Program-made: the position numbers and the translations under genes
The notes under the pieces: model-generated
The model's input: the letters and a program-made list of their open reading frames with translations, nothing else
Told to the model about the DNA's origin: nothing
The model's database searches: none
Shown here: in pieces, positions 1 through 31,784 of the stretch
Position numbering within the stretch: position 1 is the first letter of the stretch
Layout of the letters: each line of letters opens with the position of its first letter
Virus genome (UHGV): UHGV-0321443
Length of the DNA stretch: 31,784 nt
Strand: one strand, 5' to 3'
Origin: a virus

Positions 1-71
1 CGGGTGATTCGTTCAAGTAAAGATTCGGAAGGGCAGCCAGCAACAGGCCACCCTGCAATGGCATATTGCAT
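1..71 (-). CDS. Hypothetical early-left (pL operon) protein, 5' end only; gene continues beyond the window start
   Basis: ATG at 71..69 preceded by AAGGAG with 8-nt spacing on the minus strand; reading frame open to the window edge (MQYAIAGWPVAGCPSESLLERITR...). No family recognised. Confidence 0.35.
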   Translation of the reverse strand, partial: MQYAIAGWPVAGCPSESLLERIT

Positions 72-269
72 GGTGTGCTCCTTATTTATACATAACGAAA
101 AACGCCTCGAGTGAAGCGTTATTGGTATGCATATAAAAAGGCCCTCACACTGGAGGGCAAAGAAGATTTCCAATAATCAGAACAAGTCGGCTCCTGTTTA
201 GTTACGAGCGACATTGCTCCGTGTATTCACTCGTTGGAATGAATACACAGTGCAGTGTTTATTCTGTTG

Positions 270-303
270 TTTATGCCAAAAATAAAGGCCGATTATGCGG
301 CCT
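270..303 (-). terminator. Rho-independent terminator (tL-like) overlapping the stop codon of the 293..916 gene
   Basis: Hairpin aggccg-attatg-cggcct at 286..303, followed on the minus strand by a U-run (revcomp of 270..285 reads tatttttggcataaac). Confidence 0.4.
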
Positions 304-916
304 CGGAAGGAAGTCCAATCATCTTATTCAAATCTTCTACCCGTAAAGCAGGAAGTGCTGTACTTGCTTTATCTGCTTCTTTTGGTAGCAATTCTTTGCT
401 TTCAGGCCAAACTTCAATAAGTCGCTTAACTGTTGTGACTGATTTCAAAGCAGCCCATACATTTGATTCGATATCCTTTTTCTTGGCTTCAAGTTTTTGT
501 TGCAATGCGCAGATTTCATCAAACCTTTTTGTTATTTCGTGTTCTGCGTCAAACATGCATTTATCTTTGATCGGAGTAGGGAGCAATATATCTTTGCCGT
601 TGCCGTCTTCCCCATATGAATGCCATCCAACCCTTCTGCCAGATACAGTCAGATAAATTGAAGTAGAACTAACATCGTATGAGTAAAATGAACATCCCAT
701 CTTTCCAAGTTCTTCACTTATAGCTACCAACTTGGATGATAACTGACCCACTTCCTCAGTTTTCTTTTTACCGCCAAACGCAATAACTCTGGCGTCAAGT
801 GCAAGCTGGTTCTTTAACTTTGTTACTTCTTCAAGTTCAGTGAACACCCCGGACTTAATTAAAGCGTTACGAGCGATTTCCTCTTTCATTCTCGTAGTTA
901 AGCGGATTGATGACAT
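293..916 (-). CDS. Hypothetical protein (207 aa), first gene downstream of N in the pL operon
   Basis: Six-frame ORF 293..976; internal ATG at 916 has SD GAGGA with 6-nt spacing (MSSIRLTTRMKEEIARN...). Position and orientation fit the pL operon. No recognisable domain. Confidence 0.5.
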   Translation of the reverse strand: MSSIRLTTRMKEEIARNALIKSGVFTELEEVTKLKNQLALDARVIAFGGKKKTEEVGQLSSKLVAISEELGKMGCSFYSYDVSSTSIYLTVSGRRVGWHSYGEDGNGKDILLPTPIKDKCMFDAEHEITKRFDEICALQQKLEAKKKDIESNVWAALKSVTTVKRLIEVWPESKELLPKEADKASTALPALRVEDLNKMIGLPSEAA

Positions 917-977
917 ATTAATTCCTCTCAAATAAGTGGTTTGCTGCCTAATTTCATTTTCTGGCGACCAACACAAG

Positions 978-1361
978 TCACCTCGCCGTCAGTTGTTTTG
1001 ATTTCCGGTATCCTGCTGCGTAAAGAGCTACATCTGGAAGACATACACCAGTTTCTGGTTGCTTATGTCCAAACTCATTCGCGTACACAATGGCCGCTCT
1101 CTCCAGATTGCGTCTGTATTCTTTCTGTTGCCAGATCACGTCCTGTGCCATGAACTTAATTGGCTTAGCGTCTTCTATGCGCTCAGGCGTTTCGTGAGTA
1201 CCTTTAGCCTGAATCTGCGCTCTGCTTAGAGTAGGGCGGTGTAATACTTCTGAACTTATTGCTTCTTCGCGGGCCAGTACGCCGTTAGCTAATGCCTTTG
1301 CCTTTAAACGCTCACGACGACGAGAACGTGAATTGCCTTTGAACTGAGTTCTGCGTGTCAT
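978..1361 (-). CDS. N-like transcription antiterminator (P22 gp24-like)
   Basis: Arg-rich N-terminal motif (GNSRSRRRERLKAKALA) and C-terminus VALYAAGYRKSKQLTAR, close to my recollection of the P22 gp24 C-terminus; AGGAGG SD upstream; sits immediately downstream of pL and nutL. Confidence 0.7.
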   Translation of the reverse strand: MTRRTQFKGNSRSRRRERLKAKALANGVLAREEAISSEVLHRPTLSRAQIQAKGTHETPERIEDAKPIKFMAQDVIWQQKEYRRNLERAAIVYANEFGHKQPETGVCLPDVALYAAGYRKSKQLTAR

Positions 1362-1526
1362 ATAGACCTCCTGATGAACTTTGGTGGTGTGGTAGGTGGG
1401 AGACCCATTTCGACCTGTTTCGGCCTACTTCAATTCGGCAATAGTCCCGCAGGCCTCGCCGCTTTACGTGCGACATATTCCCGTCCATGAACCCTTCACC
1501 ACACCCCAAAGTTCACTTTGGTTATT

Positions 1527-1541
1527 GCGCTTTGTCAGCGC
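1527..1541 (-). promoter_or_regulatory. nutL boxB hairpin (P22-type)
   Basis: Minus-strand transcript reads GCGCUGACAAAGCGC (4-bp GC stem, 7-nt loop), matching the P22 boxB as I remember it; lies between pL and the N start. Confidence 0.55.
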
Positions 1542-1609
1542 CGTAGATTCATATTCGAATCGTTGTATATTCACCGCCCTGGTGAGTAGTGCGTCCTGCT
1601 GATGTGTTT

Positions 1610-1639
1610 AGTATCACCGCCAGTGGTATTTATGTCAAC
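1610..1639 (-). promoter_or_regulatory. pL early leftward promoter
   Basis: Minus strand reads TTGACA - 17 nt - GATACT, overlapping oL1 and oL2 as in lambda. Confidence 0.75.
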
Positions 1640-1672
1640 ACCGCCAGAGATAATTTATCGCCGCAGATGGTT
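1612..1672. promoter_or_regulatory. oL1-oL2-oL3 operator array (lambda-type CI/Cro sites)
   Basis: Three 17-bp sites: tatcaccgccagtggta (1612..1628), caacaccgccagagata (1636..1652), tatcgccgcagatggtt (1656..1672); the first two match lambda oL1/oL2 as I recall them. Confidence 0.8.
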
Positions 1673-1831
1673 ATCTGTATGTTTTTTATATAGATTTATT
1701 TTTTTGCAGGGGTGTGTGGCTTGGGAGGTGATCGAGAGATCTGAATTGCGATGTTTAGTGAGTTGTATCTATTAATTTTCAAATAAATACAATTGGTTAT
1801 GTGTTTTGGGGCGAACGTGAGGCAAAGAAAA

Positions 1832-1859
1832 CCCGGCGCGGTGGCCGGGTTTATTTATT
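1832..1859. terminator. Bidirectional rho-independent terminator (t-imm-like) closing the cI-side operon
   Basis: Hairpin cccggc-gcggtg-gccggg at 1832..1849, flanked by T-rich runs on both strands (tttatttatt on plus; ttttctttg on minus). Overlaps the stop codon of the 1855..2505 gene. Confidence 0.6.
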
Positions 1860-2505
1860 GCTTAGGAGCTTGTTGTGATGACGATTGGTTAGTTGGAGCG
1901 CTCGTTAATGGTTGCTGTGTCGGTACCTGTATTATAATTGGAGCCGGGCTGGTTACTGATGGTGACTTGTCATTGCCGGAGATAATCCAACTTGAGGCTA
2001 ACATCACGCCAGACAGAATCACAGTAACTAAAGTCAAGCCAACGGCCATCGCCCACTGAGTCGTTGTAAGTCCCGTTTTCAAACCGCCGATTTCACCTTT
2101 AATTTCAGCAATACCTCTCTCAATAGAAGAAAATTGCTGAGTATAATAGGTTTTAAAGTCAGCTGATTCGCGACGCATTTCCGCAGCAATAGACTCTACC
2201 TCTGATTTGTTTTGTGAAAGCTTTGCGTCAAGTTCTTCTCTGGACATTCCGCTCACGCTTACCTCCAGGGTATCACTCTTCATCGCTACATCTTCCTTAC
2301 TTGGGCGCAAACCCGTTTCGTCCATGGCGTATGAAACTCTATTTGATACCTTAGCATCAATACCAATACTTTGGTACTGAGATGGATCCCCATAAGGAGA
2401 AACGGTTGTCGCTGCTAGGGTTGCACTAACTATAATACTTGGAAGAACTGATGATGTTGTTCCTGAGGTAGGTTGAACTGAAGAAACTGGCTTCAGTCTT
2501 TCCAT
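1855..2505 (-). CDS. Hypothetical membrane-anchored protein (216 aa) with N-terminal Ser/Thr-rich region, central charged helical region, one predicted TM helix and a Ser/Thr/Pro/Gln-rich C-terminal tail
   Basis: Six-frame ORF; hydrophobic stretch WAMAVGLTLVTVILSGVMLASSWII; start overlaps the upstream gene's stop by 13 nt (ATGGAAAGACTGA), implying translational coupling; ends at the terminator before oL. Confidence 0.55.
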   Translation of the reverse strand: MERLKPVSSVQPTSGTTSSVLPSIIVSATLAATTVSPYGDPSQYQSIGIDAKVSNRVSYAMDETGLRPSKEDVAMKSDTLEVSVSGMSREELDAKLSQNKSEVESIAAEMRRESADFKTYYTQQFSSIERGIAEIKGEIGGLKTGLTTTQWAMAVGLTLVTVILSGVMLASSWIISGNDKSPSVTSPAPIIIQVPTQQPLTSAPTNQSSSQQAPKQ

Positions 2506-2759
2506 AGCCCATTATCCCTGAGAGCTACCTGTAATGATTTTACTAATGCAACAGCTTGATCCGGGCTCATTGAGACTGACATGTTAGGGGTCAACTCAAC
2601 TTTTACTTGGAAGCTATTCTTTCCTTGCTCATCAGACTGCATGTGATGCTCAAATTCATGGCGGTAAAAAGTAATGATTGTTTCAGCACGATCAGGCGTA
2701 ATAAGAACTGATGTGGCGGTCATGTGCTGAGGTATGATTTTAATAGTGTTATCTGACAT
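2493..2759 (-). CDS. Hypothetical small protein (88 aa; the ORF could extend to 2900 for 135 aa)
   Basis: ATG at 2759 has AAGGA about 5 nt upstream (MSDNTIKIIPQHMTATSV...); upstream in-frame Met codons lack an SD. No recognisable domain. Confidence 0.45.
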   Translation of the reverse strand: MSDNTIKIIPQHMTATSVLITPDRAETIITFYRHEFEHHMQSDEQGKNSFQVKVELTPNMSVSMSPDQAVALVKSLQVALRDNGLWKD

Positions 2760-2951
2760 AAGTATCCTTTTTGTTTCCTTAGTATTTTTTTGCATTGACA
2801 TCAGAAATAGCGAATCCACAAGAGTATGAGTAAAGCTAATCAGTTTAGTGATACGGTGACTATTAAAGTGGTAAACCACATCAAAGCTCGCAGAGTGCAT
2901 ACCAGGCTGTCACACATGACAAAGTAACGAGGATGCCTGATCTCATAGCGC

Positions 2952-3107
2952 TCAAAGAGACATGCCGATAATGGCATTAACCACGCATGACGCCATAAAC
3001 ACGCCGCCAACGATGAAGCTGGCTTGGTTCTTCCTGGTAGCGCCAAGAGTCAACAGAACCACTGAAAGGGCAAAAAAAGGTATCGCGATTATGCTGAACG
3101 TGTTCAT
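2952..3107 (-). CDS. Small hydrophobic protein, 51 aa, two predicted TM helices
   Basis: Hand translation of the minus strand: MNTFSIIAIPFFALSVVLLTLGATRKNQASFIVGGVFMASCVVNAIIGMSL; SD GAGG 5 nt upstream of the ATG; 77 bp downstream of the cI stop on the same strand. Below the ORF-track size cutoff. Confidence 0.4.
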   Translation of the reverse strand: MNTFSIIAIPFFALSVVLLTLGATRKNQASFIVGGVFMASCVVNAIIGMSL

Positions 3108-3184
3108 GTTGACCTCAACTTATTTCGATTCTCCATCACCCTTAATCCGCCGCCCCATGTGTTTGTTGTGATTCGTTGCTGGCC

Positions 3185-3901
<717 letters not shown>

Positions 3902-3908
3902 TTAAATC

Positions 3909-3972
3909 TATCACCGCAAGGGATAAATATCTAACGCCGTGCGTGTTGACTATTTTACCTCTAGCGGTGATA
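3909..3972. promoter_or_regulatory. oR3-oR2-oR1 operator array with overlapping divergent pRM/pR promoters
   Basis: tatcaccgcaagggata (3909..3925), taacgccgtgcgtgttg (3932..3948), tacctctagcggtgata (3956..3972); pR reads TTGACT (3946..3951) - 17 nt - GATAAT (3969..3974) towards cro. Confidence 0.85.
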
Positions 3973-3989
3973 ATGGTTGCATGTACTAA

Positions 3990-4199
<210 letters not shown>

Positions 4200-4237
4200 G
4201 TAACACCGCTATTTTCACAATGGACATTCGTCCTACG

Positions 4238-4252
4238 TCGCTGACAAAGCGA
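4238..4252 (+). promoter_or_regulatory. nutR boxB hairpin (P22-type); possible boxA at 4208..4216
   Basis: tcgcTGACAAAgcga stem-loop with the same GACAAA-type loop as the nutL site at 1527..1541; upstream cgctatttt resembles boxA. Confidence 0.5.
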
Positions 4253-4337
4253 GTCCCAATATATCTGACCAACTAAGGCCATATGCGTTTCCACGCATAC
4301 CTTTCAACTAACTATTCACTATTGGAAATCTTAAGAA

Positions 4338-4634
4338 ATGGAACAAACAAGTTACAGCAAACTATCACAGCGCGACGTTGATCGCGCAGAAACAGATTTA
4401 CTTATCAACCTGTCAACGCTTACCCAGCGCGGTCTGGCAAAGATGATTGGCTGTCATGAATCGAAGATAAGCAGAACGGACTGGAGATTTATTGCTTCGG
4501 TCTTGTGTGCTTTCGGAATGGCATCAGACATCAGTCCGATTAGCAGGGCTTTTAAGTATGCGCTTGATGGACTCACCAATAAAAAACGCCCGGCGGCAAC
4601 CGAGCGTTCTGAACAAATCCAGATGGATTTTTAA
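4338..4634 (+). CDS. cII: CII-like transcriptional activator (mosaic: divergent N-terminus, lambda-like C-terminus)
   Basis: C-terminal TNKKRPAATERSEQIQMDF matches the lambda CII C-terminus from memory; the N-terminal two-thirds differs; located right of cro and nutR. Confidence 0.75.
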   Translation: MEQTSYSKLSQRDVDRAETDLLINLSTLTQRGLAKMIGCHESKISRTDWRFIASVLCAFGMASDISPISRAFKYALDGLTNKKRPAATERSEQIQMDF

Positions 4635-4655
4635 CTGCTTTCTATGGAGTTAATT

Positions 4656-5456
4656 ATGGCAAAAAAACCTACACCAGACCAGGTAAAAAAGATTCGTTCC
4701 GGCATTACCAAGAAAATACGGTTTGAGGTTTTCAAGCGCGATGGCTTCAAATGCCAGTACTGTGGGAGTTCTGCGCCAGACGTCATCCTTCATGTCGACC
4801 ATATCAACCCAGTTAGCAAGGGTGGCGATAACGACATGATGAACCTTATTACTTCTTGCGATAGTTGTAATGGCGGGAAAAGCGACAAACTGCTCAGCGA
4901 TAACTCAATAATGGAAAAGCAAAGGCAGCAACTCCAGGAACTTAATACCAAGCGAGAGCAACTGGAGATGATGATCAAGTGGCGAGATGGTCTTAAGAGC
5001 CTGAAAGACGATGTTGTTGATATTGTCGCTACCAAAATTGACGACTGCATTGCACCATTTACTGTTAATGACAATGGGCGAAAATCTATCAAGAGATGGC
5101 TTCGAATATATAAGCTTGAAGAAATCCTCGATGCGATTGAGATTGCCGCAGATAAAAAACTCACCCAAGAAATAACCCATGAGCTTACTGGTGAATTCTT
5201 TGAGTACATCCCTCGCATAGCAGCGACAAAAAGAAAACCGCCAAAAGAACAAAGGATTCTATACATCAGAGGAATCCTTAAAAACCGCATATATATCAAT
5301 CAAAACCATGTAATGAGTTATCTCAAGGCATGGCTTTCATACGACTTAGATCTCGATGAACTTACTGAGTTTGCGAAAACAGTACCTAACTGGACAACGT
5401 TCAAGGAGTGGGTATCTGAACGCATTCGTGAAGCTCAGGAAGAACTCCCGTACTAA
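4656..5456 (+). CDS. HNH endonuclease-domain protein with an unknown C-terminal domain
   Basis: HNH motif region CQYCG...HVDHINPVSKGGDNDMMNLITSCDSCN; SD GGAG before the ATG at 4656; visibly AT-richer than neighbouring genes. Confidence 0.65.
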   Translation: MAKKPTPDQVKKIRSGITKKIRFEVFKRDGFKCQYCGSSAPDVILHVDHINPVSKGGDNDMMNLITSCDSCNGGKSDKLLSDNSIMEKQRQQLQELNTKREQLEMMIKWRDGLKSLKDDVVDIVATKIDDCIAPFTVNDNGRKSIKRWLRIYKLEEILDAIEIAADKKLTQEITHELTGEFFEYIPRIAATKRKPPKEQRILYIRGILKNRIYINQNHVMSYLKAWLSYDLDLDELTEFAKTVPNWTTFKEWVSERIREAQEELPY

Positions 5457-5467
5457 AGGTGGACAAA

Positions 5468-6334
5468 ATGGCACGTTCAAGAAATATCAAACCAGGCTTT
5501 TTCACCAATGATGAATTAGCTGAGTGTTCTCCATATGCCCGTCTCCTTTTTGCCGGGTTATGGACTATTGCTGACAAAGAAGGGCGGTTGGATGATCGCC
5601 CAAAGAAAATTAAAGCAATGGTACTGCCTTTCGATGATGTGGACTGCAATGATCTGCTTCAGCAGCTTCACAGTCACAAATTCATCAACCGATATCAGGT
5701 AAATGGCGGCTCATATATCCAAATCAATAACTGGAAAAAGCACCAGAACCCTCACTGCAAAGAAGCAGCCAGTGAGATACCAGAACCAGTAGAGAACAAT
5801 AACAGCACCATGCAAGTACAGTGCAAGGACGATAAAGAGGAAGAGAAGGAGGATGCCGAATCACTACAAGTCATTGAAAACAATGGAGCACCAGAAAAGC
5901 ACCATGCAAGTACAGTGCAAGAACCAGTAGAGAACAGTTTAAATCCTGCTGATTCCCTTAACCTGATTCCTGATTCCCTTTCTAACACCCAAGCCGCTGA
6001 CGCGACTTGTGAAGGGGGTGGGGCTGATGTCCATAAAATTTCAAGTCGCTATGCATTCGAAGGAAATATCGTTCGGTTAAACCACAAGGACTACGAAGCA
6101 TGGAAGCGCCTGTATCCGAACATTGACCTGAATTACGAACTGGAAAGGCTGGATATCGAATTTAGCCATGAGAAGCCAAAGAACTGGTTTATCACTGCCA
6201 GCCAGAAACTCAGCTACCAGAACAAGCAGGCGTTATCCAGACCGGTACGCAAGGTTGCTAATGGACTTAAGGCTGAAAACTTTGCCACCAAAGATTACGG
6301 ACAAACTGAAATGCCTTCATGGGCGCAGGAGTGA
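5468..6334 (+). CDS. Replication initiation protein (O-like replisome organiser)
   Basis: N-terminus MARSRNIKPGFFTNDELAECSPYARLLFAGLWTIADKEGRLDDRPKKIKAMVLPFDD resembles phage replication-initiator N-domains; SD AAGGTGG; contains internal direct repeats; followed by the helicase-loader gene. Confidence 0.65.
   Translation: MARSRNIKPGFFTNDELAECSPYARLLFAGLWTIADKEGRLDDRPKKIKAMVLPFDDVDCNDLLQQLHSHKFINRYQVNGGSYIQINNWKKHQNPHCKEAASEIPEPVENNNSTMQVQCKDDKEEEKEDAESLQVIENNGAPEKHHASTVQEPVENSLNPADSLNLIPDSLSNTQAADATCEGGGADVHKISSRYAFEGNIVRLNHKDYEAWKRLYPNIDLNYELERLDIEFSHEKPKNWFITASQKLSYQNKQALSRPVRKVANGLKAENFATKDYGQTEMPSWAQE
5781..5985. repeat. Iteron-like direct repeats inside the O-like gene (candidate replication origin)
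   Basis: gaaccagtagagaaca occurs at about 5785 and 5922; caccatgcaagtacagtgcaag at about 5816 and 5901; tgattcc(c) occurs three times in 5951..5980. Confidence 0.5.
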
Positions 6335-6336
6335 AC

Positions 6337-7182
6337 ATGACGCTGGATGAAAAGATCTCGCAACTGGAGAAAAAACTTGCAGAATTGAGTTCTCCGCCAA
6401 TTGCTATCGAGCATACAGCTGTAGAAATTGGCACTGGCATCTGTGAAAAACATGGTGAGTTTGAGCAGCGTAACCGTTATTCGACAGGGACAATTAAGTT
6501 TGCCTCAAGACCTAGCGAATGCCCGGAATGCATGAGAGATGAGCTTATTCGGCTACAGGCAGAGAAGATTAAAATCGACGAAGAATCACGTAAGCGCAAT
6601 GTCGAGTTTCTGTTGAATAATCTTGATATTCCTGAACGATTCAAGGGTTGCACACTACAGAACTACGAGCCAGTCAACGACGATGCAAAGAGAGTGCTCA
6701 GGGTGTGTCAGGCATACGCCAGCAAATGGCCTGAGAGGTTACAGAAAGGCGGTGGGCTGGTTATGTGTGGAAAGCCTGGTACTGGAAAGAATCATCTTGC
6801 ACTGGCTATCGCCCGGCACGCAATTACGGAACATCAAAGCTCAGCTATTTTCACAACGGCGCTGAAAATTGCCAGAGAATATAAATCAACATGGTCGAAA
6901 AACTCCACCCGCACAGAGGATGAAGTGATCCGACAGTTCACTAAACCTGACCTGCTAATTATCGATGAGGTTGGTGTGCAGTTTGGAAGCGAGGCGGAAA
7001 AGATGATCATGTTCGAAATCATCAACACCCGCTACGAGCGCATGAAGCCAACAATCCTGATTAGCAACCAGAGCAAAGATGAACTTTCGGCATTCATTGG
7101 TGAGCGTGTTATTGACAGGATGAATGATGGCGGCGGATGCACCCTTGCGTTTACATGGGATAGTTACAGGAGCAGATCGTGA
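6337..7182 (+). CDS. DnaC/IstB-like AAA+ ATPase (replicative helicase loader)
   Basis: Walker A GKPGTGKNHLALAIA and Walker B LLIIDEVG; start immediately follows the O-like stop, with SD AGGAG. Confidence 0.8.
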   Translation: MTLDEKISQLEKKLAELSSPPIAIEHTAVEIGTGICEKHGEFEQRNRYSTGTIKFASRPSECPECMRDELIRLQAEKIKIDEESRKRNVEFLLNNLDIPERFKGCTLQNYEPVNDDAKRVLRVCQAYASKWPERLQKGGGLVMCGKPGTGKNHLALAIARHAITEHQSSAIFTTALKIAREYKSTWSKNSTRTEDEVIRQFTKPDLLIIDEVGVQFGSEAEKMIMFEIINTRYERMKPTILISNQSKDELSAFIGERVIDRMNDGGGCTLAFTWDSYRSRS

Positions 7183-7469
7183 CTGGAAAAGAAATCATCC
7201 TGGAATATCTGAAAACTCATGAACAATTCTCCCCACATGAATTAGCTCTGATCACCGGAATACCAAATAACAGAATCGCTCAAGCAGCAAGGCATATGGT
7301 GAAACAAGGGCATTTGAGTGTTGTTGAGCGTAAGTGGAAGACGGTTATTTATGCAAAACGCAAAGTGAAGAAGGAGCCAATTAAAAGAAATCCAGATGGT
7401 ACGGGATGGGGATGTGCAAATCCAATGACGGCGTTTATTAATAGGGCGCTTATGGAGGTAAGGCAATGA
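7179..7469 (+). CDS. Hypothetical small protein (possible winged-helix DNA-binding)
   Basis: Six-frame ORF; GTG start overlapping the DnaC-like stop (GTGA). Not otherwise recognised. Confidence 0.4.
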   Translation: MTGKEIILEYLKTHEQFSPHELALITGIPNNRIAQAARHMVKQGHLSVVERKWKTVIYAKRKVKKEPIKRNPDGTGWGCANPMTAFINRALMEVRQ

Positions 7470-7547
7470 CCATCTACATCACTGAGCTAATAGCAGGGTT
7501 ATCGTTACTAATGGTTCTTACTGTATATATTATTAAGTATATTCTTT

Positions 7548-8159
7548 ATGCGAATAAAAAAACCAATTGATCACGATGAGCTTCTGTCAACATTATCATA
7601 TGACTCAGAAACAGGAATATTTAAATGGCTAAAAACAAATTCAGTAGTAAGAGTAAAAGGTAGTATTGCTGGAGGTGTTAGTGGTGGTTATATATGCATT
7701 AGCATAAATAATGTTTTGTATTATGCGCATAGGCTTGCTTGGTTCTATGTATACAAAAAATGGCCTCCTAAGTTTATTGATCATGTAAATGGGAACAGAC
7801 TTGACAATAGGATTTCAAATCTAAGACTGGCAACAGAGGAGCAGAATGCAAGAAACATTGTAGGTAATAGGTTAAACACATCCGGTGCGATTGGAGTGTC
7901 TTGGGATAAGACAACTGGCAGGTGGAAGTCTTATGTTGGTTATAAAAATAAGACAATATCGTTAGGGTATTTCGATAGCAAAGAAGATGCAGCATTCATA
8001 GCAGCACTAGCAAGAAAGAAACTATATGGAACTTATGCGAGTAAAGCACTTAATTGCGAGCATGAGCTTTTATCTCAATTTAATAATGATGAGGATAAAC
8101 TTGCGGAATATCTTAAGGAAAAATCTAAAAGGACTCGAAAGCGTGTTAAAAAAAGATAA
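7548..8159 (+). CDS. HNH homing-endonuclease-like protein with AP2-like DNA-binding domain
   Basis: HRLAWFYVYKKWPPKFIDHVNGNRLDNRISNLRLATEEQNARN is a typical HNH_3 signature; gene is conspicuously AT-rich; followed by a strong terminator. Confidence 0.65.
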   Translation: MRIKKPIDHDELLSTLSYDSETGIFKWLKTNSVVRVKGSIAGGVSGGYICISINNVLYYAHRLAWFYVYKKWPPKFIDHVNGNRLDNRISNLRLATEEQNARNIVGNRLNTSGAIGVSWDKTTGRWKSYVGYKNKTISLGYFDSKEDAAFIAALARKKLYGTYASKALNCEHELLSQFNNDEDKLAEYLKEKSKRTRKRVKKR

Positions 8160-8191
8160 AGGCCTGCTGGTAATCGCAGGCCTTTTTATTT
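8160..8191 (+). terminator. Rho-independent terminator
   Basis: ggcctgc-tggtaatc-gcaggcc hairpin followed by tttttattt. Confidence 0.7.
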
Positions 8192-8219
8192 GGGGGAGAG
8201 TAATTGGAGGATTTAAGAA

Positions 8220-8435
8220 ATGAGTACGATAGCTGAGCTTGTCAGGGCTAATTTTCGTGAAGAGTTGGCGCGTTGGTATCGGTATCGTTCATCGTCCAGT
8301 TTGCCGCTTGATGAGTTGTATGAGCATTCACCTGCCGCACGACGCTATCCGCGTGACCGTGTTCTTCGGCGGTTGTTCAGACTCAACAATGAGTTTCAGC
8401 GCAACAGAATAATCCGGAGTCTGGATTTAAAGTGA
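8220..8435 (+). CDS. Hypothetical small nin-region protein
   Basis: Six-frame ORF only. Confidence 0.3.
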   Translation: MSTIAELVRANFREELARWYRYRSSSSLPLDELYEHSPAARRYPRDRVLRRLFRLNNEFQRNRIIRSLDLK

Positions 8436-8445
8436 AGGAGTGAGC

Positions 8446-8628
8446 ATGAGCGAGCAAATATTCAGAGAGATTAAGCCACGGTTTTATCGCAAGGTAAGGG
8501 TAGTTTATCAGGACGAAAACAAGACCTGTGCATACGCCATTCATAATGGTCGGTGGTCAGTGTTCGACACCAAAAACTTCGAGAAGAACTTCGAGAGGAT
8601 TAAGGGTGATGAGGAAACTAACATTTGA
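8446..8628 (+). CDS. Hypothetical small nin-region protein
   Basis: AAGGAG SD 5 nt before the ATG at 8446. Confidence 0.35.
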   Translation: MSEQIFREIKPRFYRKVRVVYQDENKTCAYAIHNGRWSVFDTKNFEKNFERIKGDEETNI

Positions 8629-9049
8629 ACTAAGAAGCCCCATCCATCAGCAGAACGCCATTCAAGCTATCCAGCAAATCCTTCCAGACCCAACCAAACC
8701 AATCGTAGTAAGCATTCAGGAACGCAACCGCAGCTTAGACCAGAATCGAAAGCTTTGGGCTTGCCTTGGTGACGTCTCTCGTCAGGTTGAATGGCATGGG
8801 CGCTGGCTGGATGCAGAAAGCTGGAAGTGTGTGTTTACCGCAGCATTAAAGCAGCAGGACGTTGTTCCTAACCTTGCCGGGAATGGCTTTGTGGTAATAG
8901 GCCAGTCAACCAGCAGGATGCGTGTAAGCGAATTTGCGGAGCTATTAGAGCTTATACAGGCATTCGGTACAGAGCGTGGCGTTAAGTGGTCAGACGAAGC
9001 GCGACTGGCTCTCGAATGGAAAGCGCGATGGGGAGACAGGGCGGCATGA
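8609..9049 (+). CDS. ninB: NinB-like recombination protein
   Basis: Translation [57 protein letters not shown]... matches lambda NinB from memory. Confidence 0.8.
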
Positions 9050-9240
9050 GGCGACAGCGACGAAGTTTCACCGACATCATCTGCGAAAACTGCAAATACC
9101 TTCCAACGAAACGCTCCAGAAATAAACGCAAGCCAATCCCCAAAGAATCTGACGTAAAAACCTTCAATTACACGGCTCACCTGTGGGATATCCGGTGGCT
9201 AAGACATCGTGCGAGGAATACAAGGGGATTGACGCGATGA
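9046..9240 (+). CDS. ninE: NinE-like protein
   Basis: [52 protein letters not shown] matches lambda NinE from memory; ATGA overlap with the ninB stop. Confidence 0.75.
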
Positions 9241-9319
9241 TTTATCCGGGGCTATATTCCTCACACGCCAGCAAAATCTGGCGTCGGGATTGGCGTCCCG
9301 GATAGAAACCGCGACAGAG

Positions 9320-9342
9320 ACACGCCGCGAGCGTGTTTTTTA
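9320..9342 (+). terminator. Rho-independent terminator in the nin region
   Basis: acacgc-cgcga-gcgtgt hairpin followed by tttttt. Confidence 0.55.
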
Positions 9343-9502
9343 TTGTCGTATGCACGCGCACATCTGAATTATGGTGGGCTGTGTGGGGGCGGAGAGATCC
9401 GCGCCGGTCGGTTTCCCGGTTACGCCAACCCTGCACAGTTCACCGCCAGACGATTGGCGTCGTCGGTGGTGAGTCATTTAGAAACCACCGGAGAGCGTCA
9501 CC

Positions 9503-10180
9503 ATGACAACTCAAATTTCTGTCGAAACTCTTTCCCCGATCACCCACAACCAGATCCCCGTTATTACAACTGAACTTCTTGCGCAGTTATACGGAACAAA
9601 AATCAAAAACATTTCGGATAACTTTCTTAACAACACGACGCGATTCGTGGTAGGGAAGCATTACTTTAAAATTGAAAGGAACGAATTACGCGAGTTTAAG
9701 AACAGACCCGAAACAATCGGGTTAGTTGGTAAAAATGCCCGCTCCCTCATCCTCTGGACAGAACGCGGAGCAGCCCGTCACGCCAAAATGCTCGAAACCG
9801 ATCAGGCGTGGGAAGTGTTCGAAAAACTGGAAGACTGCTATTTCAGCCAGTGCGAGAAAAATACTGGCAAACAAGAGAAGAAGCCCAACGGGCTTTCCGC
9901 AAAAGAAACAGACAGCCTTGTTTGGCTGTGGGATTATGCCAACCGCTCACAGGCATTGTTCCGTGAGTTGTATCCCGCATTAAAACTGATTCAGTCTGGC
10001 TATTCCGGCATATGCCACGACTACGGCTATGAGTTCTCGTATATCATCGGGAGGGCGAGGGGCGTTTTAATTAATCACACGCGGGATATAGATATTTATG
10101 AGCCTGACGGGCCGACGAACCTTCTGGCATGGGAAAGGCTTAAGAACAAAGAGTTGCCGCCTTCACTGCATCGCTACTGA
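9503..10180 (+). CDS. Antirepressor-like protein (ORF6N/Bro-N-type N-domain fused to a P22 Ant-type C-terminal domain)
   Basis: C-terminal roughly 100 aa are near-identical to the C-terminus of the Ant-like protein at 30744..31664; N-terminal domain resembles ORF6N-type antirepressor domains. Confidence 0.55.
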
Positions 10181-10222
10181 CAATTGACAACTTAACAAAC
10201 CCAGCTTCGGCTGGGTTTTTTA
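9868..10222 (+). repeat. Direct repeat copy A (antirepressor 3' coding region plus terminator)
   Basis: Aligned by eye with 31352..31705: about 170 bp near-identical, the rest roughly 80% identical; equal length and same orientation. Confidence 0.8.
10200..10222 (+). terminator. Rho-independent terminator
   Basis: cccagc-ttcg-gctggg hairpin followed by tttttt. Confidence 0.7.
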
Positions 10223-10254
10223 TTGCTGAATTTTCAATATGAGAGGACATGACA

Positions 10255-10977
10255 ATGAATGAGCTGATAAATAGCAGCATCATCAAAATGACAAGCATTG
10301 AAATCGCTGAGTTGGTGGGAAGCCAACACGGTAATGTCAGAATATCAATAGAACGTCTGGCAAAGCGTGGGGTGATTCAACTTCCTCCAATGCAAAAAGT
10401 TGAAAATAAACAAACAATTAGCCCTAACAAATTCACAAGCGTGTATATATTCGAAGGCGAACAAGGTAAGCGAGACAGCATTATTGTCGTCGCTCAGTTG
10501 TCGCCGGAATTCACCGCTCGTCTTGTTGACCGTTGGCGAGAACTCGAAGGGGCAACCGCGAAAATACCACAAACCTTTTCTGAGGCATTGCGCCTTGCGG
10601 CCGACCTTGAAGACCAGAAGGCTGAACTGGAGAAACAGCTTGCTCTCGCAGCACCTAAAGTTGAGTTTGCCGATCGCGTTGGCGAGGCCAGCGGAATTTT
10701 GATTGGAAACTTTGCAAAGGTTGTTGGAATTGGTCCAAACAAACTGTTTGCGTGGATGCGCGATCACAAAATCCTTATTGCTTCAGGTTCCCGGCGCAAT
10801 GTGCCAATGCAGGAATATATGGATCGCGGCTATTTCACAGTGAAAGAAACAGCGGTCAACACAAATCACGGAATACAGATATCGTTCACCACAAAAATCA
10901 CCGGGCGTGGTCAACAGTGGCTGACCAGAAAGCTGCTCGATAACGGAATGCTGAAAGTAACAGGGGAGGCTGCTTAA
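10255..10977 (+). CDS. Rha-family regulatory protein / antirepressor (Rha N-domain with KilAC-type C-domain)
   Basis: N-terminus IKMTSIEIAELVGSQHGNVRISIERL resembles Rha; C-terminal region resembles antirepressor C-domains. ATG at 10255 has better SD spacing (GAGAGGA) than 10249. Confidence 0.55.
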   Translation: MNELINSSIIKMTSIEIAELVGSQHGNVRISIERLAKRGVIQLPPMQKVENKQTISPNKFTSVYIFEGEQGKRDSIIVVAQLSPEFTARLVDRWRELEGATAKIPQTFSEALRLAADLEDQKAELEKQLALAAPKVEFADRVGEASGILIGNFAKVVGIGPNKLFAWMRDHKILIASGSRRNVPMQEYMDRGYFTVKETAVNTNHGIQISFTTKITGRGQQWLTRKLLDNGMLKVTGEAA

Positions 10978-11267
10978 TGGCTAACCTACGCAAAGAAGCG
11001 CGCGGCAGAGAATGTCAGGTACGTATTTACGGCGTATGCAATGGCAATCCTGAAACTACAGTTCTGGCACATTACCGGATGGCTGGAATTTGCGGAACGG
11101 GAATGAAACCTGACGACCTGATCGGCGCATGGGCTTGTAGTGACTGCCACGCGGAGATCGACCGACGCACAAGGATTCTCGACAACAAAGACGCCAGACT
11201 TTACCACCTCGAAGGCGTGATCAGGACGCAGGCGATACTGCTGAAGGAGGGGAAGATTAAGTCATGA
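10977..11267 (+). CDS. DUF1364-like (YbcO-like) zinc-binding protein
   Basis: 96 aa with Cys/His-rich motifs (C..C....H....C..C..CH); sits immediately upstream of rusA as YbcO does in DLP12-type prophages. Confidence 0.5.
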   Translation: MANLRKEARGRECQVRIYGVCNGNPETTVLAHYRMAGICGTGMKPDDLIGAWACSDCHAEIDRRTRILDNKDARLYHLEGVIRTQAILLKEGKIKS

Positions 11268-11626
11268 ACGAATATCAGTTTGTGCTTCCATACCCGCCGT
11301 CGGTGAACACCTACTGGCGAAGACGGGGAAGCCAATACTACATCAGCGATAAAGGCCAGAAATACCGAAAAGACGTTCAGCAAATAATCCGCCAACTCAA
11401 GTTAGACATTTTCACCAAATCAAGACTCCGCATCAAAGTCATCGCAGACGTTCCAGACTCCCGCCGCCGCGACCTCGACAACATCCTGAAAGGTTTCCTC
11501 GACTCCCTTATCCACGCCGGATTTGCGGAAGACGACGAGCAATTCGATGACATTCGCGTAATTCGTGGTGTGAAAGTACCAGGCGGACGGCTTGGAATAA
11601 AAATCACCGAACTGGAGAACGTATGA
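11264..11626 (+). CDS. rusA: RusA-family Holliday junction resolvase
   Basis: 120 aa; YPPSVNTYWR...RRRDLDNILKGFLDSL...GGRLGIKITE matches the RusA pattern. Confidence 0.85.
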   Translation: MNEYQFVLPYPPSVNTYWRRRGSQYYISDKGQKYRKDVQQIIRQLKLDIFTKSRLRIKVIADVPDSRRRDLDNILKGFLDSLIHAGFAEDDEQFDDIRVIRGVKVPGGRLGIKITELENV

Positions 11627-11766
11627 ACAAAGCATTCGAACGATATATGCGCCAGCGTTATGGCAATCGCTATGACCTGACGCGAGATGTTGAAGGTTTC
11701 TACTGTAGTGAAATTGTGAAACGAATGTTTGAAGTTTGGTGTCATTGCAAAGGATGGGAGGTCTGA
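11623..11766 (+). CDS. Hypothetical small protein (47 aa) between rusA and the Q-like gene
   Basis: ATGA overlap with the rusA stop and TGATG overlap with the next gene; hand-translated MNKAFERYMRQRYGNRYDL... Position analogous to small genes upstream of Q in DLP12-like prophages. Confidence 0.3.
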   Translation: MNKAFERYMRQRYGNRYDLTRDVEGFYCSEIVKRMFEVWCHCKGWEV

Positions 11767-12380
11767 TGCGGCTAACTCCAGTATTCAGCATGGTTAACTT
11801 CATTAATGACGCGCACTTTCGCCGCGTATGGAGACACCCGAAGAAAACCATCAACTCTAGCCAGAAAGCATGGGTTCATTACATGTTACAGGTATGGGGC
11901 AAGGTTAATACCGGAGATTGCTCTCCAGGTGGTGCAATTAACGTTATCGGTCGTCTGATGATTCGCAGTCAGTGGAGCGATGACAAGGCTAAGCAGATAG
12001 AGTCTGTCGTCATGCGCCTGTACGAAGAAGATGGGCTGCGCGGAGATGAGCTATACAAGAAAGCTCGCGAACTGGTCATTCCTCAATCATCGTTTAGCCA
12101 CATCATCACTCTCGCCAAAGAATCAGATGATGCGGCTTTCGTTGAACGTGTGATGGTTAAAACGTTTCACCGTGAAAGCCCTGTCCGCGATGTAGCTATT
12201 AAGCGATATTGCAATCGCAATTGCACGCAAGATATAGCCAGGATTATTTCTTATATAACAGGTGCTGATATTCAGTATTGTCGTAAGCGAGTGGTGTGGT
12301 GTGAGAAAGTGCTGGAGTCAGAAATGTTTTATGCAATGAAACGAGAATTGGAGAAAGAATTTCCATTAATAGCGGCCTGA
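11766..12380 (+). CDS. Putative late-gene antiterminator (Q-like), assigned by position
   Basis: Last gene before the late intergenic region and lysis cassette; SD GGAGG; Cys-rich C-terminal region. Family not confidently recognised. Confidence 0.45.
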   Translation: MRLTPVFSMVNFINDAHFRRVWRHPKKTINSSQKAWVHYMLQVWGKVNTGDCSPGGAINVIGRLMIRSQWSDDKAKQIESVVMRLYEEDGLRGDELYKKARELVIPQSSFSHIITLAKESDDAAFVERVMVKTFHRESPVRDVAIKRYCNRNCTQDIARIISYITGADIQYCRKRVVWCEKVLESEMFYAMKRELEKEFPLIAA

Positions 12381-12538
12381 ACTGAAATAATTTTGTAAAT
12401 GCGTTGCTTCCGAGAAATGAAAGTGGTATTTTTTGTATATGCTCGGAGCAAAAGCGAACTGAGCAGCGAAATTGAAATCCTGATTTCCCCGGTTGCCGAT
12501 AATATTTAGGGTCGACATACTGGCTAGATTAGGTAAGA

Positions 12539-12566
12539 GCCTCGGCATAAACGTCGGGGCTTTTTT
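12539..12566 (+). terminator. Candidate tR'-like terminator of a short late leader transcript
   Basis: gcctcggc-ataaac-gtcggggc hairpin (two G-U pairs) followed by tttttt, about 160 bp downstream of the Q-like stop. Confidence 0.4.
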
Positions 12567-12857
12567 GTTTGCACAACAGGTAAGTGCATTTGTAGAGTTC
12601 GACTCTCTACCGTGGGCTTTTTCCCGCGATGCGAGCCATAAGTGCTCTTTCCGTTGTGCTGAATTAAGCGAATGCCGGAAGCAGAACCGGATCACCAAAT
12701 GCGTGCAGGCGTCATCGCCGCCCAGCAACAGCACAACCCAAACTGAGCCGTAGCCACTGGCTATCCTGAATTCATCAGTGATAGTTACGCTGCGGCCTTC
12801 TTTTTTCCCCTTCCCAATATAAGAACTACGCAATCCGTTACTGGCGGAGGCGTTGCT

Positions 12858-13073
12858 ATGAAATCAATGGACAAAATCTCAACTGGCATTGCCTACGGAA
12901 CATCCGCTGGTAGTGCGGGATACTGGTTTTTGCAGTGGTTGGATCAGGTCAGTCCATCACAGTGGGCTGCGATTGGTGTACTGGGGAGTCTGGTTCTGGG
13001 CTTCCTGACATATCTGACTAACCTGTATTTCAAAATCAGAGAGGACCGTCGTAAGGCTGCACGGGGAGAGTAA
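12858..13073 (+). CDS. S: Pinholin, phage 21 S21 type (class II holin with dual-start motif)
   Basis: 71 aa; [32 protein letters not shown]... matches phage 21 S21 as I recall it; Met1/Met4 dual starts at 12858 and 12867; SD GGAGG. Confidence 0.9.
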
Positions 13074-13077
13074 TTCA

Positions 13078-13428
13078 ATGACTCAAAACTATGAACTGAT
13101 TGTGAAAGGGATCCGCAATTTTGAGAATAAAGTTACGGTAACTTTAGCGTTACGGGACAAAAAACGCTTTGACGGTGAAATTTTTGACCTGGACATCTCG
13201 CTGGACCGTGTTGAAGGTGCCGCGCTGGGGTTTTATGAGGCAGCAGCCAGAAGGAGCATCAGACAGGTCTTCCTGGATGTTGCTGCCGGGTTATGTGAAG
13301 GGGATGAGCAGTCGCCGGAAAAGCGCCCCGTAATTTTAGAGGCGCAGAATGTGTGGATAACCTACAAAGTAAAGCTACCAGGAAGAATTACTGGTTCTCT
13401 GAAGACTCCTCCGGAATCACAACCTTAA
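13078..13428 (+). CDS. Hypothetical protein (116 aa) lying between holin and endolysin
   Basis: Six-frame ORF starting 5 nt after the holin stop; no recognisable motif; possibly related to DUF1327-type genes seen at this position in some E. coli prophages. Confidence 0.45.
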   Translation: MTQNYELIVKGIRNFENKVTVTLALRDKKRFDGEIFDLDISLDRVEGAALGFYEAAARRSIRQVFLDVAAGLCEGDEQSPEKRPVILEAQNVWITYKVKLPGRITGSLKTPPESQP

Positions 13429-13491
13429 GTCACTGACCGGAACAGATAAACCTGTCCGTGGGCAGAAACCGATAAATCCTGATAAATATCC

Positions 13492-14025
13492 ATGAACGCA
13501 AAAATCAGATACGGCCTGTCGGCTGCCGTTCTGGCACTGATTGCCGTCGGTGCGCCCGCGCCTGATATTCTCGACCAGTTTCTGGATGAAAAAGAAGGTA
13601 ACCACACAACGGCATACCGCGATGGTTCCGGCATCTGGACCATCTGTCGGGGTGCCACGATGGTGGATGGAAAACCCGTTTTTCCCGGTATGAAACTGTC
13701 GAAGGAAAAATGCGACCAGGTCAACGCCATTGAGCGTGATAAGGCGCTGGCATGGGTGGAGCGCAATATTAAAGTACCACTGACCGAACCACAAAAAGCG
13801 GGTATCGCGTCATTTTGTCCCTATAACATTGGCCCCGGTAAGTGTTTTCCATCGACGTTTTATAAGCGGCTGAATGCCGGTGATCGTAAGGGGGCATGCG
13901 AAGCGATTCGCTGGTGGATTAAGGATGGTGGGCGCGATTGCCGCATACGTTCAAATAACTGCTATGGGCAAGTTATTCGTCGTGACCAGGAAAACGCATT
14001 AGCCTGTTGGGGGATAGAGCAGTGA
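13492..14025 (+). CDS. R: SAR endolysin (T4-lysozyme-like muramidase with N-terminal signal-anchor-release domain)
   Basis: N-terminal hydrophobic, Gly/Ala-rich segment ([17 protein letters not shown]) followed by a lysozyme-like domain; position between holin and Rz. Confidence 0.8.
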
Positions 14026-14459
14026 GCAGAGTCGCCGCGATTATTTATGCTCTGGTTATCTGCACCATCGTCTGCCTGTCATGGGCTGTTAATCATTACC
14101 GTGATAACGCCATCGCCTACAAAGACCAGCGCGATAAAGCCACATCTATCATCTCTGATATGCAGAAGCGTCAACGTGATGTAGCTGAACTCGACGCCAG
14201 ATACACAAAGGAGCTTGCTGATGCTAACGCGACTATCGAAAGTCTCCGTGCTGATGTTTCTGCTGGGCGTAAGCGCCTGCAAGTCGCCGCCACCTGTGCA
14301 AAGTCAACGACCGGAGCCAGCGGCATGGGCAATGGAGAAAGCCCAAGACTTACAGCAGATGCTGAACTCAATTATTACCGTCTCCGAAGTGGAATCGACA
14401 GGATAACCGCGCAGGTTAACTACCTGCAGGAATACATCAGGACGCAATGCCTGAAATAA
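14022..14459 (+). CDS. Rz: Rz i-spanin
   Basis: [38 protein letters not shown]... closely resembles lambda Rz; GTG start overlaps the endolysin stop (GTGA). Confidence 0.85.
14215..14406 (+). CDS. Rz1: Rz1 o-spanin (lipoprotein), embedded in the +1 frame of Rz
   Basis: Signal peptide with lipobox (LLGVSAC) followed by a Pro-rich segment ([13 protein letters not shown]); wholly inside Rz as in lambda. Confidence 0.7.
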
Positions 14460-14491
14460 TTTTTTTGCAAATCACACAGTCCATTTAATGA

Positions 14492-14513
14492 GCCTCGCGA
14501 TGCGGGGCTTTTT
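14492..14513 (+). terminator. Rho-independent terminator after the lysis cassette
   Basis: gcctcgc-gat-gcggggc hairpin followed by ttttt. Confidence 0.55.
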
Positions 14514-14520
14514 GCAATAA

Positions 14521-14545
14521 ATGCGTACCGCAACGCATGTTTTTT
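14521..14545 (+). terminator. Second tandem rho-independent terminator
   Basis: atgcgt-accgca-acgcat hairpin followed by gtttttt. Confidence 0.55.
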
Positions 14546-14660
14546 ACACCGAACCTGCCCCTTTGGAATGGGCCTTTGAGGATACCAGTTAGTGCTGGCG
14601 AGCCTCGGTGGGCTGGTTTCCTGTGCGGCAAAGGTTCATTTCAAAGAGTAGGTACACGCT

Positions 14661-15158
14661 ATGAAATCATTAACCCTCTTCAATCAACCAATTCGTATCG
14701 GTGAAGATGGCATGATCTGCCTCACTGATATGTGGAAAGCCAGTGGTAAAAGTGAATCTGAATCGCCTTACCACTACCTGCGAAACAAGCAGACCAAAGA
14801 GTTCTTAGCCGAGCTGGAGAAAAACCACGAATCTGTGGTTTTTACTGAGCGCGGTGTACACGGTGGAACATATGGCGGGAAGTTTGTTGCTTATGATTAT
14901 GCAGCATGGCTAAACCCCGGATTTAAATATGCAGCCTATAAAGTCCTGGATGACTACTTCACCGGAGAACTTCAGCATCGCAACAGCTTAAGTGCGCAGC
15001 TCAATATGAAGTGTCATGAGTTTGATCAGAAAAAAGATATGGCGAGCTTCTGTGGACAAGGGCTGGCGGCATGGCGCTATACGAAGCCAGTGTTGGTCGC
15101 TGAGATTAACTCCCTGGCTAACCAGCTGCAGATAACGATCCCCGGGCTTCCGGGATGA
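14661..15158 (+). CDS. KilA-N domain protein
   Basis: N-terminal region resembles KilA-N DNA-binding domains; lies between the lysis-cassette terminators and cos, so probably a moron with its own promoter. Confidence 0.5.
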   Translation: MKSLTLFNQPIRIGEDGMICLTDMWKASGKSESESPYHYLRNKQTKEFLAELEKNHESVVFTERGVHGGTYGGKFVAYDYAAWLNPGFKYAAYKVLDDYFTGELQHRNSLSAQLNMKCHEFDQKKDMASFCGQGLAAWRYTKPVLVAEINSLANQLQITIPGLPG

Positions 15159-15412
15159 GTGATCGTGTCATTGAATGCGCTTCCAGAGCGGGGCGCGACT
15201 TCTCAGAGTTCATGAAAGGCGAGAAGGGCATGATGGAAGCATTGGCCTCGGTGGATGAGTTTGGCGAGCAGCTGCGCCTCAACGGCTGTGTCAATCATCA
15301 CTTTGTTAGCTACATGATGCGGAACTCGATCATGCAGGCATTCATGGACATGGCAAAAGCCGAGAGGAAAGAAGAGCGCCGGCGTAAGCGAGCGGAAGCA
15401 AAAGCGAAATAG
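15155..15412 (+). CDS. Hypothetical protein (85 aa), translationally coupled to the KilA-N gene
   Basis: ATGA overlap with the upstream stop; highly charged C-terminus (RKEERRRKRAEAKAK). Confidence 0.4.
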   Translation: MSDRVIECASRAGRDFSEFMKGEKGMMEALASVDEFGEQLRLNGCVNHHFVSYMMRNSIMQAFMDMAKAERKEERRRKRAEAKAK

Positions 15413-16235
15413 CCATTACAAAGCCCATCTACGGGTGGGTTTGATAATGGCTTATACCCTGCACGGGATAACTTAACTGATATCCCTTTTAACGGATAAA
15501 CGGAGCCAACAATGGCAGAGAATGTCGGCATTATGGCAGTGAAATTTGGATAAATCGGGGATTAGAAAGATAGAGGCGAGCCGGTCAGGTAGAAATGAAT
15601 CAGGCTCAAAGTGAAGCGGAAAAGGTCTGTGGCACAAACTGATGCTGCCATAATTACAGCCTGATGACTTGTGGAATGAAACATGTTGAACCTCCTTAAT
15701 TGATGTGATTCGAGTGAGGAAGGCATTCTGTCCTTCTATAGTGTCCAGTAAATCAAACAGGAAGCTTGTCTCACGTGTGAGACAAGCCTCTCCATTAGCG
15801 AGTTGTATTGATTACAACTCTTCAAAGAGTTCATTACTGGGTAGATGAAAATAGTTTCACGACGAATGGAGGAGACTATGTCGGTGGCTTCTTCATTGGA
15901 GTACATATGCTCCCTCGAACCTCAAAAGCATGCCGAGTTCGCGGCTGCCGCCATACCACCACAGATCCGTCAGGCTATTGCAAAAGCCACAAAAGCGAAG
16001 GCTGGAAGCAATACAAGCCGGGCCAGTCCTGTCATCAGCGCGGTTATGGTTCGCGAGGTTGTCCCTCATGCTCGCCAGTCCTGTGCGGGGGTGGAAGAAA
16101 CAGGACACTCACACAGATTCTTGTGGGTCGATGCTATTCCTTTCTGGATTATCCCGATGCCATTCATGCAAGGGCTGTATAAGACGTTCGTCATGGCTGT
16201 CAGGCTGACGGGTCCTCCCGGTGGGGTGGCCTGCC

Positions 16236-16255
16236 ACGGGGCGGGAGCGTCGCGG
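16236..16255. promoter_or_regulatory. Candidate cosN-like cohesive-end site, with cosB-like repeats extending to about 16420
   Basis: acggggcgggagcgtcgcgg resembles the lambda cosN context (acggggcggcgacctcgcgg, from memory), differing in the central 6 nt; downstream tttttgcat and gttcg(a/c)ac repeats precede the Nu1-like gene. Confidence 0.4.
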
Positions 16256-16424
16256 AAAAAGGCTAGTTTTTGCATTTTTATCGGCCACCATCATCTTTGC
16301 ATCTTATTGATTATTAATGGTTATTTGTTTTTTGCATGTCGAATTGAGTGTTTTTTGTTCGACATCGAACGCGTTTTCTTAAAGTTGTTCGCACGATGCA
16401 TGTTTAAAGCTCTCCGGAGGAAAT

Positions 16425-16916
16425 ATGGATCATGAGTTGAAAAACCTGGTGCTGAATATTAATCAACTGGCGGCTTTATCTGGTCTGCACCGCCAGACTG
16501 TCGTGGCAAGACTGAAAAACATTCGTCCCGCTGGTGGACATGACAAACTCAAGCTATACCGGTTGACCGATATTCTGACTGAATTTATGGGGTTACCACC
16601 GCCGGTTGCTGAGGGCGAAATGGATCCACATGAACGCAAAGCCTGGTATCAGTCTGAACGTGAGCGTCTTAAGTTCGAACAGGAAACGGCACAACTCATT
16701 CCGGCCAGTGATGTCAGACGGGAGTTTGCCATCTGGGCAAAAGCGGTCGTGCAGGTGCTGGAGACATTACCGGATATTCTGGAACGTGACTGCGGTCTGC
16801 AGCCTGCCGCTGTGAGCCGTGTTCAGTCCATTATTGATGATCTGCGCGATCAGATAGCCCTGCGGGTGACCGAAGCAGGTGCGGATGATGAGGAGGAATT
16901 ACAGCAGGAGGAGTAA
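16425..16916 (+). CDS. Terminase small subunit (Nu1-like)
   Basis: N-terminal helix-turn-helix (NINQLAALSGLHRQTVVARLKN) analogous to Nu1; SD GGAGGA; directly upstream of the large subunit with TAATG overlap. Confidence 0.7.
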   Translation: MDHELKNLVLNINQLAALSGLHRQTVVARLKNIRPAGGHDKLKLYRLTDILTEFMGLPPPVAEGEMDPHERKAWYQSERERLKFEQETAQLIPASDVRREFAIWAKAVVQVLETLPDILERDCGLQPAAVSRVQSIIDDLRDQIALRVTEAGADDEEELQQEE

Positions 16917-19018
16917 TGCTGAATCAGGAAACCGCAAAGGCAGCACGAACCGATTCAGGTTATATCCTTCGCGCACCGAGACGAATGCGGGTTGCTGATG
17001 CCGTTGCTCAGTATATGCGGGTGCCCATGGGGGCAGGGAACTCAGTCCCGTGGGATCCGCTGGTGGCACCGTATGTTATTGAGCCGATGAACTGCCTGGC
17101 CTCGCGTGAATACGACGCAGTGATATTTGTTGGCCCGGCACGAACCGGCAAGACTATCGGCCTGATTGACGGCTGGGTGATTTACAACGTGATTTGCGAT
17201 CCTGCTGATATGCTGATCATTCAGATGACGGAGGAAAAAGCCCGCGAACACTCCAAAAAACGACTTGCCAGAACGTTTCGCGTCAGCCCGGAAGTGGTCA
17301 GTCGCCTGAGTCCGAACAAAAATGACAACAACGTTTATGACAGAACATTCCTTGCTGGTAACTACCTGAAAATCGGCTGGCCGTCAGTCAATATCATGTC
17401 CTCATCAGATTATAAATGCGTCGCGCTGACGGATTATGACCGTTTTCCGGAAGATATTGATGGCGAGGGGGATGCTTTCTCTCTTGCCTCAAAACGTACC
17501 ACCACATTTATGTCCAGTGGTATGACGCTGGTGGAGAGTTCCCCCGGCAGGGATGTGAAGGATGTGAAATGGCGACGGACTTCACCGCATGAGGCTCCAC
17601 CAACCACGGGGATCCTGTCGCTCTATAACCGTGGTGATCGCCGTCGCTGGTACTGGCCCTGTCCACACTGTGGTGAGTATTTTCAGCCCTGCGGCGATGT
17701 GGTTGCTGGTTTCCGTGATATTGCCGATCCCGTGCTGGCAAGTGAGGCGGCTTATATTCAGTGTCCTTCCTGTTCAGGACGGATTATGCCTGAACAAAAA
17801 CGTGAGCTGAACGGACGTGGGGTCTGGTTGCGGGATGGTGAATCCATCAATGCGGATGGCAGTCGTTATGGTGATCCCCGACGCTCACGTATTGCGTCAT
17901 TCTGGATGGAGGGTCCGGCAGCTGCTTACCAGACACTCTCGCAACTCGTTTACAAACTGCTTACTGCAGAACAGGAATACGAGACAACCGGAAGTGAAGA
18001 AACACTCAAGACGGTTATCAATACCGACTGGGGATTACCTTATCTTCCCCGCGCCAGCATGGAGCAACGAAAAAGTGAACTGCTTGAGCAGCGGGCAGAG
18101 CCAGTTCCTTCCCGCAGTGTGCCGGATGGCGTTAATTTCCTTGTGGCGACAGTGGATGTGCAGGCGGGACGTCATCGCCGTTTTGTGGTTCAGGTAACGG
18201 GCTATGGCAGCCGTGGCGAACGCTGGATTATTGATCGTTACAACATCACGCAGTCATTGCGCGGTGACAGTGACGGGGAGAGCCAGCGAATTGATCCGGC
18301 CAGCTATCCGGAAGACTGGGATGTCCTGCTGACGGATGTTTTTCATAAAAGCTGGCCGCTGGCCTCCGATCCTTCTCAACAAATGCGACTGATGGCAATG
18401 GCGGTGGACTCCGGCGGTGAAGACGGGGTCACTGATAATGCCTATAAATTCTGGCGTCGTTGCCGTCGTGATGGCCTTGGTAAACGTATTTACCTGTTTA
18501 AGGGCGACAGCATCCGGCGCGCAAAACTGATCACCCGTACATTCCCTGATAACACCGGACGAACGGGCCGACGGGCGCAGGCCGCAGGTGATGTGCCGCT
18601 CTGGCTTCTTCAGACGGATGCACTGAAAGACCGGGTGAATAACGCGTTATGGCGTGACTCGCCAGGTCCCGGCTATGTGCATTTCCCTGACTGGCTGGGG
18701 AGCTGGTTTTACGACGAACTGACGTATGAAGAGCGGAGCAGTGACGGGAAATGGAGTAAGCCGGGTCGCGGTGCCAACGAAGCTTTTGACCTGATGGTGT
18801 ATGCCGAGGCTCTGGTCATTCTGCATGGATACGAAAAGATCCGCTGGCCGGATGCACCGGAGTGGGCGAGCCGGGAAACCTGGCTGGAGTGTGTCCAGGA
18901 CAGTACCGAACCGTCATCCTCACCGGAACCGGTATCCACGCCTGTTAAAAAACAAAAACGGAAGAAAACAGTAACTGACGATGTTAACCCCTGGCTGACT
19001 TCCGGAGGATGGTTATGA
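16916..19018 (+). CDS. Terminase large subunit (lambda gpA family)
   Basis: 700 aa; Walker A GPARTGKT; CPHCGE motif as in lambda gpA. Confidence 0.9.
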   Translation: MLNQETAKAARTDSGYILRAPRRMRVADAVAQYMRVPMGAGNSVPWDPLVAPYVIEPMNCLASREYDAVIFVGPARTGKTIGLIDGWVIYNVICDPADMLIIQMTEEKAREHSKKRLARTFRVSPEVVSRLSPNKNDNNVYDRTFLAGNYLKIGWPSVNIMSSSDYKCVALTDYDRFPEDIDGEGDAFSLASKRTTTFMSSGMTLVESSPGRDVKDVKWRRTSPHEAPPTTGILSLYNRGDRRRWYWPCPHCGEYFQPCGDVVAGFRDIADPVLASEAAYIQCPSCSGRIMPEQKRELNGRGVWLRDGESINADGSRYGDPRRSRIASFWMEGPAAAYQTLSQLVYKLLTAEQEYETTGSEETLKTVINTDWGLPYLPRASMEQRKSELLEQRAEPVPSRSVPDGVNFLVATVDVQAGRHRRFVVQVTGYGSRGERWIIDRYNITQSLRGDSDGESQRIDPASYPEDWDVLLTDVFHKSWPLASDPSQQMRLMAMAVDSGGEDGVTDNAYKFWRRCRRDGLGKRIYLFKGDSIRRAKLITRTFPDNTGRTGRRAQAAGDVPLWLLQTDALKDRVNNALWRDSPGPGYVHFPDWLGSWFYDELTYEERSSDGKWSKPGRGANEAFDLMVYAEALVILHGYEKIRWPDAPEWASRETWLECVQDSTEPSSSPEPVSTPVKKQKRKKTVTDDVNPWLTSGGWL

Positions 19019-19227
19019 ACCAGAATGATATCGAAGCCATGATTCAGCGTTATATGGAAGCTGAAATGGCGGTGCTGGACGGAAAATCCGTCACCTTTAA
19101 TGGTCAGCAGATGACCATGGAAAACTTATCTGAGATCCGGCAGGGACGGCAGGAGTGGGAGCGCCGCCTTGCGGCTCTGATTACACGACGACGGGGGCAT
19201 CCCGGGTACCGGCTGGCGAGGTTCTGA
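19015..19227 (+). CDS. Head-tail joining protein (gpW-like)
   Basis: Small protein between terminase and portal, ending ...RRRGHPGYRLARF (lambda gpW ends RRRGPAGFYV, from memory); ATGA overlap with the terminase stop. Confidence 0.55.
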   Translation: MNQNDIEAMIQRYMEAEMAVLDGKSVTFNGQQMTMENLSEIRQGRQEWERRLAALITRRRGHPGYRLARF

Positions 19228-20735
19228 TGGCAATTCTTGATGATGTGATTGGCGTTTTTTCACCTGGATGGAAAGCGGCAAGGCTGCGTTCCCGTGCGGT
19301 GATCCAGGCTTATGAAGCCGTAAAAACGACGCGGACACACAAAGCCCGACGGGAGAACCGAACTGCCGACCAGCTAAGCCAGTACGGGGCCGTGTCGTTA
19401 CGTGAGCAGGCCCGTTACCTTGATAACAACCACGATCTGGTTATTGGTGTATTTGACAAGCTGGAAGAACGGGTGGTGGGGAAAAACGGGATTATTGTCG
19501 AGCCACATCCGGTATTACGCAATGGGGCCATTGCCCGTGATCTGGCAGCGGAGATTCGCACCCGATGGAGTGAATGGTCTGTCAGCCCGGAAGTCACCGG
19601 GCAGTTTACCCGTCCGATGCTGGAACGTCTGATGCTGCGTACCTGGCTGCGCGATGGTGAGGTGTTTGCCCAGATGGTTTCCGGGCGCATAAACAGCCTG
19701 ACGCCTTCTGCCGGTGTTCATTTCTGGCTGGAGGCGCTCGAGCCGGACTTTATTCCCATGACCAGTGATGAGAGCAACAGGCTGAATCAGGGCGTGTTTG
19801 TTGATGACTGGGGGCGTCCCGAAAAATATCTGGTGTATAAAAGCCGTCCCGTATCCGGACGGCAGATGGAAACCAAAGAAGTGGATGCAGAGCGAATGCT
19901 GCATCTTAAATTTGTTCGCCGTCTGCACCAGATACGCGGGACGTCTTTGTTGTCCGGTGTGCTGATCCGCCTCAGTGCCCTGAAAGATTATGAAGATTAT
20001 GAGCTGACTGCAGCAAGGATCGCCGCTGCTCTGGGGATGTACATCCGCAAAGGCGACGGGCAGAGCTATGAACCGGATGGTAATGGCAGCAAGGATAAGG
20101 AACGCGAGCTTACCATTCAGCCAGGCATTATTTACGACGATCTGAAACCCGGCGAAGAAATCGGAATGGTGAAGTCGGATCGCCCCAATCCTAACCTTGA
20201 AACTTTTCGTAATGGTCAGTTGCGTGCCGTGGCGGCGGGCAGTCGTCTGAGTTTTTCCAGTACAGCGCGCAACTATAACGGCACTTACAGCGCCCAGCGC
20301 CAGGAGCTGGTTGAATCTACTGATGGCTACCTGATCCTGCAGGACTGGTTTATTGGTGCCGTCACCCGCCCGATGTATCGTGCCTGGCTGAAACAGGCTG
20401 TGGCATCCGGTGTTATCAGGCTACCCCGCGATCTTGACCGTTCTTCACTGTATACCGCGGTGTATTCCGGACCAGTGATGCCGTGGATTGACCCTGTTAA
20501 GGAGGCTGAGGCCTGGAAAATCCAGATTCGTGGTGGAGCGGCGACAGAATCAGACTGGGTACGTGCTGGTGGTCGTAATCCGGATGATGTCAAACGTCGG
20601 CGCAAGGCCGAAATTGATGAAAACCGCAAGCTGGATCTGGTATTTGATACCGATCCGGCCAGTGATAAAGGAGGCAGCAGTGCCGCAACGAAACGACAGG
20701 AGCCGCAGCACACCGACGACCAGTCCGAAGAATAA
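19227..20735 (+). CDS. Portal protein (lambda gpB family)
   Basis: About 500 aa immediately after the W-like gene; start overlaps its stop (TGATG). Confidence 0.8.
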   Translation: MAILDDVIGVFSPGWKAARLRSRAVIQAYEAVKTTRTHKARRENRTADQLSQYGAVSLREQARYLDNNHDLVIGVFDKLEERVVGKNGIIVEPHPVLRNGAIARDLAAEIRTRWSEWSVSPEVTGQFTRPMLERLMLRTWLRDGEVFAQMVSGRINSLTPSAGVHFWLEALEPDFIPMTSDESNRLNQGVFVDDWGRPEKYLVYKSRPVSGRQMETKEVDAERMLHLKFVRRLHQIRGTSLLSGVLIRLSALKDYEDYELTAARIAAALGMYIRKGDGQSYEPDGNGSKDKERELTIQPGIIYDDLKPGEEIGMVKSDRPNPNLETFRNGQLRAVAAGSRLSFSSTARNYNGTYSAQRQELVESTDGYLILQDWFIGAVTRPMYRAWLKQAVASGVIRLPRDLDRSSLYTAVYSGPVMPWIDPVKEAEAWKIQIRGGAATESDWVRAGGRNPDDVKRRRKAEIDENRKLDLVFDTDPASDKGGSSAATKRQEPQHTDDQSEE

Positions 20736-20748
20736 TTCCTGGTTCAGG

Positions 20749-22707
20749 ATGCAGGCTGGTCACCAGAGTGACGCGGATATTTATATTTATGACGAGATTG
20801 GTTTCTGGGGTGTTACAGCGAAGCAGTTTATCAGTGATCTGAATGCACTGGGCGATATCACCCACATTAATCTCCATATCAATTCACCGGGTGGCGATGT
20901 CTTTGAAGGCATCGCCATTTTTAATGCGCTGAAAACACATGGTGCGTCCATTACCGTTTATGTCGACGGTGTGGCGGCGTCAATGGCGTCGGTCATTGCG
21001 ATGGTGGGAAACCCGGTCATTATGCCGGAAAACACCTTCATGATGATTCATAAACCATTTGGCTTTACGGGCGGTGATGCGGAGGACATGCGCACCTATG
21101 CCGACCTGCTCGATAATGTTGAGGCGGTTCTGTTACCCGCTTATGCACAGAAAACCGGGAAAACCACCGATGAAATTGCTGCCATGCTGGCGGATGAGAC
21201 CTGGATGTCCGGTGCCGAATGTCTGGCACATGGATTTGCTGATCAGGTGACGCCAGCCGTTAAGGCAATGGCATGTATTCAGTCAAAACGTACAGAGGAA
21301 TTTAAAAAGATGCCGGAATCCATTCGAAACATGATTACTCCGCCACGCAACAGTGCTCCACGCGTACAGGATGATGAACCTGCAGCCTCCCGGACGCCAG
21401 TGCAGGCAGCAGCACCCGTGGTGGATGAAAACAGTATCCGTGCGCAGGTACTGGCAGAGCAAAAAGCGCGTGTAAACGGTATTAATGATCTGTTTGCCAT
21501 GTTTGGCGGGCGTTATCAGACGCTGCAGGCTCAGTGTCTTGCCGATCCTGAATGTTCGCTGGAGCAGGCCCGCGAAAAGCTGTTGAACGAGATGGGGCGC
21601 GAGTCCACGCCATCCAATAAAAATACACCGGCTCATATTTATGCCGGTAACGGTAATTTTGTGGGGGACGGGATCCGCCAGGCGCTGATGGCGCGTGCCG
21701 GATTTGAAAAAACCGAACGTGATAATGTCTACAACGGGATGACCCTGCGTGAATATGCCCGTATGTCACTGACTGAACGGGGTATTGGGGTTTCCAGTTA
21801 TAACCCGATGCAGATGGTCGGTGCGGCGTTCACACACAGTACGTCTGACTTCGGTAATATTCTGCTGGATGTTGCGAACAAAGCCATTCTGCAGGGCTGG
21901 GAAGATGCTCCTGAAACCTATGAACAGTGGACGCGGAAAGGTCAGTTGTCTGATTTTAAAATTGCCCATCGTGTGGGTATGGGGGGCTTCAGTGCTCTGC
22001 GTCAGGTGCGTGAAGGGGCGGAATATAAATACGTCACCACCGGAGATAAACAGGCCACTATTGCACTGGCGACCTATGGCGAGCTGTTCAGTATCACCCG
22101 TCAGGCCATTATCAATGATGATCTGAATATGCTGACCGATGTCCCGATGAAACTGGGCCGTGCGGCGAAATCCACTATTGCCGATCTGGTTTATGCCATT
22201 CTGACGTCTAACCCGAAAATCTCCACAGATAATGTAAGTCTGTTCGATAAAGCGAAACATGCAAACGTACTGGAGAGCGCTGCAATGGACGTGGCATCGC
22301 TGGATAAAGCCCGCCAGTTGATGCGCGTTCAGAAAGAGGGGGAGCGTCATCTGAATATTCGTCCTGCGTTCGTACTGGTACCGACGGCGATGGAGTCTGT
22401 TGCTAACCAGGTCATTCGCTCCTCAAGTGTCAAGGGGGCTGACATTAACGCCGGTATTATTAACCCGGTGAAAGATTTTGCGACCGTTATTGCAGAGCCT
22501 CGTCTTGATGATAACAGCCAGACCACCTTCTACCTGGCTGCGTCAAAAGGCTCCGATACGATTGAAGTGGCTTATCTCAACGGTGTGGATACGCCATATA
22601 TTGATCAGATGGAGGGCTTCAGTGTGGATGGCGTGACAACGAAAGTGCGTATTGACGCCGGTGTCGCGCCAGTTGATCACCGCGGTCTGGTGAAATGTAC
22701 GGCGTAA
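20749..22707 (+). CDS. Prohead protease (ClpP/S49-like) fused in one ORF to a scaffold/major-capsid-like C-terminal region
   Basis: N-terminal IYIYDEIGFWGV...INSPGGDVFEGIAIFNAL...ASMASVIAMVG is a ClpP-like serine protease signature; long C-terminal region is in the major-capsid position. Confidence 0.7.
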   Translation: MQAGHQSDADIYIYDEIGFWGVTAKQFISDLNALGDITHINLHINSPGGDVFEGIAIFNALKTHGASITVYVDGVAASMASVIAMVGNPVIMPENTFMMIHKPFGFTGGDAEDMRTYADLLDNVEAVLLPAYAQKTGKTTDEIAAMLADETWMSGAECLAHGFADQVTPAVKAMACIQSKRTEEFKKMPESIRNMITPPRNSAPRVQDDEPAASRTPVQAAAPVVDENSIRAQVLAEQKARVNGINDLFAMFGGRYQTLQAQCLADPECSLEQAREKLLNEMGRESTPSNKNTPAHIYAGNGNFVGDGIRQALMARAGFEKTERDNVYNGMTLREYARMSLTERGIGVSSYNPMQMVGAAFTHSTSDFGNILLDVANKAILQGWEDAPETYEQWTRKGQLSDFKIAHRVGMGGFSALRQVREGAEYKYVTTGDKQATIALATYGELFSITRQAIINDDLNMLTDVPMKLGRAAKSTIADLVYAILTSNPKISTDNVSLFDKAKHANVLESAAMDVASLDKARQLMRVQKEGERHLNIRPAFVLVPTAMESVANQVIRSSSVKGADINAGIINPVKDFATVIAEPRLDDNSQTTFYLAASKGSDTIEVAYLNGVDTPYIDQMEGFSVDGVTTKVRIDAGVAPVDHRGLVKCTA

Positions 22708-22793
22708 ACGTCGCAGACAACAACTCTGATGGCCCGTAAGGGCTTTTTTTGTACCTGAAATCAGCCCCTGAACGGGGCTGTGCGGAGACAGTT

Positions 22794-23117
22794 ATGGCAA
22801 AGAATTTTGTAGAAGAAGGAAAAACGGTGGCGATTGTTGCCAGTGCAGCCATCAGCAGCGGAGATCTGGTGCAGGTGGGTGATGTTTTTGCGGTGGCGCT
22901 GACCGATATTCCACAGGGTGAAACAGGCGACGGCATGACCGAAGGTGTGTTTATGCTGCCTAAGCTGAAAACGGATGACATGAAAACGGGTAAGAAGGTT
23001 TATCTGAAGTCCGGAAAAGTTCAGCTGACTAACAGCGGCTCTGATCCGCTGGTCGGGGTTGTCTGGGCAGATGCCGGAACCAGTGCAGAAGAAGTGCCGG
23101 TAAAACTCAATGTCTGA
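22794..23117 (+). CDS. Putative head decoration/stabilisation protein
   Basis: Small Gly/Val-rich protein immediately after the capsid gene; SD GGAGA before the ATG at 22794. Confidence 0.45.
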   Translation: MAKNFVEEGKTVAIVASAAISSGDLVQVGDVFAVALTDIPQGETGDGMTEGVFMLPKLKTDDMKTGKKVYLKSGKVQLTNSGSDPLVGVVWADAGTSAEEVPVKLNV

Positions 23118-23385
23118 TCCCTTTTCCCGGCTGGCAGCGCGTATGGATGCGATCACGGTCAGAAAGATGGGAAAGACAGCCTCGATTAATGATGTCGATA
23201 TGACTGTGATCCCGGGAGAAACACTGGCAGAGCTGAATGCTCTGTCCGGACCTGCGGTCTCTCTGGTGGTGTTTTCTTCGGGATACCGCCCACGGCGCGG
23301 GGATCGCGTTGTTTATGACGGACAACAATGGACGGTCACACGGCATGAACGCTTTAACGGTAAACCAATGATCTTTATTGAGTAA
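23110..23385 (+). CDS. Head-tail connector (FII-like)
   Basis: Position and size; C-terminal RRGDRVVYDGQQWTVTRHE resembles gpFII-type proteins. Confidence 0.5.
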   Translation: MSDPFSRLAARMDAITVRKMGKTASINDVDMTVIPGETLAELNALSGPAVSLVVFSSGYRPRRGDRVVYDGQQWTVTRHERFNGKPMIFIE

Positions 23386-23396
23386 AGAGGTGTGGG

Positions 23397-23987
23397 ATGA
23401 AGGGGCTTGAGAATGCCATCCGCAATCTGAACAGCCTTGATACCCGTATGGTGCCACAGGCCAGCGCATGGGCGATAAACCGTGTGGCACAGAAAGCGGT
23501 CTCGGTTGCCACCCGGCAGGTTGCCGGGAATACCGTTGCGGGAGATAACCAAGTGAAAGGGATCCCCCTGAAACTGGTACGTCAGCGTGTCCGGGTGTTT
23601 AAAGCCAGTCCGTCAGGAAAAATGACGGCCAGGATCCGCGTTAACCGGGGCAATCTGCCCGCCATCAAACTGAACACAACACGGCGGCGTGCTGGTGAAG
23701 GACTGAGAGTGGGAAAATACTTTTTCCGGGGGGCATTTGTTCAGCAACTGGCGAATGGCCGCTGGCATGTTCTGAGGCGTCTTCCTGAAGCGCGTTTTGC
23801 AACAGGGCATGACCATCAGGGCAGGCCAAGAAAAAATCGTCTTCCTGTGGAGGTAGTGAAAATCCCGCTGTCCGGACCGCTGACACAGGCATTTGAAGAT
23901 GCCCGCGACCGCATCATTGCTGCGGAAATGCCGAAACAGCTGGGGTATGCACTGAAACAACAACTGAGATTATGGCTGACCCGATGA
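23397..23987 (+). CDS. Tail completion protein (gpZ-like)
   Basis: Position between the head-tail joining and tail-terminator genes; assigned by gene order. Confidence 0.5.
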   Translation: MKGLENAIRNLNSLDTRMVPQASAWAINRVAQKAVSVATRQVAGNTVAGDNQVKGIPLKLVRQRVRVFKASPSGKMTARIRVNRGNLPAIKLNTTRRRAGEGLRVGKYFFRGAFVQQLANGRWHVLRRLPEARFATGHDHQGRPRKNRLPVEVVKIPLSGPLTQAFEDARDRIIAAEMPKQLGYALKQQLRLWLTR

Positions 23988-24385
23988 ACCGACATACACA
24001 AATCCGCCAGGTCGTACTGGCACGCCTTCGGGAACAGTGTGGAGACAGCGCCACGTTTTTTGACGGGCTTCCGGCATTTATTGATGCGCAGGAACTGCCT
24101 GCCGTGGCGGTGTGGCTGAGTGATGCTCAGTACACCGGAAAAATGACGGATGAAGATGACTGGCAGGCTGTTCTGCATATTGCTGTCTTCATCCGGGCAC
24201 AGGCACCGGATTCAGAGCTGGATATGTGGATGGAGAGCACCATTTTCCCGGCCCTGAATGATGTACCGGCACTTTCCGGACTCATCGACACCCTGATCCC
24301 ACTCGGTTTTAACTATCAACGTGATAATGAGATGGCCACCTGGGCGATGGCGGAAATCACGTACCAGATCACGTACACGAATTAA
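23984..24385 (+). CDS. Tail terminator protein (gpU-like)
   Basis: ATGA overlap with the upstream stop; immediately precedes the major tail gene. Confidence 0.5.
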   Translation: MNRHTQIRQVVLARLREQCGDSATFFDGLPAFIDAQELPAVAVWLSDAQYTGKMTDEDDWQAVLHIAVFIRAQAPDSELDMWMESTIFPALNDVPALSGLIDTLIPLGFNYQRDNEMATWAMAEITYQITYTN

Positions 24386-24395
24386 GGAGGTGGCA

Positions 24396-25139
24396 ATGAC
24401 CACACCAAATCCACTGGCAAAGACGAAAGGTGCGGGGACGACGTTCTGGATGTATACCGGCAACGGCGACGCATTTGCGAACCCTTTGTCGGACACTGAC
24501 TGGCTGCGTCTTGCGATGGTGAAGGATCTGCAACCTGGCGAAATGACCGCTGATGCAGAAGATGATACTTATCTCGATGATGAAGATGCAGACTGGAAAA
24601 CGACAACCCAGGGGCAGAAATCAGTCGGTGATACTTCGGCGACGCTGGCCTGGCGTCCGGGTGACAGCGGGCAGAAAAAACTGGTTCAGTTGTTCGACTC
24701 CGGTGAAGTCTGCGCGTTTCGTATCAAATATCCCAACGGTACTGTTGATGTTTTCCGTGGCTGGCTGAGTTCACTGGGTAAAACCATTGCCTCAAAAGAC
24801 GTGATGACCCGCACTGTGAAAATCAGCGGTGTGGGGCGTCCGTATCTGGCAGAGGAAGGCACTGAAACAGTGAGCGTTACCGGGCTGACGGTGGCACCGG
24901 CATCTGCCAGTGTAAAAGTGGGAGCAACCACCACGCTGACCTTTACAGTAAAACCTGACGGAGCCAGTGACAAAGCGATCAGTGTGCATTCGTCAGATCC
25001 ACAGACTGCCACGGTGACCCTGAACGGGCTTGTAGCCACGGTGAAAGGCGTGAAGCAGGGCAGTGTCAGCATTGTGGGTATGACTTCTGACGGCGATTTT
25101 GTGGCCGTGGCTGCGGTGACTGTCAGCGCCGCAGGTTAA
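24396..25139 (+). CDS. Major tail protein (gpV-like) with C-terminal Ig-like (Big_2-type) domain
   Basis: SD GGAGG; C-terminal VTGLTVAPASASVKVGATTTLTFTVKPDGASDKAISVHSSDPQTATV is a typical Big_2 pattern. Confidence 0.75.
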   Translation: MTTPNPLAKTKGAGTTFWMYTGNGDAFANPLSDTDWLRLAMVKDLQPGEMTADAEDDTYLDDEDADWKTTTQGQKSVGDTSATLAWRPGDSGQKKLVQLFDSGEVCAFRIKYPNGTVDVFRGWLSSLGKTIASKDVMTRTVKISGVGRPYLAEEGTETVSVTGLTVAPASASVKVGATTTLTFTVKPDGASDKAISVHSSDPQTATVTLNGLVATVKGVKQGSVSIVGMTSDGDFVAVAAVTVSAAG

Positions 25140-25196
25140 CAGGACGATACTCATCATTTGCCCCGGTTATCCGGGGCTTTTTTGCAGGTGGAGAAC

Positions 25197-25586
25197 ATGA
25201 TGTTTCTGAAACAGGGCACGTTTAATTATGAAAAACAGTCCGTGGTGCTCAGTGAGCTGTCCGGGCTGCAGAGAATTGAATATCTGGCGTTTGTTCAGCA
25301 GCGAACGGCAAAGTTTGATGCCGGTGAGGGAGAACTGCCGGAGGCTGAACGACAGATTGCTTTTCTGCGGATGGGGATGGATATCAATGCCTGGCTGGTT
25401 TCCCGCTCACTGTGGAATGCGGAACAGTCTCAGGATGTTGAGACGCTTTACGCATCCGTTATTACAACATGGTCGTATGATGCCCTGGGTGCGGGGGCGG
25501 AGATGGTTCTGTCGCTGAGCGGTATGGGGGCCATTGATAATGCCGGGGATGATGAGCATGAGGCGCTGACGCCGGAAAAGTCATGA
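25197..25586 (+). CDS. Tail assembly chaperone G
   Basis: MMFLKQGTFNYEKQSVVLSELSGLQRIEYLAFVQQR resembles the lambda gpG N-terminus (MFLKTESFEHNGVTVTLSELSALQRIEHLA, from memory). Confidence 0.75.
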   Translation: MMFLKQGTFNYEKQSVVLSELSGLQRIEYLAFVQQRTAKFDAGEGELPEAERQIAFLRMGMDINAWLVSRSLWNAEQSQDVETLYASVITTWSYDALGAGAEMVLSLSGMGAIDNAGDDEHEALTPEKS

Positions 25587-25924
25587 CGCGGGAAATGCAG
25601 TTTGTCATGCGGCTTGCCCGGGAGTTCCGGCGGGCAGACTGGCGGCGGATGCTGTCGGAAATGTCGGCCACTGAGCTTGGTGAGTGGGGCGATTATTTCC
25701 GGATGCAGAGCTTCAGTGATGTGTGGATGGATGCGCAGTTTGCCTCGCTGAAGGCATTGATCGTGAGAATGGTGTCCGGCAGCAGTGATGCTGCGGTGGC
25801 TGATTTCAGCCTTTTACCGGAAGAGAACGGGATACCGGAGCGAACGGACGAAGAACTGATGCATCTTGGGGAAGGTATTTCCGGAGGTGTGCGTTATGGA
25901 CCAGATAGCCAACCTGGTCATTGA
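25562..25924 (+). CDS. T segment of the G-T tail assembly protein, reached by -1 programmed frameshift from G
   Basis: -1 frame is open from 25562 and overlaps the end of G; GGAAAAG at 25574..25580 is one nucleotide off the lambda slippery site GGGAAAG. Confidence 0.5.
   Translation, partial: GADAGKVMTREMQFVMRLAREFRRADWRRMLSEMSATELGEWGDYFRMQSFSDVWMDAQFASLKALIVRMVSGSSDAAVADFSLLPEENGIPERTDEELMHLGEGISGGVRYGPDSQPGH

Positions 25925-31784: not shown

Follow-up and report, generated by a model that had tools for sequence, protein, structure and literature searches.

In lambda, the slot between the repressor gene cI and tIMM/pL carries rexAB, an abortive-infection system co-transcribed with cI that has one soluble and one membrane-bound component, in which the larger protein is the soluble sensor and RexB has four transmembrane (TM) segments. 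RexA and RexB also have documented effects on the passage from lysogenic to lytic growth, with RexA affecting the lysis-lysogeny switch, and Hex of phage 434 guards the repressor from RecA-mediated cleavage. P22 SieA acts from the inner membrane to prevent DNA injection, and SieB of lambda, P22 and Rac is a membrane protein expressed in lysogens from lambdoid and Rac-like immunity regions. The P22 genes sieA and orf59a adjoin mnt (PMC10461980), and bstA of prophage BTP1 lies directly downstream of the repressor gene, an arrangement conserved across diverse prophages (PMC8585504). HK97 encodes gp15, a small inner-membrane protein expressed by the prophage, whose homologues are mostly not phage-encoded (PMC3594210).

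We analysed a stretch of viral DNA of 31,784 nucleotides (UHGV-0321443, hereafter the window), which is 99.7% identical to HK97 at the DNA level between positions 1500 and 4200. Homology to lambda is lost at 3189 and regained at 1851, and the interval in between is the rexAB slot between cI and tIMM/pL, as an earlier note on this DNA had proposed. The upstream gene of the operon is cI, which encodes a lambda-immunity-type repressor of 237 aa (3185..3898, minus strand) identified from its ORF and the cI annotation in HK97; in identical loci, the product carries HTH_3 and Peptidase_S24 domains. Behind it lie, as the same note had listed, three ORFs on the minus strand, encoding proteins of 51 aa (2952..3107, here called p51), 88 aa (2493..2759) and 216 aa (1855..2505). 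Two of the three are already annotated in HK97, as gp49 and gp48 in that order, with corresponding CDS coordinates.

The interval runs up to an intrinsic terminator (1824..1852) consisting of a hairpin (1829-1852) and a minus-strand U-tract. The 9-bp G+C-rich stem is followed on the minus strand by UUUUCUUU, and the hairpin energy was -19.1 kcal/mol (z = -3.6 versus shuffles). A consensus scan also called the hairpin on the plus strand, in agreement with the bidirectional terminator described earlier; however, it is located within a segment homologous to lambda (1851-1571) and is therefore the tIMM equivalent of the immunity backbone rather than a cassette-specific element. The oL operators and pL follow (1610..1672, minus strand; promoter match, operator-like repeats and mapped lambda annotation), with the pL promoter TTGACA-17-GATACT at 1638-1610 and oL3 at approximately 1656-1672. 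The terminator does precede oL3, but its earlier placement just before this operator was loose, as approximately 160 nt lie between the hairpin and oL3.

The base composition of the interval was not distinctive. The consensus scan revealed no internal promoter scoring at least 9 of 12 on the coding strand and no convincing terminator between cI and the tIMM-type hairpin. Because no convincing terminator precedes this hairpin, a pRM transcript shared with cI is plausible, and we infer from the layout of the locus that the genes of the interval are probably read from the cI promoter in lysogens. All three ORFs are real genes. Purifying selection was found in all three families, with dN/dS values of 0.15-0.32 for gp48, 0.06-0.21 for gp49 and 0.09-0.23 for p51 (0.06-0.32 overall), calculated from divergent pairs, the HK97-type cassette being too uniform (55 loci with 14 haplotypes, too few differences for a selection test and none in gp48). 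Together with full-length homologues of p51, these values bear out the earlier reading of the ORFs as genuine.

The larger product, gp48 (1855..2505, minus strand; ORF, HK97 annotation and alignments), is a predicted tail-anchored coiled-coil membrane protein that matched phrog_5820 (E = 9.6e-69), a family labelled 'unknown function'. The start at M1 is supported by a Klebsiella homologue, which aligns from residue 4 and whose gene shares the identical 13-nt overlap with its upstream partner; in the window, this overlap between gp49 and gp48 spans 2493-2505, as reported before. A '156-aa' gp48, considered as a truncated form, was rejected because the DNA is identical and the called start alone differs. 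On the minus strand, residues 1-85 (2251..2505) form a variable N-terminal region rich in S, T and V in the alignments, and residues 86-149 (2059..2250) comprise a signature helix, SREELDAKLSQNKSEVESIAAEMRRE..., leading into a heptad coiled coil that runs to the membrane. The family signature is an invariant helix, SREELDAKLxQNKAEV..VAAEMRREMAEFR, with E91, A94, N99, K100, E102, A107, M110 and E113 as invariant columns in the alignments, and the a/d spacing of the coiled coil from L92 to L146 can be read directly from the sequence. A single C-terminal TM helix follows at residues 150-172 (1990..2058; hydropathy 2.25 over 19 residues), and then a presumed periplasmic tail at residues 173-216 (1858..1989) with a PIIIQVP motif. 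Within the 40-aa tail, S, T, P or Q account for 25/40 residues, consistent with the one TM helix and S/T/P/Q-rich tail recognised earlier.

PIIIQVP recurs in the members from Yersinia and Kosakonia and in L051, and L093 has QPIVIQVP. The tail is not universal: (PA)n takes its place in L014-L017, and it is missing in L010, L099 and L100, whose gp48-type proteins end 3-8 residues past the TM helix. Since some members end there, the conserved activity must lie in the cytoplasm or the membrane rather than in the periplasm. No enzymatic, toxin or pore-forming domain was recognisable in gp48. The combination of one TM helix and a coiled coil is architecturally generic.

The smaller product, gp49 (2493..2759, minus strand; ORF, HK97 annotation and PHROG match), is a soluble partner of 88 aa that matched phrog_26809 (E = 2.7e-62), also labelled 'unknown function'. 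Hydropathy analysis revealed no TM segment, and a profile search detected 36 family proteins in Enterobacterales. The AF2 model, of moderate confidence (pLDDT 68.8), shows a beta-meander and a C-terminal helix, with no structural neighbour in the PDB, and no DNA-binding or antitoxin domain was recognisable in Pfam, NCBIfam and PDB profile searches.

The three proteins, and divergent family members scanned alongside them, were assigned to no Pfam or NCBIfam family and gave only sub-threshold coiled-coil and TM noise; the matches rejected as such were CCDC90-like, Baculo_PEP_C, PspC-TM and LeoC. The three window proteins had no matches in PADLOC-DB v2 at E up to 1, BstA included, and the divergent members produced a single sub-threshold LeoC match, in one member (E = 0.0013). 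When the gp48 and gp49 family profiles were run against PDB sequences, only coiled-coil noise was obtained. The hhalign probabilities were 0.2% for the gp48 family versus RexB, 0.2% for the gp49 family versus RexA, 0.6% for the p51 family versus RexB and 0.02% in the comparison with the SieB of L019, with no match to PF14163. These null results, the PADLOC check among them, uphold the earlier statement that the proteins resemble neither RexA/RexB, SieB nor any other family. Both gp48 and gp49 have been without an assigned function since the HK97 genome record was annotated; the literature searched yielded no functional study of either, and a phenotype may nevertheless have been published.

Compared with RexA/RexB, gp49-gp48 occupies the same slot, likewise pairs one soluble with one membrane-bound component and is presumed to be expressed from the repressor promoter. 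However, the two systems share no sequence relationship and no Pfam matches; gp48 has one C-terminal TM helix after a long coiled coil, whereas RexB has four TM segments, and the soluble partner is the smaller protein in the HK97 pair but the larger one in lambda. Elsewhere, the rex slot holds known exclusion or toxin-antitoxin cargo, namely rexAB in lambda, hicAB in mEp234 and HK106 and PDC-M63A in L055, to which bstA may be added, and the description of this slot as a hotspot for exclusion cargo was apt. As an indication of exclusion, slot position is circumstantial, and genes with other roles occur there too (434 hex; the effect of RexA on the switch).

To establish the conserved unit, we surveyed related loci, and the unit proved to be a gp48-type gene with a small partner gene in front of it. 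A partner ORF was found directly upstream of the gp48-type gene in 40/40 loci, and the gp49-family HMM detected it in 19/27 divergent viral loci. Other partner families comprise a 158-aa protein (phrog_5893), a Zn-ribbon type of 115-127 aa (phrog_4293) and a 146-aa protein in Sodalis, and in many loci the two genes are 5-15 nt apart with no overlap. The pair, at every locus examined, is confined to a prophage immunity region and directly preceded by a repressor gene on the same strand, encoding lambda cI, another S24 repressor, a short RacR-like HTH repressor or, in L086, L092 and L099, an Arc/Mnt-type RHH repressor. Two pair types, those of HK97 and of HK542/HK244, occupy the rex slot of lambda-immunity phages; each is present in approximately 1% of complete E. 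coli genomes, giving approximately 2% with these two types alone counted. Further genera with such pairs include Klebsiella, Citrobacter, Salmonella, Yersinia, Serratia and Kosakonia. What is conserved is the combination of a soluble partner and a tail-anchored coiled-coil protein, which replaces the small membrane protein plus membrane-anchored partner suggested at first.

The gp48 N-terminal regions fell into 13 clusters, none of which extends over more than one of the 6 partner clusters. Unrelated partners are found with near-identical C-terminal modules (L014 and L085; L099 and L100), and the C-terminal module can differ where partner and N-terminus are of one combination (L095 and L100; L004 and L011). 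These results indicate that the partner and the gp48 N-terminus are inherited together, and that the membrane half shuffles independently.

Outside the rex slot, the pair occupies positions reminiscent of other exclusion genes. In L086, a P22-like immI region, Ant is followed by an Arc/Mnt-type repressor, then by the pair, then by a 75-aa ORF and a gene for a DNA-transfer protein; the pair is thus placed downstream of mnt and before the DNA-transfer gene, the location of orf59a and sieA in P22. The likeness to SieA, an inner-membrane protein as is predicted for gp48, is one of position and description; gp48 belongs to phrog_5820, and its tail-less members make it less likely that the injection conduit is blocked purely from the periplasm. 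Rac-like prophages carry the pair between the racR-like gene and kilR, the region that holds sieB in K-12 Rac, and gp48 resembles SieB in being a presumably lysogen-expressed membrane protein of such immunity regions. BstA presumably shares the repressor promoter (PMC8585504), as is presumed for gp49-gp48, but it is a single protein acting in the cytoplasm where phage DNA replicates rather than a membrane-anchored pair.

Judging from sequence and gene order, we consider it about an even chance that gp49-gp48 is a two-component module, expressed in lysogens, for exclusion or abortive infection. The interval holds two independent accessory units, p51 and gp49-gp48, ending at the tIMM-type terminator. 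In the predicted topology, gp48 would be held in the inner membrane by its one C-terminal helix, a parallel coiled-coil stalk of approximately 55 residues, including the invariant signature helix, would reach from the membrane into the cytoplasm, and the variable N-terminal segment would form the stalk tip. The small, beta-rich, soluble gp49 would be translationally coupled to gp48 and would most likely bind this tip, partner and tip acting as a specificity or sensor head and stalk and TM helix as a constant membrane module. Exclusion could take the form of an infection-triggered membrane lesion, that is, abortive infection with a RexA/RexB-like logic; alternatively, the pair could hinder genome entry or early development from the cytoplasmic side of the membrane. 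Rather more tentatively, and at somewhat less than even chances, gp48-type pairs may represent a widespread, previously unrecognised modular anti-phage family in which a constant tail-anchored coiled-coil effector is combined with interchangeable sensors from at least 5 unrelated families, and which occupies repressor-linked exclusion slots (rexAB; the mnt-adjacent sieA region; racR-kilR).

The constant presence of the pair in a repressor operon, at the loci examined, would also be expected if it modulated lysogeny, tuning prophage maintenance or induction through, for example, a regulator tethered or sequestered at the membrane, and RexA/RexB, from the equivalent slot, and 434 Hex offer models for this. 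However, the repressors that precede the pair differ in fold and mechanism (self-cleaving S24 proteins, short HTH proteins without S24 and RHH Mnt-type proteins), so a specific pair-repressor interaction is improbable, and swappable, highly diverse partners fit an arms race better than housekeeping regulation. We regard such a role as unlikely.

Lysogenic conversion unrelated to phages is quite unlikely. The pair and p51 would in that case alter envelope physiology, such as stress tolerance, susceptibility to colicins or antibiotics, or host colonisation, for which lambda lom and bor provide a precedent, as lysogen-expressed membrane proteins can have host-interaction roles (PMC7067206). Membrane proteins make up 2/3 of the products, and p51 relatives occur outside immunity regions, among bacterial genes and phage structural genes; yet the gp48 family is found in prophage immunity regions only, at every locus examined, and the periplasmic part of gp48 is dispensable in some members.

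The gene arrangement recalls type II toxin-antitoxin systems such as the hicAB of mEp234, which share the slot (in HK106 as well), the usual order of a small upstream gene overlapping a larger one, here by 13 nt, and the mixing of partners with a constant downstream protein that is typical of toxin-antitoxin evolution. On such a reading, gp49 would keep a membrane toxin, gp48, inactive, and the module would stabilise the prophage with or without secondary abortive infection. But gp49 has no antitoxin or DNA-binding domain and gp48 no known toxin domain, and many loci show a gap of 5-15 nt instead of an overlap; an addiction module is, in our judgement, distinctly improbable. Such a module would in part coincide with the exclusion module proposed above in its abortive-infection form.

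The remaining gene, p51 (2952..3107, minus strand; ORF, Shine-Dalgarno and hydropathy), encodes a 51-aa protein with two TM segments joined by an R25-K26 loop, and is preceded by the Shine-Dalgarno sequence GAGG 5 nt 5' of the ATG; the two TM segments and a good Shine-Dalgarno sequence had been described in the earlier note. It is not annotated in HK97 and appears as WP_001091427.1 in one RefSeq genome. An exhaustive search identified full-length homologues with 8 representatives (52-54 aa, 47-73% identity), and its Pfam matches, none of them YebO, were all sub-threshold and to unrelated TM families. The likeness to HK97 gp15/YebO is that related copies of p51 also lie away from immunity regions; the difference is that p51 gave no significant match to YebO or any other Pfam family. 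Between p51 and gp49 lies a 192-nt spacer (2760..2951, minus strand) that contains the palindrome TGTCAtgtgTGACA at 2908-2921 and has no significant RNA structure (z = +1.1) and no Rfam match. The recombination junctions of the p51 unit map to approximately 2869-2952.

In L050 and L055, p51 stands behind the repressor and the gp49/gp48 pair is missing, L055 carrying the PADLOC candidate PDC-M63A/DUF6932 next; in L053 and L054, p51 is not near any repressor. Related copies have ordinary bacterial genes on either side or adjoin phage structural genes, the frequency of p51 outside prophages being based on L053, L054 and the source names of homologues. These results show that p51 is a separable, independent accessory unit outside the conserved pair, and the single three-gene cassette of the earlier note does not hold: co-occurrence across divergent loci extends to the partner and gp48-type genes, not to p51. 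An obligate three-gene system with p51 as membrane channel or gp48 co-effector is highly improbable, for although the three genes travel together in E. coli at ≥99% identity behind at least 4 repressor types, and a second, highly divergent pair of the partner/gp48 type comes after p51 in L051, the p51 HMM found it in 0/27 divergent pair loci, the 40-100 nt gap after the repressor in Klebsiella and Citrobacter-type loci is too small for it, and it occurs with other cargo or away from repressors.

HK97 is a model phage, and its rex-position gene pair is now placed in a conserved two-gene family. The pair is wired to a prophage repressor at every locus examined, which makes it a candidate anti-phage system. 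If the proposed exclusion function is correct, HK97 would have a second exclusion system besides gp15, with p51 possibly a third. With a defence role, the tail-anchored coiled coil and its swappable adaptors would also represent a new kind of effector architecture, and the pair would offer a genetically tractable means of studying how competitors are sensed and excluded by prophages at the membrane, the natural module swaps serving as ready-made specificity chimeras. If the role is not defence, the pair would mark a further function that prophages co-express with their repressor.

On the minus strand of the window, a lambdoid phage or prophage of the lambda immunity type that is 99.7% identical to HK97 over 1500-4200, cI (3185-3898) is followed after a 77-nt spacer by the 51-aa ORF of the two-TM protein p51 (2952-3107), and after a further 192 nt by HK97 gene 49 (2493-2759, 88 aa) and gene 48 (1855-2505, 216 aa), which overlap by 13 nt. 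Next comes a strong hairpin terminator (1829-1852, -19.1 kcal/mol, z = -3.6) with a U-tract after the hairpin, and oL and pL lie past it in minus-strand order. Sequence comparison with lambda placed the breakpoints at 3189 and 1851, so the interval is an exact replacement of rexA-rexB, confirming the rexAB position between cI and oL/pL proposed in an earlier note. From the same breakpoints, the hairpin is shared backbone, equivalent to tIMM, the lambda terminator of the immunity region. The terminator thought to end the cassette is thus present, but it belongs to the lambda backbone; oL does follow it, but the wording 'just before oL3' was loose. We also observed a perfect palindrome, TGTCAtgtgTGACA, at 2908-2921, some 30 nt past the p51 stop codon and within the stretch that accompanies p51 in one other locus (L050, where homology stops at 2869); it may serve as a protein-binding site or form a piece of a weak terminator. 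No significant fold was detected in the spacer around it, and no Rfam element was found.

All three ORFs are genuine genes, as first claimed, which homologues and dN/dS values for each bear out. An exhaustive phmmer search returned eight p51 representatives, all full length (52-54 aa, 47-73% identity) and all keeping the same two-TM pattern. A gp49-seeded profile search matched 36 proteins (84-101 aa long) from across Enterobacterales, and gp48 homologues occur in Yersinia, Klebsiella, Kosakonia, Xenorhabdus, Sodalis, Buttiauxella, Citrobacter and other genera. For divergent pairs, dN/dS was 0.09-0.23 (p51), 0.06-0.21 (gp49) and 0.15-0.32 (gp48). A Klebsiella homologue whose alignment begins at residue 4, and which overlaps its partner by 13 nt just as in the window, supports M1 as the start of gp48; '156 aa' gene calls were rejected as a separate form, the DNA being identical and the start choice alone differing. 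The HK97-type cassette occurs as 14 haplotypes in 55 loci, and across them variable sites numbered 0 in gp48 (651 nt), 9 in the p51 gene (156 nt) and 9 in the terminator region (34 nt). Searches of Pfam, NCBIfam, PADLOC (a check the earlier note had proposed for the three proteins) and PDB sequences gave no match, and profile comparison revealed no relation to RexA, RexB or SieB, in agreement with the initial reading.

In E. coli, p51, gp49 and gp48 move as a single block (≥99% identity) behind at least four different repressors, and 53 of 5426 complete genomes carried this block. It resolves into two units, p51 and the gp49-gp48 pair. The p51 gene stands without the pair behind a RacR-like repressor in L050 and ahead of a DUF6932/PDC-M63A candidate defence gene and a 309-aa gene in L055, and 75%-identical copies lie apart from any repressor, between MFS transporter and chemoreceptor genes (L053) or beside phage structural genes (L054). 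Conversely, the p51 HMM matched none of 27 viral-contig loci that carry a divergent pair, and the repressor-to-partner gap is only 40-100 nt in Klebsiella and Citrobacter-type loci. The idea of one three-gene cassette was therefore abandoned. One locus, L051, combines p51 with a very divergent pair, so the association is loose and non-obligate. These results show that p51 is a genuine small membrane protein that can be separated from the pair and has related copies outside immunity regions, and its history resembles that of HK97 gp15 and YebO (PMC3594210).

The 75%-identical homologue sits in a ~600-bp segment shared by two otherwise unrelated contexts (L053 3158-3950 and L054 3170-3745), and copies of a 130-bp repeat on both flanks in L053 hint at a small unit that is mobile or bounded by repeats. 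In L055 (3877-5347), a 250-aa S24 repressor, p51, the DUF6932 protein (PADLOC candidate PDC-M63A, E = 1e-10) and the 309-aa protein, which matched no family, follow in that order; the last two look like one more candidate defence pair occupying this slot.

Proteins of the gp48 family (phrog_5820) are built of four parts: 37-109 variable residues at the N-terminus, a nearly invariant helix, (S/T)RxE(L/I)(D/N)AK(L/F)xQNKAEVxxVAAxMRxEMAxF, one TM helix and an optional Pro-rich tail. Direct sequence reading revealed an a/d heptad pattern from L92 to L146 that begins with the conserved helix and has the invariant N99 at a core position. Some members carry a PIIIQVP-type motif as their tail, L014-L017 have (PA)n with differing copy number instead, and L010, L099 and L100 have no tail. 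Because gp48 lacks a signal peptide and has its sole TM helix at the C-terminus, most of the protein is probably cytoplasmic. Between near-identical loci (L014-L017 and L080-L085; products of 203-215 aa), variation in (Pro-Ala)n copy number suggests slippage-driven length change of a rigid, presumed periplasmic spacer.

In all 40 gp48-type loci sampled, a partner ORF ends no more than a few dozen bases from where gp48 begins. These partners form six BLAST clusters: two gp49-like (phrog_26809 and phrog_4231), a 144-158-aa beta-rich family that takes in the HK542 and HK244 partner (phrog_5893), a Zn-ribbon family of 115-127 aa (phrog_4293) and two singletons. The gp48 N-termini form 13 clusters, each tied to exactly one partner cluster, and the C-terminal modules recombine freely: L014 and L085, like L099 and L100, have a common C-terminus with unrelated partners, and L095 and L100, like L004 and L011, are alike in partner and N-terminus with different C-termini. 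The simplest reading of these sequence patterns is that the partner binds the gp48 N-terminal tip, with the conserved helix as the site of recombination. The predicted gp49 structure (pLDDT 68.8) consists of a beta-meander and a C-terminal helix and had no significant structural neighbour in PDB or BFVD.

At each locus examined, a lysogeny repressor gene immediately precedes the pair and shares its strand. These repressors include lambda cI, several other S24 repressors, short RacR-like HTH repressors and, in L086, L092 and L099, Arc/Mnt-type RHH repressors. L086 is a P22-like immI region with the pair between mnt and a DNA-transfer gene; in P22, orf59a and sieA adjoin mnt (PMC10461980). The rex slot of lambda-immunity phages holds two distinct pair types, HK97 versus HK542/HK244, and rexAB or hicAB in other such phages. 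The repressor-to-N interval has been described as a mosaic hotspot for abortive-infection genes under the repressor promoter (PMC8585504, the BstA paper). Further small proteins adjoin some pairs. A Yersinia intermedia prophage (L004, 3746-4691) encodes paralogous-looking 132- and 135-aa proteins between repressor and pair, each with an N-terminal TM helix and neither with a family match, and L086 (3431-3658) encodes a 75-aa protein, apparently with two TM segments and unrelated to p51, between the pair and the DNA-transfer gene.

Elsewhere in the window, a 227-aa Nmad5 protein (nucleotide modification associated domain 5, E = 5e-70) is encoded directly downstream of N (293-976, minus strand), where HK97 has gp45; L022, another locus with the cassette, has the same gene. 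A 270-aa HNH-endonuclease-domain protein right after cII (4644-5456, plus strand) and an IstB/DnaC-like ATPase replacing HK97's DnaB-type P gene in the replication module (6319-7182, plus strand) mark the window as a mosaic relative rather than as HK97 itself.

We give an even chance to the gp49-gp48 pair being a lysogen-expressed two-component exclusion module. The partner and the gp48 tip would form a swappable sensor head, carried by a constant membrane module, the tail-anchored coiled coil of gp48. Since some members lack the periplasmic tail, the core activity should lie at the membrane or its cytoplasmic face, and an abortive-infection-like or early-block mechanism is favoured over plugging of the injection conduit in the periplasm. 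Alternatively, the pair may modulate the lysogenic switch, act as a toxin-antitoxin-type addiction module, or serve lysogenic conversion without connection to phages. The gp48 and gp49 ORFs have long been annotated, and PHROGs lists both families as 'unknown function'; the new findings, at the family level, are the obligate pairing with an upstream partner gene, the repressor linkage, the occurrence in repressor-linked positions associated with classical exclusion genes, and the modular shuffling of the pair.

Follow-up and report, generated by a model that had tools for sequence, protein, structure and literature searches.

Small HNH proteins are known in phages as accessories to DNA-processing machines, the terminase-associated HNH protein of the HK97 gp74 type, which acts in cos cleavage, being an example. 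Free-standing phage endonucleases of the I-HmuI (HNH_3+AP2) type are intergenic, AT-rich and present or absent at a fixed site, and HNH domains that nick DNA occur in proteins of the Cas9, IscB, McrA and Gme types. Other phages offer precedents both for nuclease genes located at genetic-exchange boundaries and for homing endonuclease genes (HEGs) that flank essential operons, and "HEG islands" have been described in them (Barth, Dunham and Seed 2023, PMC10448857). In ICP1, the HEG-type nuclease Odn is joined to the DNA-binding domain of an initiator and cuts the origin of a satellite (PMC8263062, PMC10448857).

The locus described here belongs to a lambda-like E. coli prophage, of which we analysed a 31.8-kb stretch (the window). 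Two HNH ORFs, here called HNH1 and HNH2, flank its replication module (Table 1); both are intact, keep all catalytic residues and lie where a sequence-only reading had placed them. HNH2 shares with the I-HmuI-like endonucleases their architecture and the properties just listed, with no structural difference. HNH1 is set apart from each of the other systems. Unlike the gp74-type protein, it lies in a replication module and not beside a terminase, and it has an extra C-terminal domain. It lacks the RuvC, guide-RNA and methyl-reader domains associated with the nicking HNHs and instead has a unique helical C-terminal domain of ~185 aa. The likeness to HEG islands consists in two nuclease genes placed around an essential operon at mosaic breakpoints, but HNH1 shows no empty site, no composition shift and no sporadic occurrence within its module. 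With ICP1 Odn and initiator-nuclease fusions it has in common that a nuclease is tied genetically to the origin-binding domain of an initiator; however, HNH1 is a separate protein, encoded in the phage's own replication operon and not satellite-directed.

We favor the view, held with moderate confidence for its two halves jointly, that the genes are unrelated in kind: HNH1 would be a conserved accessory gene of the replication module and HNH2 a mobile cassette of the homing-endonuclease type. The anatomy, insertion junctions, distribution, synteny, co-inheritance and purifying selection that enter into this view are directly established.

Table 1. Features of the locus, in window coordinates
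Feature	Coordinates	Strand	Description
cII	4338..4634	+	Pfam Phage_CII, E 8e-35; left-hand mosaic boundary of the module at its stop codon
HNH1	4656..5456	+	two-domain protein, 266 aa, family phrog_16986
O-like replication initiator	5468..6334	+	phrog_17247, E 5e-183; 12 nt 3' of HNH1
Direct repeats in initiator linker	5782..5980	.	candidate iteron-type origin
DnaC-like helicase loader	6319..7182	+	Pfam IstB_IS21 and Bac_DnaA; phrog_50; NCBIfam DnaC similarity
Ren/MarR-like gene	7179..7469	+	phrog_1687, phrog_142 (Ren-like); upstream of the HNH2 site
Left half of post-ren/tR2 intergenic element	7466..7497	+	ATGACCATCTACATCACTGAGCTAATAGCAGG; left flank of the HNH2 insertion
HNH2 cassette	7498..8162 (about)	+	665 bp, made up of a 50-nt leader and the gene (7548..8159); junctions from comparison with empty sites
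tR2-type intrinsic terminator (predicted)	8158..8193	+	AAAGGCCTGC-TGGTAATC-GCAGGCCTTT + TTATTT; terminator scan

The HNH2 cassette and the tR2 element

The HNH2 cassette occupies one fixed point, immediately 5' of a hairpin and T-tract that a terminator scan placed at 8158-8185, directly 3' of the gene. The left-flanking element (ATGACCATCTACATCACTGAGCTAATAGCAGG) is identical in lambda, Dewey, mEpX1, CP025881 and UTME-6, which have intact empty sites with exact junctions and in which it runs directly into the hairpin. The junctions are precise and the same in every occupied copy examined, the cassette ends being ambiguous through a 3-nt AGG microhomology. The hairpin had been taken for a terminator of HNH2's own, a reading that does not hold, since it is the conserved tR2 of lambda and has the same form in prophages without HNH2, lambda included. 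Judged from its sequence, a GC-rich hairpin with a T tract after ren and before ninB, it corresponds to lambda tR2 as a predicted terminator; an identical 45 bp lies between ren and ninB of lambda (L092, strain EMG2), and the gene order ren-tR2 is reported in the lambda literature (PMC3640518, PMC5869508).

This 45-bp tR2 element is present in about one third of complete E. coli genomes (1974 of 5426, at 2914 places). The cassette was found at 138 places in 126 of the 5426 genomes, at 95-100% identity, that is, with about 5% of sites occupied. In IMG/VR, 18 loci have an occupied left junction; 17 reach the hairpin, 16 with the same span and one off by a single base. Those occupied loci lie in at least six upstream and at least seven downstream contexts, and the same collection holds at least 120 to at least 127 empty sites. 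The backgrounds include ren with O/P modules (PA28), a DnaB-type helicase (1717, ET490) and, here, a DnaC-type module, each preceding HNH2. In Stx prophages, among others, the cassette marks a recombination joint. Genomes with and without HNH2 encode an identical Ren-like protein (WP_000145948.1). The copies in HK022, PA28 and 1717 are 97.5-98.5% identical in DNA to the one described here.

The description of the second HNH/AP2 gene as strikingly AT-rich was borne out: the GC content of the cassette is 0.34 (GC3 0.255), the lowest of all 660-nt stretches in the window (mean 0.492, sd 0.048). The product is an HNH endonuclease of phrog_99 (E 4e-72) with Pfam HNH_3 (E 8e-16) and AP2 (E 1e-7, just under the Pfam cut-off) domains, and it has weak matches to I-HmuI (1u3e) and a plant AP2 protein. 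Constraint on the gene is only moderate (~6 nonsynonymous against 7-8 synonymous substitutions), and a few of the copies in E. coli genomes are split or frameshifted.

HNH2 combines two features by which homing genes are recognised, namely (i) presence or absence at a fixed site and (ii) a nuclease head that falls in a recognised HEG class together with a DNA-binding module. At the sequence level it is well supported that this is a free-standing homing-endonuclease-type gene and a selfish insertion. What would be new for the type is the exact target, the conserved lambdoid tR2 element, with a hairpin that the cassette end regenerates; the literature searched contained no cleavage assay of an HNH_3+AP2 endonuclease of the HK022/PA28 type. 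In our working model, the product, with its I-HmuI-like HNH_3 head and AP2 DNA-binding domain, would cut or nick the element in its uninterrupted form (...GAGCTAATAACAGG/CCTGCTGG...) in lambdoid phages that are co-resident or co-infecting, and repair templated on the occupied allele would then insert a copy of the cassette; we infer both this cleavage specificity and homing. The tR2 hairpin stays intact because the cassette terminates in ...TAA-AGG. Neither a separate promoter nor a Shine-Dalgarno sequence for HNH2 was recognised in the sequence and, as the cassette contains no promoter, the gene would be read from pR transcripts ahead of tR2. It is also possible that the distribution stems from a single ancient insertion that ordinary recombination has spread by way of the conserved flanks. 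We consider HNH2 a tidy and unsurprising case of a homing-type cassette aimed at a highly conserved lambdoid non-coding sequence, with the terminator preserved. Homologues have already been annotated, in HK022 as "putative endonuclease" and in PA28 (gp34) as "homing endonuclease".

HNH1 and its replication module

At the other end of the module, cII is common to 1909 E. coli genomes and the homology ends at query positions 290-298, the cII stop, beyond which a different module follows. HNH1, with GGAG 7 nt before its ATG, fills the slot between cII and the O-like gene, and lambda, as had been pointed out, has no gene there. The N-terminal region of the initiator matches "replication initiation protein" PHROGs, and repeats in its linker (17-nt exact at 5782/5920; 47-nt at 5784/5878, 83% identity; 11-nt at 5949/5970) may form an iteron-type origin, by analogy with ori-lambda within O. 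The slot differs among phages: PA28 and mEpX1, both relatives, have only ~32 nt in it, and others carry a T5orf172 nuclease or unrelated ORFs. The T5orf172 (GIY-YIG-like) nuclease of CM128600 precedes a Phage_rep_O initiator, and unrelated ORFs stand before close relatives of our initiator in HK639 (89% identity), Hafnia phage yong1 (86%) and LESphi2. The presence of this T5orf172 gene in the slot follows a pattern that homing-endonuclease hot spots typically show. Phage records number 107 for the initiator N-terminal family and only ~31 for full-length HNH1; given that related initiators have other genes in the slot, HNH1 is accessory.

The protein consists of an HNH nuclease domain (~aa 20-80; Pfam HNH at aa 33-77, E 1e-13, above the cut-off), a long helix (aa 83-131) and two helical bundles (aa 139-263). 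Residues C33, C36, D48, H49, N63, C68, C71 and N72 do not vary among 37 sequences, and on the strength of its CxxC...CxxC zinc pairs, catalytic D-H and conserved Asn it can be placed in the HNH (beta-beta-alpha-metal) superfamily. The HNH fold is nearest to the nicking HNHs of Cas9, McrA and Gme/GVE2, and the NCBIfam IscB HNH region matches with E 1.6e-16; matches in NCBIfam and PADLOC cover only the generic HNH core, far under the family cut-offs. The C-terminal region, previously described as ~190 aa of obscure function, indeed measures ~185 aa and has no recognisable relative, with no match in Pfam, PDB or PADLOC; a search for a partner, a DNA target or a known fold found none. Its structural model is confidently predicted, with a fold that we could not classify, and it carries the conserved motif Y203-x-x-G-I-x-x-x-R211 and W246. 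Assignment to the DnaD/DnaB_2 (DDBH2) family was considered and rejected, as the domain resembles the DnaD C-terminal domain (YxxxIxxxW motif) neither in sequence nor at profile level. The phrog_16986 profile covers both domains (E 1e-151; aa 15-263 against positions 1-248 of 248).

The family is large and its surroundings are constant. There are 1586 homologues, conserved over the full length, and the C-terminal domain as sole query recovered 608 representative clusters. In Pseudomonas, Oenococcus and Vibrio phages, each homologue (36-52% identity) is followed directly by an initiator or DnaD-like gene, and the phages of the family have hosts in the Proteobacteria and Firmicutes. All 77 evaluable loci in IMG/VR have an ORF of 204-400 aa starting -80 to +24 nt from the HNH1 stop, and PHROG scans of the ORFs that follow HNH1 gave replication initiation, O-like, DnaD-like and replisome-organizer families. 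In E. coli, the 22 records (18 genomes) with HNH1 are precisely those with the initiator N-terminal DNA, one for one.

HNH1, the initiator and the DnaC-like gene form one homologous block, with DNA identities between 99% and 73%, in which HNH1 is the best-conserved segment; the right edge of the block is the end of the DnaC-like gene, homology in L013-L019 stopping at 7166-7188. The dN/dS ratio is 0.05-0.06 in both HNH1 domains, equal to that of the initiator N-terminal region. In L013-L016, dS is 0.2-0.5 for HNH1 versus 1.2-1.4 for the adjacent initiator N-terminal region, which could reflect a horizontal sweep of HNH1.

Both genes had been called AT-rich and both selfish or moron insertions. 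These descriptions suit HNH2, with its precise junctions, empty sites and GC trough. HNH1 has a GC content of 0.424 (GC3 0.449), with no compositional signature against neighbours at 0.41-0.47 (cro 0.41, ren 0.42, cII 0.46, initiator 0.45), and neither the 22 E. coli records nor the 1909 genomes that share cII yielded an empty site with matching flanks. It therefore shows neither presence-absence polymorphism at the same flanks nor composition and selection unlike those of its flanks, and the insertion or moron reading is mostly not supported for it. Uniform GC content and conserved presence, which had been named as grounds for giving up that reading, are absent for HNH2 and are what we observe for HNH1 within its module, considering the lack of a GC signature and of an empty site, the co-inheritance of the block, the low dN/dS and the constant initiator neighbour. 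A homing-type origin of HNH1 is nevertheless still to be reckoned with.

Proposed role of HNH1 and alternatives

We propose that HNH1 is a conserved accessory part of a module type that comprises HNH1, initiator and DnaC-like loader, co-transcribed with the initiator and probably also translationally coupled to it. The catalytically intact Cas9/IscB/McrA-like HNH (H-N-N) would most likely be a nicking or structure-specific nuclease, and the helical C-terminal domain would most likely target it, by binding either DNA or a conserved replication protein. Early in lytic growth, HNH1 may act either on DNA that is being replicated close to the phage origin or on competing DNA, and so raise replication or competitiveness; because related initiators function without it, it would be non-essential. 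It is in this sense that we infer a replication-associated nickase and any interaction with the initiator.

A more specific version, which we put forward tentatively and consider unlikely, is that phrog_16986 is a dedicated replication-initiation cofactor, a nickase that its C-terminal domain recruits to the initiator-origin complex or the replicative helicase, where the strand break would prime or switch replication, for example from theta to rolling-circle. If so, "initiator + loader" modules in many temperate phages of Gram-negative and Gram-positive bacteria would contain, in this family, a widespread component not described before. HNH1 is the more useful lead of the two genes, as an uncharacterised family with hundreds of representative clusters that lies constantly before phage initiator genes. 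Should it take part in replication, a nuclease step would be added to a textbook module; should it be a homing enzyme, it would help explain the exchange of origin-specificity cassettes among lambdoid phages. Either way, the label "HNH endonuclease" and the assumption of a selfish insert are incomplete for this family.

It is possible, though not probable, that both genes are homing endonuclease genes forming a HEG island around the essential replication operon, with repair co-converting the module or its origin-specificity part. Each enzyme would cleave alleles without a HEG at the boundary where its own gene lies, the cII/initiator junction for HNH1 and the tR2 element for HNH2, and the constancy of HNH1 beside initiators would reflect target preference and hitch-hiking. 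The precedent in other phages (PMC10448857) is consistent with this idea, as are the positions of HNH1, exactly at the mosaic break of the cII stop, and of HNH2, at a second conserved junction, but the missing empty site and the unremarkable GC content of HNH1 are not. The T5orf172 nuclease in the HNH1 slot of another prophage, and the lower divergence of HNH1 than of the neighbouring initiator allele in L013-L016, have to be set against purifying selection that is as strong on both HNH1 domains as on the essential neighbour. Furthermore, the E. coli unit of HNH1 and initiator N-terminal region is more than 99% identical yet joined to different immunity regions; however, the C-terminal domain is highly conserved across Oenococcus, Vibrio and Pseudomonas, which is unexpected for a DNA-recognition domain retargeting to unrelated sequences, and the family always lies 5' of initiators, some of different N-terminal families, with no other context in the 77 loci.

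Less plausible still, and in our judgement improbable, is that HNH1 is an early-expressed conflict nuclease that degrades or nicks the DNA of competing phages, satellites or the host, by analogy with origin-directed nucleases or the HNH effectors of defence systems. Besides ICP1 Odn, there is a relative (CP195498, L006) with an HNH domain in frame inside the initiator itself, and phrog_5718 unites initiator N-terminal region and HNH, but HNH1 has no initiator-like DNA-binding domain. The weak PADLOC matches to the HNH domains of PtuB and ZorE are of the generic, sub-cut-off kind noted above, and conflict genes usually turn over fast, whereas HNH1 is the slowest-evolving part of its module.

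That both genes are decaying relics of earlier insertions, retained through linkage and of no present use to the phage, is very improbable: the moderate constraint on HNH2 and its few broken copies would fit, but in this prophage neither ORF is broken and no catalytic residue is missing, HNH1 has a dN/dS of 0.05 across substantial divergence, and each of the 126 genomes with HNH2 has at least one place that, at 95-100% identity, spans 80% or more of the cassette.

Composition and gene order around the two HNH genes

The early-right gene order, read from open reading frames together with Pfam and PHROG matches, is that of a lambdoid E. coli prophage. As the sequence-only reading had proposed, two of the genes are real open reading frames with HNH domains, each scoring above the Pfam cut-off: HNH#1, between cII and the O-like initiator, carries PF01844 at residues 33-77 (E 1e-13) and HNH#2, which precedes the DUF7301 gene, carries PF13392 (HNH_3; E 8e-16) along with an AP2 match slightly below the cut-off (E 1e-7). 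The same reading took both genes to be AT-rich, and here the two part ways. The HNH#2 cassette (GC 0.34, GC3 0.255) is the minimum among all 660-nt windows of the 31.8 kb (mean 0.492, sd 0.048), whereas HNH#1 (GC 0.424, GC3 0.449) is no different from cro, cII, the initiator and ren (0.41-0.46). The observation was thus confirmed in part. The accompanying interpretation, that both are selfish or moron insertions, was likewise supported in part; it suits HNH#2, which has a fixed site with empty alleles, but for the most part not HNH#1, which is co-inherited with the replication module and has a low dN/dS.

Features of the early-right region, with positions in the window
Feature	Position	Strand	Remark
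cI	3185-3898	minus	
cro	3999-4199		
cII	4338-4634		
Intrinsic terminator	4583-4610	minus	strong; antisense to cII 3' end
HNH#1	4656-5456		GGAG ahead of 4656 start
O-like initiator	5468-6334		
Direct repeats	5782-5980		in acidic linker of initiator
DnaC-like loader	6319-7182		
Ren/MarR-like gene	7179-7469		
HNH#2 cassette	about 7498-8162		
HNH#2	7548-8159		
45-bp tR2 hairpin element	8156-8203		
Hairpin and T-tract	8158-8185		
DUF7301 gene	8220-8435		
NinB	8528-9049		
isrK; C4 antisense RNA; a1/b1 targets of C4	9252-9450		Rfam, 78, 64 and 51 bits; all above gathering scores
225-aa ORF	9503-10180		

The repressor, which we take to be near-identical to lambda cI (imm-lambda), is followed by a non-lambda replication module, and this illustrates a mosaic joint at the cII stop. 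The minus-strand terminator opposite the end of cII presumably corresponds in position to the oop RNA terminator of lambda; since lambdoid homology ends at the cII stop, any oop promoter or 5' end would fall within the 5' end of HNH#1. At the other end of the region the Rfam matches may mark a P1/P7-style c4-type antisense immunity element within the nin region, and the 225-aa ORF lies directly after them.

HNH#1 within the replication module

The match of HNH#1 to phrog_16986 ('unknown function'; E 1e-151) spans the whole protein, and 1586 homologues were found at E < 1e-5. Of the best 120 listed, nearly all are about 250-290 aa long with query coverage of about 89-100%, the few shorter proteins looking like fragments. 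Across 37 diverse members the invariant residues are C33, C36, D48, H49, N63, C68, C71, N72 and K75 in the HNH domain and Y203, G206, I207, R211 and W246 in the C-terminal region. Used as sole query against a library of representatives at 50% identity, this region retrieved 608 clusters. The AlphaFold2 model (mean pLDDT 82.5) comprises an HNH core, a long helix of lower confidence (residues 83-131) and two helical bundles (residues 139-263, pLDDT > 90). The sequence-only reading had the C-terminal region as being without assigned function, and this was borne out, as Pfam, a PDB profile search and BFVD gave no match to it. Family members of 400-600 aa, found in a search for fusions, have C-terminal extensions without Pfam or PHROG match. 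Proteins of 160-200 aa with the C-terminal domain alone exist but may be fragments; the one context seen, on a short contig of 1.5 kb, had no initiator downstream. On a role for phrog_16986-type HNH proteins in replication modules we found annotations alone in the literature, for example in the Krappator phages (PMC12403621).

Context, co-occurrence, block conservation and dN/dS all argue against a recent moron or selfish insertion of HNH#1: (i) in Pseudomonas phages LC3I3 and JBD44, Oenococcus phage Krappator27 and Vibrio phage 219E41.2, full-length homologues (36-52% identical) lie directly 5' of, and often overlap, an initiator or DnaD-like organizer gene (PHROG or Pfam), and among 80 IMG/VR loci (39-100% identity; 3 cut by a contig end were left out) all 77 uncut ones have a 204-400-aa ORF beginning -80 to +24 nt from the HNH#1 stop; (ii) across 5426 complete E. 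coli genomes, the 22 records (18 genomes) with HNH#1 are precisely those with the DNA for the initiator N-terminal region, the upstream cII occurring in 1909 genomes and homology stopping at the cII stop codon; (iii) in more distant loci (L013-L019) a single homologous block extends from the end of cII to the DnaC-like gene, taking in HNH#1 and the initiator (window about 4572/4646 to 7166/7188, 73-89% identity), and within it HNH#1 is the best-conserved segment (78-99% versus 63-89% for most of the remainder), equalled or slightly exceeded only by the initiator C-terminal segment in L013 and L015; and (iv) both HNH#1 domains have a dN/dS (Nei-Gojobori) of 0.05-0.06, as does the initiator N-terminal region. 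When the downstream ORFs were reduced to 63 distinct ones (62 from the loci plus the window's own), 43 matched the 'replication initiation protein' PHROGs of the window's initiator; O-like, DnaD-like and replisome-organizer families were also matched at the level of the set. BLAST clustering of the 62 put 49 into one N-terminal family and split the C-terminal regions into 27 clusters. Judged by these comparisons, HNH#1 belongs to the replication module as a conserved gene and represents a widespread, uncharacterised accessory family.

Possible roles of HNH#1

We consider it most likely, albeit with modest confidence, that HNH#1 makes a replication-associated nick near the origin. Its intact H-N-N catalytic centre would be of the Cas9/IscB/Gme nicking type, the enzyme would be co-expressed with the initiator and targeting would be supplied by the conserved C-terminal domain. 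In NCBIfam the HNH core is closest to the HNH regions of IscB and Cas9, far under the family cut-offs. In lambda the origin lies inside O. The direct repeats in the initiator's linker (17-nt exact, 47-nt at 83% identity and 11-nt) are a probable candidate for an iteron-type origin.

A homing or marker-exclusion role, in line with the HEG islands described for other phages (PMC10448857), is a rival that several findings keep in play. The initiator N-terminal domain occurs in 107 phage records and full HNH#1 in only about 31, so HNH#1 is dispensable for this initiator family. Unrelated ORFs can fill its slot: one of 134 aa in HK639 (initiator N-terminal region 89% identical), one of 178 aa annotated as clamp-like in Hafnia phage yong1 (86%) and one of 64 aa in LESphi2. 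In E. coli E400634 (NZ_CM128600; L095 1087-1731) a T5orf172/MUG113 (GIY-YIG-like) nuclease gene separates cII from a Phage_rep_O initiator, with which it overlaps by 14 nt, and therefore a second nuclease class is found at the same position. Furthermore, in L013-L016 dS is 0.2-0.5 for HNH#1 but 1.2-1.4 for the initiator N-terminal region beside it, a much lower divergence that horizontal spread of HNH#1 among initiator alleles could produce. Weighing against homing are conservation of the C-terminal domain across very distant hosts, the invariant genomic position of the family, the ordinary composition of HNH#1 and our failure to find an empty site for it.

A second rival is that HNH#1 acts in inter-element conflict, for which there is precedent in ICP1 Odn and a hint from a relative in E. 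coli 20AR0300 (NZ_CP195498; L006 3069-4106). In that locus the initiator directly 3' of the HNH#1 gene (product WP_001549473.1, the same protein as in another relative) is an allele with an in-frame HNH domain in its linker (Pfam E 5e-13), taking the place of the repeat region. The combination of initiator N-terminal domain and HNH is also the architecture of phrog_5718. Bordetella phage initiators labelled 'HNH endonuclease' were set aside, as the label is spurious, taken over from the phrog_5718 name, and the proteins are without HNH similarity; only the 20AR0300 initiator has a genuine in-frame HNH. Membership of a defence system was rejected because the PADLOC and NCBIfam matches cover the HNH core alone and fall far under cut-offs.

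HNH#2 and its site at tR2

A search with ren-HNH#2-DUF7301 against the 5426 E. coli genomes found a 45-bp hairpin element, right after the HNH#2 stop, in 1974 genomes at 2914 places, lambda included. Some genomes have ren joined straight to this piece, with HNH#2 absent, and in three of three fetched empty loci (one being phage lambda in strain EMG2) it forms the hairpin that separates ren from ninB. That is the position of tR2 in the order pR-cro-O-P-ren-tR2 (PMC3640518, PMC5869508). By these counts few non-coding pieces of lambdoid prophages are as widely conserved as the tR2 hairpin element.

Uninterrupted, the empty element reads ...CATCACTGAGCTAATAACAGGCCTGCTGGTAATCGCAGGCC..., and alignment places its junction between ...CACTGAGCTAATAACAGG and CCTGCTGGTAATCGCAGGCCTTTTTATTT. 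The occupied left junction aligns as ...GAGCTAATA(A/G)CAGG-GTTATCG... and the right as ...AAAGATAA-AGG-CCTGCTGG..., which defines an insert of 665 bp with a 3-nt AGG ambiguity. The cassette ends in its TAA stop and AGG, which restore the hairpin's 5' arm, and the terminator is therefore that of the phage backbone. The sequence-only reading had credited HNH#2 with a terminator of its own; the hairpin and T-tract downstream were indeed recovered in a terminator scan but are also found at empty sites.

The cassette occupies 138 places in 126 of the E. coli genomes, every one of which has a place spanning at least 80% of it at 95-100% identity; in a few records HNH#2 is broken into two ORFs. Eighteen IMG/VR loci have the occupied left junction, and the 17 that reach the hairpin have an identical span (one base off in one), with at least 6 different sequence contexts upstream and at least 7 downstream. 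HNH#2 is 97.5-98.5% identical to copies in HK022, PA28, 1717 and other Stx phages, while the replication module 5' of it varies (O/P-ren in PA28, O/DnaB-type helicase in 1717); genome comparison showed it to be missing from mEpX1 and from Dewey and Louie (PQ850600 and PQ850616), two cultivable phages that do have HNH#1. Four nt left of the junction, window position 7493 is polymorphic. It is G (ATAGCAGG) in the window and in 18/18 occupied IMG/VR sites and A in an occupied E. coli locus (L002); among empty sites, at least 120 of which were found in IMG/VR, it is A in at least 120 and G in 7. The difference could mark co-conversion, confer resistance to cleavage or be a footprint of loss.

On sequence grounds the HNH#2 locus is built in the way typical of free-standing homing endonuclease genes, from which we infer homing and cleavage. 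Elements of this type have been annotated before; what is new is the precise definition of the target site. The product would be made by read-through from pR, upstream of tR2, and a search of the plus strand found no dedicated promoter. The enzyme would recognise the uninterrupted ren/helicase-tR2 element in other lambdoid genomes, and break repair would then copy the cassette into the empty site.

Two further features were seen in related loci. A third HNH gene (HNH_3, 175 aa) lies directly after ninB in L002 (6294-6821) and L095 (4871-5398); no counterpart was seen among the ORFs listed for the first 10 kb of the window. In Stx2 phage 1717 (L004 4040-6481) ISEc8 sits 7 nt into the leader of the HNH#2 cassette, after GTTATCG, and parts HNH#2 from the helicase gene upstream.

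Follow-up and report, generated by a model that had tools for sequence, protein, structure and literature searches.

The origin of phage lambda lies within gene O and consists of four iterons of about 19 bp with dyad symmetry and an adjacent AT-rich region. In bacterial oriC, the basal unwinding system is composed of DnaA boxes and DnaA-trios. SPP1 oriL is located inside gene 38, where gp38 binds direct repeats in its own gene, with a helicase loader coming next (PMC6316719). The pSK41 origin occupies the centre of rep; the linker that it encodes is dispensable, and the N-terminal domain of Rep binds the origin. Rep proteins of this type consist of an N-terminal winged-helix domain of ~110–120 residues, the origin-encoded linker and a C-terminal domain that depends on the host or partner (PMC5703833). 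The "RepA-like" protein of cluster A mycobacteriophage prophages is related to mycobacterial plasmid RepA, and no repeats were found there (PMC7157519). The Stx-phage replication types Eru1–3 use other proteins, and their origins were not discussed (PMC8044961).

Here we analyzed a 31,784-nt stretch of the virus genome UHGV-0321443 (the window), which belongs to an integrating, P22-like lambdoid phage. Inside its initiator gene there is a candidate origin that has no AT-rich element and carries an array of heptamers, and the pattern of conservation makes origin activity at this site probable. The candidate origin sits in the segment encoding a predicted disordered, sequence-tolerant linker. 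A literature search returned no paper on the origin of this initiator family and nothing relevant on TGATTCC or LIPDS.

The initiator gene and its repeats

The replication genes are arranged in the order cI-cro-cII-HNH-initiator-DnaC-like loader, with the initiator at the position of lambda O (Table 1). The first start codon of the initiator ORF is GTG at 5459; however, ATG at 5468 is the likely start, given that relatives begin with MARSRNIKP. The protein consists of three parts: an N-terminal winged-helix domain, as predicted, a disordered linker and a C-terminal domain. In the AF2 model, pLDDT is above 90 for residues 1–110 and below 50 for residues 112–200. The repeats at 5781–5980 correspond to residues ~105–171, and the low-confidence linker (residues 112–200) lies between the confident N-domain and the C-terminal domain. 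A previous inspection of the letters alone, the sequence-only reading, had placed the repeats inside the initiator gene as in lambda, which our analysis bears out: they occupy the linker-coding segment of a gene at the lambda O position. Its term "O-like initiator" holds for genome position only: seven full-length relatives yielded no match to Phage_rep_O, Phage_rep_org_N or RepA_N (Pfam, E up to 0.1). The window initiator has zero Pfam matches at E up to 0.01, and the N-domains of 14 family members have zero at E up to 1. For the homologue in Hafnia phage yong1, the depositor's note reads Phage_rep_org_N, yet the Pfam search gave no such match. Homologues fall into 6737 protein clusters, nearly all named "hypothetical". 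The family is a very large, uncharacterised group of winged-helix initiators, with more than 6700 protein clusters and no Pfam model. The invariant residues of its N-domain are located within RxRNIKPxFF and KHQNPH.

The C-terminal domain is variable. Across 31 clusters (60% identity), many unrelated C-termini follow one and the same type of N-domain and array, and one Klebsiella relative has a DnaT domain. The 3' end of the window initiator is shared with genes of N7, mEpX1 and CurroJimenez that are annotated "replication protein O" and precede the same downstream loader gene, whose counterpart in phage Louie is annotated "DnaC-like helicase loader". Given that the last 20 codons travel with the DnaC-like gene, they likely encode a loader-contact tail and mark a mosaic junction.

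The clustered direct repeats that the sequence-only reading had noticed are indeed exact and far beyond chance: unit A of 17 nt occurs twice, unit B of 24 nt twice and TGATTCC three times. The longest direct repeat in the initiator ORF is 24 nt, against a mean of 8.8 nt and a maximum of 13 nt in 300 codon shuffles. Along the gene, the units follow the order A-B ... B-A, which had been regarded as an unusual permuted arrangement. It is explained by A and B being pieces of two arrays in 11-nt register, in which the unit variants merely follow one another in cyclic order. Array 1 holds the first copies of A and B, and array 2 holds the second copies. The sequence-only reading had missed these five-unit arrays and had mentioned TGATTCC, the most conserved part, last. 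The two arrays are the sole phased NAGNAC runs in the window on either strand, whereas shuffled windows gave 0.01 runs of three or more and zero runs of five. Tandem Repeats Finder reported a 7-nt period (x2.3) only, because the 11-nt units differ too much from one another to be recognised by this program. The unit cores of array 2 are semi-palindromic (G-C/T/A-AC, one base, GTGC), and this array, which is conserved family-wide, lies directly 5' of the heptamers. In contrast, array 1 is intact exactly in the closest relatives only, partial in HK639 and mostly gone in Hafnia phage yong1; thus the core of the candidate origin comprises array 2 and the heptamers only.

The three heptamers, at 5950–5956, 5964–5970 and 5971–5977 (codon phases 2, 1 and 2), are the only copies of TGATTCC on the plus strand of the 31.8-kb window, the expectation being ~1.6 per strand over the whole window and 0.002 per 40 nt. 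The imperfect dyad that follows was found in 53 sequence variants, with 86% of cells paired and position 5 mismatched in 13/21. It shows no compensatory change despite its conservation and was therefore excluded from the candidate origin.

An adjacent AT-rich unwinding element, which the sequence-only reading had proposed to look for, is absent: GC is 0.42–0.53 around the repeats, and the lowest 40-nt value within 5300–6500 is 0.30, at 5479 in the gene start. Really AT-rich DNA (GC 0.15) is found no nearer than 7522, at a distance of 1.5 kb. A promoter scan detected no promoter-like site in or near the repeats, and its "terminator-like" matches are merely the inverted repeat within unit B. Rfam gave zero matches at E up to 1 on both strands of 5300–6500. 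A match to the IHF or DnaA-box consensus, checked only by eye, was rejected.

Table 1. Positions of the initiator gene, its repeats and the neighbouring loader gene in the window
Feature	Position	Strand	Remarks
Replication initiator gene	5459..6334	+	ORF list; PHROG 17247/16167/12556, "replication initiation protein"
Segment encoding the conserved N-terminal domain, predicted winged helix (residues 1–110)	5468..5797	+	
11-nt array 1, five units: CAGAACCAGTA, GAGAACAATAA, CAGCACCATGC, AAGTACAGTGC, AAGGACGATAA	5781..5835	+	NAGNAC starts 5781, 5792, 5803, 5814, 5825
Unit A copy 1, AGAACCAGTAGAGAACA (17 nt)	5782..5798	+	Codon phase 0
Unit B copy 1, AGCACCATGCAAGTACAGTGCAAG (24 nt)	5804..5827	+	Codon phase 1; peptide STMQVQCK
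11-nt array 2, five units: GAGCACCAGAA, AAGCACCATGC, AAGTACAGTGC, AAGAACCAGTA, GAGAACAGTTT	5886..5940	+	NAGNAC starts 5886, 5897, 5908, 5919, 5930
Unit B copy 2, AGCACCATGCAAGTACAGTGCAAG	5898..5921	+	Codon phase 2; peptide HHASTVQ
Unit A copy 2, AGAACCAGTAGAGAACA	5920..5936	+	Codon phase 0
Heptamer array, based on 21-nt unit CTGATTCCCTTAACCTGATTC	5949..5980	+	Strand-specific, extremely conserved
Imperfect dyad CAAGCCGC-TGAC-GCGACTTG, just 3' of the heptamers	5990..6009	+	Enterobacterial subfamily only
Initiator 3' end, last 20 codons	6275..6334	+	95–100% identical to N7, mEpX1 and CurroJimenez 3' ends
DnaC-like helicase loader gene, overlapping the initiator end	6319..7182	+	IstB_IS21 1.8e-18, Bac_DnaA 2.6e-8 (Pfam)

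DNA-level constraint and distribution in the family

The repeats are DNA-level elements rather than a peptide repeat. An 11-nt period means that no peptide repeat can be encoded. In the linkers of 91 non-redundant genes, AGNAC pairs number 101, 71 and 61 at distances of 11, 22 and 33 nt, with almost none elsewhere. Motif-free autocorrelation over 55 non-redundant genes retrieved by protein similarity reached 0.45, 0.40 and 0.40 at lags 11, 22 and 33 against a baseline of 0.25, and a 3-nt signal was absent. At least three TGAnTCn within 60 nt were present in 49/55 protein-retrieved genes versus 0/1100 codon shuffles. The heptamers are translated as L-I-P or (x)-D-S, and the phase making TGA a stop is never used. 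Inside the heptamer arrays, GAT, ATT and TCC account for 98%, 97% and 86% of their codon classes, compared with 56%, 37% and 12% outside; these figures are partly circular, as many loci were found through a DNA 22-mer, a retrieval bias that the protein-retrieved gene sets remove for the most part but not entirely. In GC-rich genes the codon bias of the array persists, although ATC and GAC dominate outside. Distant relatives have identical codons at only 21–44% of the conserved N-domain residues, and their arrays share exact stretches of 16–43 nt. Conservation merely as a peptide motif, the explanation that the sequence-only reading had set against its own, thus fails on the mixed codon phases, the 11-nt period, the near-fixed codons and the conserved DNA in relatives.

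The most conserved repeat element is the TGATTCC array, which is kept nearly letter for letter in relatives across several phyla. Segment 5942–5980 matches Vibrio phage DNA at 100% identity and, across 31–38 nt, Acinetobacter and Pseudomonas phage DNA at 97–100%. The exact 22-mer is carried by no fewer than 120 viral contigs and 74 species-genome stretches, from Proteobacteria, Bacillota and further phyla. All complete ORFs containing it (113/113) carry the N-domain, joined to at least 10 unrelated C-termini. Among homologues retrieved by protein similarity, 65/67 have the heptamer array, always on the coding strand and with no excess outside the gene. Heptamer spacings across the family are 7, 14, 15 or 21 nt, with codon phases 1 and 2 only. 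Genes differ freely in how many 21-nt units they contain, as seen in Salmonella proteins of 288, 295, 302, 309, 316 and 323 aa, and most E. coli copies have one unit more than the window.

The array and the N-domain travel strictly together in phages of many morphotypes and hosts. Members of the family occur in Stx-converting, Salmonella, Klebsiella, Pseudomonas, Acinetobacter, Vibrio and actinobacterial phages. The architecture, 11-nt-phased units followed by strand-specific heptamers, keeps a fixed order and orientation in hundreds of relatives, actinophages with other sequences included. For instance, in Ralstonia phage RSK1 TGATTCC comes after 11-mers of the ACAGTGCAAGC type, and mycobacteriophages Butters and Donovan have 11-mers with a CTCGCGAG core followed by GGAACAG heptamers. 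Further 11-mer types in relatives are TAACNGTTA and GACCAAGG, and the semi-palindromic cores with an 11-nt period include GCACnGTGC, TAACnGTTA and CTCGCGAG. Mutual information between N-domain columns and the 11-mer type or heptamer variant is confounded by descent and by the large number of types. Stand-alone, non-coding copies of the array exist in Undibacterium chromosomes, and in a Rhodocyclaceae MAG the array is present as a CRISPR spacer. Matches in a plasmid database are mostly phage-sized circles. A 6.2-kb E. coli "plasmid" with the gene turned out to be a linear piece of an assembly in which the gene call is frameshifted, and not a mini-replicon.

A putative initiation model and its rivals

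From this pattern we infer binding, strand opening and origin activity, as well as which part of the protein reads which element. In the putative model, the candidate origin contains two classes of elements: 11-bp units in two sets of five, with one unit to each helical turn, and TGATTCC heptamers 3' of array 2. Dimers of the winged-helix N-domain would dock onto the phased 11-bp units along a single face of the helix and then oligomerise. These units are taken to set specificity, since both the 11-mers and the exposed residues of the predicted recognition helix vary between lineages. The heptamer array would be read by the invariant part of the N-domain, which is the only protein segment common to all heptamer-sharing phages. 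It might serve for additional anchoring or, alternatively, for the capture and opening of one strand. Finally, the variable C-terminal domain and the tail would recruit the phage's own DnaC-like loader together with host DnaB. A bolder version, which we put forward tentatively and which may well prove wrong, is that the TGATTCC (TGAnTCC) array represents an undescribed cross-phyla origin element, read strand-specifically by RxRNIKPxFF/KHQNPH and serving as a strand-capture or opening site beside lineage-specific 11-bp iterons. Under strand capture, the arrangement may by analogy be a phage counterpart of the DnaA-box/DnaA-trio system, in which an AT-rich element is unneeded. Being unable to drift, the heptamer array could then be exploited by hosts: it occurs as a CRISPR spacer, and the stand-alone copies on Undibacterium chromosomes might titrate incoming initiators.

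Three other explanations were weighed against an origin. The repeats could be binding sites with another function in cis, such as autoregulation or copy control, a centromere-like role or packaging, with the origin elsewhere. The two sets of five 11-bp units resemble R1 parC, which has two sets of five 11-bp repeats; plasmid iterons often double as control elements, iterons within an initiator gene may serve autoregulation or copy control instead of initiation, and the AT-rich stretch is at ~7522 rather than beside the repeats. However, array 1, the source of the 5+5 picture, is not conserved, and the repeats strictly accompany the initiator N-domain across morphotypes and hosts. Furthermore, the phage integrates, a 97%-identical relative has no annotated partition genes, the terminase genes are far off, and promoter-like sites are absent in or near the repeats. 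We thus consider another cis function unlikely. A recombination or homing junction, in which the array provides micro-homology for C-terminal swaps or a target or co-conversion tract for the HNH/GIY-YIG enzymes encoded beside or within these genes, and horizontal spread accounts for the exact identity across hosts, appears very unlikely. Such a junction would fit the position of the array, which is precisely where the conserved N-domain gives way to one of at least 10 unrelated C-termini, the second mosaic joint at 6275–6334, the HNH gene directly upstream in the window and the T5orf172 domain inserted into the linker in Mx8. Nevertheless, a similar HNH is found upstream in 14 and inside in 2 of 132 non-redundant initiator genes, leaving ~88% with none detectable nearby, and the five HNH genes of the close relative Louie are free-standing and scattered through its genome. 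Synonymous sites are saturated in the N-domain, which is encoded between the window HNH gene and the array, so no co-conversion took place recently. A junction would also leave unexplained why the units are phased at 11 nt, why their cores are semi-palindromic, why order and strand are fixed and why actinophages have this layout with other sequences. It is more likely that the conservation of the array led to shuffling there than the reverse. A role for the neighbouring HNH in initiation is unlikely as well, with a similar HNH at only ~12% of non-redundant initiators and the scattering in Louie.

It is highly improbable that the repeats matter as protein, namely as linear motifs (xDSLNLIPDS, ASTVQ, EKH) binding a host replication protein, with DNA identity arising only secondarily, through codon preference and recent transfer. 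Family-wide recurrence is indeed seen for the peptides ADSLNLIPDSL and (A/T)STVQ, in a segment predicted to be disordered, the usual setting of linear motifs. However, the same DNA is read in different frames, giving STMQVQCK and HHASTVQ in unit B and LIP or DS in the heptamer, and the 11-nt period is incompatible with a peptide period. The peptides between heptamers vary (SPIPLTDS, GFLIPDS, LSSDS) whereas the heptamer is constant, the array codons oppose the host bias in GC-rich genes, and non-coding copies of the array exist. The repeats may have a dual role as DNA and peptide.

If the site is an origin, as we favor, the origin would be located for a very large, unannotated class of phage and prophage replication modules. 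It could be searched for by a simple rule: 11-nt-phased units and then a TGAnTCC array, directly after KHQNPH. A conserved array within a synonymously saturated gene is unusual, and its letter-for-letter preservation across phyla points to a recognition step that is unable to drift. The system would offer a handle for studying origin opening without an AT-rich element. In addition, the array could be a broad CRISPR or probe target against this class of phages, and the variable 11-mers could define incompatibility or specificity groups.

Comparison with known systems

The locus shares with lambda the genome position (cI-cro-cII-initiator-loader), repeats inside the initiator gene between the DNA-binding and partner-binding parts, dyad symmetry of the repeat units and a loader gene immediately 3'. 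Moreover, O-like genes with the same loader have the 3' tail of the window initiator. However, the protein is not homologous to lambda O by any search run, Phage_rep_O being unmatched. The earlier description as a lambda-type iteron array holds for repeats within the gene but not for their structure, as the four ~19-bp iterons of lambda are replaced by 5+5 phased 11-bp semi-palindromes, followed by 7-nt direct repeats. The AT-rich unwinding region adjoining the lambda iterons has no equivalent beside the window repeats, and the heptamer array is an addition in the window phage.

SPP1 gp38/oriL likewise combines repeats inside the initiator's own gene with a downstream loader. In contrast to the window candidate, an AT-rich unwinding element is part of SPP1 origins, and a further origin copy, oriR, is located elsewhere in the genome, whereas neither repeat class recurs at another place in the window; Phage_rep_org_N (PF09681), the family of gp38, is unmatched here. 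The pSK41-type RepA_N proteins of staphylococcal multiresistance plasmids have the same three-part layout as the window initiator, and the C-terminal domain is variable here as well. The position and predicted disorder of the window linker fit a linker encoded by the origin, and its dispensability would be a prediction. Iterons of RepA_N replicons are semi-palindromic direct repeats to which dimers of the N-terminal domain bind; in our family, units with semi-palindromic cores recur every 11 nt, and such binding is likewise a prediction. Nevertheless, Pfam RepA_N (PF06970) matches nothing in our family, which belongs to phages and prophages across phyla rather than to Firmicute plasmids. The window units are instead 11-bp phased, the extremely conserved heptamer array has no counterpart in the RepA_N origin descriptions that we read, and the predicted partner is a DnaC-like loader instead of DnaG, which pSK41 Rep contacts.

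Bacterial oriC provides no more than an analogy: double-strand sites (DnaA boxes) precede, always in this order, a short tandem repeat on one strand (DnaA-trios), the kind of element that could specify single-strand capture, although the trios are 3 nt and the heptamers 7 nt, and the proteins and sequences are unrelated. The candidate would be an in-gene origin like those of lambda O, SPP1 gp38 and pSK41 Rep, with no AT-rich unwinding element and with an extremely conserved heptamer array in addition.

The initiator gene and its two kinds of repeat

The region forms part of the early-right operon in a lambdoid phage of the P22 type. Among database records it is closest to Escherichia phages Louie and Dewey (97% identity) and to one Stx1a-converting phage, with HK639 (77%) and Hafnia phage yong1 (74%) as remoter relatives; Louie is P22-like and has an integrase. 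The initiator ORF matched PHROG families labelled "replication initiation protein", and no match was found in Pfam, NCBIfam or PDB sequences.

Features of the early-right operon and positions of the repeats within the initiator gene
Feature	Position	Strand	Details
cI	3185-3898	minus	
cro	3999-4199		
cII	4338-4634		Pfam Phage_CII
HNH endonuclease gene	4644-5456		directly upstream of initiator gene
Initiator ORF	5459-6334		291 codons
DnaC-like ATPase gene	6319-7182		
Unit A	5782-5798 and 5920-5936		AGAACCAGTAGAGAACA
Unit B	5804-5827 and 5898-5921		AGCACCATGCAAGTACAGTGCAAG
Array 1, NAGNAC	5781, 5792, 5803, 5814, 5825		CAGAACCAGTA, GAGAACAATAA, CAGCACCATGC, AAGTACAGTGC, AAGGACGATAA
Array 2, NAGNAC	5886, 5897, 5908, 5919, 5930		GAGCACCAGAA, AAGCACCATGC, AAGTACAGTGC, AAGAACCAGTA, GAGAACAGTTT
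TGATTCC heptamers	5950, 5964, 5971	+	

Both repeat units described in the sequence-only reading, A of about 16 bp and B of about 22 bp, are present twice at exact coordinates, and direct repeats longer than 13 nt appeared in none of 300 codon-shuffled versions of the ORF. The A/B clusters are two arrays, each of five 11-nt units in exact register, in which unit B corresponds to two adjoining 11-mers and unit A to the next one and a half. The permuted order (A-B, then B-A), which had been called unusual, stands as an order and is explained as a cyclic order of unit variants: array 1 runs a1 a2 b1 b2 x and array 2 runs y b1 b2 a1 a2. No further phased 11-nt run of at least three units was found on either strand of the window; for phased runs of three or more, shuffled windows gave 0.01. 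The 11-mer cores are semi-palindromic, G(C/T/A)AC and GT(G)C separated by one base, and a terminator scan therefore picked out unit B. The three TGATTCC copies, also reported earlier, have no counterpart elsewhere on the + strand of the window (31.8 kb).

Strand composition changes sharply where the 11-mer arrays meet the heptamer array: over 5741-5940 purines make up 66% of the coding strand (A 42%, T 12%), and over 5941-5985 it is pyrimidine-rich with a GC skew of -0.5. An imperfect dyad, CAAGCCGC-TGAC-GCGACTTG, lies 3' of the heptamers at 5990-6009 (peptide NTQAxxxxC) and is kept in the enterobacterial subfamily. Some of its 53 variants form a perfect 7-bp stem (CAAGCCG-AAAAAA-CGGCTTG), and no compensatory changes were found among the 53.

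An AlphaFold2 model built from 62 sequences showed a confident winged helix at residues 1-110 (the N-domain; pLDDT >90), disorder at residues 112-200 (pLDDT <50) and a C-terminal domain of only moderate confidence. The repeats at 5781-5980 encode residues ~105-171, essentially the linker. Exposed residues of the predicted recognition helix (~60-69) are variable, and the invariant residues are concentrated in two places, the N-terminal arm and KHQNPH. The latter motif is encoded at 5738-5755 by AAGCACCAGAACCCTCAC, whose first 11 nt make an iteron-like unit (cf. GAGCACCAGAA at 5886); its codons differ among relatives (CAT or CAC), and thus KHQNPH itself is conserved as protein. Given that peptides such as EKH and PEKH recur throughout the relatives' linkers, the linker repeats may have arisen through duplication of the KHQNPH-coding segment.

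The last 60 nt of the gene (6275-6334) share 95-100% identity with the 3' ends of lambda-O-type genes from phages N7, mEpX1 and CurroJimenez, genes that are annotated 'replication protein O' and followed by the same DnaC-like gene. Thus, the C-terminal tail goes with the loader, and the initiator gene contains a mosaic joint some 20 codons ahead of its stop. Klebsiella pneumoniae plasmid NZ_CP130687.1 (3001-3984) encodes the same N-domain at 43% identity, with a C-terminal DnaT DNA-binding domain (PF17948, 8e-17) and a lambda-P-like gene following it; owing to such a DnaT domain, some family members are named 'primosomal protein I' or 'DnaT-like' in databases.

Constraint on the DNA across reading frames

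Where the sequence-only reading had considered a repeated peptide lacking DNA-level conservation, the opposite was found: the DNA is conserved across reading frames. The copies of unit B are read in different frames (STMQVQCK versus HHASTVQ), and the 11-nt period passes through all three. Neighbouring heptamers are translated as L-I-P or x-D-S and never in TGA-stop phase, which their spacings of 7, 14, 15 and 21 nt avoid. The linkers of 91 non-redundant relatives contain 101, 71 and 61 AGNAC pairs at 11, 22 and 33 nt, with almost none at other distances; the N- and C-terminal portions of these genes showed nothing comparable. Motif-free autocorrelation over 55 non-redundant genes retrieved by protein similarity gave identities of 0.45, 0.40 and 0.40 at these lags and 0.25 elsewhere. 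Inside heptamer arrays the codon shares were 98% for GAT, 97% for ATT and 86% for TCC, against 56%, 37% and 12% outside, a count that is partly circular in that many loci were found via the DNA motif. The bias also holds for GC-rich genes, where ATC and GAC prevail outside the arrays. Furthermore, the window and its distant relatives use identical codons at only 21-44% of conserved N-domain residues; in the heptamer array they share exact stretches of 16-43 nt.

The heptamer array varies in copy number by slippage with the ORF unharmed, a change that the linker tolerates. Compared with Louie, HK639, yong1 and most of the 19 E. coli genomes holding the region, the window lacks one 21-nt unit (CTGATTCCCTTAACCTGATTC); Salmonella homologues measure 288, 295, 302, 309, 316 and 323 aa, in steps of 7 aa.

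Heptamer array and layout across phages and phyla

By Megablast, 5942-5980 matched Vibrio phages at 100% identity and Acinetobacter and Pseudomonas phages at 97-100% over 31-38 nt; no other DNA similarity between these phages and the window was detected. The exact 22-mer CTGATTCCCTTAACCTGATTCC occurs in at least 120 IMG/VR contigs and in 74 stretches of GTDB species genomes, the latter including Gamma- and Betaproteobacteria, Bacillota (among them the isolates Shimazuella kribbensis DSM 45090 and a Desulfotomaculum) and MAGs labelled Chloroflexota, Acidobacteriota, Bacteroidota, Planctomycetota and Vampirovibrionales. Each of the 113 complete ORFs with the 22-mer opens with the same ~105-residue domain (MARxRNIKPxFF ... 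GLW..AD..GRLE ... KHQNPH), behind which at least 10 unrelated C-terminal domains are found. When homologues were retrieved by protein similarity instead, at least two clustered heptamers were present in 65 of 67 distinct ones, always on the coding strand and with no excess outside the initiator gene. A more divergent protein-retrieved set held the array in 49 of 55 (TGATTCC 95, TGAATCC 41, TGATTCA 26, TGATTCT 22, TGACTCC 13), and none of 1100 codon shuffles gave one.

Phages of Pseudomonas, Ralstonia, Bordetella and Myxococcus and many actinophages are among the 177 phage records in which the N-domain is present. Ralstonia phage RSK1 carries six ACAGTGC(A/T)AG-type 11-mers, arranged as a 33-nt tandem duplication, and then four TGATTCC. 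In mycobacteriophages Butters and Donovan the 11-nt units number three or four and contain a CTCGCGAG palindrome; four GGAACAG heptamers spaced 7-8 nt come after them. Streptomyces phage Austintatious also has a GGAACAG array. The 11-mers of other lineages include TAACnGTTA, GACCAAGG, AGCCnnnGGCT and TCAAGCATGAA, among more. Since lineages with other repeat sequences keep the same layout, the conserved feature is the layout: helically phased and often palindromic units directly behind KHQNPH, then direct heptamer repeats that keep to the same strand. Diversification is free in the 11-mers, and the heptamer is nearly constant within Proteobacteria and Bacillota.

Host genomes also hold the array. 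Rhodocyclaceae host immunity is aimed at it: CTGATTCCTGATTCCCTTAACCTGATTCCTGAA is a CRISPR spacer (repeat GACGCCCGGCTCACGTGAGCCGGGCGAGGATTGAAAC) on the reverse strand at ~6956 of MAG JADJAS010000005.1; the number of phages matched by such a spacer would be very large. In Undibacterium spp. (loci L125, L129 and L133) and a Pseudomonadota MAG (L184), four to six intergenic TGATTCC stand at the 22-mer match, in some cases with a AGTACTGTGCGAGCAC-like stretch upstream. These copies sit between DUF1428-like and creatininase-like genes, at the same chromosomal locus in several species, and initiator N- and C-domains are absent there. One possibility is that they descend from a prophage and persist as a non-coding relic, another that they act as a decoy titrating phage initiators; full-gene prophages also occur in these genera (L155, L164, L168, L176 and L190).

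Putative origin, alternatives and known systems

We consider 5781-5980 to be probably the phage's origin, as had been proposed, with array 2 and the heptamers (5886-5980) as its conserved core. Array 1, which HK639 and yong1 keep poorly, is on this reading a lineage-specific extra. That the linker repeats matter purely as a peptide motif is highly improbable, being contradicted by the differing reading frames, the 11-nt period and the codon choice; a dual role in DNA and peptide is possible. The mosaic C-termini and the recurrent HNH and GIY-YIG neighbours would fit a recombination or homing junction, a reading we regard as quite improbable: it leaves unexplained the phasing, the palindromes, the orientation and the recurrence of one layout with different sequences, ~88% of non-redundant loci have no HNH gene, and in Louie such genes are scattered elsewhere in the genome. 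A cis role other than an origin, in control, as a centromere or in packaging, is unlikely: the genes around the repeats, the absence of partition genes (none in Louie) and the strict linkage to the initiator speak against it.

Of 132 non-redundant genes, 14 have a similar HNH upstream and two have one inside. In some relatives (L062, L191 and L144) an HNH domain stands within the linker, between KHQNPH and the heptamers, and in Mx8 gene 19 the linker is interrupted by a T5orf172 (GIY-YIG-like) domain. Such genes and domains probably represent homing-type endonucleases exploiting a conserved target.

All phages sharing the heptamer have just one protein segment in common, the N-domain. Judged from this distribution, a phage protein reading the heptamer, if any, must be the N-domain; for the alternative, a factor universal to bacteria, we could name no plausible candidate. 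The variable 11-mers may pair with the variable recognition helix, and the heptamers with the invariant arm and KHQNPH. An adjacent AT-rich unwinding element was looked for and is absent beside the repeats, which is the main difference from classical models; opening might occur within or beside the heptamer array, or through a distant element. The most AT-rich 40 nt of the whole window (GC 0.15) lie at about 7522, 1.5 kb 3' of the repeats in the intergenic 7470-7547 between a MarR-like gene and the next ORF, and would be the obvious candidate for an alternative site of such an element.

Neither this initiator family, which is very large, labelled "hypothetical" nearly throughout and without a Pfam model, nor its two-part repeat grammar, nor the letter-for-letter cross-phylum conservation of the heptamer array was found in the searchable literature. 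An origin inside the initiator gene is itself an already known kind of system, and it is this design, shared with lambda, SPP1 and pSK41 Rep, that leads us to read 5781-5980 as a putative origin. In lambda, ori lies inside gene O. The oriL of SPP1 lies inside gene 38 (PMC6316719). In pSK41, the Rep boxes lie in the central part of rep and are bound by the N-terminal domain of Rep; the linker encoded by the origin DNA is dispensable, and Rep has a host-specific C-terminal domain (PMC5703833).

Follow-up and report, generated by a model that had tools for sequence, protein, structure and literature searches.

The two antirepressor-like genes that lie side by side in the nin region of this prophage are probably two neighbouring units of different origin: ant, in a cassette gated by regulatory RNAs, and roi, a gene of the nin operon. 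The window analyzed is the whole stretch of 31,784 nucleotides of the UHGV virus genome UHGV-0321443, and its features are collected in Table 1. The first-pass annotation had described an ORF6N-type gene (9503-10180) and a Rha/KilAC-type gene (10255-10977) in tandem. Both ORFs were recovered (the second at 10249/10255-10977), as was the terminator said to separate them, and the proposed nin-region position is borne out by the neighbours NinB, NinE, YbcO, RusA and the Q-like gene. The tandem is already known and ordinary, being standard in Shiga-toxin (Stx) and HK022-type lambdoid phages. The point that had been missed is that ant appears, judging from the nucleotide sequence, to belong to a small cassette of its own, which regulatory RNAs of the IsrK/C4 type would switch.

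Table 1. Positions of the features discussed, numbered along the window
Feature	Position	Strand	Description
Prophage repressor, lambda cI type	3185-3898	-	HTH and S24 peptidase (Pfam)
NinB	8606-9049		Upstream neighbour of ant
NinE	9046-9240		Upstream neighbour of ant
Sigma-70 promoter-like site	9229-9258	+	TTGACG, 18 nt, TATATT; 3' end of ninE; 10/12 matches
IsrK-like small RNA / c4-a1b1 target module	9265-9345	+	Two hairpins, then intrinsic terminator (9321-9345)
C4-type antisense RNA	9367-9450	+	Rfam C4 RF01695, 64.2 bits vs 45, full length
Leader ORF	9371-9472	+	33 codons; conserved ATG inside C4 sequence
Downstream target region	9454-9495	+	Adjoins ant RBS: b2, a2, SD GGAGAG (9490-9495)
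ant	9503-10180	+	225 aa; ORF6N N-terminal and P22_AR_C C-terminal domains; phi24B Ant orthologue
Intrinsic terminator	10197-10218	+	Closes ant cassette; 9-bp GC-rich stem, then T run
roi	10255-10977	+	240 aa; pRha-like N-terminal domain (sub-threshold) and ANT/KilAC C-terminal domain
YbcO	10977-11267		Downstream neighbour of roi
RusA	11264-11626		Downstream of YbcO
Q-like gene	11736-12380		Downstream of RusA
KilA-N + ORF11CD3 gene	14661-15158	+	Downstream of lysis genes; Pfam KilA-N 57.6 bits, ORF11CD3 50.5 bits
mnt-like divergent RHH gene	30006-30380	-	124 aa; Pfam Arc 30.8 bits vs 20.4 cut-off
arc-like small gene	30498-30671	+	55-57 aa; Pfam Arc 19.1 bits, just under 20.4 cut-off
Hairpin and T run	30680-30713	-	arc-ant spacer; position of P22 sar antisense-RNA terminator
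P22-type ant (tail region)	30744-31664	+	306 aa; P22_AR_N 152 bits, P22_AR_C 85.9 bits
Repeat copy: P22_AR_C-coding segment and terminator	31349-31707	+	88.9% DNA identity to 9865-10223

The ant cassette in the nin region

The ORF6N assignment of the first gene is confirmed by Pfam (aa 12-96, 73.1 bits, E 2e-20), which also finds P22_AR_C at aa 125-197 (85.1 bits, E 4e-24); the protein further matches PHROG 377, 'anti-repressor Ant' (E 4.5e-83). It is 95% identical to phi24B Ant over 225 aa, while its likeness to P22 Ant is confined to the C-terminal domain, where 104 aa are 83% identical. Antirepressor-named Pfam families are matched by all three proteins under study (ant, roi and the tail-region ant); NCBIfam has no family for any of them, and a sequence search of solved structures with the same three returned chance-level matches only.

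The boundaries of the cassette are readily apparent from comparison with HK022, in which 150 bp stand in place of window positions 9234-10250 (1017 bp), with flanks 96% and 91% identical. Both phages have ninB-ninE followed by roi-ybcO-rusA at 91-96% DNA identity, as well as an HNH gene upstream (98.8%), but HK022 is without the ant cassette. The gene, between ninE and roi, thus appears to be a self-contained cassette of ~1 kb (about 9229-10218), absent from HK022. Its closing terminator folds at -15.1 kcal/mol (z -4.7), a value matched by none of 200 shuffles.

The Stx phages phi24B, Min27, 933W-like and 1717 carry the same order, ninE-ant-roi, with DNA 93-97% identical, and their ant-roi tandem has been described (PMC3430580). 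They differ in having ninG downstream, where ybcO and rusA are found here as in HK022, and the present prophage differs from these relatives in its lambda immunity. Both query regions were matched in YYZ-2008, 2851 and Stx2a_F349, phi24B has ant and roi plus a distal d_ant, and Stx2 phage 1717 has the same three ant-like genes at the same positions, so that their presence in one prophage is not unusual. An ant-roi tandem with a further distal ant is a standard annotated feature of Stx and related lambdoid phages.

Ant has been partly characterized already in phi24B. Without ant, the late promoter pR' of that phage gives only about 27-56% of its output after norfloxacin; a plasmid copy complements the deletion, which leaves superinfection immunity unchanged. 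This enhancement of late expression after SOS induction is known only for phi24B (PMC3064807). Furthermore, Gifsy-1 AnrP, which has its N-terminal domain in common with Ant, induces Gifsy-1 when expressed (PMC4825925). The two proteins are 68% identical overall, with a nearly identical ORF6N part and, in AnrP, a C-terminal domain unrelated to P22_AR_C; because of this difference, the activity of AnrP is not assignable to P22_AR_C. No report of an ORF6N-type Ant binding directly to any repressor was found in the literature searched. Collectively, the antirepressor-like role proposed for the ORF6N gene may be regarded as partly supported, through experiments on close relatives.

The RNA leader and the control of ant

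The cassette would read, in order, promoter, IsrK-like sRNA (b1, a1) with its terminator, C4 (a', b'), leader ORF, b2/a2, ant and terminator. The promoter hexamers TTGAC and TATATT are invariant in a four-phage alignment, and the site corresponds to the isrK promoter of Gifsy-1, from which anrP is transcribed (PMC4825925). The IsrK-like module matches two Rfam families at full length, isrK RF01394 (78 bits vs a gathering score of 50) and, at 9252-9304, c4-a1b1 RF03163 (50.8 vs 46.7 bits); it folds at -30.5 kcal/mol (z -2.8) and contains the elements b1 (TTGGCGT, 9290-9296) and a1 (GAAACCG, 9305-9311). In the C4 RNA, which folds at -43.8 kcal/mol (z -3.8; matched by 0/200 shuffles), the recognition elements a' (CGGTTTC, 9409-9415, in the loop of hairpin 2) and b' (ACGCCAA, 9422-9428) are both unpaired in the predicted minimum-energy structure. 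Beside the ant RBS, b2 (TTGGCGT, 9454-9460) matches b' at 7/7 positions and a2 (GAAACC, 9481-9486) matches a' at only 6/7. Duplex energies calculated between C4 and its targets were discarded, because most of the energy came from the long closing stem and from overlapping sequence that had been included.

The same complementarity recurs across the family. By an alignment-free criterion (at least one element found on both sides of C4, whose core holds the reverse complement), three-way covariation of C4 with both targets is observed in 83 of 85 unique homologous cassettes from viral contigs, and 62 of the 85 have two elements with three-way complementarity. Shared complementarity averages 12.1 nt with a cassette's own partners vs 2.9 nt with mismatched ones, and numerous element variants are seen, combined in numerous ways. 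The b element itself differs between this prophage (TTGGCGT) and phi24B (TTAGCAC), while Gifsy-1 has the same b element as here.

The leader DNA is 80% identical to the isrK-anrP leader of Gifsy-1, where the promoter, the IsrK sRNA, a C4-like segment (STnc1160/orf45) and an ORF6N-type downstream gene are also present. The Gifsy-1 IsrK:orf45 pairs G28:C162 and G31:C159, validated experimentally by mutation (PMC4825925), map to b1:b' here (9292:9426 and 9295:9423) if transcription is assumed to begin where the Rfam isrK match does (9265). In Gifsy-1, IsrK raises anrP translation more than 100-fold (PMC4825925). Several differences accompany this likeness: the Gifsy-1 locus lies downstream of Q and the present one upstream of the Q-like gene, and isrJ, unlike in Gifsy-1, has no Rfam match in the window. 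The leader ORF is the positional counterpart of orf45, which has 45 codons and a 4-nt ATGA overlap with anrP (reproduced by the same script), whereas here a gap of 30 nt separates its end from the ant start codon. Since both its length and its distance to ant vary across the family, leader ORF-ant coupling finds no support as a conserved feature, and the translational coupling demonstrated in Gifsy-1 may not act here, given the 30-nt gap and the variable leader length.

The immI locus of P1/P7 (c4-icd-ant) offers a second precedent: there too, the C4 antisense RNA comes from the same transcript as its target, and each target exists twice, with a1 and b1 upstream and a2 and b2 at the RBS. The two systems differ in several respects. 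P1/P7 Ant1/2 are of the AntA/KilAC type, whereas the gated gene here combines ORF6N with P22_AR_C, and KilAC is found in roi, the next gene, outside the RNA-gated cassette. No icd homologue is apparent here, where the 33-codon leader ORF is separated from ant by the 30-nt gap. Finally, the repressor of P1/P7 is P1 C1, while the present prophage is lambdoid and carries cI.

The input of ant is probably an RNA switch of the IsrK/C4 type. In the lysogen, the cassette promoter is probably active and ant would be left untranslated. Under the P1/P7 model the C4 segment would pair with the targets beside the ant RBS; in the alternative 'structure A' of Gifsy-1 it would pair in cis with the upstream IsrK segment. 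An excess of short IsrK RNA, or more read-through, would shift this three-way competition and Ant would be made. In the P1 model C4 acts as a repressor; in the Gifsy-1 model IsrK acts as an activator and cis b1:b' pairing is the silent state. The two differ in detail, and both are compatible with the sequence. Once made, Ant would help to inactivate the cI-type repressor and hasten derepression, an action that phi24B Ant and Gifsy-1 AnrP also seem to have. The presumed target is the repressor of the prophage itself, whose immunity comprises a lambda cI-like translation and lambda-type OR and OL sites.

Upstream LexA or repressor sites, which the first-pass annotation had proposed to look for, were found near none of the ant genes. 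With CTGT-N8-ACAG and up to 1 mismatch, 9 LexA-box matches were observed vs 11.3 expected, none of them near 9229-9503, 10181-10255 or 30381-30744, and direct LexA control of the Gifsy type was rejected. The palindromic lambda operator consensus, with up to 3 mismatches, was found only at OL1 (1612) and OR3 (3909), giving no sign of direct cI control.

roi, the tail-region module and a fourth gene

For the second gene of the tandem, the KilAC part of the Rha/KilAC assignment is firm (ANT/KilAC, aa 128-230, 113.9 bits, E 6e-33; coordinates for the 242/240-aa ORF), while Phage_pRha, at 26.4 bits (E 1e-5), stays under its 29.9-bit cut-off. Position 10255 is a better start than 10249, because a Shine-Dalgarno sequence, GAGAGG (10241-10246), lies 8 nt upstream and the RefSeq start in strain N32 is the same. 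The protein is 98% identical to phi24B Roi and 82% identical to HK022 Roi, with full-length homology, and the DNA is 91% identical to HK022 from 10251 onward. As the roi stop codon overlaps the ybcO start (TAATG), roi lies inside the nin operon and is not a separately gated module. It would be a resident gene of that operon, present in HK022 without ant, and would encode a pRha/KilAC DNA-binding regulator with an IHF-dependent phenotype. DNA binding by Roi is reportedly the subject of a 1996 study by Clerget and Boccard. The exact IHF consensus, WATCAANNNNTTR, is absent throughout the window, which is uninformative.

The published Roi phenotype, as given by the title of a reference cited in PMC3430580, is the inhibition of lytic growth in IHF mutants; at the level of that title, the evidence describes Roi as an IHF-linked regulator and not as an antirepressor. 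The pRha + KilAC architecture of Roi is among those listed for AriS-like proteins of Listeria (X + ANT/KilAC), though without a close sequence relationship to AriS, whose KilAC domain inhibits the SOS response and not a phage repressor; SOS-inhibiting activity has been demonstrated only in the Listeria proteins (PMC9043618). Roi is 'antirepressor-like' through the name of its KilAC domain only, and this part of the function first proposed for the tandem is doubtful, unlike that of the ORF6N gene. When a Roi/KilAC protein is labelled in this way, the label names a domain and does not describe what the protein does.

These observations bear on the reading in which all three proteins (ORF6N-P22_AR_C, pRha-KilAC and P22_AR_N-P22_AR_C) are true repressor-binding antirepressors, providing several induction or anti-immunity inputs and heteroimmune cross-talk. 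All three match antirepressor-named Pfam and PHROG families, and the P1 antirepressor Ant1 has KilAC at its C-terminal end (PMC9043618); P22 Ant, reported to have broad repressor specificity, inactivates the lambda repressor among others (PMC3064807), and the antirepressors of Gifsy prophages act in trans against repressors other than their own. We nevertheless consider this reading rather unlikely, in view of the Roi and AriS phenotypes above, the place of roi in the nin operon, the absence of LexA boxes and lambda operators near any of the three genes, and the unchanged superinfection immunity of the phi24B ant deletion.

The immI-type identity claimed for the distal ant is well founded, as its protein carries both P22_AR_N and P22_AR_C and aligns along its whole length with P22 Ant at 56% identity; mnt-like and arc-like genes precede it. 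The mnt-like locus, 97% identical in another strain, is annotated there as 'Arc family DNA-binding protein' (RefSeq), and the arc-like gene lies directly upstream of ant, the position of P22 arc. As in P22 immI (mnt-arc-ant-sar), ant is accompanied in this module by a divergent RHH gene and by an arc-like gene, the latter scoring just under the Pfam cut-off; in contrast to P22, the module lies between the lambda-type tail genes L (29291-29989) and K (from about 31720), and its mnt-like protein is longer. The spacer hairpin (-22.1 kcal/mol, z -4.8) may be a sar-type terminator; sar itself gave no Rfam match in the module at E up to 1. The tail-region ant would be a third unit, independent of the other two: a module of the P22 immI type that Mnt and Arc control.

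The two ant genes are nevertheless linked by sequence. Segments 9865-10223 and 31349-31707 form direct repeats 21.5 kb apart (360 bp, E 2e-126), within which the P22_AR_C proteins are 88% identical over 104 aa and terminator 10197-10218 is homologous to that following the tail-region ant (about 31684-31706). The count of three ant-like genes, all of which are present, falls short by one: the KilA-N + ORF11CD3 gene appears to be a fourth member of the same (Bro) domain network.

ORF6N, pRha, KilA-N, ANT and P22_AR_N/C have been treated as one domain-swapping Bro network (PMC10111431), and the AriS KilAC domain down-regulates SOS, which would fit Ant and Roi being DNA-binding modulators of transcription or SOS that tune late expression or the host SOS response directly. 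Such a role is improbable for the pair, since the two ant genes share a C-terminal domain with 83-88% identity to its counterpart in the classical repressor binder P22 Ant, and an RNA gate of the same kind controls the true antirepressor of P1/P7.

Cross-talk and biological meaning

It is highly improbable that the genes serve as cargo for defence, anti-defence or exclusion, with no part in the prophage's own lysis-lysogeny switch: each ant module is an insertion ending in a terminator of its own, and the ORF6N domain of ant matches the PADLOC family PDC-S05 (E 2.5e-6, 24.9 bits), but these PADLOC matches are weak, are confined to the ORF6N domain and concern an uncharacterized candidate family, and the phenotypes of close relatives concern induction.

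With the RNA-gated cassette and the nin-operon roi as the preferred description, cross-talk with co-resident prophages, also suggested at the outset, is plausible. Its likeliest route combines the broad repressor specificity of P22 Ant with shared C4 specificity classes; in P1/P7, C4 specificity variants define heteroimmunity. As a tentative extension, for which the odds are against rather than in favour, one effector domain (P22_AR_C, 88%) may stand behind both an RNA gate (IsrK/C4) and a protein gate (Mnt/Arc, perhaps joined by a sar-like RNA), forming an OR gate that inactivates lambda-type cI, while the C4 elements may act as a combinatorial 'barcode' determining which co-resident prophages silence or, via IsrK-like decoys, unlock each other's ant.

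The nin-region ant is best interpreted along with its IsrK/C4 RNA leader, a feature missing from most genome annotations. If C4 classes mediate prophage cross-talk, this would matter for how Stx and other prophages are induced together in polylysogenic E. coli. If the barcode reading is true, it would point to an RNA-level network of immunity and cross-talk among lambdoid prophages, beyond the single precedent of P1/P7.

The ant-roi pair and its setting

Both genes that the first-pass annotation read as tandem antirepressor-like genes of the nin region, one of ORF6N and one of Rha/KilAC type with a terminator between them, are present at the positions it gave. Their domain types are borne out by Pfam, with the Phage_pRha match of the roi ORF at 26.4 bits, under the 29.9-bit cut-off, and both fall in PHROGs families named 'anti-repressor Ant' (E 4.5e-83 for ant, 1.3e-93 for roi). 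NinB and NinE precede the pair, YbcO, RusA and a Q-like gene follow it, and these neighbours place the locus in the nin region. Furthermore, in the sequence TAATG the stop codon of roi and the start of ybcO overlap, which indicates that roi belongs to the nin operon.

Features of the ant-roi locus and of the related genes in the window
Feature	Position	Strand	Description
Promoter-like site	9229-9258		TTGACG, 18 nt, TATATT; precedes the Rfam RNAs
c4-a1b1	9252-9304	+	Rfam full-length, 50.8 bits (gathering score 46.7)
isrK	9265-9341	+	Rfam full-length, 78 bits (gathering score 50)
C4 antisense RNA	9367-9450	+	Rfam full-length, 64.2 bits (gathering score 45)
Element b	9290-9296; 9422-9428; 9454-9460		b1 TTGGCGT (upstream, IsrK); b' ACGCCAA (C4); b2 TTGGCGT (downstream)
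Element a	9305-9311; 9409-9415; 9481-9486		a1 GAAACCG (upstream, IsrK); a' CGGTTTC (C4); a2 GAAACC (downstream)
Nin-region ant (225 aa)	9503-10180	+	Pfam ORF6N aa 12-96, 73.1 bits; P22_AR_C aa 125-197, 85.1 bits
Terminator between ant and roi	10197-10218		9-bp stem, T run, -15.1 kcal/mol, z -4.7
roi	10249/10255-10977	+	Pfam ANT/KilAC aa 128-230, 113.9 bits
Fourth domain-network gene	14661-15158	+	KilA-N 57.6 bits; ORF11CD3 50.5 bits
Tail-region ant	30744-31664	+	Pfam P22_AR_N and P22_AR_C; 56% identical to P22 Ant

Stx phage annotations name the two genes ant and roi; phi24B has the same order, ninE-ant-roi, and its Ant and Roi are 95% and 98% identical to those of the window. The 2.25-kb region has matches in 514 phage records and, among 5,426 complete E. 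coli genomes, in 2,549 (in 137 over ≥80% of the region length), and the tandem was already described by Smith et al. 2012 (PMC3430580). The pair is the orthologue of a widespread, partly characterised and already known gene pair. What is added here is the IsrK/C4 gate, whose specificity elements covary, the limits of the cassette as set by comparison with the lambdoid phage HK022, the effector domain and terminator that ant has in common with the tail-region ant, and a fourth gene of the Bro network. Apart from the ant cassette, HK022 is 96% identical to the window over ninB-ninE and 91% over roi-ybcO-rusA, and it carries 150 bp in place of 1017 bp (9234-10250); ant with its flanking signals is thus an indel cassette beside a resident roi.

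Clerget and Boccard reportedly described Roi in 1996 as an HTH DNA-binding protein that binds inside its own gene beside an IHF site. The sole published Roi phenotype, named in the title of a reference in PMC3430580, is that lytic growth is inhibited in IHF mutants. In Listeria AriS the KilAC domain down-regulates SOS, and pRha plus KilAC is among the architectures of AriS-like proteins (PMC9043618). Consequently, although its KilAC domain and PHROGs family agree with the antirepressor-like reading of roi, the IHF-linked phenotype and the action of AriS on SOS make that name a domain-based one.

A probable RNA gate upstream of ant

The 263-bp ninE-ant spacer holds all three Rfam matches, and sequence comparison points to an RNA gate on ant (promoter, IsrK-like RNA, C4 antisense RNA and leader ORF) that the first-pass annotation missed. 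The promoter hexamers are invariant in the alignment with phi24B, Salmonella prophage Gifsy-1 and phage PA2, and the Gifsy-1 isrK locus shows 80% DNA identity over the whole leader. In Gifsy-1, the antirepressor-like anrP is transcribed from this promoter and not translated; IsrK sRNA in trans raises its translation >100-fold, and the prophage is induced when AnrP is expressed (PMC4825925). In P1/P7, C4 RNA blocks ant expression through pairing with targets complementary to it close to the ribosome-binding site, and heteroimmunity rests on C4 RNA specificity.

In the window, the minimum-energy fold of C4 (-43.8 kcal/mol, z -3.8) leaves both a' and b' unpaired, and a2 is placed 4 nt 5' to the SD (GGAGAG) ahead of ATG 9503. 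The Gifsy-1 pairs G28:C162 and G31:C159, proven by compensatory mutation (PMC4825925), map exactly onto b1:b', given a transcription start at 9265. The leader ORF starts at a conserved ATG (9371) and has 33 codons, stopping 30 nt short of ant, whereas Gifsy-1 orf45, recovered by the same script, has its published 45 codons and overlaps the anrP start. Since length and spacing to ant vary widely across the family, translational coupling is not a conserved feature.

Cassettes were collected from viral contigs by a search pattern fixed on the 5' stem of C4, and 85 unique sequences were kept. An alignment-free test asked whether a sequence shared by the upstream IsrK part and the downstream leader by ant recurs as its reverse complement inside the C4 core. 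At least one such three-way element is present in 83/85 cassettes and two in 62/85; the shared length averages 12.1 nt with a cassette's own partners versus 2.9 nt with mismatched ones. The elements occur as many freely combining variants, for b e.g. TTGGCGT, TTAGCAC, TTAGGAAC, TTTGCAC, TTGGAAC, TTCGAAC and TTGGTCT, for a e.g. GAAACC, TCGAAAC, TCAACC, CTAAAAGG, CTACAAAGG and TACGGA. Across IMG/VR loci L009-L128 the cassette falls into many combinatorial classes, all of which show the three-way match inside the cassette itself; L025 and L045 hold two cassettes each.

An ORF6N N-terminal domain directly follows the cassette in 73 of 99 unique downstream segments; among these 73, P22_AR_C is present in 27 and roi comes next in 25-26. 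The C-termini of Gifsy-1 AnrP and the PA2 protein are unrelated. In these sequences the gate travels with ORF6N, the C-terminal domain being exchangeable. PA2 (L006, KP682371.1 4642-5576) has a homologous cassette, 78% identical with other a and b elements, near its left genome end beside a HigA-like gene and another 'antirepressor'; in PA2-type Stx2a phages the gene after it encodes an ORF6N protein whose C-terminus differs. The ORF6N domain of the nin-region ant (aa 18-107) also has weak matches to PDC-S05, a candidate defence family in PADLOC (best E 2.5e-6, 24.9 bits).

Repressor, induction and accessory genes

The search for LexA or repressor sites proposed in the first-pass annotation was run, and no ant-like gene has a LexA box or a lambda operator nearby. 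HTH and S24 domains and lambda-type OR and OL sites mark the repressor as lambda cI-like, so SOS induction can proceed via RecA-stimulated cleavage, and Ant would be at most accessory to it. The deletion of phi24B ant, whose phenotype is partial, agrees with this: pR' output falls to 27-56% and is restored by a plasmid copy, with superinfection unaffected; P22 Ant is also reported to inactivate lambda repressor (PMC3064807). Together with the cI, OR and OL, an Rfam Lambda_thermo match (cIII thermoregulator element; 26-84, minus strand, 88.5 bits) shows that the prophage has lambda immunity and a nin region of HK022 type.

Two ORFs (1855-2505 and 2493-2900, both minus strand) lie between N and cI, the lambda rexAB position and usual site for accessory or defence genes; neither has a match in Pfam or PADLOC. 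Strain N32, with a near-identical nin region, carries other genes there (Ser/Thr kinase, RuvC-family protein). The early right operon holds two plus-strand HNH endonuclease genes: 4644-5456, at the expected replication initiator site, with weak PtuB-like PADLOC matches, and 7548-8159 (HNH_3 + AP2), which shares 98.8% DNA identity with an HK022 ORF that is not annotated.

Further ant-like genes and the shared effector domain

The third, immI-type ant is confirmed by its two P22 domains. It lies between tail genes L and K, preceded by an arc-like ORF and accompanied by a divergent ORF of RHH type. The arc-ant spacer (30672-30760) contains a minus-strand hairpin with a T run and a conserved minus-strand TATACT at the ant start, resembling the arrangement of the P22 sar antisense RNA; an Rfam search gave no match.

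Three ant-like genes are indeed present, but the count falls short, as the KilA-N/ORF11CD3 protein is of a domain type included in the domain-shuffling 'Bro network' (PMC10111431). Its gene is directly 3' of the Rz lysis gene, roughly at the d_ant site of Stx phages. The constellation of three is not unusual: Stx2 phage 1717 has ninE-ant-roi plus an antirepressor between L and K, phi24B a distal d_ant besides ant and roi, and YYZ-2008, 2851, Stx2a_F349 and WGPS4 are in the match lists of both query regions. Overall, the observation in the first-pass annotation stands, and its interpretation holds only in part.

The stretch 9865-10223, which comprises the final 104 codons of the nin-region ant and its terminator, matches the end of the tail-region ant (31349-31707) at 88.9% DNA identity. 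At the protein level these codons give 83% identity with the C-terminus of P22 Ant. This P22_AR_C coding part and terminator form a 360-bp direct repeat, 21.5 kb apart. Recombination between the copies would remove Q, the lysis genes, the head genes and most tail genes, and would join the ORF6N N-terminus to the C-terminus of the other copy.

Follow-up and report, generated by a model that had tools for sequence, protein, structure and literature searches.

A direct repeat of 358 bp in the virus genome UHGV-0321443, a lambda-like E. coli prophage (the window, i.e., the whole stretch of DNA that was analysed, is 31,784 bp long) is very probably the common 3' module of two antirepressor cassettes, with a near-identical core that is a nin-type conversion tract in the second copy. 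The explanation runs as follows. The module consists of the coding sequence for a 104-residue P22AR_C domain and the predicted intrinsic terminator that follows it. The first copy (A) ends an ORF6N + P22AR_C gene in the nin region, downstream of C4/isrK elements and of a leader open reading frame (ORF) that is apparently coupled to it, and the second (B) ends a P22-type ant gene in an immI-like cassette (Mnt/Arc-like gene, Arc-like gene, ant, terminator) that separates tail gene L from tail gene K. The repeat has two allele classes about 17% apart in DNA, and a nin-type tract of about 130-150 bp has probably overwritten the tail type in copy B by homeologous recombination or gene conversion, either within one prophage or between co-resident prophages. 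In E. coli prophages the same repeat has repeatedly supplied the homology on the right-hand side, both in patch conversion and when cassettes moved from the tail site to the nin site. The exchanges would have been made by phage or host recombinases acting on diverged DNA, and the products of both genes are presumed to have antirepressor activity.

The repeat and the two genes that it ends

Pairwise nucleotide alignment places the repeat at 9865-10222 (copy A) and 31349-31706 (copy B), both on the plus strand, as are all features below unless noted. The copies have the same orientation and a constant offset of 21,484 bp, and they align without gaps with 316 of 358 positions identical (88.3%). 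The edges are sharp, since the flanking 100 bp upstream and 78 bp downstream are only 21-24% identical (i.e., random), and no third copy was found within the window. Copy A matches copy B at 157 of 162 positions (96.9%) over 9865-10026 and at 170 of 176 over 9865-10040, with a longest perfect run of 92 bp (9923-10014); the remaining coding part, 10027-10180, matches at 128 of 154 (83%). In the 19-bp spacer 3' of the stop codon 10 of the 19 positions differ between the copies, and the terminator segment (10200-10222) is identical at 22 of its 23 positions. These values agree with what an earlier note on this DNA had judged by eye, namely a direct repeat of about 355 bp in two places 21.5 kb apart, about 170 bp of it near-identical and the rest about 80% identical: the alignment adds 3 bp on the left, the part of the 9503-10180 gene that is duplicated with its terminator at the 3' end of ant is the last 316 bp rather than 313, and the identity is not lower than had been estimated. 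The gene products share 92 of 104 residues (BLASTP E = 1e-67), and their likeness is confined to these C-terminal 104 residues.

Copy A comprises 316 bp from the 3' end of an antirepressor gene in the nin region, the spacer and the terminator. This gene (gene A, 9503-10180, 225 aa) encodes ORF6N at residues 12-96 (PF10543, E=2.3e-20) and P22AR_C at residues 125-197 (PF10548, E=3.6e-24), is covered over its full length by PHROG 377 'anti-repressor Ant' (E=4.5e-83), and corresponds to the 'ant/antB' of Stx-type lambdoid phages. The predicted intrinsic terminator that follows it (10197-10225) has the stem AAACCCAGC / GCTGGGTTT, a TTCG loop and a T-run; the hairpin at 10197-10218 with its T-run has a predicted energy of -15.1 kcal/mol and a folding z of -3.7. 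RNA control elements were found 5' of gene A at 9252-9450, that is, both a C4-type RNA and target elements upstream of ant: a c4-a1b1 target at 9252-9304 (RF03163, 50.8 bits against a gathering score of 46.7), isrK at 9265-9341 (RF01394, 78 bits against 50) and a C4 antisense RNA at 9367-9450 (RF01695, 64.2 bits against 45). A leader ORF of 57 aa from a GTG (9333-9506) belongs to PHROG 20442 (E=1.5e-40), a family without assigned function, and the overlap of its stop codon with the gene A ATG at 9503 (ATGA) suggests translational coupling. The right neighbor of copy A is a Roi-like gene (10249-10977) with a Rha-like N-terminus and a KilAC/ANT domain (PF03374, E=5.8e-33), the counterpart of which in phage 2851 is annotated roi.

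The P1/P7 immI operon has the layout c4 RNA, icd, ant. The control region of gene A resembles this operon and the isrK-orf45-anrP operon of Gifsy-1 in its C4, c4-a1b1 and isrK matches and in a leader ORF that overlaps the start of ant; the likeness is limited to this control region and does not involve the repeat. In Gifsy-1, IsrK switches on translation of anrP via the upstream orf45 (PMC4825925).

Copy B likewise comprises the last 316 bp of a gene, here the tail-site P22-type ant, plus spacer and intrinsic terminator. The encoded protein (gene B, 30744-31664, 306 aa) has the domains P22_AR_N (PF10547, E=1e-44) and P22AR_C (PF10548, E=2.2e-24) and is a full-length homologue of P22 Ant (55.7% identity, 100% coverage); it is 56% identical over its whole length to the Ant of the P22-like phage SE1 (306 and 300 aa, respectively). 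Its start is most likely the ATG at 30744 and not the GTG at 30690 of the mechanically called ORF, because the former is the annotated start in the closest relative, the 97% identical Res13 locus. Upstream lie a divergent ribbon-helix-helix (RHH) regulator of Arc/Mnt type on the minus strand (30006-30380; Pfam Arc PF03869, E=2.7e-7, and PHROG Arc-like families), whose counterparts in relatives are annotated 'Arc family DNA-binding protein', and, co-oriented with ant and directly 5' of it, a small Arc-like ORF (30498-30671). The latter matches PHROG 228 'Arc-like repressor' (E=5.5e-6) and has no Pfam match; its equivalents in DEC5E, STEC799 and O157 are labelled Arc family. Generic promoter-like sites at 30418-30465 were no more numerous than in a shuffled control. 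The terminator after gene B (31682-31708) is the same hairpin as that after gene A with one loop change (31682-31701 plus T-run, predicted -17.6 kcal/mol, folding z=-3.5), and it sits just 5' of tail gene K and its ribosome-binding site. The cassette has three features of an immI-type unit: a divergent Mnt-like RHH gene, a small Arc-like gene before ant, and a terminator ahead of a tail gene.

The left neighbor of the cassette is tail gene L (29291-29989; Phage_tail_L, E=1.1e-98). The cassette begins directly after the L stop codon at 29990-30015 with TGGATTATGCC, next to which come the hairpin CCCACCATCAGGTGGG and its T-run, and the sequence GGATTATGCC at 29991-30000 recurs inside the repeat at 9931-9940 and 31415-31424. 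On the right, gene K (MLYSNILAHARRC..., 31719-31784) is cut by the end of the window; its counterparts in relatives are annotated as C40 family peptidases. Over 9038-12590 and 15684-29989, the window and the E. coli N32 prophage are 99.6-99.7% identical. This similarity stops exactly at 29989, the L stop, and the cassette-free N32 has K directly after L, its K protein beginning MTETESAILAHARRC.

The earlier note had read the repeat as a mark of recent domain shuffling. Unrelated N-terminal domains do stand on a shared end, but the sharing of the domain is itself not recent, since the segment also ends ant in other phages: in P22-like Salmonella phages ant closes with this segment and its terminator, and more than 140 Stx-phage records have the segment at the end of an ant/antB gene. 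Only the tract of about 130-150 bp described below is recent.

Cassette relocation and a predicted deletion at the repeat

Three genomes carry a P22_AR_N-type ant cassette in the nin region with the right joint inside the repeat. In DEC5E and STEC346, a truncated ORF6N gene that keeps repeat nucleotides 1-81 is followed by the cassette and then by roi. Over 1,655 bp the cassette of DEC5E matches that at the O157 tail site with 98.7% identity, beginning 2 nt 3' of the L stop and reaching the terminator of ant. Its left junction lies inside GGATTATGCC(A/C)ACCG, which occurs both in the coding sequence for P22AR_C and 3' of the L stop, and its right junction lies near the stop codon within the repeat. 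In RM10410 it is an Stx1a phage that carries the cassette in its nin region, and there the whole repeat is of nin type (99.4% identical to copy A). A simple reciprocal single crossover between a tail site and a nin site was considered and rejected, as all three P22_AR_N-ant/repeat/roi genomes have nin genes upstream and not L; they are therefore cassette insertions or replacements.

Could the main role of the repeat instead be a RecA- or Red-type crossover between the copies that deletes 21.5 kb and leaves a defective prophage? Such an event would remove roi, Q, the lysis genes, cos (its position is inferred), the head genes, the tail genes to L and the cassette regulators, and the earlier note had pointed to the repeat as a recombination substrate whose use would delete Q, the lysis genes, cos and all head and tail genes. 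Direct repeats that are 88% identical overall and include 92 bp without a mismatch exceed the minimal homology required in E. coli, and natural recombination inside the segment is demonstrated by the cassette moves above and the patches below, so that its use as a substrate stands. The content of the interval is also confirmed, as it holds roi, a Q-like gene, holin, lysozyme, terminase, portal, capsid, tape measure, and tail genes to L. The claim of all tail genes is wrong, however: K starts at 31719, 3' of copy B and hence outside the interval, and I, J and the fibre genes come after K in N32, whose prophage is near-identical, so by synteny these would remain as well. The deletion junction itself was present in none of 5,426 complete E. 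coli genomes (0 with a place covering at least 80% of the query, a chimera of 465 bp of the ORF6N part, the repeat, and about 530 bp of K), where the best matches covered the repeat and K only, and the Stx2c phage 2851, which is viable, stably maintains both copies in this arrangement. We therefore regard deletion as an unlikely main role for the repeat; rare somatic deletion between the copies may occur.

The mosaic tract in copy B

Copy A carries a uniform 'nin-type' allele, which is 100% identical to the same segment in E. coli N32 and in Stx phages such as PA28 and P27, and 99.4% identical over the 358-bp repeat to those of VT2-Sakai, phage 2851 antB and many further records of Stx phages. 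Copy B carries a mosaic allele. Its nin-type tract lies at 31349-31495 (the counterpart of 9865-10011 in copy A), with a left limit between 31349 and 31367 and a right limit between 31495 and 31499. Copies A and B differ at only 3 of these 147 sites, whereas the unmixed tail-site alleles (Res13, PK8241 and O157 4276) differ from A at 23-26 and from B at 24-27 of them. In the coding sequence downstream of the tract, A and B differ at 28 of 169 sites and B differs from the O157 tail allele at 8 of 169. The shift in parental type between the tract and the rest of the coding sequence has a Fisher p of 6e-6. Copy B has 66 informative sites, the first 23 of which include 22 of nin type and the remaining 43 of which include 36 of tail type, and the maximum chi-square of 38.3 has a permutation p<=0.0005. 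The core of the repeat is thus near-identical because nin-type sequence replaced tail-type sequence in copy B.

Copy B has independent counterparts with other break points among the 11 sequences and the one ranked search that make up the allele survey. Maximum chi-square also gave p<=0.0005 for STEC799, ARS-C301 and DEC5E, with break points that differ in each; the tracts or crossovers lie at 31366-31512 in STEC799, at 31412-31512 in ARS-C301, near 31652 in DEC5E (a crossover), and at the 5' edge in RM10410. When 477 genomes with a P22_AR_N-type gene were ranked by identity to B over linker plus tract, most had 86-90%, and only about the top 5% of the ranking exceeded this. In all, the complete genomes yielded about 480 genes of P22_AR_N type and about 400 loci of nin type. 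Separately, 3-4 nin-like sites at 31637-31652 in copy B may be a second mini-patch.

The three tract sites at which B differs from the co-resident copy A are 31369, 31397 and 31406. The donor was probably not the present copy A, because two of these differences match the nin alleles of Sakai type and RM10410 type; the other probable reading is later mutation in B. From allele frequencies alone we infer that transfer went from nin type into tail type, the nin type being uniform and tract-bearing tail alleles a minority.

A tract that is nearer to the Sakai-type nin allele than to copy A is also what would be seen if reads from another prophage had been merged into the tail-site gene, so that the mosaic was an assembly artefact, and the exact B allele was absent from the 5,426 complete genomes (best match 97.8%). 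This is very unlikely, as comparable mosaics with other end points are present in finished genomes (STEC799, ARS-C301 and OkiPb strains), and B has a private substitution within the tract at 31397 and further private changes outside it.

The idea that no recombination took place and that the 5' half is near-identical through stronger constraint on protein or nucleotides is less probable still, even though the predicted domain has its long first helix encoded there and only one of the three differing tract codons has a non-synonymous change, as the unmixed alleles and most of the 477 tail-site genes diverge from nin type or from B in just this region (the counts and ranking above, on which conservation as the cause of the core was rejected), the P22-like SE1 also differs at many tract sites, the tract ends vary among the other mosaics, and an Rfam scan of 29900-31784 (E<=1) gave two chance-level matches, both outside the repeat. 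An RNA element embedded in the repeat was likewise rejected, Rfam having no matches in or near copy B and none inside copy A. Conversion of a nin-type tract into copy B is the reading that we retain.

Relatives of the two cassettes and meaning of the repeat

The closest published parallel is the Stx2c phage 2851 (FM180578.1). Like the window it has antB then roi in the nin region and an 'antirepressor-like protein' gene between L and a K-like tail assembly gene, with the same 358-bp segment at the end of both. It differs in that its tail copy is about 82% identical to copy A and lacks the nin-type tract (the copies in the window are 88% identical), and it has a different head and tail backbone. 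The tail-site cassette resembles P22 immI (mnt, arc, ant, terminator, gene 9) in its Ant homologue (56%), divergent RHH gene and small Arc-like gene, and in that the whole unit is embedded among late genes, immediately 5' of a tail gene; SE1 has the same hairpin after ant, ahead of its tailspike gene. Unlike P22 immI, the cassette is in a lambda-like siphovirus-type prophage, has L and K as neighbors instead of sieA and gene 9, and encodes a Mnt-like protein that is 124 aa long and has an additional part at its C-terminus. According to literature cited in PMC3064807, the c2 and lambda cI repressors are bound and inactivated by P22 Ant. A cI-like repressor (HTH + Peptidase_S24) is encoded on the minus strand of the window at 3185-3898.

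Gene A resembles the Ant of Stx phages (phi24B, VT2-Sakai and 933W type) in having ORF6N + P22AR_C; the repeat was aligned with VT2-Sakai/PA28-type records, and phi24B is compared by its published description. Fogg et al. (2011, PMC3064807) reported 82% identity between P22 Ant and the last 104 residues of its phi24B counterpart, and in their ant deletion the late promoter, once induced, kept only about 27-31% of its wild-type activity. Unlike the Stx phages, no stx gene was seen within the 31.8 kb of the window.

Genes A and B and the roi-like gene are combinations of the Pfam domains of the Bro-N network, and gene A has two of these domains in one protein. PMC10111431, citing Iyer et al. 2002, describes this network and how its members swap domains. 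Other combinations that we saw are KilA-N + P22AR_C in P0022 and Stx-phage P22_AR_N matches without a co-linear P22AR_C. A cross-species scan with the 104-aa domain (one genome per species) found only two Pectobacterium loci, at 53% identity, and nearly all matches in a protein search with this domain were short or partial proteins. Among sequences in the PDB only chance-level matches to syncytin heptad regions were found (E about 0.006-0.1). An AlphaFold2 model of P22AR_C built on a shallow alignment has three helices (pLDDT 78), and Foldseek found nothing significant for this model in the PDB (best E=0.75).

The published Bro/Ant swapping is at the protein level, whereas here the DNA joints are visible (crossovers in the domain and terminator, and a 10-bp microhomology). 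In 2014 De Paepe et al. reportedly described homeologous recombination as a source of lambdoid mosaicism. Lambda Red recombines 22%-diverged genes efficiently and has been proposed to generate this mosaicism (Martinsohn, Radman and Petit 2008, PMC2327257). The window resembles this model in its exchange between sequences about 17% diverged, its short patches, and its module replacement bounded by shared segments. The recombinase genes identified within the window are only NinB (by Pfam) and a RusA-like gene named by N32 synteny alone.

The repeat is an ordinary and already described feature of these phages: the two-gene arrangement is known from phage 2851, and both the 104-residue end that the genes share and the swapping of Bro/Ant domains are in the literature. 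Current understanding is unchanged, as published phages have the architecture and the swapping of domains is as well established as homeologous recombination. For annotation, mis-assembly and chimeric alleles are likely at the repeat where genomes are built from short reads, and the label 'Ant' covers two different genes. A bolder reading, which we consider quite improbable, is that P22AR_C and its terminator are maintained as a 'portable joint' by which antirepressor sensor and control modules are swapped between the nin and tail sites, the two Ants of a prophage with both modules associating via their near-identical helical C-domains and coupling the induction circuits, with conversion favored for compatibility; if true, the joint would swap a C4-RNA-controlled ORF6N type and a Mnt/Arc-controlled P22 type. 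Short of that, the repeat is a small worked example of the origin of lambdoid mosaics, in which a domain plus terminator is one joint and a 10-bp microhomology is the other, and in which conversion patches of about 100-150 bp homogenise paralogous segments. One prophage here holds two antirepressor modules under two control logics, antisense RNA and ribbon-helix-helix repressors, and this dual control is relevant to how prophages of pathogenic E. coli are induced and engage in cross-talk.

The shared 3′ segment of the two antirepressor genes

The two intervals form a gap-free alignment, offset by 21,484 bp, and the best limits of the repeat are 9865-10222 (copy A, the 3′ end of gene A, the nin-region antirepressor gene) and 31349-31706 (copy B, the 3′ end of gene B, the tail-site ant gene). 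The copies are identical at 316 of 358 positions (88.3%), with a longest perfect run of 92 bp, and the repeat is sharply bounded on both sides: identity drops to 21-24% in the preceding 100 bp and the following 78 bp. Within the coding part, identity is 96.9% over the first 162 bp and 83% over the remainder. The stop codon is followed by a diverged 19-bp spacer and then by the terminator segment, in which 22 of 23 positions agree. Pairwise alignment thus bears out the repeat and the internal structure that an earlier note had judged by eye. No third copy was found within the window.

Gene A (9503-10180) encodes a 225 aa protein with ORF6N and P22AR_C domains, and gene B (start most likely the ATG at 30744) a 306 aa protein with P22_AR_N and P22AR_C domains. 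Similarity between the two proteins is restricted to their last 104 residues (92 identical), so the repeat comprises the P22AR_C coding segment with its stop codon and, after a short spacer, an intrinsic terminator hairpin, predicted in both copies as CCCAGC(TTCG or CTCG)GCTGGG followed by a T-run. A structure model of P22AR_C, of moderate confidence, has three helices; it gave no significant fold match, and no solved structure was found for any P22AR_C relative. The underlying biology of the repeat is already known: the last 104 residues of the Ant protein of Stx phage phi24B are 82% identical to P22 Ant, and deletion of phi24B ant reduces late-promoter activity (Fogg et al. 2011, PMC3064807). 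The gene arrangement in phage 2851 is identical to that of the window's two antirepressor genes. The literature also describes, at protein level, the swapping of domains within the antirepressor domain network (PMC10111431, which cites Iyer et al. 2002).

Genetic settings of the two copies

In the nin region, gene A is flanked by ninB/ninE on one side and a Roi-like Rha+KilAC gene on the other, the position usually occupied by an "ant/antB" gene in Stx-type lambdoid phages. Over its 358 bp, copy A matches PA28, P27 and others at 100% and VT2-Sakai, Nil2 antB and 2851 antB at 99.4%, and 141 phage records match it at 99% or better. Three Rfam elements scoring above gathering together span 9252-9450, directly 5′ of gene A: c4-a1b1 targets (9252-9304), isrK (9265-9341) and C4 antisense RNA (9367-9450). 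They are joined by a leader ORF of 57 codons (9333-9506), whose stop overlaps the ant start (ATGA). From its layout, this looks like an RNA switch of the P1 immI / Gifsy-1 IsrK type governing gene A; P1 has an RNA-controlled antirepressor operon whose layout gene A's resembles. The isrK-orf45-anrP operon of Gifsy-1, with a similar layout, is likewise an RNA-controlled antirepressor operon (PMC4825925).

Gene B lies in a ~1.7 kb cassette between tail genes L (29291-29989) and K (start 31719). The L stop is immediately followed by a hairpin; next come an Arc/Mnt-like gene in divergent orientation (minus strand, 30006-30380), a short ORF of Arc-like type at 30498-30671 and finally ant with its terminator. 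The P22-like phage SE1 shares this order, with an Arc-family gene, a small repressor gene and ant preceding the tailspike gene. Its Ant matches the gene B product at 56% identity across the whole length, and its ant ends with the same 3′ segment and hairpin; the cassette is thus, by sequence and gene order, a P22 immI homologue at the equivalent place, upstream of a tail gene within the late region. Over 9038-12590 and 15684-29989 the window shares 99.6-99.7% identity with the E. coli N32 prophage. This match breaks off precisely at the stop codon of L, and N32 has K 5 nt past L, so the antirepressor cassette is a presence/absence polymorphism on a near-identical backbone. It replaces the first ~7 codons of K: the K protein begins MLYSNILAHARRC with the cassette and MTETESAILAHARRC without it (window 29990-31784 compared with N32, L001 32107-32140), so the cassette supplies its own RBS equivalent and first K codons.

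Elsewhere, the lysis region is the main late-region difference from N32 (window 12590-15684): 12732-14138 is 94.5% identical and ~14140-15400 has no match; another lysis or accessory module has been exchanged into it. A single long ORF (20488-22707) carries ClpP-like protease and major capsid domains (Pfam CLP_protease + Phage_capsid_4), and the annotation of its N32 counterpart reads prohead protease/major capsid fusion. The immunity/replication region (1390-9037), which holds a cI-like repressor gene (3185-3898), cro/cII and replication genes, is largely unrelated to N32, with short matches only at 4192-4635 and 7465-8186; the window prophage carries a different immunity/replication module on the same structural backbone. 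Two 47-nt direct repeats (5784-5830 and 5878-5924; 83% identical, 94 bp apart) within the replication-region ORF 5459-6334, perhaps an O-like gene, may represent origin iterons. An Rfam match to Lambda_thermo, the cIII thermoregulator (26-84, minus strand, 88.5 bits), places the start of the window in the early-left (cIII/N) region of a lambda-like prophage.

Mosaic structure of copy B and exchange in other genomes

We aligned 11 alleles of the repeat: nin-site alleles from the window, N32 and 90-3040; tail-site alleles from the window, Res13, PK8241, STEC799, ARS-C301 and O157 4276; and alleles of ant genes located in the nin region of RM10410 and DEC5E. They split into a nin type, which is uniform, and a tail type. 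Over 31349-31495, 3 of 147 positions distinguish copy B from copy A, whereas 23-26 distinguish unmixed tail alleles from copy A; in the remainder of the gene, 28 of 169 positions separate copy B from copy A and only 8 separate it from the O157 tail allele (Fisher p = 6e-6). At 66 informative sites copy B is nin type at 22 of the first 23 and tail type at 36 of the remaining 43 (maximum chi-square 38.3, permutation p ≤ 0.0005). Given this clustered switch and these difference counts, copy B is a mosaic, a tail-type gene with a nin-type tract of ~130-150 bp; 3-4 sites at 31637-31652 are possibly a second nin-type patch. The core is not simply conserved in general: of the 477 complete genomes that have a P22_AR_N-type linker plus tract, only those ranked in roughly the top 5% are more than 90% identical to copy B, the others having 86-90%, and SE1 differs at many tract sites. 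The tract has 1-2 differences from Sakai-type and RM10410-type nin alleles and 3 from co-resident copy A, and judging by these counts its donor need not be the present copy A. The best database match to the mosaic allele is 97.8%; this specific allele is new, though a detail.

Nin-type tracts with other end points are present in STEC799 (31366-31512) and ARS-C301 (31412-31512), and a P22-type ant lies directly upstream of roi in the nin region of three genomes. In one of these, the Stx1a prophage of RM10410, the repeat is of nin type throughout, with 99.4% identity to copy A. In the other two, DEC5E and STEC346, a truncated ORF6N pseudogene keeps repeat nucleotides 1-81 and is followed by a complete cassette, which in DEC5E is 98.7% identical to the O157 tail-site cassette over 1,655 bp, from 2 nt past the L stop to the terminator. 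The left joint in DEC5E falls inside GGATTATGCC(A/C)ACCG, common to the P22AR_C coding sequence (window 9931-9945) and the site directly past the L stop (29991-30005); at the right joint, close to the stop codon, tail-type sequence gives way to nin type. The two joints look like what copying of the tail-site cassette into the nin gene would leave behind, a relocation that would have used microhomology as the left joint and the repeat as the right joint. The cassette may instead have moved in the opposite direction, from nin gene to tail site. The 10-mer GGATTATGCC past the L stop (29991-30000) recurs in both copies (9931-9940 and 31415-31424) and is the exact joint between truncated ORF6N-P22AR_C gene and relocated cassette in DEC5E and STEC346 (L007 3066-3081); it may mark a microhomology-mediated junction or be the remnant of a cassette once inside a P22AR_C gene. 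Lambda Red recombines 22%-diverged sequences efficiently, and a role for it in lambdoid mosaicism has been proposed (PMC2327257).

The predicted deletion between the copies

A perfect run of 92 bp suffices for occasional crossing-over, and the repeat is accordingly long enough for it. A crossover between the copies would drop 21,484 bp: roi, a RusA-like gene (named solely by synteny with N32), a Q-like gene (PHROG 753), the holin and lysozyme genes, the genes for the terminase small (DUF1441) and large subunits, portal, ClpP-capsid fusion and tape measure, L, the cassette regulators and the N-terminal part of ant B. The cos site, whose presumed position is immediately 5′ of the terminase genes, would be lost too. 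The earlier note's list of losses holds for the Q-like gene, lysis genes, head genes and tail genes to L, but not for all tail genes: K is outside the interval, and synteny with N32 places I, J and the fibre genes outside it as well. The crossover would restore an ORF6N-P22AR_C gene, now with K behind it. A query spanning this junction found no place with at least 80% coverage in 5,426 complete E. coli genomes, which show no sign that such deletions persist, and the viable Stx2c phage 2851 keeps both copies, ~27 kb apart. The domain sharing and the recombination substrate proposed in that note are real, but the recent event is the conversion tract and not the domain sharing. The natural outcomes at this repeat are patches and cassette relocation.

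Follow-up and report, generated by a model that had tools for sequence, protein, structure and literature searches.

The open reading frame at positions 13078..13428 on the + strand of the window (the whole stretch of DNA analysed, 31,784 nt of virus genome UHGV-0321443, to which all positions refer) is a working gene whose product, a small soluble protein of the cytoplasm, belongs to the YdfR/DUF1327 family; the gene constitutes an optional accessory cassette at the junction of the holin gene S and the endolysin gene R in the S21-type lysis cassettes of Escherichia lambdoid prophages. Annotation of the gene, in this family and at this position, already exists for Escherichia coli K-12 and for thousands of genomes; ydfR ranks among the commonest E. 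coli prophage genes, in a lysis cassette that is among the best studied, and YdfR was still uncharacterised in a 2024 survey of the y-ome (PMC11551758). The explanation that we prefer as a whole, albeit tentatively, is that YdfR may be a late accessory protein, with a conserved core that attaches to host RNase E, at the catalytic half of the enzyme, and/or to RNA.

Family, reading frame and selective constraint

The product of the ORF matches Pfam DUF1327 (PF07041) with a score of 140.7 bits (gathering threshold 25; E 1.7e-41), over profile positions 1-92 of 93. A relationship to DUF1327, which the first-pass annotation had suggested checking, is thus confirmed, whereas its remark that the protein carries no recognisable motif does not hold, this being a textbook DUF1327/YdfR protein. 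PHROGs 2091 and 406, both of unknown function, match with E values of about 1e-66, PHROG 1085 matches as well, and the DNA is 99.7% identical to genes named "YdfR family protein" in RefSeq. No family other than DUF1327 was found for the product in Pfam, NCBIfam or PHROGs, the holin families of Pfam and PHROGs included; searches of PDB sequences and NCBIfam gave no match, nor did the PADLOC defence models at E <= 1. Of 5426 complete E. coli genomes, 4104 (~76%) contain related DNA according to megablast, at up to eight places per genome and at 8026 places overall, and when 1.84 billion representative proteins were searched with a profile, 89 clusters were returned, the family being narrow and enterobacterial. 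In the literature we found DUF1327 in a single paper, as a name only, and no work that connects ydfR with holin or essQ biology or that considers it in relation to phage induction or lysis.

The position of the gene is as conventional as its family. K-12 YdfR (b1555, P76160), encoded by the cryptic prophage Qin, belongs to the same Pfam family, and the Qin order essQ (S21-type holin)-ydfR-rrrQ-rzpQ/rzoQ is that of the window, the holin gene being followed by a gap of 4 nt in both. Among 93 Escherichia-type loci drawn from IMG/VR, GTDB genomes and GenBank phages, every one has an S21-type holin directly upstream of ydfR and an RrrQ-type lysozyme downstream, with an S-ydfR gap of 4 nt in 91 and of 3 nt in the other 2. 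Because the same order recurs in Qin, in plaque-forming phages and in all 93 loci, and because RefSeq already names the gene, what had been described as an extra gene, and by implication an unusual one, is the canonical, annotated occupant of this position.

The ORF runs from an ATG at 13078 to a TAA at 13426-13428, with 116 codons in total, so that the coordinates and gene order first proposed for it, between the pinholin and the SAR endolysin, are exact. Its start had been placed 5 nt past the holin stop, which is correct if one counts from the final base of the stop codon, the sequence between the S stop and the ydfR ATG being the four bases TTCA (13074-13077). A Shine-Dalgarno sequence for ydfR, GGGGAGAG, can be read at 13063..13070 (+), within the 3' end of S. 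The Kyte-Doolittle hydropathy of the product over 19-residue windows reaches a maximum of only 0.69, compared with 1.72 for S, and reveals no transmembrane segment, as had been claimed.

The reading frame is open in 80 of 80 close homologues. Pairwise Nei-Gojobori comparison of 54 distinct coding sequences gives a dN/dS of ~0.28-0.31 for codons 1-75; when only sequences carrying the C-terminal module of the window are considered, codons 1-75 have values of 0.21-0.26 and codons 76-112 a value of 0.15. As judged from these substitution ratios, both halves of the protein are clearly under purifying selection. The absence of conservation or of coding signatures, which would have spoken against the gene, is not what was found; there are instead a Pfam match, homologues and dN/dS values of 0.15-0.31. 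The GC content of ydfR is 47.3%, and that of its neighbours 49.5-52.2%; we considered a foreign origin by composition and dropped it, the difference being too small.

The lysis cassette and its optional gene

Upstream of the lysis genes lies a gene for a Q-like late antiterminator (11766..12380, +), the start codon of which was picked by eye inside the ORF 11736..12380; its product matches phrog_753, "anti-termination protein Q-like" (E 2e-67), and no family in Pfam. It is followed by a tR'-like intrinsic terminator (12535..12564, +), with a 12-bp stem including 6 G-C pairs and then a T-run, the position of which agrees with the pR'/tR' layout annotated in phage 21 and which probably acts as tR' downstream of a presumed late promoter. 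The S gene (12858..13073, +) encodes an S21-type class II holin, or pinholin (Pfam Phage_holin_2_1, E 8.6e-36), that is 100% identical to S21 of phage 21 (OL657228), with the M1/M4 dual start kept. Beyond ydfR, a conserved untranslated leader of 63 nt (13429..13491, +), with no obvious Shine-Dalgarno sequence, precedes R (13492..14025, +), which encodes an endolysin of the T4-lysozyme family (Pfam Phage_lysozyme, E 1.4e-24) and is of the RrrQ/Stx-phage allele, being 94% identical to K-12 RrrQ, 90% to R of phage POCJ13 and 34% to R21. The hydrophobic N terminus of R (Kyte-Doolittle maximum of 1.87 at residue 9, 19-residue windows) is consistent with a SAR-like segment. The Rz i-spanin gene (14022..14459, +; Pfam Phage_lysis, E 4.2e-36) has a GTG start over the R stop, and within it, at about 14221-14406 (+), a +1-frame ORF with the lipobox VSAC encodes the Rz1 o-spanin; both start codons were assigned by analogy with phage 21.

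A consensus scan of the + strand from 12565 to 14436, which weak or alternative-sigma sites could escape, found neither a sigma-70-like promoter nor an intrinsic terminator. On this evidence ydfR would be made only late, within a Q-dependent transcript S-ydfR-R-Rz/Rz1. The co-expression with the lysis genes that had been claimed for ydfR fits the Q-like gene, the tR'-like terminator, the Shine-Dalgarno sequence, the 4-nt gap and the lack of an intervening promoter or terminator. Late expression also agrees with a report that K-12 ydfR, in growing cells, yields almost no RNA-seq reads (Göpel et al. 2026, PMC13232886). One study found that ydfR of strain CFT073 is preferentially transcribed by the sigma-S holoenzyme in vitro (PMC3141248).

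Phage 21 shares with the window the identical S protein and the same Q, pR', tR' and lysis-gene logic, but lacks ydfR; its annotated genome, in which position 40081 is both the end of S and the start of R, bears out the earlier statement that no gene lies between the two. R21 (165 aa) accordingly abuts S, and two tRNA genes stand upstream of S in phage 21, whereas the window has none there. A closer comparison comes from POCJ13, also without ydfR, in which the 90%-identical R begins 4 nt past the S stop, behind the same GGGGAGAG, so that ydfR takes exactly the slot that R has elsewhere. At larger scale, tblastn of a phage collection detected an S21-type holin in 438 records and YdfR in 101, about 77% of the records with S21-type holins being without YdfR; YdfR was found in 2 Stx2a-phage records versus 124 with the holin, and in 41 Stx1a-phage records versus 47. 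We relied on tblastn because the megablast ratio of S to ydfR in complete E. coli genomes misses divergent S alleles, and was rejected for that reason. Near-identical YdfR alleles are, moreover, paired with S alleles of 79%, 86% and 99-100% identity, which argues against a co-evolving protein pair. By this comparative evidence, lysis does not depend on ydfR, and the comparison favours an accessory cassette over a component of the lysis machinery.

The last ~25 nt of the R leader (CCGATAAATCCTGATAAATATCC) are identical in nearly all non-Qin ydfR cassettes, whatever precedes them. Only the last 10-20 nt (ATAAATAT(C/A)(C/T)) are kept in four Qin-type leader variants (8 of 91 loci) and in locus L004. 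In Qin, those leader bases encode the C terminus of YdfR, the stop of ydfR overlapping the start of R.

The conserved core and a possible link to host RNase E

Comparison of homologues and AlphaFold2 modelling divide the protein into an N-terminal core domain (aa 1-75; 13078..13302, +), with a Y53-E54 motif, and a swappable C-terminal module (aa 76-116; 13303..13428, +). Two models were made, with mean pLDDT values of 58 and then, with a deeper alignment, 68. The core is modelled as three strands (residues 5-14, 18-27 and 34-43) and a 25-residue helix (50-74), with pLDDT values for these blocks of 76-91; the values for the C-terminal module are below 50. Across 47 sequences, reaching down to 17-25% identity, residues E6, L7, V9, Y53, E54 and A57 of the core are near-invariant, and all are present in the window protein. 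The core is the only part common to distant homologues of 72-86 aa (17-39% identity; also Pfam DUF1327), and over residues 1-74 it is 80% identical and 95% similar to K-12 YdfR. It is mildly acidic (pI 5.3), and in this it is unlike a classic RNA binder.

The C-terminal half is a different matter. K-12 YdfR has 103 aa, with an unrelated C-terminal 30 residues in place of the module and a stop that overlaps the start of rrrQ, whereas the 116-aa window protein ends in the "CEGDE...LKTPPESQP" module and is followed by the 63-nt leader before R. Other prophages have longer tails; besides the K-12 form and those of 114-116 aa, there are YdfR proteins of 169, 176, 183, 206, 263 and 268 aa. Where the module is present, it is constrained, as its dN/dS of 0.15 indicates.

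The model of the ORF product has no significant structural similarity to phiKZ Dip-like inhibitors or to dsRNA-binding domains; matches to Dip and to the dsRBD fold weakened with the better model, and we dropped them as evidence.

The best functional lead, and the only direct functional evidence, is provided by work on K-12 YdfR (Göpel et al. 2026, PMC13232886). A bacterial two-hybrid screen with RNase G (Rng), the paralogue of RNase E, as bait yielded residues 1-72 of YdfR three times, and the signal of this fragment was stronger with constructs of RNase E. Full-length K-12 YdfR interacted with Rne1-597, and Strep-tagged YdfR co-eluted Rne1-598 together with large amounts of DNase-resistant nucleic acid; since the co-purification was carried out without nuclease treatment, RNA might bridge YdfR and RNase E (PMC13232886). 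Over-production of YdfR changed few transcripts and did not stop growth (PMC13232886). This link to RNase E is that of one study on the K-12 protein under overproduction (PMC13232886), and its extension to the window protein follows from the 80% identity over residues 1-74 and from the conserved, well-modelled domain that they form.

The course that we propose, only its first step being established, is as follows. At the S/R junction, ydfR occupies the Shine-Dalgarno sequence and coupled 4-nt start that serve R in cassettes without it, and R is displaced to a place behind a conserved leader of its own. Expression of ydfR would be confined to the late, Q-dependent transcript, as the arrangement of signals suggests. 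By homology with K-12 YdfR, the protein would stand outside the pinholin, SAR-endolysin and spanin machinery; its three-strand-plus-helix domain would bind RNA, the N-terminal catalytic half of host RNase E, or both, and would thereby adjust RNA processing or decay during late phage growth. The 40-residue C-terminal module would be an exchangeable add-on. If this proves true in lytic growth, temperate coliphages, including Stx1/Stx2c phages, would join the manipulators of host RNA decay.

Phage-encoded modulators of RNase E include phiKZ Dip (gp37), the T7 gp0.7 kinase and T4 Srd. YdfR is unrelated to them in sequence, and the likeness is one of functional analogy only, through contact with RNase E, if the K-12 result transfers. 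On RNase E, the target of Dip is the C-terminal scaffold and that mapped for K-12 YdfR is the N-terminal catalytic half; YdfR is not known to inhibit the enzyme.

Distant homologues and alternative explanations

Core-only homologues of YdfR occur in Citrobacter, Enterobacter and Cronobacter, outside lysis cassettes. Those of Citrobacter (L090-92) lie between tape-measure and distal-tail genes; two others (L103, L104) lie between tail genes M and L, and another (L105) between I and J, while those of Enterobacter, Cronobacter and L106 are found among glycosyltransferase genes downstream of the lysis genes. Each of the seven such contexts examined has a convergent ORF of 74-95 aa downstream, no more than 15 nt from the end of the DUF1327 gene or overlapping with it. 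Five of these partners belong to phrog_10490 and are spread over three different insertion sites, which suggests that the two genes travel together. The Escherichia cassettes are hypervariable in the slot that separates the ydfR core from the R leader. This slot is empty, as in the window, in 74 of 91 loci, 73 of which share the exact geometry of the window; in others it is occupied by C-terminal extensions of YdfR and/or by convergent ORFs (PHROGs 2572, 2411, 1853 and 25324, and a 210-aa ORF). These Escherichia ORFs have no Pfam family and, at the sensitivity of BLASTP and profile searches, are unrelated to phrog_10490 or to one another. We considered a shared homology of all the convergent partners and rejected it, since only those of the phrog_10490 set proved related in these searches. 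The variability of partners and tails bears on the family rather than on the window gene, which is without such cargo.

That ydfR is the remnant of a mobile, two-gene cargo of moron type, which has lost its partner and the benefit of which would lie in conflict between phages or with the host (counter-defence, exclusion or lysogen fitness, for example), is in our view rather unlikely, though it has the best standing among the alternatives. The narrowness of the family, the partner ORFs that accompany it in all seven distant contexts examined (phrog_10490 in five), the four or more unrelated convergent PHROGs or YdfR extensions in the Escherichia slot and the presence or absence of ydfR among otherwise similar cassettes all point in this direction. 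Against it, the ydfR of the window lacks a partner ORF as well as its own promoter and terminator, and its product has no match in PADLOC; the solo 116-aa form is the commonest (74 of the 91 fetched loci) and is under purifying selection, from which it follows that solo ydfR functions alone. K-12 ydfR is, in addition, essentially silent in growing lysogens (PMC13232886). The proposal of the first-pass annotation that the gene could be a moron holds as far as the presence/absence polymorphism at a precise junction is concerned, POCJ13 and phage 21 being without ydfR, but not for a promoter or terminator of its own, which the consensus scan of the + strand (12565-14436) did not find, nor in view of the near-silence of K-12 ydfR (PMC13232886). 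A reading as mobile cargo and the RNase E mechanism are compatible.

The two may be combined in a wider proposal, which we regard as doubtful when taken jointly: the DUF1327 core would be a late phage adaptor for host RNase E/RNA within an undescribed, hypervariable counter-defence or exclusion locus, of which the window has the minimal solo form and which would hop among late-operon junctions, namely S|R in Escherichia and tail or glycosyltransferase junctions in Citrobacter, Enterobacter and Cronobacter. Should the RNase E lead prove true, the swappable tails and convergent partners would be worth a dedicated study.

A role in lysis timing, with YdfR as a soluble cytoplasmic antiholin or endolysin chaperone confined to S21-type cassettes, we judge to be unlikely, and less likely than the RNase E lead. 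P1 lydA-lydB provides a precedent of sorts, LydB being a soluble holin antagonist encoded next to its holin. YdfR, like LydB, is a small non-membrane protein encoded just downstream of a holin, but the analogy is positional only; YdfR matches DUF1327 alone and is optional among S21 cassettes. The regularity of its position, directly after an S21-type holin in 93 of 93 Escherichia-type loci and nowhere else in Escherichia, with a 4-nt gap in 91, translation from a Shine-Dalgarno sequence inside S and an RrrQ-type endolysin always next, speaks for a timing regulator. The Keio ydfR mutant is also CPRG-positive (envelope-leaky) under two conditions (Paradis-Bleau et al. 2014 supplement, PMC3879167); however, we suspect that this phenotype may result from polarity on, or read-through into, rrrQ. 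The absence of YdfR from phage 21 and from about 77% of the phage records with S21-type holins, the same R allele directly behind S in POCJ13 and the failure of YdfR alleles to track S alleles all argue against such a role, as do the lack of a membrane segment in YdfR, the occurrence of the core domain beside tail or glycosyltransferase genes in other genera and the lack of a ydfR-holin link in the literature.

It is very improbable that the insert acts in cis, as a spacer that uncouples R from S and shifts the S:R ratio by way of a weak leader, the protein being incidental. Cassettes without ydfR do have R behind the S-embedded Shine-Dalgarno sequence and 4-nt gap, and in those with ydfR, R follows an AT-rich leader that hardly varies and shows no obvious Shine-Dalgarno sequence. 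A spacer does not account for purifying selection on both halves of the protein or for maintenance of the domain in other genera down to about 25% identity, and in Qin the overlap of the ydfR stop with the R start means that coupling is kept there.

That the ORF is spurious or decaying and without function, as the cryptic state of K-12 Qin and the glycine at position 51 of the window allele (glutamate in at least 90% of close homologues) might suggest, is effectively refuted by its conservation (Pfam E 1.7e-41, intact frame in 80 of 80 homologues, dN/dS 0.15-0.31) and by its presence in inducible, plaque-forming phages (mEp460, and the PhiR and vB_Eco series).

The coliphages mEp460, PhiR49_2 and vB_EcoS-689R5/611R1, the Stx1a/Stx2c phages and Stx2 phage 86 have the same gene in the same place. 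The window YdfR protein is 97-98% identical to those of the vB_Eco series and 61% identical to the Stx-phage forms. Several of these coliphages have a longer YdfR (169-268 aa), a small convergent ORF ahead of R, or both, whereas the window, with its 116-aa protein and empty slot, has neither.

The S/ydfR junction and allelic variation

The 4-nt junction between the S21-type pinholin gene, S, and ydfR, the DUF1327-family gene that follows it (window 12858-13428), is a sharp mosaic boundary. Hundreds of complete E. coli genomes contain DNA that matches ydfR at 99.7%; in the same set of genomes the best DNA match for S, the product of which is identical to phage 21 S21, is at most 95.8%. Near-identical ydfR alleles are paired with S alleles showing 79, 86 and 99-100% protein identity. 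Within ydfR itself, codon 51 (13228-13230) encodes a Gly that immediately precedes a conserved F-Y-E motif, at a position that is Glu in at least 90% of close homologues and variable among distant ones; codon 98 (13369-13371) encodes Val, most close homologues having Gly.

The interval between ydfR and R

In Escherichia prophages, the stretch from the ydfR core (residues 1-75) to the conserved leader of the SAR-like endolysin gene, R, is hypervariable. The equivalent slot in the window (13417-13491) is empty. In other Escherichia prophages it is filled by the tails of C-terminally extended YdfR forms (169-268 aa), by a convergent ORF on the minus strand, or by both, the convergent ORFs representing at least four unrelated function-unknown PHROGs (2572, 2411, 1853 and 25324); a 210-aa ORF matching no family is an alternative occupant. 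The related loci concerned are L098 (2817-3131), L099 (2458-2718) and L101 (2244-2540), all three on the minus strand, together with L002/L089 and L100.

In ydfR-bearing cassettes (window 13429-13491 and the same region in 91 loci), the R leader ends with the near-invariant, AT-rich CCGATAAATCCTGATAAATATCC and has within it a GATAAAT direct repeat; no Shine-Dalgarno sequence is clearly recognizable there. Cassettes lacking ydfR couple R to S by GGGGAGAG-TAA-4 nt-ATG.

Distant DUF1327 genes and their convergent partners

Distant core-only DUF1327 genes (75-94 aa) sit outside lysis cassettes, in Citrobacter, Enterobacter, Cronobacter and other contigs. Every such gene examined is followed by a convergent ORF of 74-95 aa, the pairs lying at 3501-4053 in L090-L092, 3501-4029 in L093, 3501-4017 in L095/L096 and 3001-~3530 in L103-L106. 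The partner is phrog_10490 in five contexts, and because it recurs with DUF1327 at three different insertion sites (tape measure/distal tail, tail M/L and a glycosyltransferase region), our results suggest that the two genes constitute a mobile unit.

Other features of the window

The Q-like antiterminator gene (11766-12380, plus strand) matches PHROG 753, has no Pfam family and is common to only two of the fetched loci. Between it and S (12381-12857) is a tR'-like terminator (12535-12564), and the ~290 nt from there to S contain neither a tRNA nor anything matched by Rfam; the corresponding region of phage 21 carries tRNA-Asn and tRNA-Thr.

Further upstream, Rfam matches to isrK (78 bits), C4 antisense RNA (64 bits) and the a1/b1 target of C4 antisense RNA (51 bits), all on the plus strand within 9252-9450, lie just 5' of two antirepressor-type genes (9503-10180 and 10249-10977) with ORF6N/P22_AR_C and Rha/ANT domains; together they are a P1/P7-style, C4-controlled antirepressor module within a lambdoid early-right region. 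At the left edge of the window, a Lambda cIII thermoregulator RNA element (Rfam RF01804, 88.5 bits; 26-84, minus strand) points to a likely cIII-like gene. Rz is separated from the terminase genes by plus-strand genes for a KilA-N/ORF11CD3 protein (14661-15158) and an 85-aa protein of PHROG 875, a function-unknown family (15155-15412); bor occupies this position in lambda and phage 21, on the opposite strand.

What the first reader, a model, noticed from the sequence alone, without database searches (positions are those of the whole stretch)
14546..15442. KilA-N two-gene moron between the lysis-cassette terminators and cos
Two tandem terminators (14492..14545) close the lysis operon. Then a KilA-N domain gene and a translationally coupled 85-aa gene with a highly basic C-terminus occupy the slot where lambda carries bor. 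This is an independently transcribed unit in a known cargo position.
Basis: partly seen in the sequence, partly recalled or inferred. Interest (0 to 1): 0.4.

Follow-up and report, generated by a model that had tools for sequence, protein, structure and literature searches.

The report
Late-operon KilA-N cassette with structured leader RNA
The two genes are a very common prophage accessory pair with no sign of a promoter of their own, and they sit behind a conserved, pseudoknotted RNA leader, absent from Rfam, that also precedes the classic rha and ant genes of phages P22, phi80, 933W and HK97.

Summary
The sequence features are real. There is a strong terminator hairpin (14490-14515) and a second hairpin with a U-run (14521-14545). 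A KilA-N+ORF11CD3 gene (14661-15158) follows, then an ATGA-overlapping 85-aa gene (15155-15412). The pair is HK620 hkbK/hkbL. The 1.5-kb region around it matches 3172 of 5426 complete E. coli genomes.

The "independently transcribed moron" reading is not supported. No conserved sigma-70 promoter exists. In 66 of 72 upstream contexts a terminator sits directly upstream, sometimes too close for a promoter.

The whole 14512-14666 stretch is one conserved RNA element:
- a long hairpin of about 100 nt with the Shine-Dalgarno in its basal helix;
- a long-range pairing (CACCGA 14547-14552 with UCGGUG 14605-14610).

Of 36 nested pairs, 29 show compensatory changes. The long-range pairing has 20 distinct 3'-strand variants (0 of 10000 permutations match cognate stability). 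Rfam 15 has no match.

The same leader precedes P22/phi80 rha, 933W ant, the HK97 KilA-N gene and an HNH nuclease gene.

Best reading: a portable late-operon cassette, reached only by Q-antiterminated transcription, whose leader gates translation. The trigger is unknown.

The parts
14490..14515 (+). T1: intrinsic-terminator hairpin (GAGCCUCGC-GAU-GCGGGGCUU) plus U-run. It is the first element of the cassette.
   Evidence: Fold dG is -14.1 kcal/mol. A hairpin with a T-run lies within 70 nt upstream of P0 in 66 of 72 distinct contexts. In locus L073 the mosaic junction lies at 14487, just before this hairpin.
14521..14545 (+). P0: small conserved hairpin (AUGCGU-ACCGCA-ACGCAU). In this lineage only, it is followed by GUUUUUU.
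   Evidence: The terminator scan found it. Fold dG is -6.9. All 5 P0 pairs show changes on both sides across homologues: GCGCA/UGCGC, GCACC/GGUGC, GUGCC/GGCAC, GUGCA/UGCAC. Other variants lack the U-run.
14547..14552 (+). Strand a (CACCGA): the 5' partner of the long-range or pseudoknot pairing.
   Evidence: It is complementary to 14605-14610. The pairing covaries across 20 distinct apical 9-mers. Cognate duplexes average -8.6 kcal/mol against -4.3 for non-cognate, and 0 of 10000 permutations reach the cognate mean.
14553..14653 (+). Long irregular hairpin, built from these elements:
- P1: ACCUGC/GUAGGU, which contains the Shine-Dalgarno AGG at 14650-14652.
- P2: CUUUGGAAUGGGCCUUUG/CAAAGGUUCAUUUCAAAG.
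- A conserved purine-rich bulge on the 3' side, GUGCGG.
- P3/P3b: AGGAUACCAG/CUGGUUUCCU.
- An apical region with the conserved GGGCUG.
   Evidence: Minimum free energy is -48.7 kcal/mol for 14547-14663. Z-score is -3.1 for 14455-14665. All 36 diverse versions fold alone into the same architecture. Of 36 nested pairs, 29 show changes on both sides; 82.8% of cells are paired against 71.5% when shuffled and at most 50.6% when slid. The conserved positions are listed.
14605..14610 (+). Strand a' (UCGGUG): the 3' partner of the long-range pairing. It lies in the apical region, just 5' of the conserved GG.
   Evidence: Explicit variant pairs include CGUCGA/UCGACG, CCAAGAG/CUCUUGG, CGAGAG/CUCUCG, CCCGAG/CUCGGG, GCAUAGAG/CUCUAUGC, CCAUAGA/UCUAUGG, CUCAGAA/UUCUGAG, CCAAAGA/UCUUUGG and CACAGA/UCUGUG.
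14512..14666 (+). The whole leader as matched by covariance model R1. It is the only copy in the window.
   Evidence: cmsearch gives 118 bits, E 1.4e-24, on the + strand only. No Rfam 15 family matches it: E up to 10 here, and E up to 0.1 on nine other loci carrying other versions of the leader.
14661..15158 (+). Gene for a 165-aa Bro-network protein with an N-terminal KilA-N domain and a C-terminal ORF11CD3 domain. It is the orthologue of HK620 hkbK.
   Evidence: Pfam and PHROG 129/10441. The C-terminal domain is shared with P22 Rha at 35% identity over 68 aa, E 1e-8. The protein is 100% identical in more than 70 viral contigs.
15155..15412 (+). Translationally coupled gene for an 85-aa three-helix protein with an arginine/lysine-rich C-terminal helix. 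It is the orthologue of HK620 hkbL and of HK97p61.
   Evidence: The ATGA overlap is. It belongs to PHROG 875, function unknown. All 138 homologues with a source name come from Enterobacterales and are called 'hypothetical'. C8 and C45 are invariant and H48/H49 nearly so. The AlphaFold2 model has pLDDT 93.5 with helices at 3-20, 26-42 and 48-84. No structural relative reaches E < 1.
15415..15448 (+). Hairpin directly after the 85-aa gene (AAGCCCAUC-UACG-GGUGGGUUU), with only a weak U-run. It marks the right edge of the module and an insertion hot spot.
   Evidence: Fold dG is -14.8. Segment 15412-15449 is duplicated on both sides of 160-800 bp inserts in many related loci. The closest relative, L056, has about 200 bp extra here between GATAATG and GACAATG.

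Best explanation
The region 14490-15448 is one portable late-operon accessory cassette. It is not a self-transcribed moron.

Its order is: terminator T1, hairpin P0, a pseudoknotted leader of about 110 nt, the KilA-N+ORF11CD3 gene, a translationally coupled 85-aa gene, and a closing hairpin.

Shown:
- The leader is a conserved RNA structure on the + strand, with abundant compensatory change in all helices and in the long-range pairing a-a'.
- It is a module of its own, because it is swapped independently of the gene behind it.
- The same leader precedes other Bro-network genes (rha, ant, other KilA-N genes) and an HNH nuclease gene.
- A terminator almost always lies just upstream.
- The weak Shine-Dalgarno (AAGG/UAGG) always lies in the basal helix.

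Inferred:
- The cassette has no promoter and is reached only by terminator-resistant, Q-modified RNA polymerase coming from pR' through the lysis genes.
- In a lysogen, T1 (and here also P0 with its U-run) blocks stray transcription, and the folded leader keeps any leaked mRNA poorly translated. This forms a double lock on a potentially harmful DNA-binding, antirepressor-like protein.
- Late in infection the abundant late transcript is translated at a low or gated level. The opening step is unknown. Candidates are RNase III cleavage of the 24-bp P1-P2 stem, as in the lambda N leader, or binding by a protein or other factor at the conserved bulge and pseudoknot.
- The KilA-N protein is then made together with its small partner by coupling. 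Its target is unknown.
For: RNA structure:
- Each of 36 diverse versions folds alone into the same architecture.
- On the covariance-model alignment, 29 of 36 pairs change on both sides. The covariation score is 0.335 against 0.163 for shuffles (0 of 500 reach it). Slid controls pair at most 50.6% of cells against 82.8%.
- Pairing a-a': cognate duplexes average -8.6 kcal/mol against -4.3 for non-cognate, with 0 of 10000 permutations reaching the cognate mean and 20 distinct a' 9-mers.
- G-U pairs outnumber A-C pairs 231 to 120, and G-U pairs occur in a-a'. Both fit + strand RNA.
- The leader persists when the downstream protein is only 34-40% identical, in Xenorhabdus, Pantoea and Serratia symbiotica.

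Modularity:
- The HK620 and phi80 leaders are 100% identical over 133 nt, yet the genes behind them are unrelated, with the junction at the ATG.
- A nearly identical KilA-N gene sits behind three leader types.
- L073 carries three tandem cassettes.

Other cargo behind the same leader: P22 rha, phi80 rha and a second phi80 copy, 933W ant, HK97 KilA-N, and an HNH_3 nuclease gene and P22_AR_N genes.

No promoter.

Terminator upstream: 66 of 72 contexts.

Shine-Dalgarno: it is paired in the minimum-energy fold of the window's leader and in the consensus structure, though not in the fold of every one of the 36 versions. Its ensemble unpaired probability is 0.30 against 0.47 for 24 other gene starts in this window, Mann-Whitney p = 2e-4.

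Literature: rha of P22/phi80 is described as a late-operon gene that harms lytic growth when IHF is absent. BTP1 late genes form one polycistronic operon.
Against: - No transcript data were available for this locus. Weak, activator-dependent or non-sigma-70 promoters cannot be excluded by sequence.
- Shine-Dalgarno occlusion is only partial in the ensemble (0.30 unpaired), and the site sits at the breathing end of the helix. A plain hairpin would be enough for that, so the conserved pseudoknot, bulge and P0 imply a more specific function that I have not identified.
- It is unclear whether a-a' can form at the same time as the full long hairpin. In the window-type leader a 6-nt extension separates a from the core P1.
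- The alignment used for pair counts was fitted to the model, which favours the structure. The a-a' test, however, did not depend on the alignment's column register.
- The literature says IHF regulates rha, which hints at DNA-level control. I could not read that paper, and I found no IHF consensus here.
Confidence: 0.55

Rival explanations
1. One reading: a true moron. A promoter of its own in 14546-14660 (or overlapping T1/P0) expresses the pair from the prophage, insulated from the late operon by the upstream terminators, as with lambda bor or P22 pid.
For: - It is a discrete exchangeable module in a slot that holds real morons: bor in 933W and pid in P22/BTP1, which has a mapped start site.
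- Terminators flank it.
- Some variants have a weak promoter-like match across P0, for example TTCACA-16-TATTAA in HK620, PWM score 4.7.
Against: - No promoter match is conserved in position across 36 variants, and most scores are below the window-wide 99.9th percentile. The consensus scan found none.
- A start downstream of the HK620-type -10 element would cut off strand a, whose pairing covaries.
- In several loci the terminator's T-run abuts P0.
- The downstream hairpin has only a weak U-run.
- BTP1 data describe the late genes as one operon.
Confidence: 0.1
2. The leader is mainly an RNA-processing or catalytic element, not a translational gate. It would be a self-cleaving ribozyme, or a dedicated RNase III/RNase E site, that cuts the long late transcript at each cassette. 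This would give the cargo mRNA its own 5' end and stability. T1 would serve as the protective 3' hairpin of the upstream fragment.
For: - The fold is elaborate: a pseudoknot, a conserved purine-rich bulge, and the conserved GAG, GGGC and G14625 positions. That is more than simple Shine-Dalgarno occlusion needs.
- Units repeat before each gene in arrays.
- The near-perfect 24-bp P1-P2 stem resembles RNase III substrates.
- AU-rich single-stranded linkers flank P0.
Against: - No match to any Rfam ribozyme or other family.
- Only a few nucleotides are strictly conserved outside the helices.
- No cleavage data exist.
- The consistent placement of the Shine-Dalgarno in P1 is not explained by processing alone, although cleavage could be the step that frees it. 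This rival therefore overlaps with the best explanation.
Confidence: 0.2
3. The conserved sequence is only a recombination linker (a 'boundary sequence') that lets lambdoid phages swap cargo genes by homologous recombination, with no RNA function.
For: - Identical leaders lie in front of unrelated genes, with junctions exactly at the ATG.
- Many mosaic junctions lie inside or at the edges of the element.
- Boundary sequences are annotated in Sf6.
Against: - Linkers need sequence identity, not base pairing. Here the sequence diverges while pairing is kept by compensatory changes in 29 of 36 pairs and in a-a'.
- The architecture survives where nucleotide similarity is lost, in L086, L088 and L089.
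- A linker role may exist in addition to the RNA function.
Confidence: 0.05
4. The palindromes act at the DNA level. P0 would be an operator for a dimeric regulator or an IHF-dependent control region of a promoter that needs an activator, so control would be transcriptional.
For: - P0 is a perfect inverted repeat in every variant.
- Literature states that IHF regulates rha.
- The cargo proteins bind DNA.
Against: - P0 half-sites are not conserved; they covary.
- G-U pairs are tolerated about twice as often as A-C, as expected for RNA of one strand.
- No WATCAANNNNTTR site on either strand in 14400-14700.
- The long helices and a-a' have no DNA-level rationale.
Confidence: 0.07

Closest known systems
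rha (ORF201) of Salmonella phage P22 and rha of coliphage phi80
   Same: - Same position, directly after Rz/Rz1 in the late operon.
- Same leader RNA upstream: R1 scores 114.5 and 114.1 bits. P22 is about 83% identical to the window from the Rz end to just past the ATG.
- Same C-terminal ORF11CD3 domain.
- Literature calls rha a late-operon gene that is harmful to lytic growth in IHF-deficient hosts.
   Different: The N-terminal DNA-binding domain is Phage_pRha, not KilA-N. P22 rha has no coupled 85-aa partner gene. The Rha phenotype has not been tested for the KilA-N version.
hkbK/hkbL of coliphage HK620, and HK97p60/HK97p61
   Same: hkbK/hkbL are orthologues of both genes at about 92-95% DNA identity, with the same order and the same ATGA coupling. 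HK97p61 is a homologue of the 85-aa protein. HK97 has the leader before its KilA-N gene.
   Different: HK620 carries a different leader variant, identical to that of phi80. HK97p60 pairs KilA-N with a P63C domain rather than ORF11CD3. All of these genes are annotated only as unknown or hypothetical.
ant of Stx phage 933W
   Same: It is a Bro-network protein (P22_AR_N + ORF11CD3) behind the same leader, at 98.6 bits, inside the late operon.
   Different: It sits between R and Rz rather than after Rz, and it has a different N-terminal domain.
Classical morons of the same region: lambda/933W bor and P22 pid
   Same: Accessory cargo between the lysis and packaging genes. They are flanked by terminators.
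   Different: bor is on the opposite strand and is noted as expressed in the lysogen. pid has its own start site, mapped by dRNA-seq in the related prophage BTP1, plus a long 5'UTR and a functional terminator. No such promoter is detectable here.
RNA-level control of other phage regulators: the P1/P7 c4-icd-ant system (C4/isrK RNAs), the lambda N-leader RNase III hairpin, and Mu com-mom
   Same: These are cases where a phage regulator or modification gene (an antirepressor, the antiterminator N, Mu mom) is kept off by RNA structure around its ribosome-binding site (background knowledge). This very window uses an isrK/C4 element in front of two Ant genes.
   Different: The leader is not a member of those families. 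It has no Rfam C4 or other match. The window's C4 and isrK RNAs show no special complementarity to it, with z-scores of +0.8 and -0.5. The architecture of P0 plus a pseudoknotted long hairpin is different, and neither RNase III dependence nor an activator protein has been shown.

Membership tests
KilA-N domain proteins (Pfam PF04383) | Match to the KilA-N profile above Pfam's gathering score | tested here: met
   57.6 bits against a cut-off of 23.8, residues 9-101.
Bro-network C-terminal module ORF11CD3 (Pfam PF10549) | Match to the ORF11CD3 profile above the gathering score | tested here: met
   50.5 bits against a cut-off of 25, residues 109-161. BLASTP to the P22 Rha C-terminus gives E 1e-8.
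Moron (independently expressed prophage cargo unit) | Own promoter immediately upstream of the gene | tested here: not met
   No + strand sigma-70 match in 14546-14660. No positionally conserved promoter across 36 variants. The terminator abuts P0 in several loci. This is a sequence-level test only.
Moron (independently expressed prophage cargo unit) | Own terminator immediately downstream | tested here: inconclusive
   A strong hairpin lies at 15421-15442 (dG -14.8), but it is followed only by UUUGAU. The terminator scan did not report it.
Moron (independently expressed prophage cargo unit) | Expression from the repressed prophage | not testable with these tools
   No RNA-seq for this locus. 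BTP1 data show the late genes as one operon, and pid as the expressed moron of this region.
Moron (independently expressed prophage cargo unit) | Discrete insertion between conserved neighbours, present or absent among relatives | tested here: met
   Sharp mosaic junctions and different neighbours across loci. A genome 100% identical downstream lacks the pair.
Rho-independent terminator | GC-rich hairpin directly followed by a U-run | tested here: met
   T1 has 9 bp, dG -14.1, then UUUUU. P0 has 6 bp, dG -6.9, then GUUUUUU. Function was not tested.
Any described RNA family (Rfam 15) | Covariance-model match at or near the gathering score | tested here: not met
   Only chance-level hits in 14400-15900 (rimP leader E 4.9, DUF805b E 1). 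Nothing at E up to 0.1 in nine other loci that carry other versions of the leader.
Shine-Dalgarno-sequestering translational leader | Ribosome-binding site base-paired in a conserved helix, with covariation | tested here: met
   The Shine-Dalgarno lies in P1 in the consensus structure and in the minimum-energy fold of the window's leader, though not in the fold of every version. In P1, 3 of 4 pairs change on both sides. Its unpaired probability is 0.30 against 0.47 in controls, p = 2e-4. The effect on translation was not tested.
RNA pseudoknot | Covarying pairing that crosses a nested helix | tested here: met
   a-a' crosses P1-P3b. There are 20 distinct a' variants, each matched by a complementary a, and 0 of 10000 permutations reach the cognate mean. 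Column-wise counting was not possible, because the helix register slips by one position between types.
RNA pseudoknot | Both pairings form in the same molecule at the same time | not testable with these tools
   This needs 3D modelling or probing. By my count, in the core variants P1+P2 (about 18 bp) roughly equals P3+P3b+a-a' (about 18 bp), which would allow two side-by-side stacks. That is an inference only.
Anti-phage defence systems (PADLOC) | Full-length match to a defence protein model | tested here: not met
   Only a local 30-residue hit of the KilA-N domain to PDC-S22, E 1.2e-8. The 85-aa protein has no hit.

The most novel reading that the evidence does not exclude
The leader would be a new class of structured RNA with an active function. 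It might be a self-cleaving ribozyme, or a factor-sensing switch (protein, RNA or ligand). It might also respond to the speed or hairpin-suppressing state of Q-modified RNA polymerase. In any of these cases it would license dangerous Bro-network and nuclease cargo only in the late phase. It would have gone unnoticed in P22, phi80, HK97 and 933W, because annotated rha start codons run into it.
Probability: 0.2. Interest if true: 0.85.

Novelty: new variant of a known kind. Interest (0 to 1): 0.6.

Why it matters
The gene pair itself is ordinary. It is one of the commonest unknown-function pairs in E. coli prophages.

What matters is upstream. A pseudoknotted RNA of about 150 nt, with strong covariation and no Rfam entry, precedes Rha, Ant, KilA-N and HNH genes in the late operons of textbook phages and thousands of enterobacterial genomes.

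If it gates these genes, three things follow:
- It explains how potentially toxic, antirepressor-like proteins are carried safely inside the most strongly transcribed phage operon.
- It gives a concrete handle on the old and unexplained Rha/IHF phenotype.
- It corrects gene starts: the P22 and phi80 rha genes are annotated as starting inside the leader.

It also shows that 'terminator plus gene' downstream of a lysis cassette should not automatically be read as a moron.

Tried and rejected
- **Rfam.** Gathering and E-value modes on the window, and E-value mode on nine other loci carrying other versions of the leader, found no family.
- **Sigma-70 promoter.** The consensus scan and my own PWM scan across 36 variants found nothing conserved.
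- **IHF consensus.** WATCAANNNNTTR is absent from 14400-14700 on both strands.
- **Trans-pairing with the window's own C4 or isrK RNA.** Duplex energies are no better than shuffles, z = +0.8 and -0.5.
- **Leader peptide.** ORF 14537-14704 is not conserved; other variants truncate or lack it.
- **Ribozyme or K-turn motifs, judged by eye.** No consistent hammerhead (CUGANGA) or K-turn (tandem G-A) signature. Rejected as unsupported.
- **Function of the 85-aa protein.**
  - PDB sequence search: nothing significant.
  - Pfam: only a sub-threshold YqzE hit at E 0.063.
  - NCBIfam and PADLOC: nothing.
  - Foldseek against PDB: nothing below E = 1.
- **KilA-N protein against PDB sequences.** Only chance hits.
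- **Structure-aware alignment.** mafft-qinsi is not installed. RNAalifold on the plain MAFFT alignment recovered only fragments. I therefore derived a consensus by voting over the single-sequence folds and refined it with a covariance model.
- **Column-wise pair counting for a-a'.** Abandoned because the helix register slips by one position between leader types. Replaced by a test of cognate against non-cognate duplex energies that does not depend on column register.
- **Literature.** The Henthorn & Friedman 1995 paper on rha is not held. Searches for a described RNA motif near KilA-N or rha found none.
- **Genome-contig scan.** It gave only 7 loci, but these were the divergent ones that first revealed conservation of the leader.
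Full report
**1. What is in the sequence**

The window is a lambdoid enterobacterial prophage. The genes around the finding run in this order on the + strand:
- a Q-like antiterminator gene (11736-12380, PHROG 753);
- a terminator-like hairpin on the + strand at 12535-12564, between the Q-like gene and the holin gene, where a tR'-type terminator would be expected;
- holin (12858-13073), a DUF1327 gene (13078-13428), lysozyme (13492-14025), and Rz/Rz1 (14007-14459 and 14215-14406);
- after the finding, a DUF1441 small terminase gene (16425-16916) and a lambda-A-like large terminase gene (16916-19018).

Within the finding, the features are as follows.
- Hairpin T1 (14490-14510, 9 bp, dG -14.1 kcal/mol) is followed by UUUUU.
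- A second hairpin (14521-14538, 6 bp, dG -6.9) is followed by GUUUUUU.
- The ORF at 14661-15158 encodes KilA-N (E 1.3e-15) plus ORF11CD3 (E 2.4e-13).
- The ORF at 15155-15412 overlaps it by ATGA and ends in KAERKEERRRKRAEAKAK.

**2. How common it is, and what travels together**

The 1.5 kb around the pair matches 215 phage records and 3172 of 5426 complete E. coli genomes. The best places are annotated 'KilA-N domain-containing protein | hypothetical protein | lysis protein'.

The pair is hkbK/hkbL of HK620. It also occurs in Stx phages 1717 and 2851, in ECP1 and in PhiR49_1. It is always after Rz, but it occurs with three different packaging modules.

In 80 viral contigs the KilA-N protein is 99-100% identical. 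Most loci share one block with the window, running from the R/Rz junction (14018-14023) to 15449 or 15500. A minority break at 14487, 14523, 14546, 14588 or exactly at 14661. It is thus a discrete, exchangeable module.

**3. The unexpected part: the intergenic region is a conserved RNA**

Folding 14455-14665 gave a long hairpin of about 100 nt just before the ATG (z-score -3.1).

The upstream regions of homologues fall into many sequence types, yet all keep one architecture. In order, it is:
- a terminator;
- a short linker;
- a small hairpin, P0;
- an A/U-rich linker;
- strand a;
- a long hairpin made of P1, P2, a 3' bulge, P3, P3b and an apical region that carries strand a';
- the Shine-Dalgarno in the 3' arm of P1;
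- the AUG.

This holds even where the protein is only 34-40% identical, in Xenorhabdus, Pantoea and Serratia symbiotica.

I built covariance model R1 from 25 diverse versions, using a consensus structure voted from their single-sequence folds. A search of the window and 74 loci gave 81 hits, all co-oriented with the gene downstream. The window has exactly one hit, 14512-14666 (118 bits, E 1.4e-24).

On that alignment:
- 29 of 36 pairs show changes on both sides;
- 82.8% of cells are paired, against 71.5% in shuffles and at most 50.6% when partners are slid;
- the covariation score is 0.335 against 0.163, reached by 0 of 500 shuffles.

The alignment is fitted to the model, which favours the structure. 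However, every sequence also adopts the fold on its own.

**4. A long-range pairing**

The 6-8 nt just 5' of the long hairpin (window CACCGA, 14547-14552) are complementary to 6-8 nt in the apical region (UCGGUG, 14605-14610). The two sides change together. Examples:
- CGUCGA/UCGACG
- CCAAGAG/CUCUUGG
- CGAGAG/CUCUCG
- CCCGAG/CUCGGG
- CCUGAG/CUCGGG (with a U-G pair)
- GCAUAGAG/CUCUAUGC
- CCAUAGA/UCUAUGG
- CUCAGAA/UUCUGAG
- CCAAAGA/UCUUUGG
- CACAGA/UCUGUG

The helix register slips by one position between types, so column counts fail. I therefore compared duplex energies of cognate and non-cognate partners. Cognate duplexes average -8.6 kcal/mol and non-cognate -4.3. None of 10000 permutations reaches the cognate mean. 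The result holds when restricted to one representative of each of the 20 distinct apical 9-mers.

This pairing crosses P1-P3b, so it is either a pseudoknot or an alternative state. I could not decide which. In the core variants, my count of stem lengths is about 18 bp for P1+P2 and about 18 bp for P3+P3b+a-a'. That would allow two side-by-side stacks, but this is an inference.

G-U pairs outnumber A-C pairs 231 to 120 in the helices, and G-U pairs occur in a-a'. Both fit an RNA of the + strand.

Positions conserved in at least 90% of 27 representatives that are less than 90% identical to each other are: the P0 GCGC, GAG at 14578-14580, GGGC.G at 14610-14615, CU at 14621-14622, G14625 in the bulge, the AGG of the Shine-Dalgarno, and AUGAA.

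No Rfam 15 family matches the window's leader or the other versions of it in nine further loci. Literature searches found no description of it.

**5. The leader is a module of its own and serves other genes**

R1 finds the leader before:
- P22 rha (39497-39649, ending at an ATG at 39644);
- phi80 rha, plus a second phi80 copy before an N15 gp59-like ORF;
- 933W ant, which lies between R and Rz;
- the HK97 KilA-N gene.

It also finds the leader in fetched loci before two further KilA-N genes, a P22_AR_N+ORF11CD3 gene and an HNH_3 endonuclease gene.

Locus L073 has three tandem units, each consisting of terminator, leader and gene.

The HK620 and phi80 leaders are 100% identical over 133 nt, while the genes behind them are unrelated. 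The similarity ends at the start codon. P22 and the window are 83% identical from the Rz end to just past the ATG, and then they diverge. Conversely, a nearly identical KilA-N gene sits behind three leader types.

By BLAST, the window-type leader alone is in 75 phage records, under annotations such as Rha, anti-repressor, transcriptional regulator and homing endonuclease.

The window's protein shares its C-terminal domain with P22 Rha (35% identity over 68 aa, E 1e-8). It is thus a domain-swapped relative of Rha.

The gene after it varies. It may be the 85-87 aa type, an unrelated 55-57 aa type, a 135-aa type, or absent. When present in these forms, it overlaps the upstream stop codon.

**6. 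Transcription**

The consensus scan finds no + strand promoter between the hairpins and the ATG. My PWM scan over 36 variants gives no match at a conserved position, and most top scores fall below the window-wide 99.9th percentile.

A hairpin plus T-run lies within 70 nt upstream of P0 in 66 of 72 distinct contexts, and most of the six exceptions have imperfect versions. In some loci the T-run touches P0.

P0 and strand a covary as RNA, so the transcript must begin upstream of them. That means upstream of, or within, the terminator.

The simplest reading is that the cassette is transcribed by polymerase arriving from the lysis genes. It is established that Q-modified polymerase from pR' ignores such terminators. 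In the P22-like prophage BTP1, the late genes are one large polycistronic operon, whereas the true moron of this region, pid, has its own mapped start site and terminator.

Rha is described as a late-operon gene. I therefore reject 'independently transcribed', with the caveat that this rests on sequence only.

Only in this lineage has it acquired a U-run. It may add termination here, but that is not its conserved role.

**7. What the leader probably does**

The Shine-Dalgarno is weak (AAGG or UAGG, about -3.9 kcal/mol against the anti-Shine-Dalgarno). It lies in the 3' arm of the basal helix in the consensus structure and in the minimum-energy fold of the window's leader.

Its ensemble unpaired probability is 0.30, against 0.47 for 24 other gene starts in this window (Mann-Whitney p = 2e-4). 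The leader hairpin is very stable, at -48.7 kcal/mol.

I therefore favour a cis-acting translational gate that, together with the upstream terminator, keeps a potentially harmful Bro-network protein silent except in the late phase.

The occlusion is only partial. The pseudoknot, the bulge and P0 are more than occlusion requires. So there is very likely a specific partner or event, such as RNase III cleavage of the 24-bp P1-P2 stem, a protein, or self-cleavage. This step is inferred, and none of it has been shown.

This same phage controls its two other Bro-network genes at the RNA level. These are the Ant genes at 9503-10180 and 10249-10977, which lie behind an isrK/C4 element. That RNA shows no complementarity to the new leader.

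**8. The proteins**

The KilA-N protein has no solved relative by sequence. Its only defence-library hit is a local, domain-level match to PDC-S22.

The 85-aa protein:
- belongs to PHROG 875, function unknown;
- has 138 homologues; those with a source name are all from Enterobacterales and all 'hypothetical';
- has invariant C8 and C45, nearly invariant H48/H49, and the motifs ECASRAGRDFSEF and GCVNHHF;
- has a confident AlphaFold2 model (pLDDT 93.5) of three helices, the last (48-84) carrying the basic tail;
- has no structural relative below E = 1.

Its function remains open. An RNA-binding or DNA-binding role for the arginine-rich helix, or a Cys/His metal site, is speculation.

**9. Verdict**

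The gene pair is already known as a hypothetical pair and is ordinary. The leader RNA is, as far as Rfam 15 and the searchable literature show, undescribed. It is well supported by covariation and is present in textbook phages. That is the reason for an interest score of 0.6.

Noticed in passing
window 9252-10977 (+): Rfam finds c4-a1b1 (9252-9304), isrK (9265-9341) and C4 antisense RNA (9367-9450). Two antirepressor genes follow directly: 9503-10180 (PHROG 377, Ant) and 10249-10977 (PHROG 63, Ant). This is a P1/P7-immI-like or Gifsy-isrK-like RNA-controlled antirepressor module in the early-right region. The phage therefore carries three Bro-network genes, each behind an RNA element.
   Followed up: partly
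L245 (P22 NC_002371) 39497-39649; L247 (phi80 NC_021190) 2141-2280: The annotated starts of rha in P22 (39575) and phi80 (record position 43739) lie inside the conserved leader RNA. The leader ends at an ATG (P22 39644), which gives a 178-aa Rha whose Phage_pRha and ORF11CD3 domains are intact. The historical 'ORF201' start is probably about 23 codons too far upstream.
   Followed up: partly
L073 2911-5519: Three tandem cassettes, each with terminator, leader and gene. The genes are KilA-N+P63C (3050-3805), KilA-N+ORF11CD3 with the 85-aa gene (4001-4752), and a third KilA-N gene (4989-5519). It is an array-like expansion of the same unit.
   Followed up: partly
window 15761-15790 and about 15907-16056: A 13-bp perfect hairpin (dG -18.4) reads as a terminator only on the minus strand. 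It has a sub-threshold Rfam hit (Atu_C9, E 2.8e-4, below the gathering score). Next to it is an HNH endonuclease remnant, which PGAP calls a pseudogene (missing C-terminus) in E. coli genomes that are 100% identical here. Intact HNH genes in related loci can carry the same leader, as in L041.
   Followed up: partly
window 15449/15450; L056 4789-4990: The closest relative, L056, is 99-100% identical elsewhere but has about 200 bp more here, between the 7-bp repeats GATAATG and GACAATG. Many other loci have 160-800 bp inserts flanked by copies of 15412-15449. This is an insertion/deletion hot spot at the right edge of the cassette.
   Followed up: partly
window 11736-12380 (+): The gene in the Q position matches PHROG 753 (Q-like antitermination protein, E 2.3e-67). 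It has no Pfam or NCBIfam hit, so this Q type is not covered by the curated antiterminator families.
   Followed up: partly
window 26-84 (-): A full-length match to the lambda cIII thermoregulator element (RF01804, 88.5 bits). This confirms a lambda-like early-left region at the window's start.
   Followed up: no
window 13078-13428 (+): A DUF1327 gene (E 1.7e-41) sits inside the lysis cassette between holin and lysozyme. Its function is unknown, and a relative annotates a YdfR family protein in the same place.
   Followed up: no
window 15155-15412 (protein residues 8, 45, 48, 49): The 85-aa protein has two invariant cysteines and two nearly invariant histidines (ECASR...GCVNHHF) on a three-helix scaffold. 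This could be a metal-binding site. Whether the four residues come together in the model was not checked.
   Followed up: no

What the first reader, a model, noticed from the sequence alone, without database searches (positions are those of the whole stretch)
15800..16424. cos-like site with central-sequence differences from lambda cosN, inside a GC-rich stretch with overlapping ORFs and a possible HNH remnant
The sequence acggggcgggagcgtcgcgg (16236..16255) matches the lambda cosN flanks but differs in the central 6 nt, implying different cohesive ends. Downstream repeats (tttttgcat three times; gttcgaca/gttcgcac) resemble cosB terminase-binding sites. Upstream, one frame encodes CRVRGC...YCKSHK...QRGYG, like the N-terminal half of a small phage HNH endonuclease, but the C-terminal half is missing, suggesting a decayed gene.
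Basis: partly seen in the sequence, partly recalled or inferred. Interest (0 to 1): 0.4.

Follow-up and report, generated by a model that had tools for sequence, protein, structure and literature searches.

The report
Ordinary prophage cos site, HNH fossil
This is the normal DNA-packaging cut site (cos) of a lambda-like E. coli prophage, with a cohesive-end sequence that already begins the deposited genomes of phages cdtI and Tritos, and just upstream lies the dead first third of an HNH nuclease gene left by recombination; both are real but ordinary.

Summary
Both observations are real. The sequence at 16236-16255 is as quoted. It sits in a full lambda-type cos: cosQ GGGTCCT (16210-16216), 22 nt, then CG|GGGCGGGAGCGT|CG (overhang 16239-16250), 187 bp before a small terminase gene (DUF1441, 16425-16916) and a gpA-type large terminase gene (16916-19018). 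The overhang differs from lambda at positions 7, 8, 9 and 11, the half of cosN already reported to vary naturally. The GenBank records of phages cdtI and Tritos are cut exactly at 16238|16239 and start with this 12-mer. Plaque-forming phages PhiR40_1, PhiR47_1 and PhiR55_1 match the query 100% over 16196-16275; PhiR40_1 is identical from cosQ to the terminase start. In 80 related prophage loci, cosQ, cosN and the next 22 bp are nearly invariant while the flanks vary.

The probable terminase and IHF sites are a CACCATCATC element, an IHF-like site and an inverted ATGTCGAA/TTCGACAT pair, at lambda-like positions.

The HNH remnant (15907-16056) is codons 1-50 of an SfI/SfIV-type HNH gene. The catalytic domain is absent in every frame, and RefSeq already annotates it as a truncated pseudogene. 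The overlapping ORFs are non-coding. Interest is low: this is already known.

The parts
15600..16053 (+). Segment about 85% identical to the right end of Shigella phage SfIV: the intergenic region plus the 5' part of its HNH gene. Relative to mEp460-type relatives, window 15501-16038 replaces about 110 nt.
15907..16056 (+). HNH endonuclease pseudogene. It holds codons 1-50 only (the Cys/His-rich N-terminal region). The HNH catalytic domain, residues 66-112 in SfIV gp54, is absent.
   Evidence: tblastn, 43/50 identical, E 5e-33, nothing for residues 51-116. Pfam HNH at residues 66-112 of SfIV gp54, no hit in the window ORF. RefSeq annotates the same sequence as 'HNH endonuclease, incomplete, missing C-terminus'; 158 phage records match this N-terminus; all but two of the 40 listed are annotated HNH or homing endonuclease, or unannotated.
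16039..16053 (.). Recombination joint. The 15-nt CGCGGTTATGGTTCG is shared by the SfIV-like left segment and the mEp460/PhiR40_1-like right segment.
   Evidence: the two alignments overlap here; homology ends at 16039-16048 in 55 of 80 related loci.
16054..16209 (.). Non-coding spacer left of cosQ. The ORFs 15808-16182, 15845-16435 and 15930-16208 that cross it are chance ORFs.
   Evidence: diversity 0.097/0.097/0.095 at the three codon phases; lengths 153-162 among relatives; no Pfam hits.
16210..16216 (+). cosQ (GGGTCCT), identical to lambda cosQ. It is the packaging-termination signal, 22 nt before the top-strand nick (23 nt in lambda).
   Evidence: diversity 0.006. Role of cosQ from PMC4669245 and PMC9026076.
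16237..16252 (+). cosN: CG|GGGCGGGAGCGT|CG. Inferred nicks are on the top strand at 16238|16239 and on the bottom strand at 16250|16251. They would give 12-nt 5' cohesive ends with the sequence GGGCGGGAGCGT (16239-16250).
   Evidence: The cdtI and Tritos records are cut at 16238|16239. The yong2 record starts at the equivalent of bp 13.
16251..16272 (+). Nearly invariant block CGCGGAAAAAGGCTAGTTTTTG (bp 13-34), between cosN and the first terminase site.
   Evidence: diversity 0.002 for bp 18-34..
16286..16295 (+). R3-like element CACCATCATC (bp 48-57), the inferred main small-terminase binding site. Lambda R3 lies at bp 50-65.
   Evidence: a CAYCATC element at bp 43-57 in 9 of 10 family members with otherwise diverged cosB. 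Lambda R3 position from PMC9026076.
16300..16312 (-). IHF-like site (AATCAATAAGATG on the minus strand). It has one mismatch to WATCAANNNNTTR; mEp460, CP-1639, Chris1 and cdtI have perfect matches starting at bp 61-64.
16336..16343 (-). R2-like element in inverted orientation (ATGTCGAA, bp 98-105).
   Evidence: 8-nt perfect inverted repeat with 16358-16365; conserved at bp 97-101 across the family.
16358..16366 (+). R1-like element TTCGACATC (bp 120-128).
16385..16394 (+). TTGTTCGCAC, a second copy of the TTGTTCG motif. It is conserved in the window and mEp460 subgroups but absent from relatives with a shorter cosB. Its role is unknown.
16425..16916 (+). Small terminase subunit (DUF1441 family), with an N-terminal helix-turn-helix. 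It has no BLASTP similarity to lambda Nu1.
   Evidence: PF07278, 4.6e-44..
16916..19018 (+). Large terminase subunit of the lambda gpA family (ATPase plus endonuclease domains), 25% identical to lambda gpA.
   Evidence: PF05876, 8.6e-72; PF20454, 1.1e-85..

Best explanation
Region 16210-16424 is the working cos site of a lambdoid E. coli prophage whose packaging and head module is of the mEp460/cdtI/Gifsy-2 type.

Inferred mechanism, by analogy with lambda:
1. The DUF1441 small terminase binds the R-like elements in cosB: CACCATCATC at bp 48-57, inverted ATGTCGAA at bp 98-105, and TTCGACATC at bp 120-128. IHF bends the DNA at bp 62-74.
2. This positions the gpA-type large terminase to nick at 16238|16239 on the top strand and 16250|16251 on the bottom strand.
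3. The result is 12-nt 5' cohesive ends of sequence GGGCGGGAGCGT.
4. cosQ (16210-16216) is used when packaging ends at the next cos.

The four differences from lambda (positions 7, 8, 9, 11) fall in the half of cosN that lambda-type terminases tolerate, so they change the sticky-end sequence but not the mechanism.

The 150-nt HNH fragment upstream (15907-16056) is a non-functional fossil. DNA from an SfI/SfIV-type phage, which carries an HNH gene next to its own cos, was joined at 16039-16053 to the DNA that lies about 185 bp left of this lambda-type cos. The HNH catalytic domain was discarded. A gpA-type terminase carries its own endonuclease domain.

Shown here: the sequence features, their conservation, the domain content and the mosaic joint. 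Inferred: the nick positions, the protein-DNA contacts, and that this particular prophage is active.
For: Architecture: cosQ, spacing, CG flanks and overhang positions 1-6 are identical to lambda. The pattern is unique in the window, with 0 of 100 shuffles matching.

Genes: the terminase genes follow directly, with the small terminase ATG at bp 187 against 191 in lambda. The large terminase has both gpA ATPase and nuclease domains.

Conservation: 69 of 80 related loci fit the pattern cosQ-N19/20-CG|12-mer|CGCGG, and 60 of them carry exactly GGGCGGGAGCGT. Nucleotide diversity is 0.006 in cosQ, 0.016 in cosN plus flanks and 0.002 in bp 18-34, against 0.107 to the left and 0.185 in the rest of cosB. 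In 12 loci homology to the window starts at cosQ, and in 3 more just before cosN.

Phage records: cdtI and Tritos end ...GCCACG and begin GGGCGGGAGCGTCGCGG. The yong2 record begins at CGCGG, just after its 12-mer. The Ayreon virion-DNA assembly is scrambled exactly at cosN.

Viable phages: PhiR40_1, PhiR47_1 and PhiR55_1 have an identical small terminase and match 100% over 16196-16275. PhiR40_1 is identical from cosQ to the terminase ATG. All three are used as infective phages in bioRxiv 10.1101/2025.11.03.685801.

Literature: positions 7-12 of cosN vary naturally (Gifsy-1 at 8, 9, 11; N15 at 9, 12) and such changes do not impair lambda terminase, while cosQ and the CG flanks are conserved (PMC4669245). 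The order R3-I1-R2(inverted)-R1 is typical of lambda-like phages (PMC9026076). LLS and mEp213, from the same small-terminase family, have an inferred overhang GGGCGGCGCGCT (PMC12315714).

cosB elements sit at conserved distances across diverged relatives. Residues G20, H22, R23, T25 and R29 are invariant in the seven aligned small terminases.

HNH.
Against: No virion-end data exist for this prophage or, to my knowledge, in any text I could read for this exact 12-mer. The cdtI paper (Asakura 2007) and the cosN survey (Vahanian 2017) are not held, so the cdtI and Tritos record boundaries may have been set by homology to lambda rather than by experiment.

The large terminase is only 25% identical to lambda gpA, and the small terminase has no detectable similarity to Nu1. 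Nick positions are therefore extrapolated across a large protein distance.

The R-site assignments are comparative inference only. The cdtI cosB lacks these motifs.

Whether this prophage is inducible was not tested.
Confidence: 0.88

Rival explanations
1. The site is an inert relic. The prophage is defective and this cos is no longer cut, so the sequence differences from lambda reflect decay.
For: Inducibility of this prophage was not tested. Some related prophages do carry likely damaging changes, for example cosQ GGCTCCT in 8 loci and IS-disrupted copies.
Against: The window's cosQ, cosN and cosB are identical to those of the plaque-forming phage PhiR40_1. The terminase genes are full-length with complete domains. 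The 'differences' are the majority allele in this family, in 60 of 80 loci, and are under visible constraint.
Confidence: 0.07
2. The tttttgcat repeats (16267, 16294, 16329) are the small-terminase binding sites.
For: There are three same-strand copies of TTTGCAT within 70 bp inside cosB. One copy abuts the R3-position element.
Against: The repeats are missing in the mEp460 subgroup, where they read TTTTTGAAA, CTACTGTAA and TTTTTATGG, despite 87% identical small terminases with the same invariant N-terminal residues. The third copy reads TTTGTAT in several members of the window's own subgroup. The 9-mer is not enriched window-wide in T-rich DNA. Other elements are conserved at fixed positions across the family.
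Confidence: 0.1
3. The 91-codon ORF that starts with the HNH N-terminus (15907-16182), or the 196-codon ORF 15845-16435, encodes a functional protein, for example a zinc-ribbon regulator or terminase accessory factor.
For: The Cys/His-rich N-terminal 50 residues are intact and start with ATG. Relatives carry annotated 'hypothetical protein' or 'late gene regulator' CDSs over the equivalent stretch.
Against: There are no family hits. Downstream of residue 50 the frame is not conserved: single-base indels against PhiR40_1 and mEp460, lengths 153-162, and no codon periodicity. Only 5 of 80 loci with this cos carry the fragment. RefSeq calls it a pseudogene. The Ayreon CDS spans a misassembly.
Confidence: 0.03

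Closest known systems
Phage lambda cos (cosQ-cosN-cosB) with terminase Nu1/gpA
   Same: cosQ GGGTCCT is identical. The CG flanks and overhang positions 1-6 are identical. The overhang is 12 nt. The order of the sites is the same: R3-position element, IHF-like site, inverted element, direct element. The terminase genes lie directly downstream. The large subunit has gpA ATPase and nuclease domains.
   Different: Overhang positions 7, 8, 9 and 11 differ. The cosQ-to-nick spacer is 22 nt instead of 23. The R-element sequence is different. The small terminase is DUF1441, with no BLASTP match to Nu1. The large terminase is only 25% identical to gpA.
Phages cdtI (AB285204/NC_009514) and Tritos (OV696610)
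   Same: The records begin with GGGCGGGAGCGTCGCGGAAAAAGGCTAGTTTTT and end with GGGTCCT-N20-CG. That is the same cosQ, cosN and first 33 bp, cut at the window's 16238|16239. Their small terminase is also DUF1441.
   Different: Their small terminase is only 42% identical, and cosB beyond bp 34 is unrelated. The DNA upstream of cosQ differs and has no HNH fragment.
Phages PhiR40_1/PhiR47_1/PhiR55_1 and mEp460
   Same: The PhiR phages have a 100% identical small terminase and match 100% over 16196-16275; PhiR40_1 is identical from cosQ to the ATG. mEp460 is 86% identical over 16039-16399, with overhang GGGCGGGAGCGG.
   Different: They lack the SfIV-like insert with the HNH fragment; homology to the window starts at 16039.
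Gifsy-1, Fels-1, N15 and LLS/mEp213 cosN variants (natural variation of cosN, Feiss laboratory)
   Same: The variation is confined to overhang positions 7-12, with cosQ and the flanks kept. [quoted passage not shown] Fels-1 reads GGGCGGCAGCGG. LLS reads GGGCGGCGCGCT.
   Different: The window adds a change at position 7 (C to G).
HK97 gp74-type HNH packaging accessory proteins (SfI, SfV, SfIV gp54, ST64B)
   Same: Residues 1-50 are 84-90% identical to the N-terminus of these proteins, and the fragment sits in the same place, just upstream of cos.
   Different: The HNH domain is missing. The neighbouring terminase is gpA-type, which has its own endonuclease domain. That HNH proteins assist HK97-type terminases is from my own knowledge of Kala et al. 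2014 (PNAS); I did not read it here. HK97 itself did not appear among the listed hits.

Membership tests
lambda-like cos site (12-nt 5' cohesive ends; cosQ-cosN-cosB) | cosN with conserved CG flanks and the left half GGGCGG of a 12-bp overhang sequence | tested here: met
   CG|GGGCGGGAGCGT|CG at 16237-16252. Positions 1-6 and both flanks are identical to lambda.
lambda-like cos site (12-nt 5' cohesive ends; cosQ-cosN-cosB) | 7-bp cosQ about 20-25 bp upstream of the top-strand nick | tested here: met
   GGGTCCT at 16210-16216, 22 nt before the nick (lambda 23). It is invariant in 71 of 78 informative related loci.
lambda-like cos site (12-nt 5' cohesive ends; cosQ-cosN-cosB) | cosB with repeated small-terminase sites and an IHF site between cosN and the small terminase gene | tested here: inconclusive
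   Motifs are conserved at bp 48-57, 62-74, 98-105 and 120-128 across diverged relatives, in the lambda order and orientation. No binding data exist.
lambda-like cos site (12-nt 5' cohesive ends; cosQ-cosN-cosB) | Adjacent gpA-family large terminase with an endonuclease domain | tested here: met
   PF05876 (8.6e-72) and PF20454 (1.1e-85). BLASTP to lambda gpA gives E 5e-19 at 25% identity.
lambda-like cos site (12-nt 5' cohesive ends; cosQ-cosN-cosB) | Virion DNA actually ends in 12-nt 5' overhangs at this site | not testable with these tools
   Only indirect support: the cdtI and Tritos records are cut at this position, the yong2 record starts at bp 13, and the Ayreon assembly breaks at cosN.
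HNH endonuclease (Pfam PF01844), phage packaging-associated type | HNH catalytic domain (beta-beta-alpha metal finger) | tested here: not met
   There is no Pfam or NCBIfam hit in the window ORF. In SfIV gp54 the domain is at residues 66-112, and the window retains only residues 1-50. No frame matches residues 51-116.
HNH endonuclease (Pfam PF01844), phage packaging-associated type | Homology to the N-terminal Cys/His-rich region of SfI/SfIV-type HNH proteins | tested here: met
   43 of 50 residues identical to SfIV gp54 (E 5e-33), and 90% identical to the SfI homologue.

The most novel reading that the evidence does not exclude
The joint at 16039-16053 records a swap of the whole packaging system. 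A phage with an HNH-assisted, HK97/SfV-type terminase had its cos-proximal end fused to a lambda/gpA-type cos-terminase-head module, and the now useless HNH gene was cut in two. Separately, the right-half cosN alleles (here GGGCGGGAGCGT) may act as a mild compatibility barrier between co-resident lambdoid prophages, because mismatched cohesive ends lower phage yield about fourfold (PMC4669245). Neither idea is excluded by my evidence, and neither was tested.
Probability: 0.15. Interest if true: 0.3.

Novelty: already known. Interest (0 to 1): 0.12.

Why it matters
It matters little beyond correct annotation. It fixes the genome ends (16238|16239 and 16250|16251) and the predicted sticky-end sequence for a very common family of E. 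coli prophages: part of the 801-nt query matches in 3039 of 5426 complete genomes. It gives a comparative map of the likely DUF1441 small-terminase and IHF sites that could guide packaging or cosmid-type experiments. It also flags misassembled or oddly cut phage records at this cos, namely Ayreon and mEp460_4F5. The HNH fragment is a tidy example of mosaic recombination at a packaging-module border.

Tried and rejected
1. Full-text search for the 12-mer GGGCGGGAGCGT found only an unrelated mammalian promoter paper.
2. Vahanian et al. 2017 (the cosN survey) and Asakura et al. 2007 (phage cdtI) are not held. I could not confirm whether the cdtI ends were determined experimentally.
3. The Tritos paper says nothing about termini.
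4. Scanning IMG/VR for contigs that begin at the 12-mer, as a proxy for physical ends, gave 120+ internal matches and none at a contig start; most are prophages in isolate genomes.
5. Scanning species-representative genomes for the 19-mer CGGGGCGGGAGCGTCGCGG gave 92 hits. Only E. coli and E. ruysiae are plausible. Most of the rest are in Streptomyces and other high-GC genomes or environmental MAGs, presumably chance matches, and were not examined.
6. I looked for a shifted-frame C-terminal half of HNH in the window, mEp460, PhiR40_1 and 4F5. There is none.
7. I considered that mEp460-type DNA left of the joint is itself an older HNH relic. It has no protein similarity.
8. An Rfam scan of 15300-16500 gave only a sub-threshold chance hit to a human lncRNA model.
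9. Pfam and NCBIfam gave nothing for the overlapping ORFs or for the 40-aa minus-strand ORF.
10. The sigma-70 promoter scan of 15400-16500 found none.

Full report
**Context.** The window is a lambdoid E. coli prophage. Reading rightwards it holds lysis genes (12858-14459), a KilA-N protein (14661-15158), the region of the finding, a small terminase of Pfam family DUF1441 (16425-16916), a large terminase with the gpA ATPase and gpA nuclease domains (16916-19018), and then a W-like gene and the portal gene. A cos site is therefore expected just left of 16425.

**Check of the observation.** The quoted 20-mer is at 16236-16255. I fetched the lambda ends and joined them.
- Lambda reads GGGTCCT-N21-CG|GGGCGGCGACCT|CGCGG.
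- The window reads GGGTCCT-N20-CG|GGGCGGGAGCGT|CGCGG.

cosQ (16210-16216), both CG flanks and overhang positions 1-6 are identical. Positions 7, 8, 9 and 11 differ. The composite pattern occurs once in the window and in none of 100 shuffles. The distance from overhang base 1 to the terminase ATG is 187 bp, against 191 in lambda.

The repeats are present, but 'tttttgcat three times' is really two exact copies plus TCTTTGCAT. The HNH-like frame is real. The local GC rise to 0.55-0.64 and the drop to 0.34 in cosB are real.

**Is it a functional, conserved element?** I collected 80 IMG/VR loci that encode relatives of the small terminase.
- 69 fit the pattern cosQ-N19/20-CG|12-mer|CGCGG, and 60 of them carry exactly GGGCGGGAGCGT. 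The remaining variants differ at position 7, 11 or 12.
- Of the other 11 loci, eight differ only by a cosQ change to GGCTCCT, one by a right-flank change, one by position 6, and two are IS-disrupted.
- In an alignment of 63 distinct sequences, nucleotide diversity is 0.006 in cosQ, 0.016 in cosN plus flanks and 0.002 in bp 18-34. It is 0.107 in the 156 bp to the left, 0.076 in the cosQ-cosN spacer and 0.185 in the rest of cosB.
- In 12 loci homology to the window begins exactly at cosQ, and in 3 just before cosN. Mosaic boundaries therefore hug the functional unit.

**Evidence on real ends.**
- The GenBank records of phage cdtI (AB285204/NC_009514) and phage Tritos (OV696610) end ...GGGTCCTTCCGGTGGGGTGGCCTGCCACG and begin GGGCGGGAGCGTCGCGGAAAAAGG. 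They are cut at the window's 16238|16239 and carry the same 12-mer.
- The record of Hafnia phage yong2, from the same terminase family, begins at CGCGG immediately after its 12-mer.
- The Ayreon assembly, made from virion DNA and gap-filled (PMC5764929), is scrambled exactly at cosN. It even contains a stray piece of the small terminase gene.
- The mEp460_4F5 record is cut 5 nt left of the nick and lacks 2 nt inside cosN.
- PhiR40_1, PhiR47_1 and PhiR55_1 have an identical small terminase and match 100% over 16196-16275. PhiR40_1 is identical from cosQ to the ATG. All three are used as infective phages.

I could not read the cdtI paper, so whether those ends were measured or set by homology remains open.

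**Literature.** Feiss and colleagues define lambda-like phages by 12-nt 5' ends related to lambda's. They state that differences at overhang positions 7-12 are common (N15 at 9 and 12; Gifsy-1 at 8, 9 and 11). Such changes do not measurably affect cos cleavage, and cosQ and the CG flanks are conserved (PMC4669245). The window allele equals the Gifsy-1 pattern plus a change at position 7. LLS and mEp213, which share the DUF1441 small terminase, have an inferred overhang GGGCGGCGCGCT (PMC12315714; record feature). A dedicated survey exists (Vahanian et al. 2017, cited) but is not held. The 'different cohesive ends' are thus a known kind of natural variation.

**cosB.** The literature gives the typical order as R3-I1-R2(inverted)-R1 (PMC9026076). 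I compared the cosB of the window with those of mEp460, VT1-Sakai, CP-1639, Fels-1, mEp213, LLS, yong2, Chris1 and Gifsy-2. Despite heavy divergence, they share:
- a direct CAYCATC-type element at bp 43-57 (window CACCATCATC, 16286-16295);
- an IHF-consensus site starting at bp 61-64 on the minus strand (window 16300-16312, one mismatch; perfect in four relatives);
- an inverted element at bp 95-107 (window ATGTCGAA, 16336-16343);
- a direct element at bp 117-129 (window TTCGACATC, 16358-16366).

Residues G20, H22, R23, T25 and R29 in the N-terminal helix-turn-helix region are invariant across the seven aligned small terminases, which fits a shared core site. I therefore do not regard them as the binding sites. 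Only 'gttcgaca' coincides with a conserved element. These assignments are inference.

**The HNH remnant.** Window 15600-16053 is 85% identical to the right end of Shigella phage SfIV, up to codon 49 of its HNH gene gp54. Window 16039-16500 is 98% identical to PhiR40_1, and 16039-16399 is 86% identical to mEp460 up to the end of that record. The two alignments overlap in the 15-nt CGCGGTTATGGTTCG.
- At the protein level, 15907-16056 matches residues 1-50 of gp54 (43/50, E 5e-33). Nothing in any frame matches residues 51-116.
- Pfam places the HNH domain of gp54 at residues 66-112 and finds nothing in the window ORF. NCBIfam agrees.
- The same N-terminus matches 158 phage records. All but two of the 40 listed are annotated HNH or homing endonuclease, or unannotated; those I checked (SfI, SfV, SfII, SfIV, ST64B) lie at the right end of the record.
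- RefSeq already annotates the identical sequence in strains EC9682, N32 and E10 as an incomplete HNH (or DUF8602) gene missing its C-terminus.
- Only 5 of the 80 loci with this cos carry the fragment. Most have about 110 nt of other DNA in place of window 15501-16038.

The gene was therefore truncated by recombination, not eroded by mutation. The adjacent gpA-type terminase has its own nuclease domain.

**Overlapping ORFs.** The ORFs at 15808-16182, 15845-16435, 15930-16208 and those on the minus strand have no family hits. Between 16054 and 16209 the substitutions are spread equally over the three codon phases, and the length varies from 153 to 162 nt among relatives. Annotated 'hypothetical' or 'late gene regulator' CDSs in mEp460, PhiR40_1 and Ayreon run across cosN or across a misassembly. 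I regard the stretch as non-coding.

**Comparison with lambda proteins.** The large terminase is 25% identical to gpA over 623 residues (E 5e-19). The small terminase has no BLASTP match to Nu1. The site works like lambda cos and meets its sequence-level defining features. The physical ends and the protein-DNA contacts remain inferred.

**Verdict.** The cos allele, the cos type and the HNH pseudogene are all already present in public records and annotation, and the variation is a described phenomenon. Interest is low.

Noticed in passing
window 15761-15790 and 15802-15822: Two adjacent strong hairpins. The minus-strand RNA 15850->15730 folds at -39.8 kcal/mol (z = -4.66). The 13-bp stem followed by a T-run looks like a minus-strand intrinsic terminator. 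The SfIV homologue keeps the stem through two double, compensatory changes (GTCTCAC/GTGAGAC to GTCCAAC/GTTGGAC).
   Followed up: partly
window 15563-15685, minus strand: A 40-codon ORF (MFHSTSHQAVIMAASVCATDLFRFTLSLIHFYLTGSPLSF) with AAGGAGG 7 nt upstream of its ATG. It is about 85% conserved at the DNA level in SfIV, unannotated there, and has no Pfam hit. It lies just downstream of the hairpins on the same strand.
   Followed up: partly
L099 (Ayreon MF807953, last ~300 nt); L004/L010 (mEp460_4F5 LR595868 ends): The Ayreon record has a roughly 190-nt scrambled insert exactly at cosN, including a duplicated piece of the small terminase gene. The mEp460_4F5 record lacks 2 nt inside cosN and is cut 5 nt left of the predicted nick. 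Both look like assembly artefacts at physical genome ends.
   Followed up: partly
L014, L016, L029, L032, L033, L034, L046 (and similar), upstream of the small terminase gene: Eight of 80 related prophage loci carry GGCTCCT instead of the otherwise invariant cosQ GGGTCCT. These prophages may be defective in packaging termination.
   Followed up: no
L095 (VT1-Sakai), L096 (CP-1639) and Stx2 phage records: Their cosN region reads CG-GGGCGGGCGG(G)-CGCGG. There are apparently only 10-11 nt between the conserved flanks, so the overhang length or the nick positions may differ in Stx-phage relatives.
   Followed up: no
window 20488-22707: A 739-codon ORF right after the portal gene. It may be a fused prohead protease-major capsid gene, as described for Gifsy-2-type heads (mentioned in PMC12315714). 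Not tested.
   Followed up: no
window 16206-16210 and 16235 (breakpoints seen in L018, L041, L042, L048, L051, L052, L054 and others): In 12 related loci homology to the window begins exactly at cosQ, and in 3 just before cosN. Recombination joints cluster at the edges of the functional cos.
   Followed up: partly
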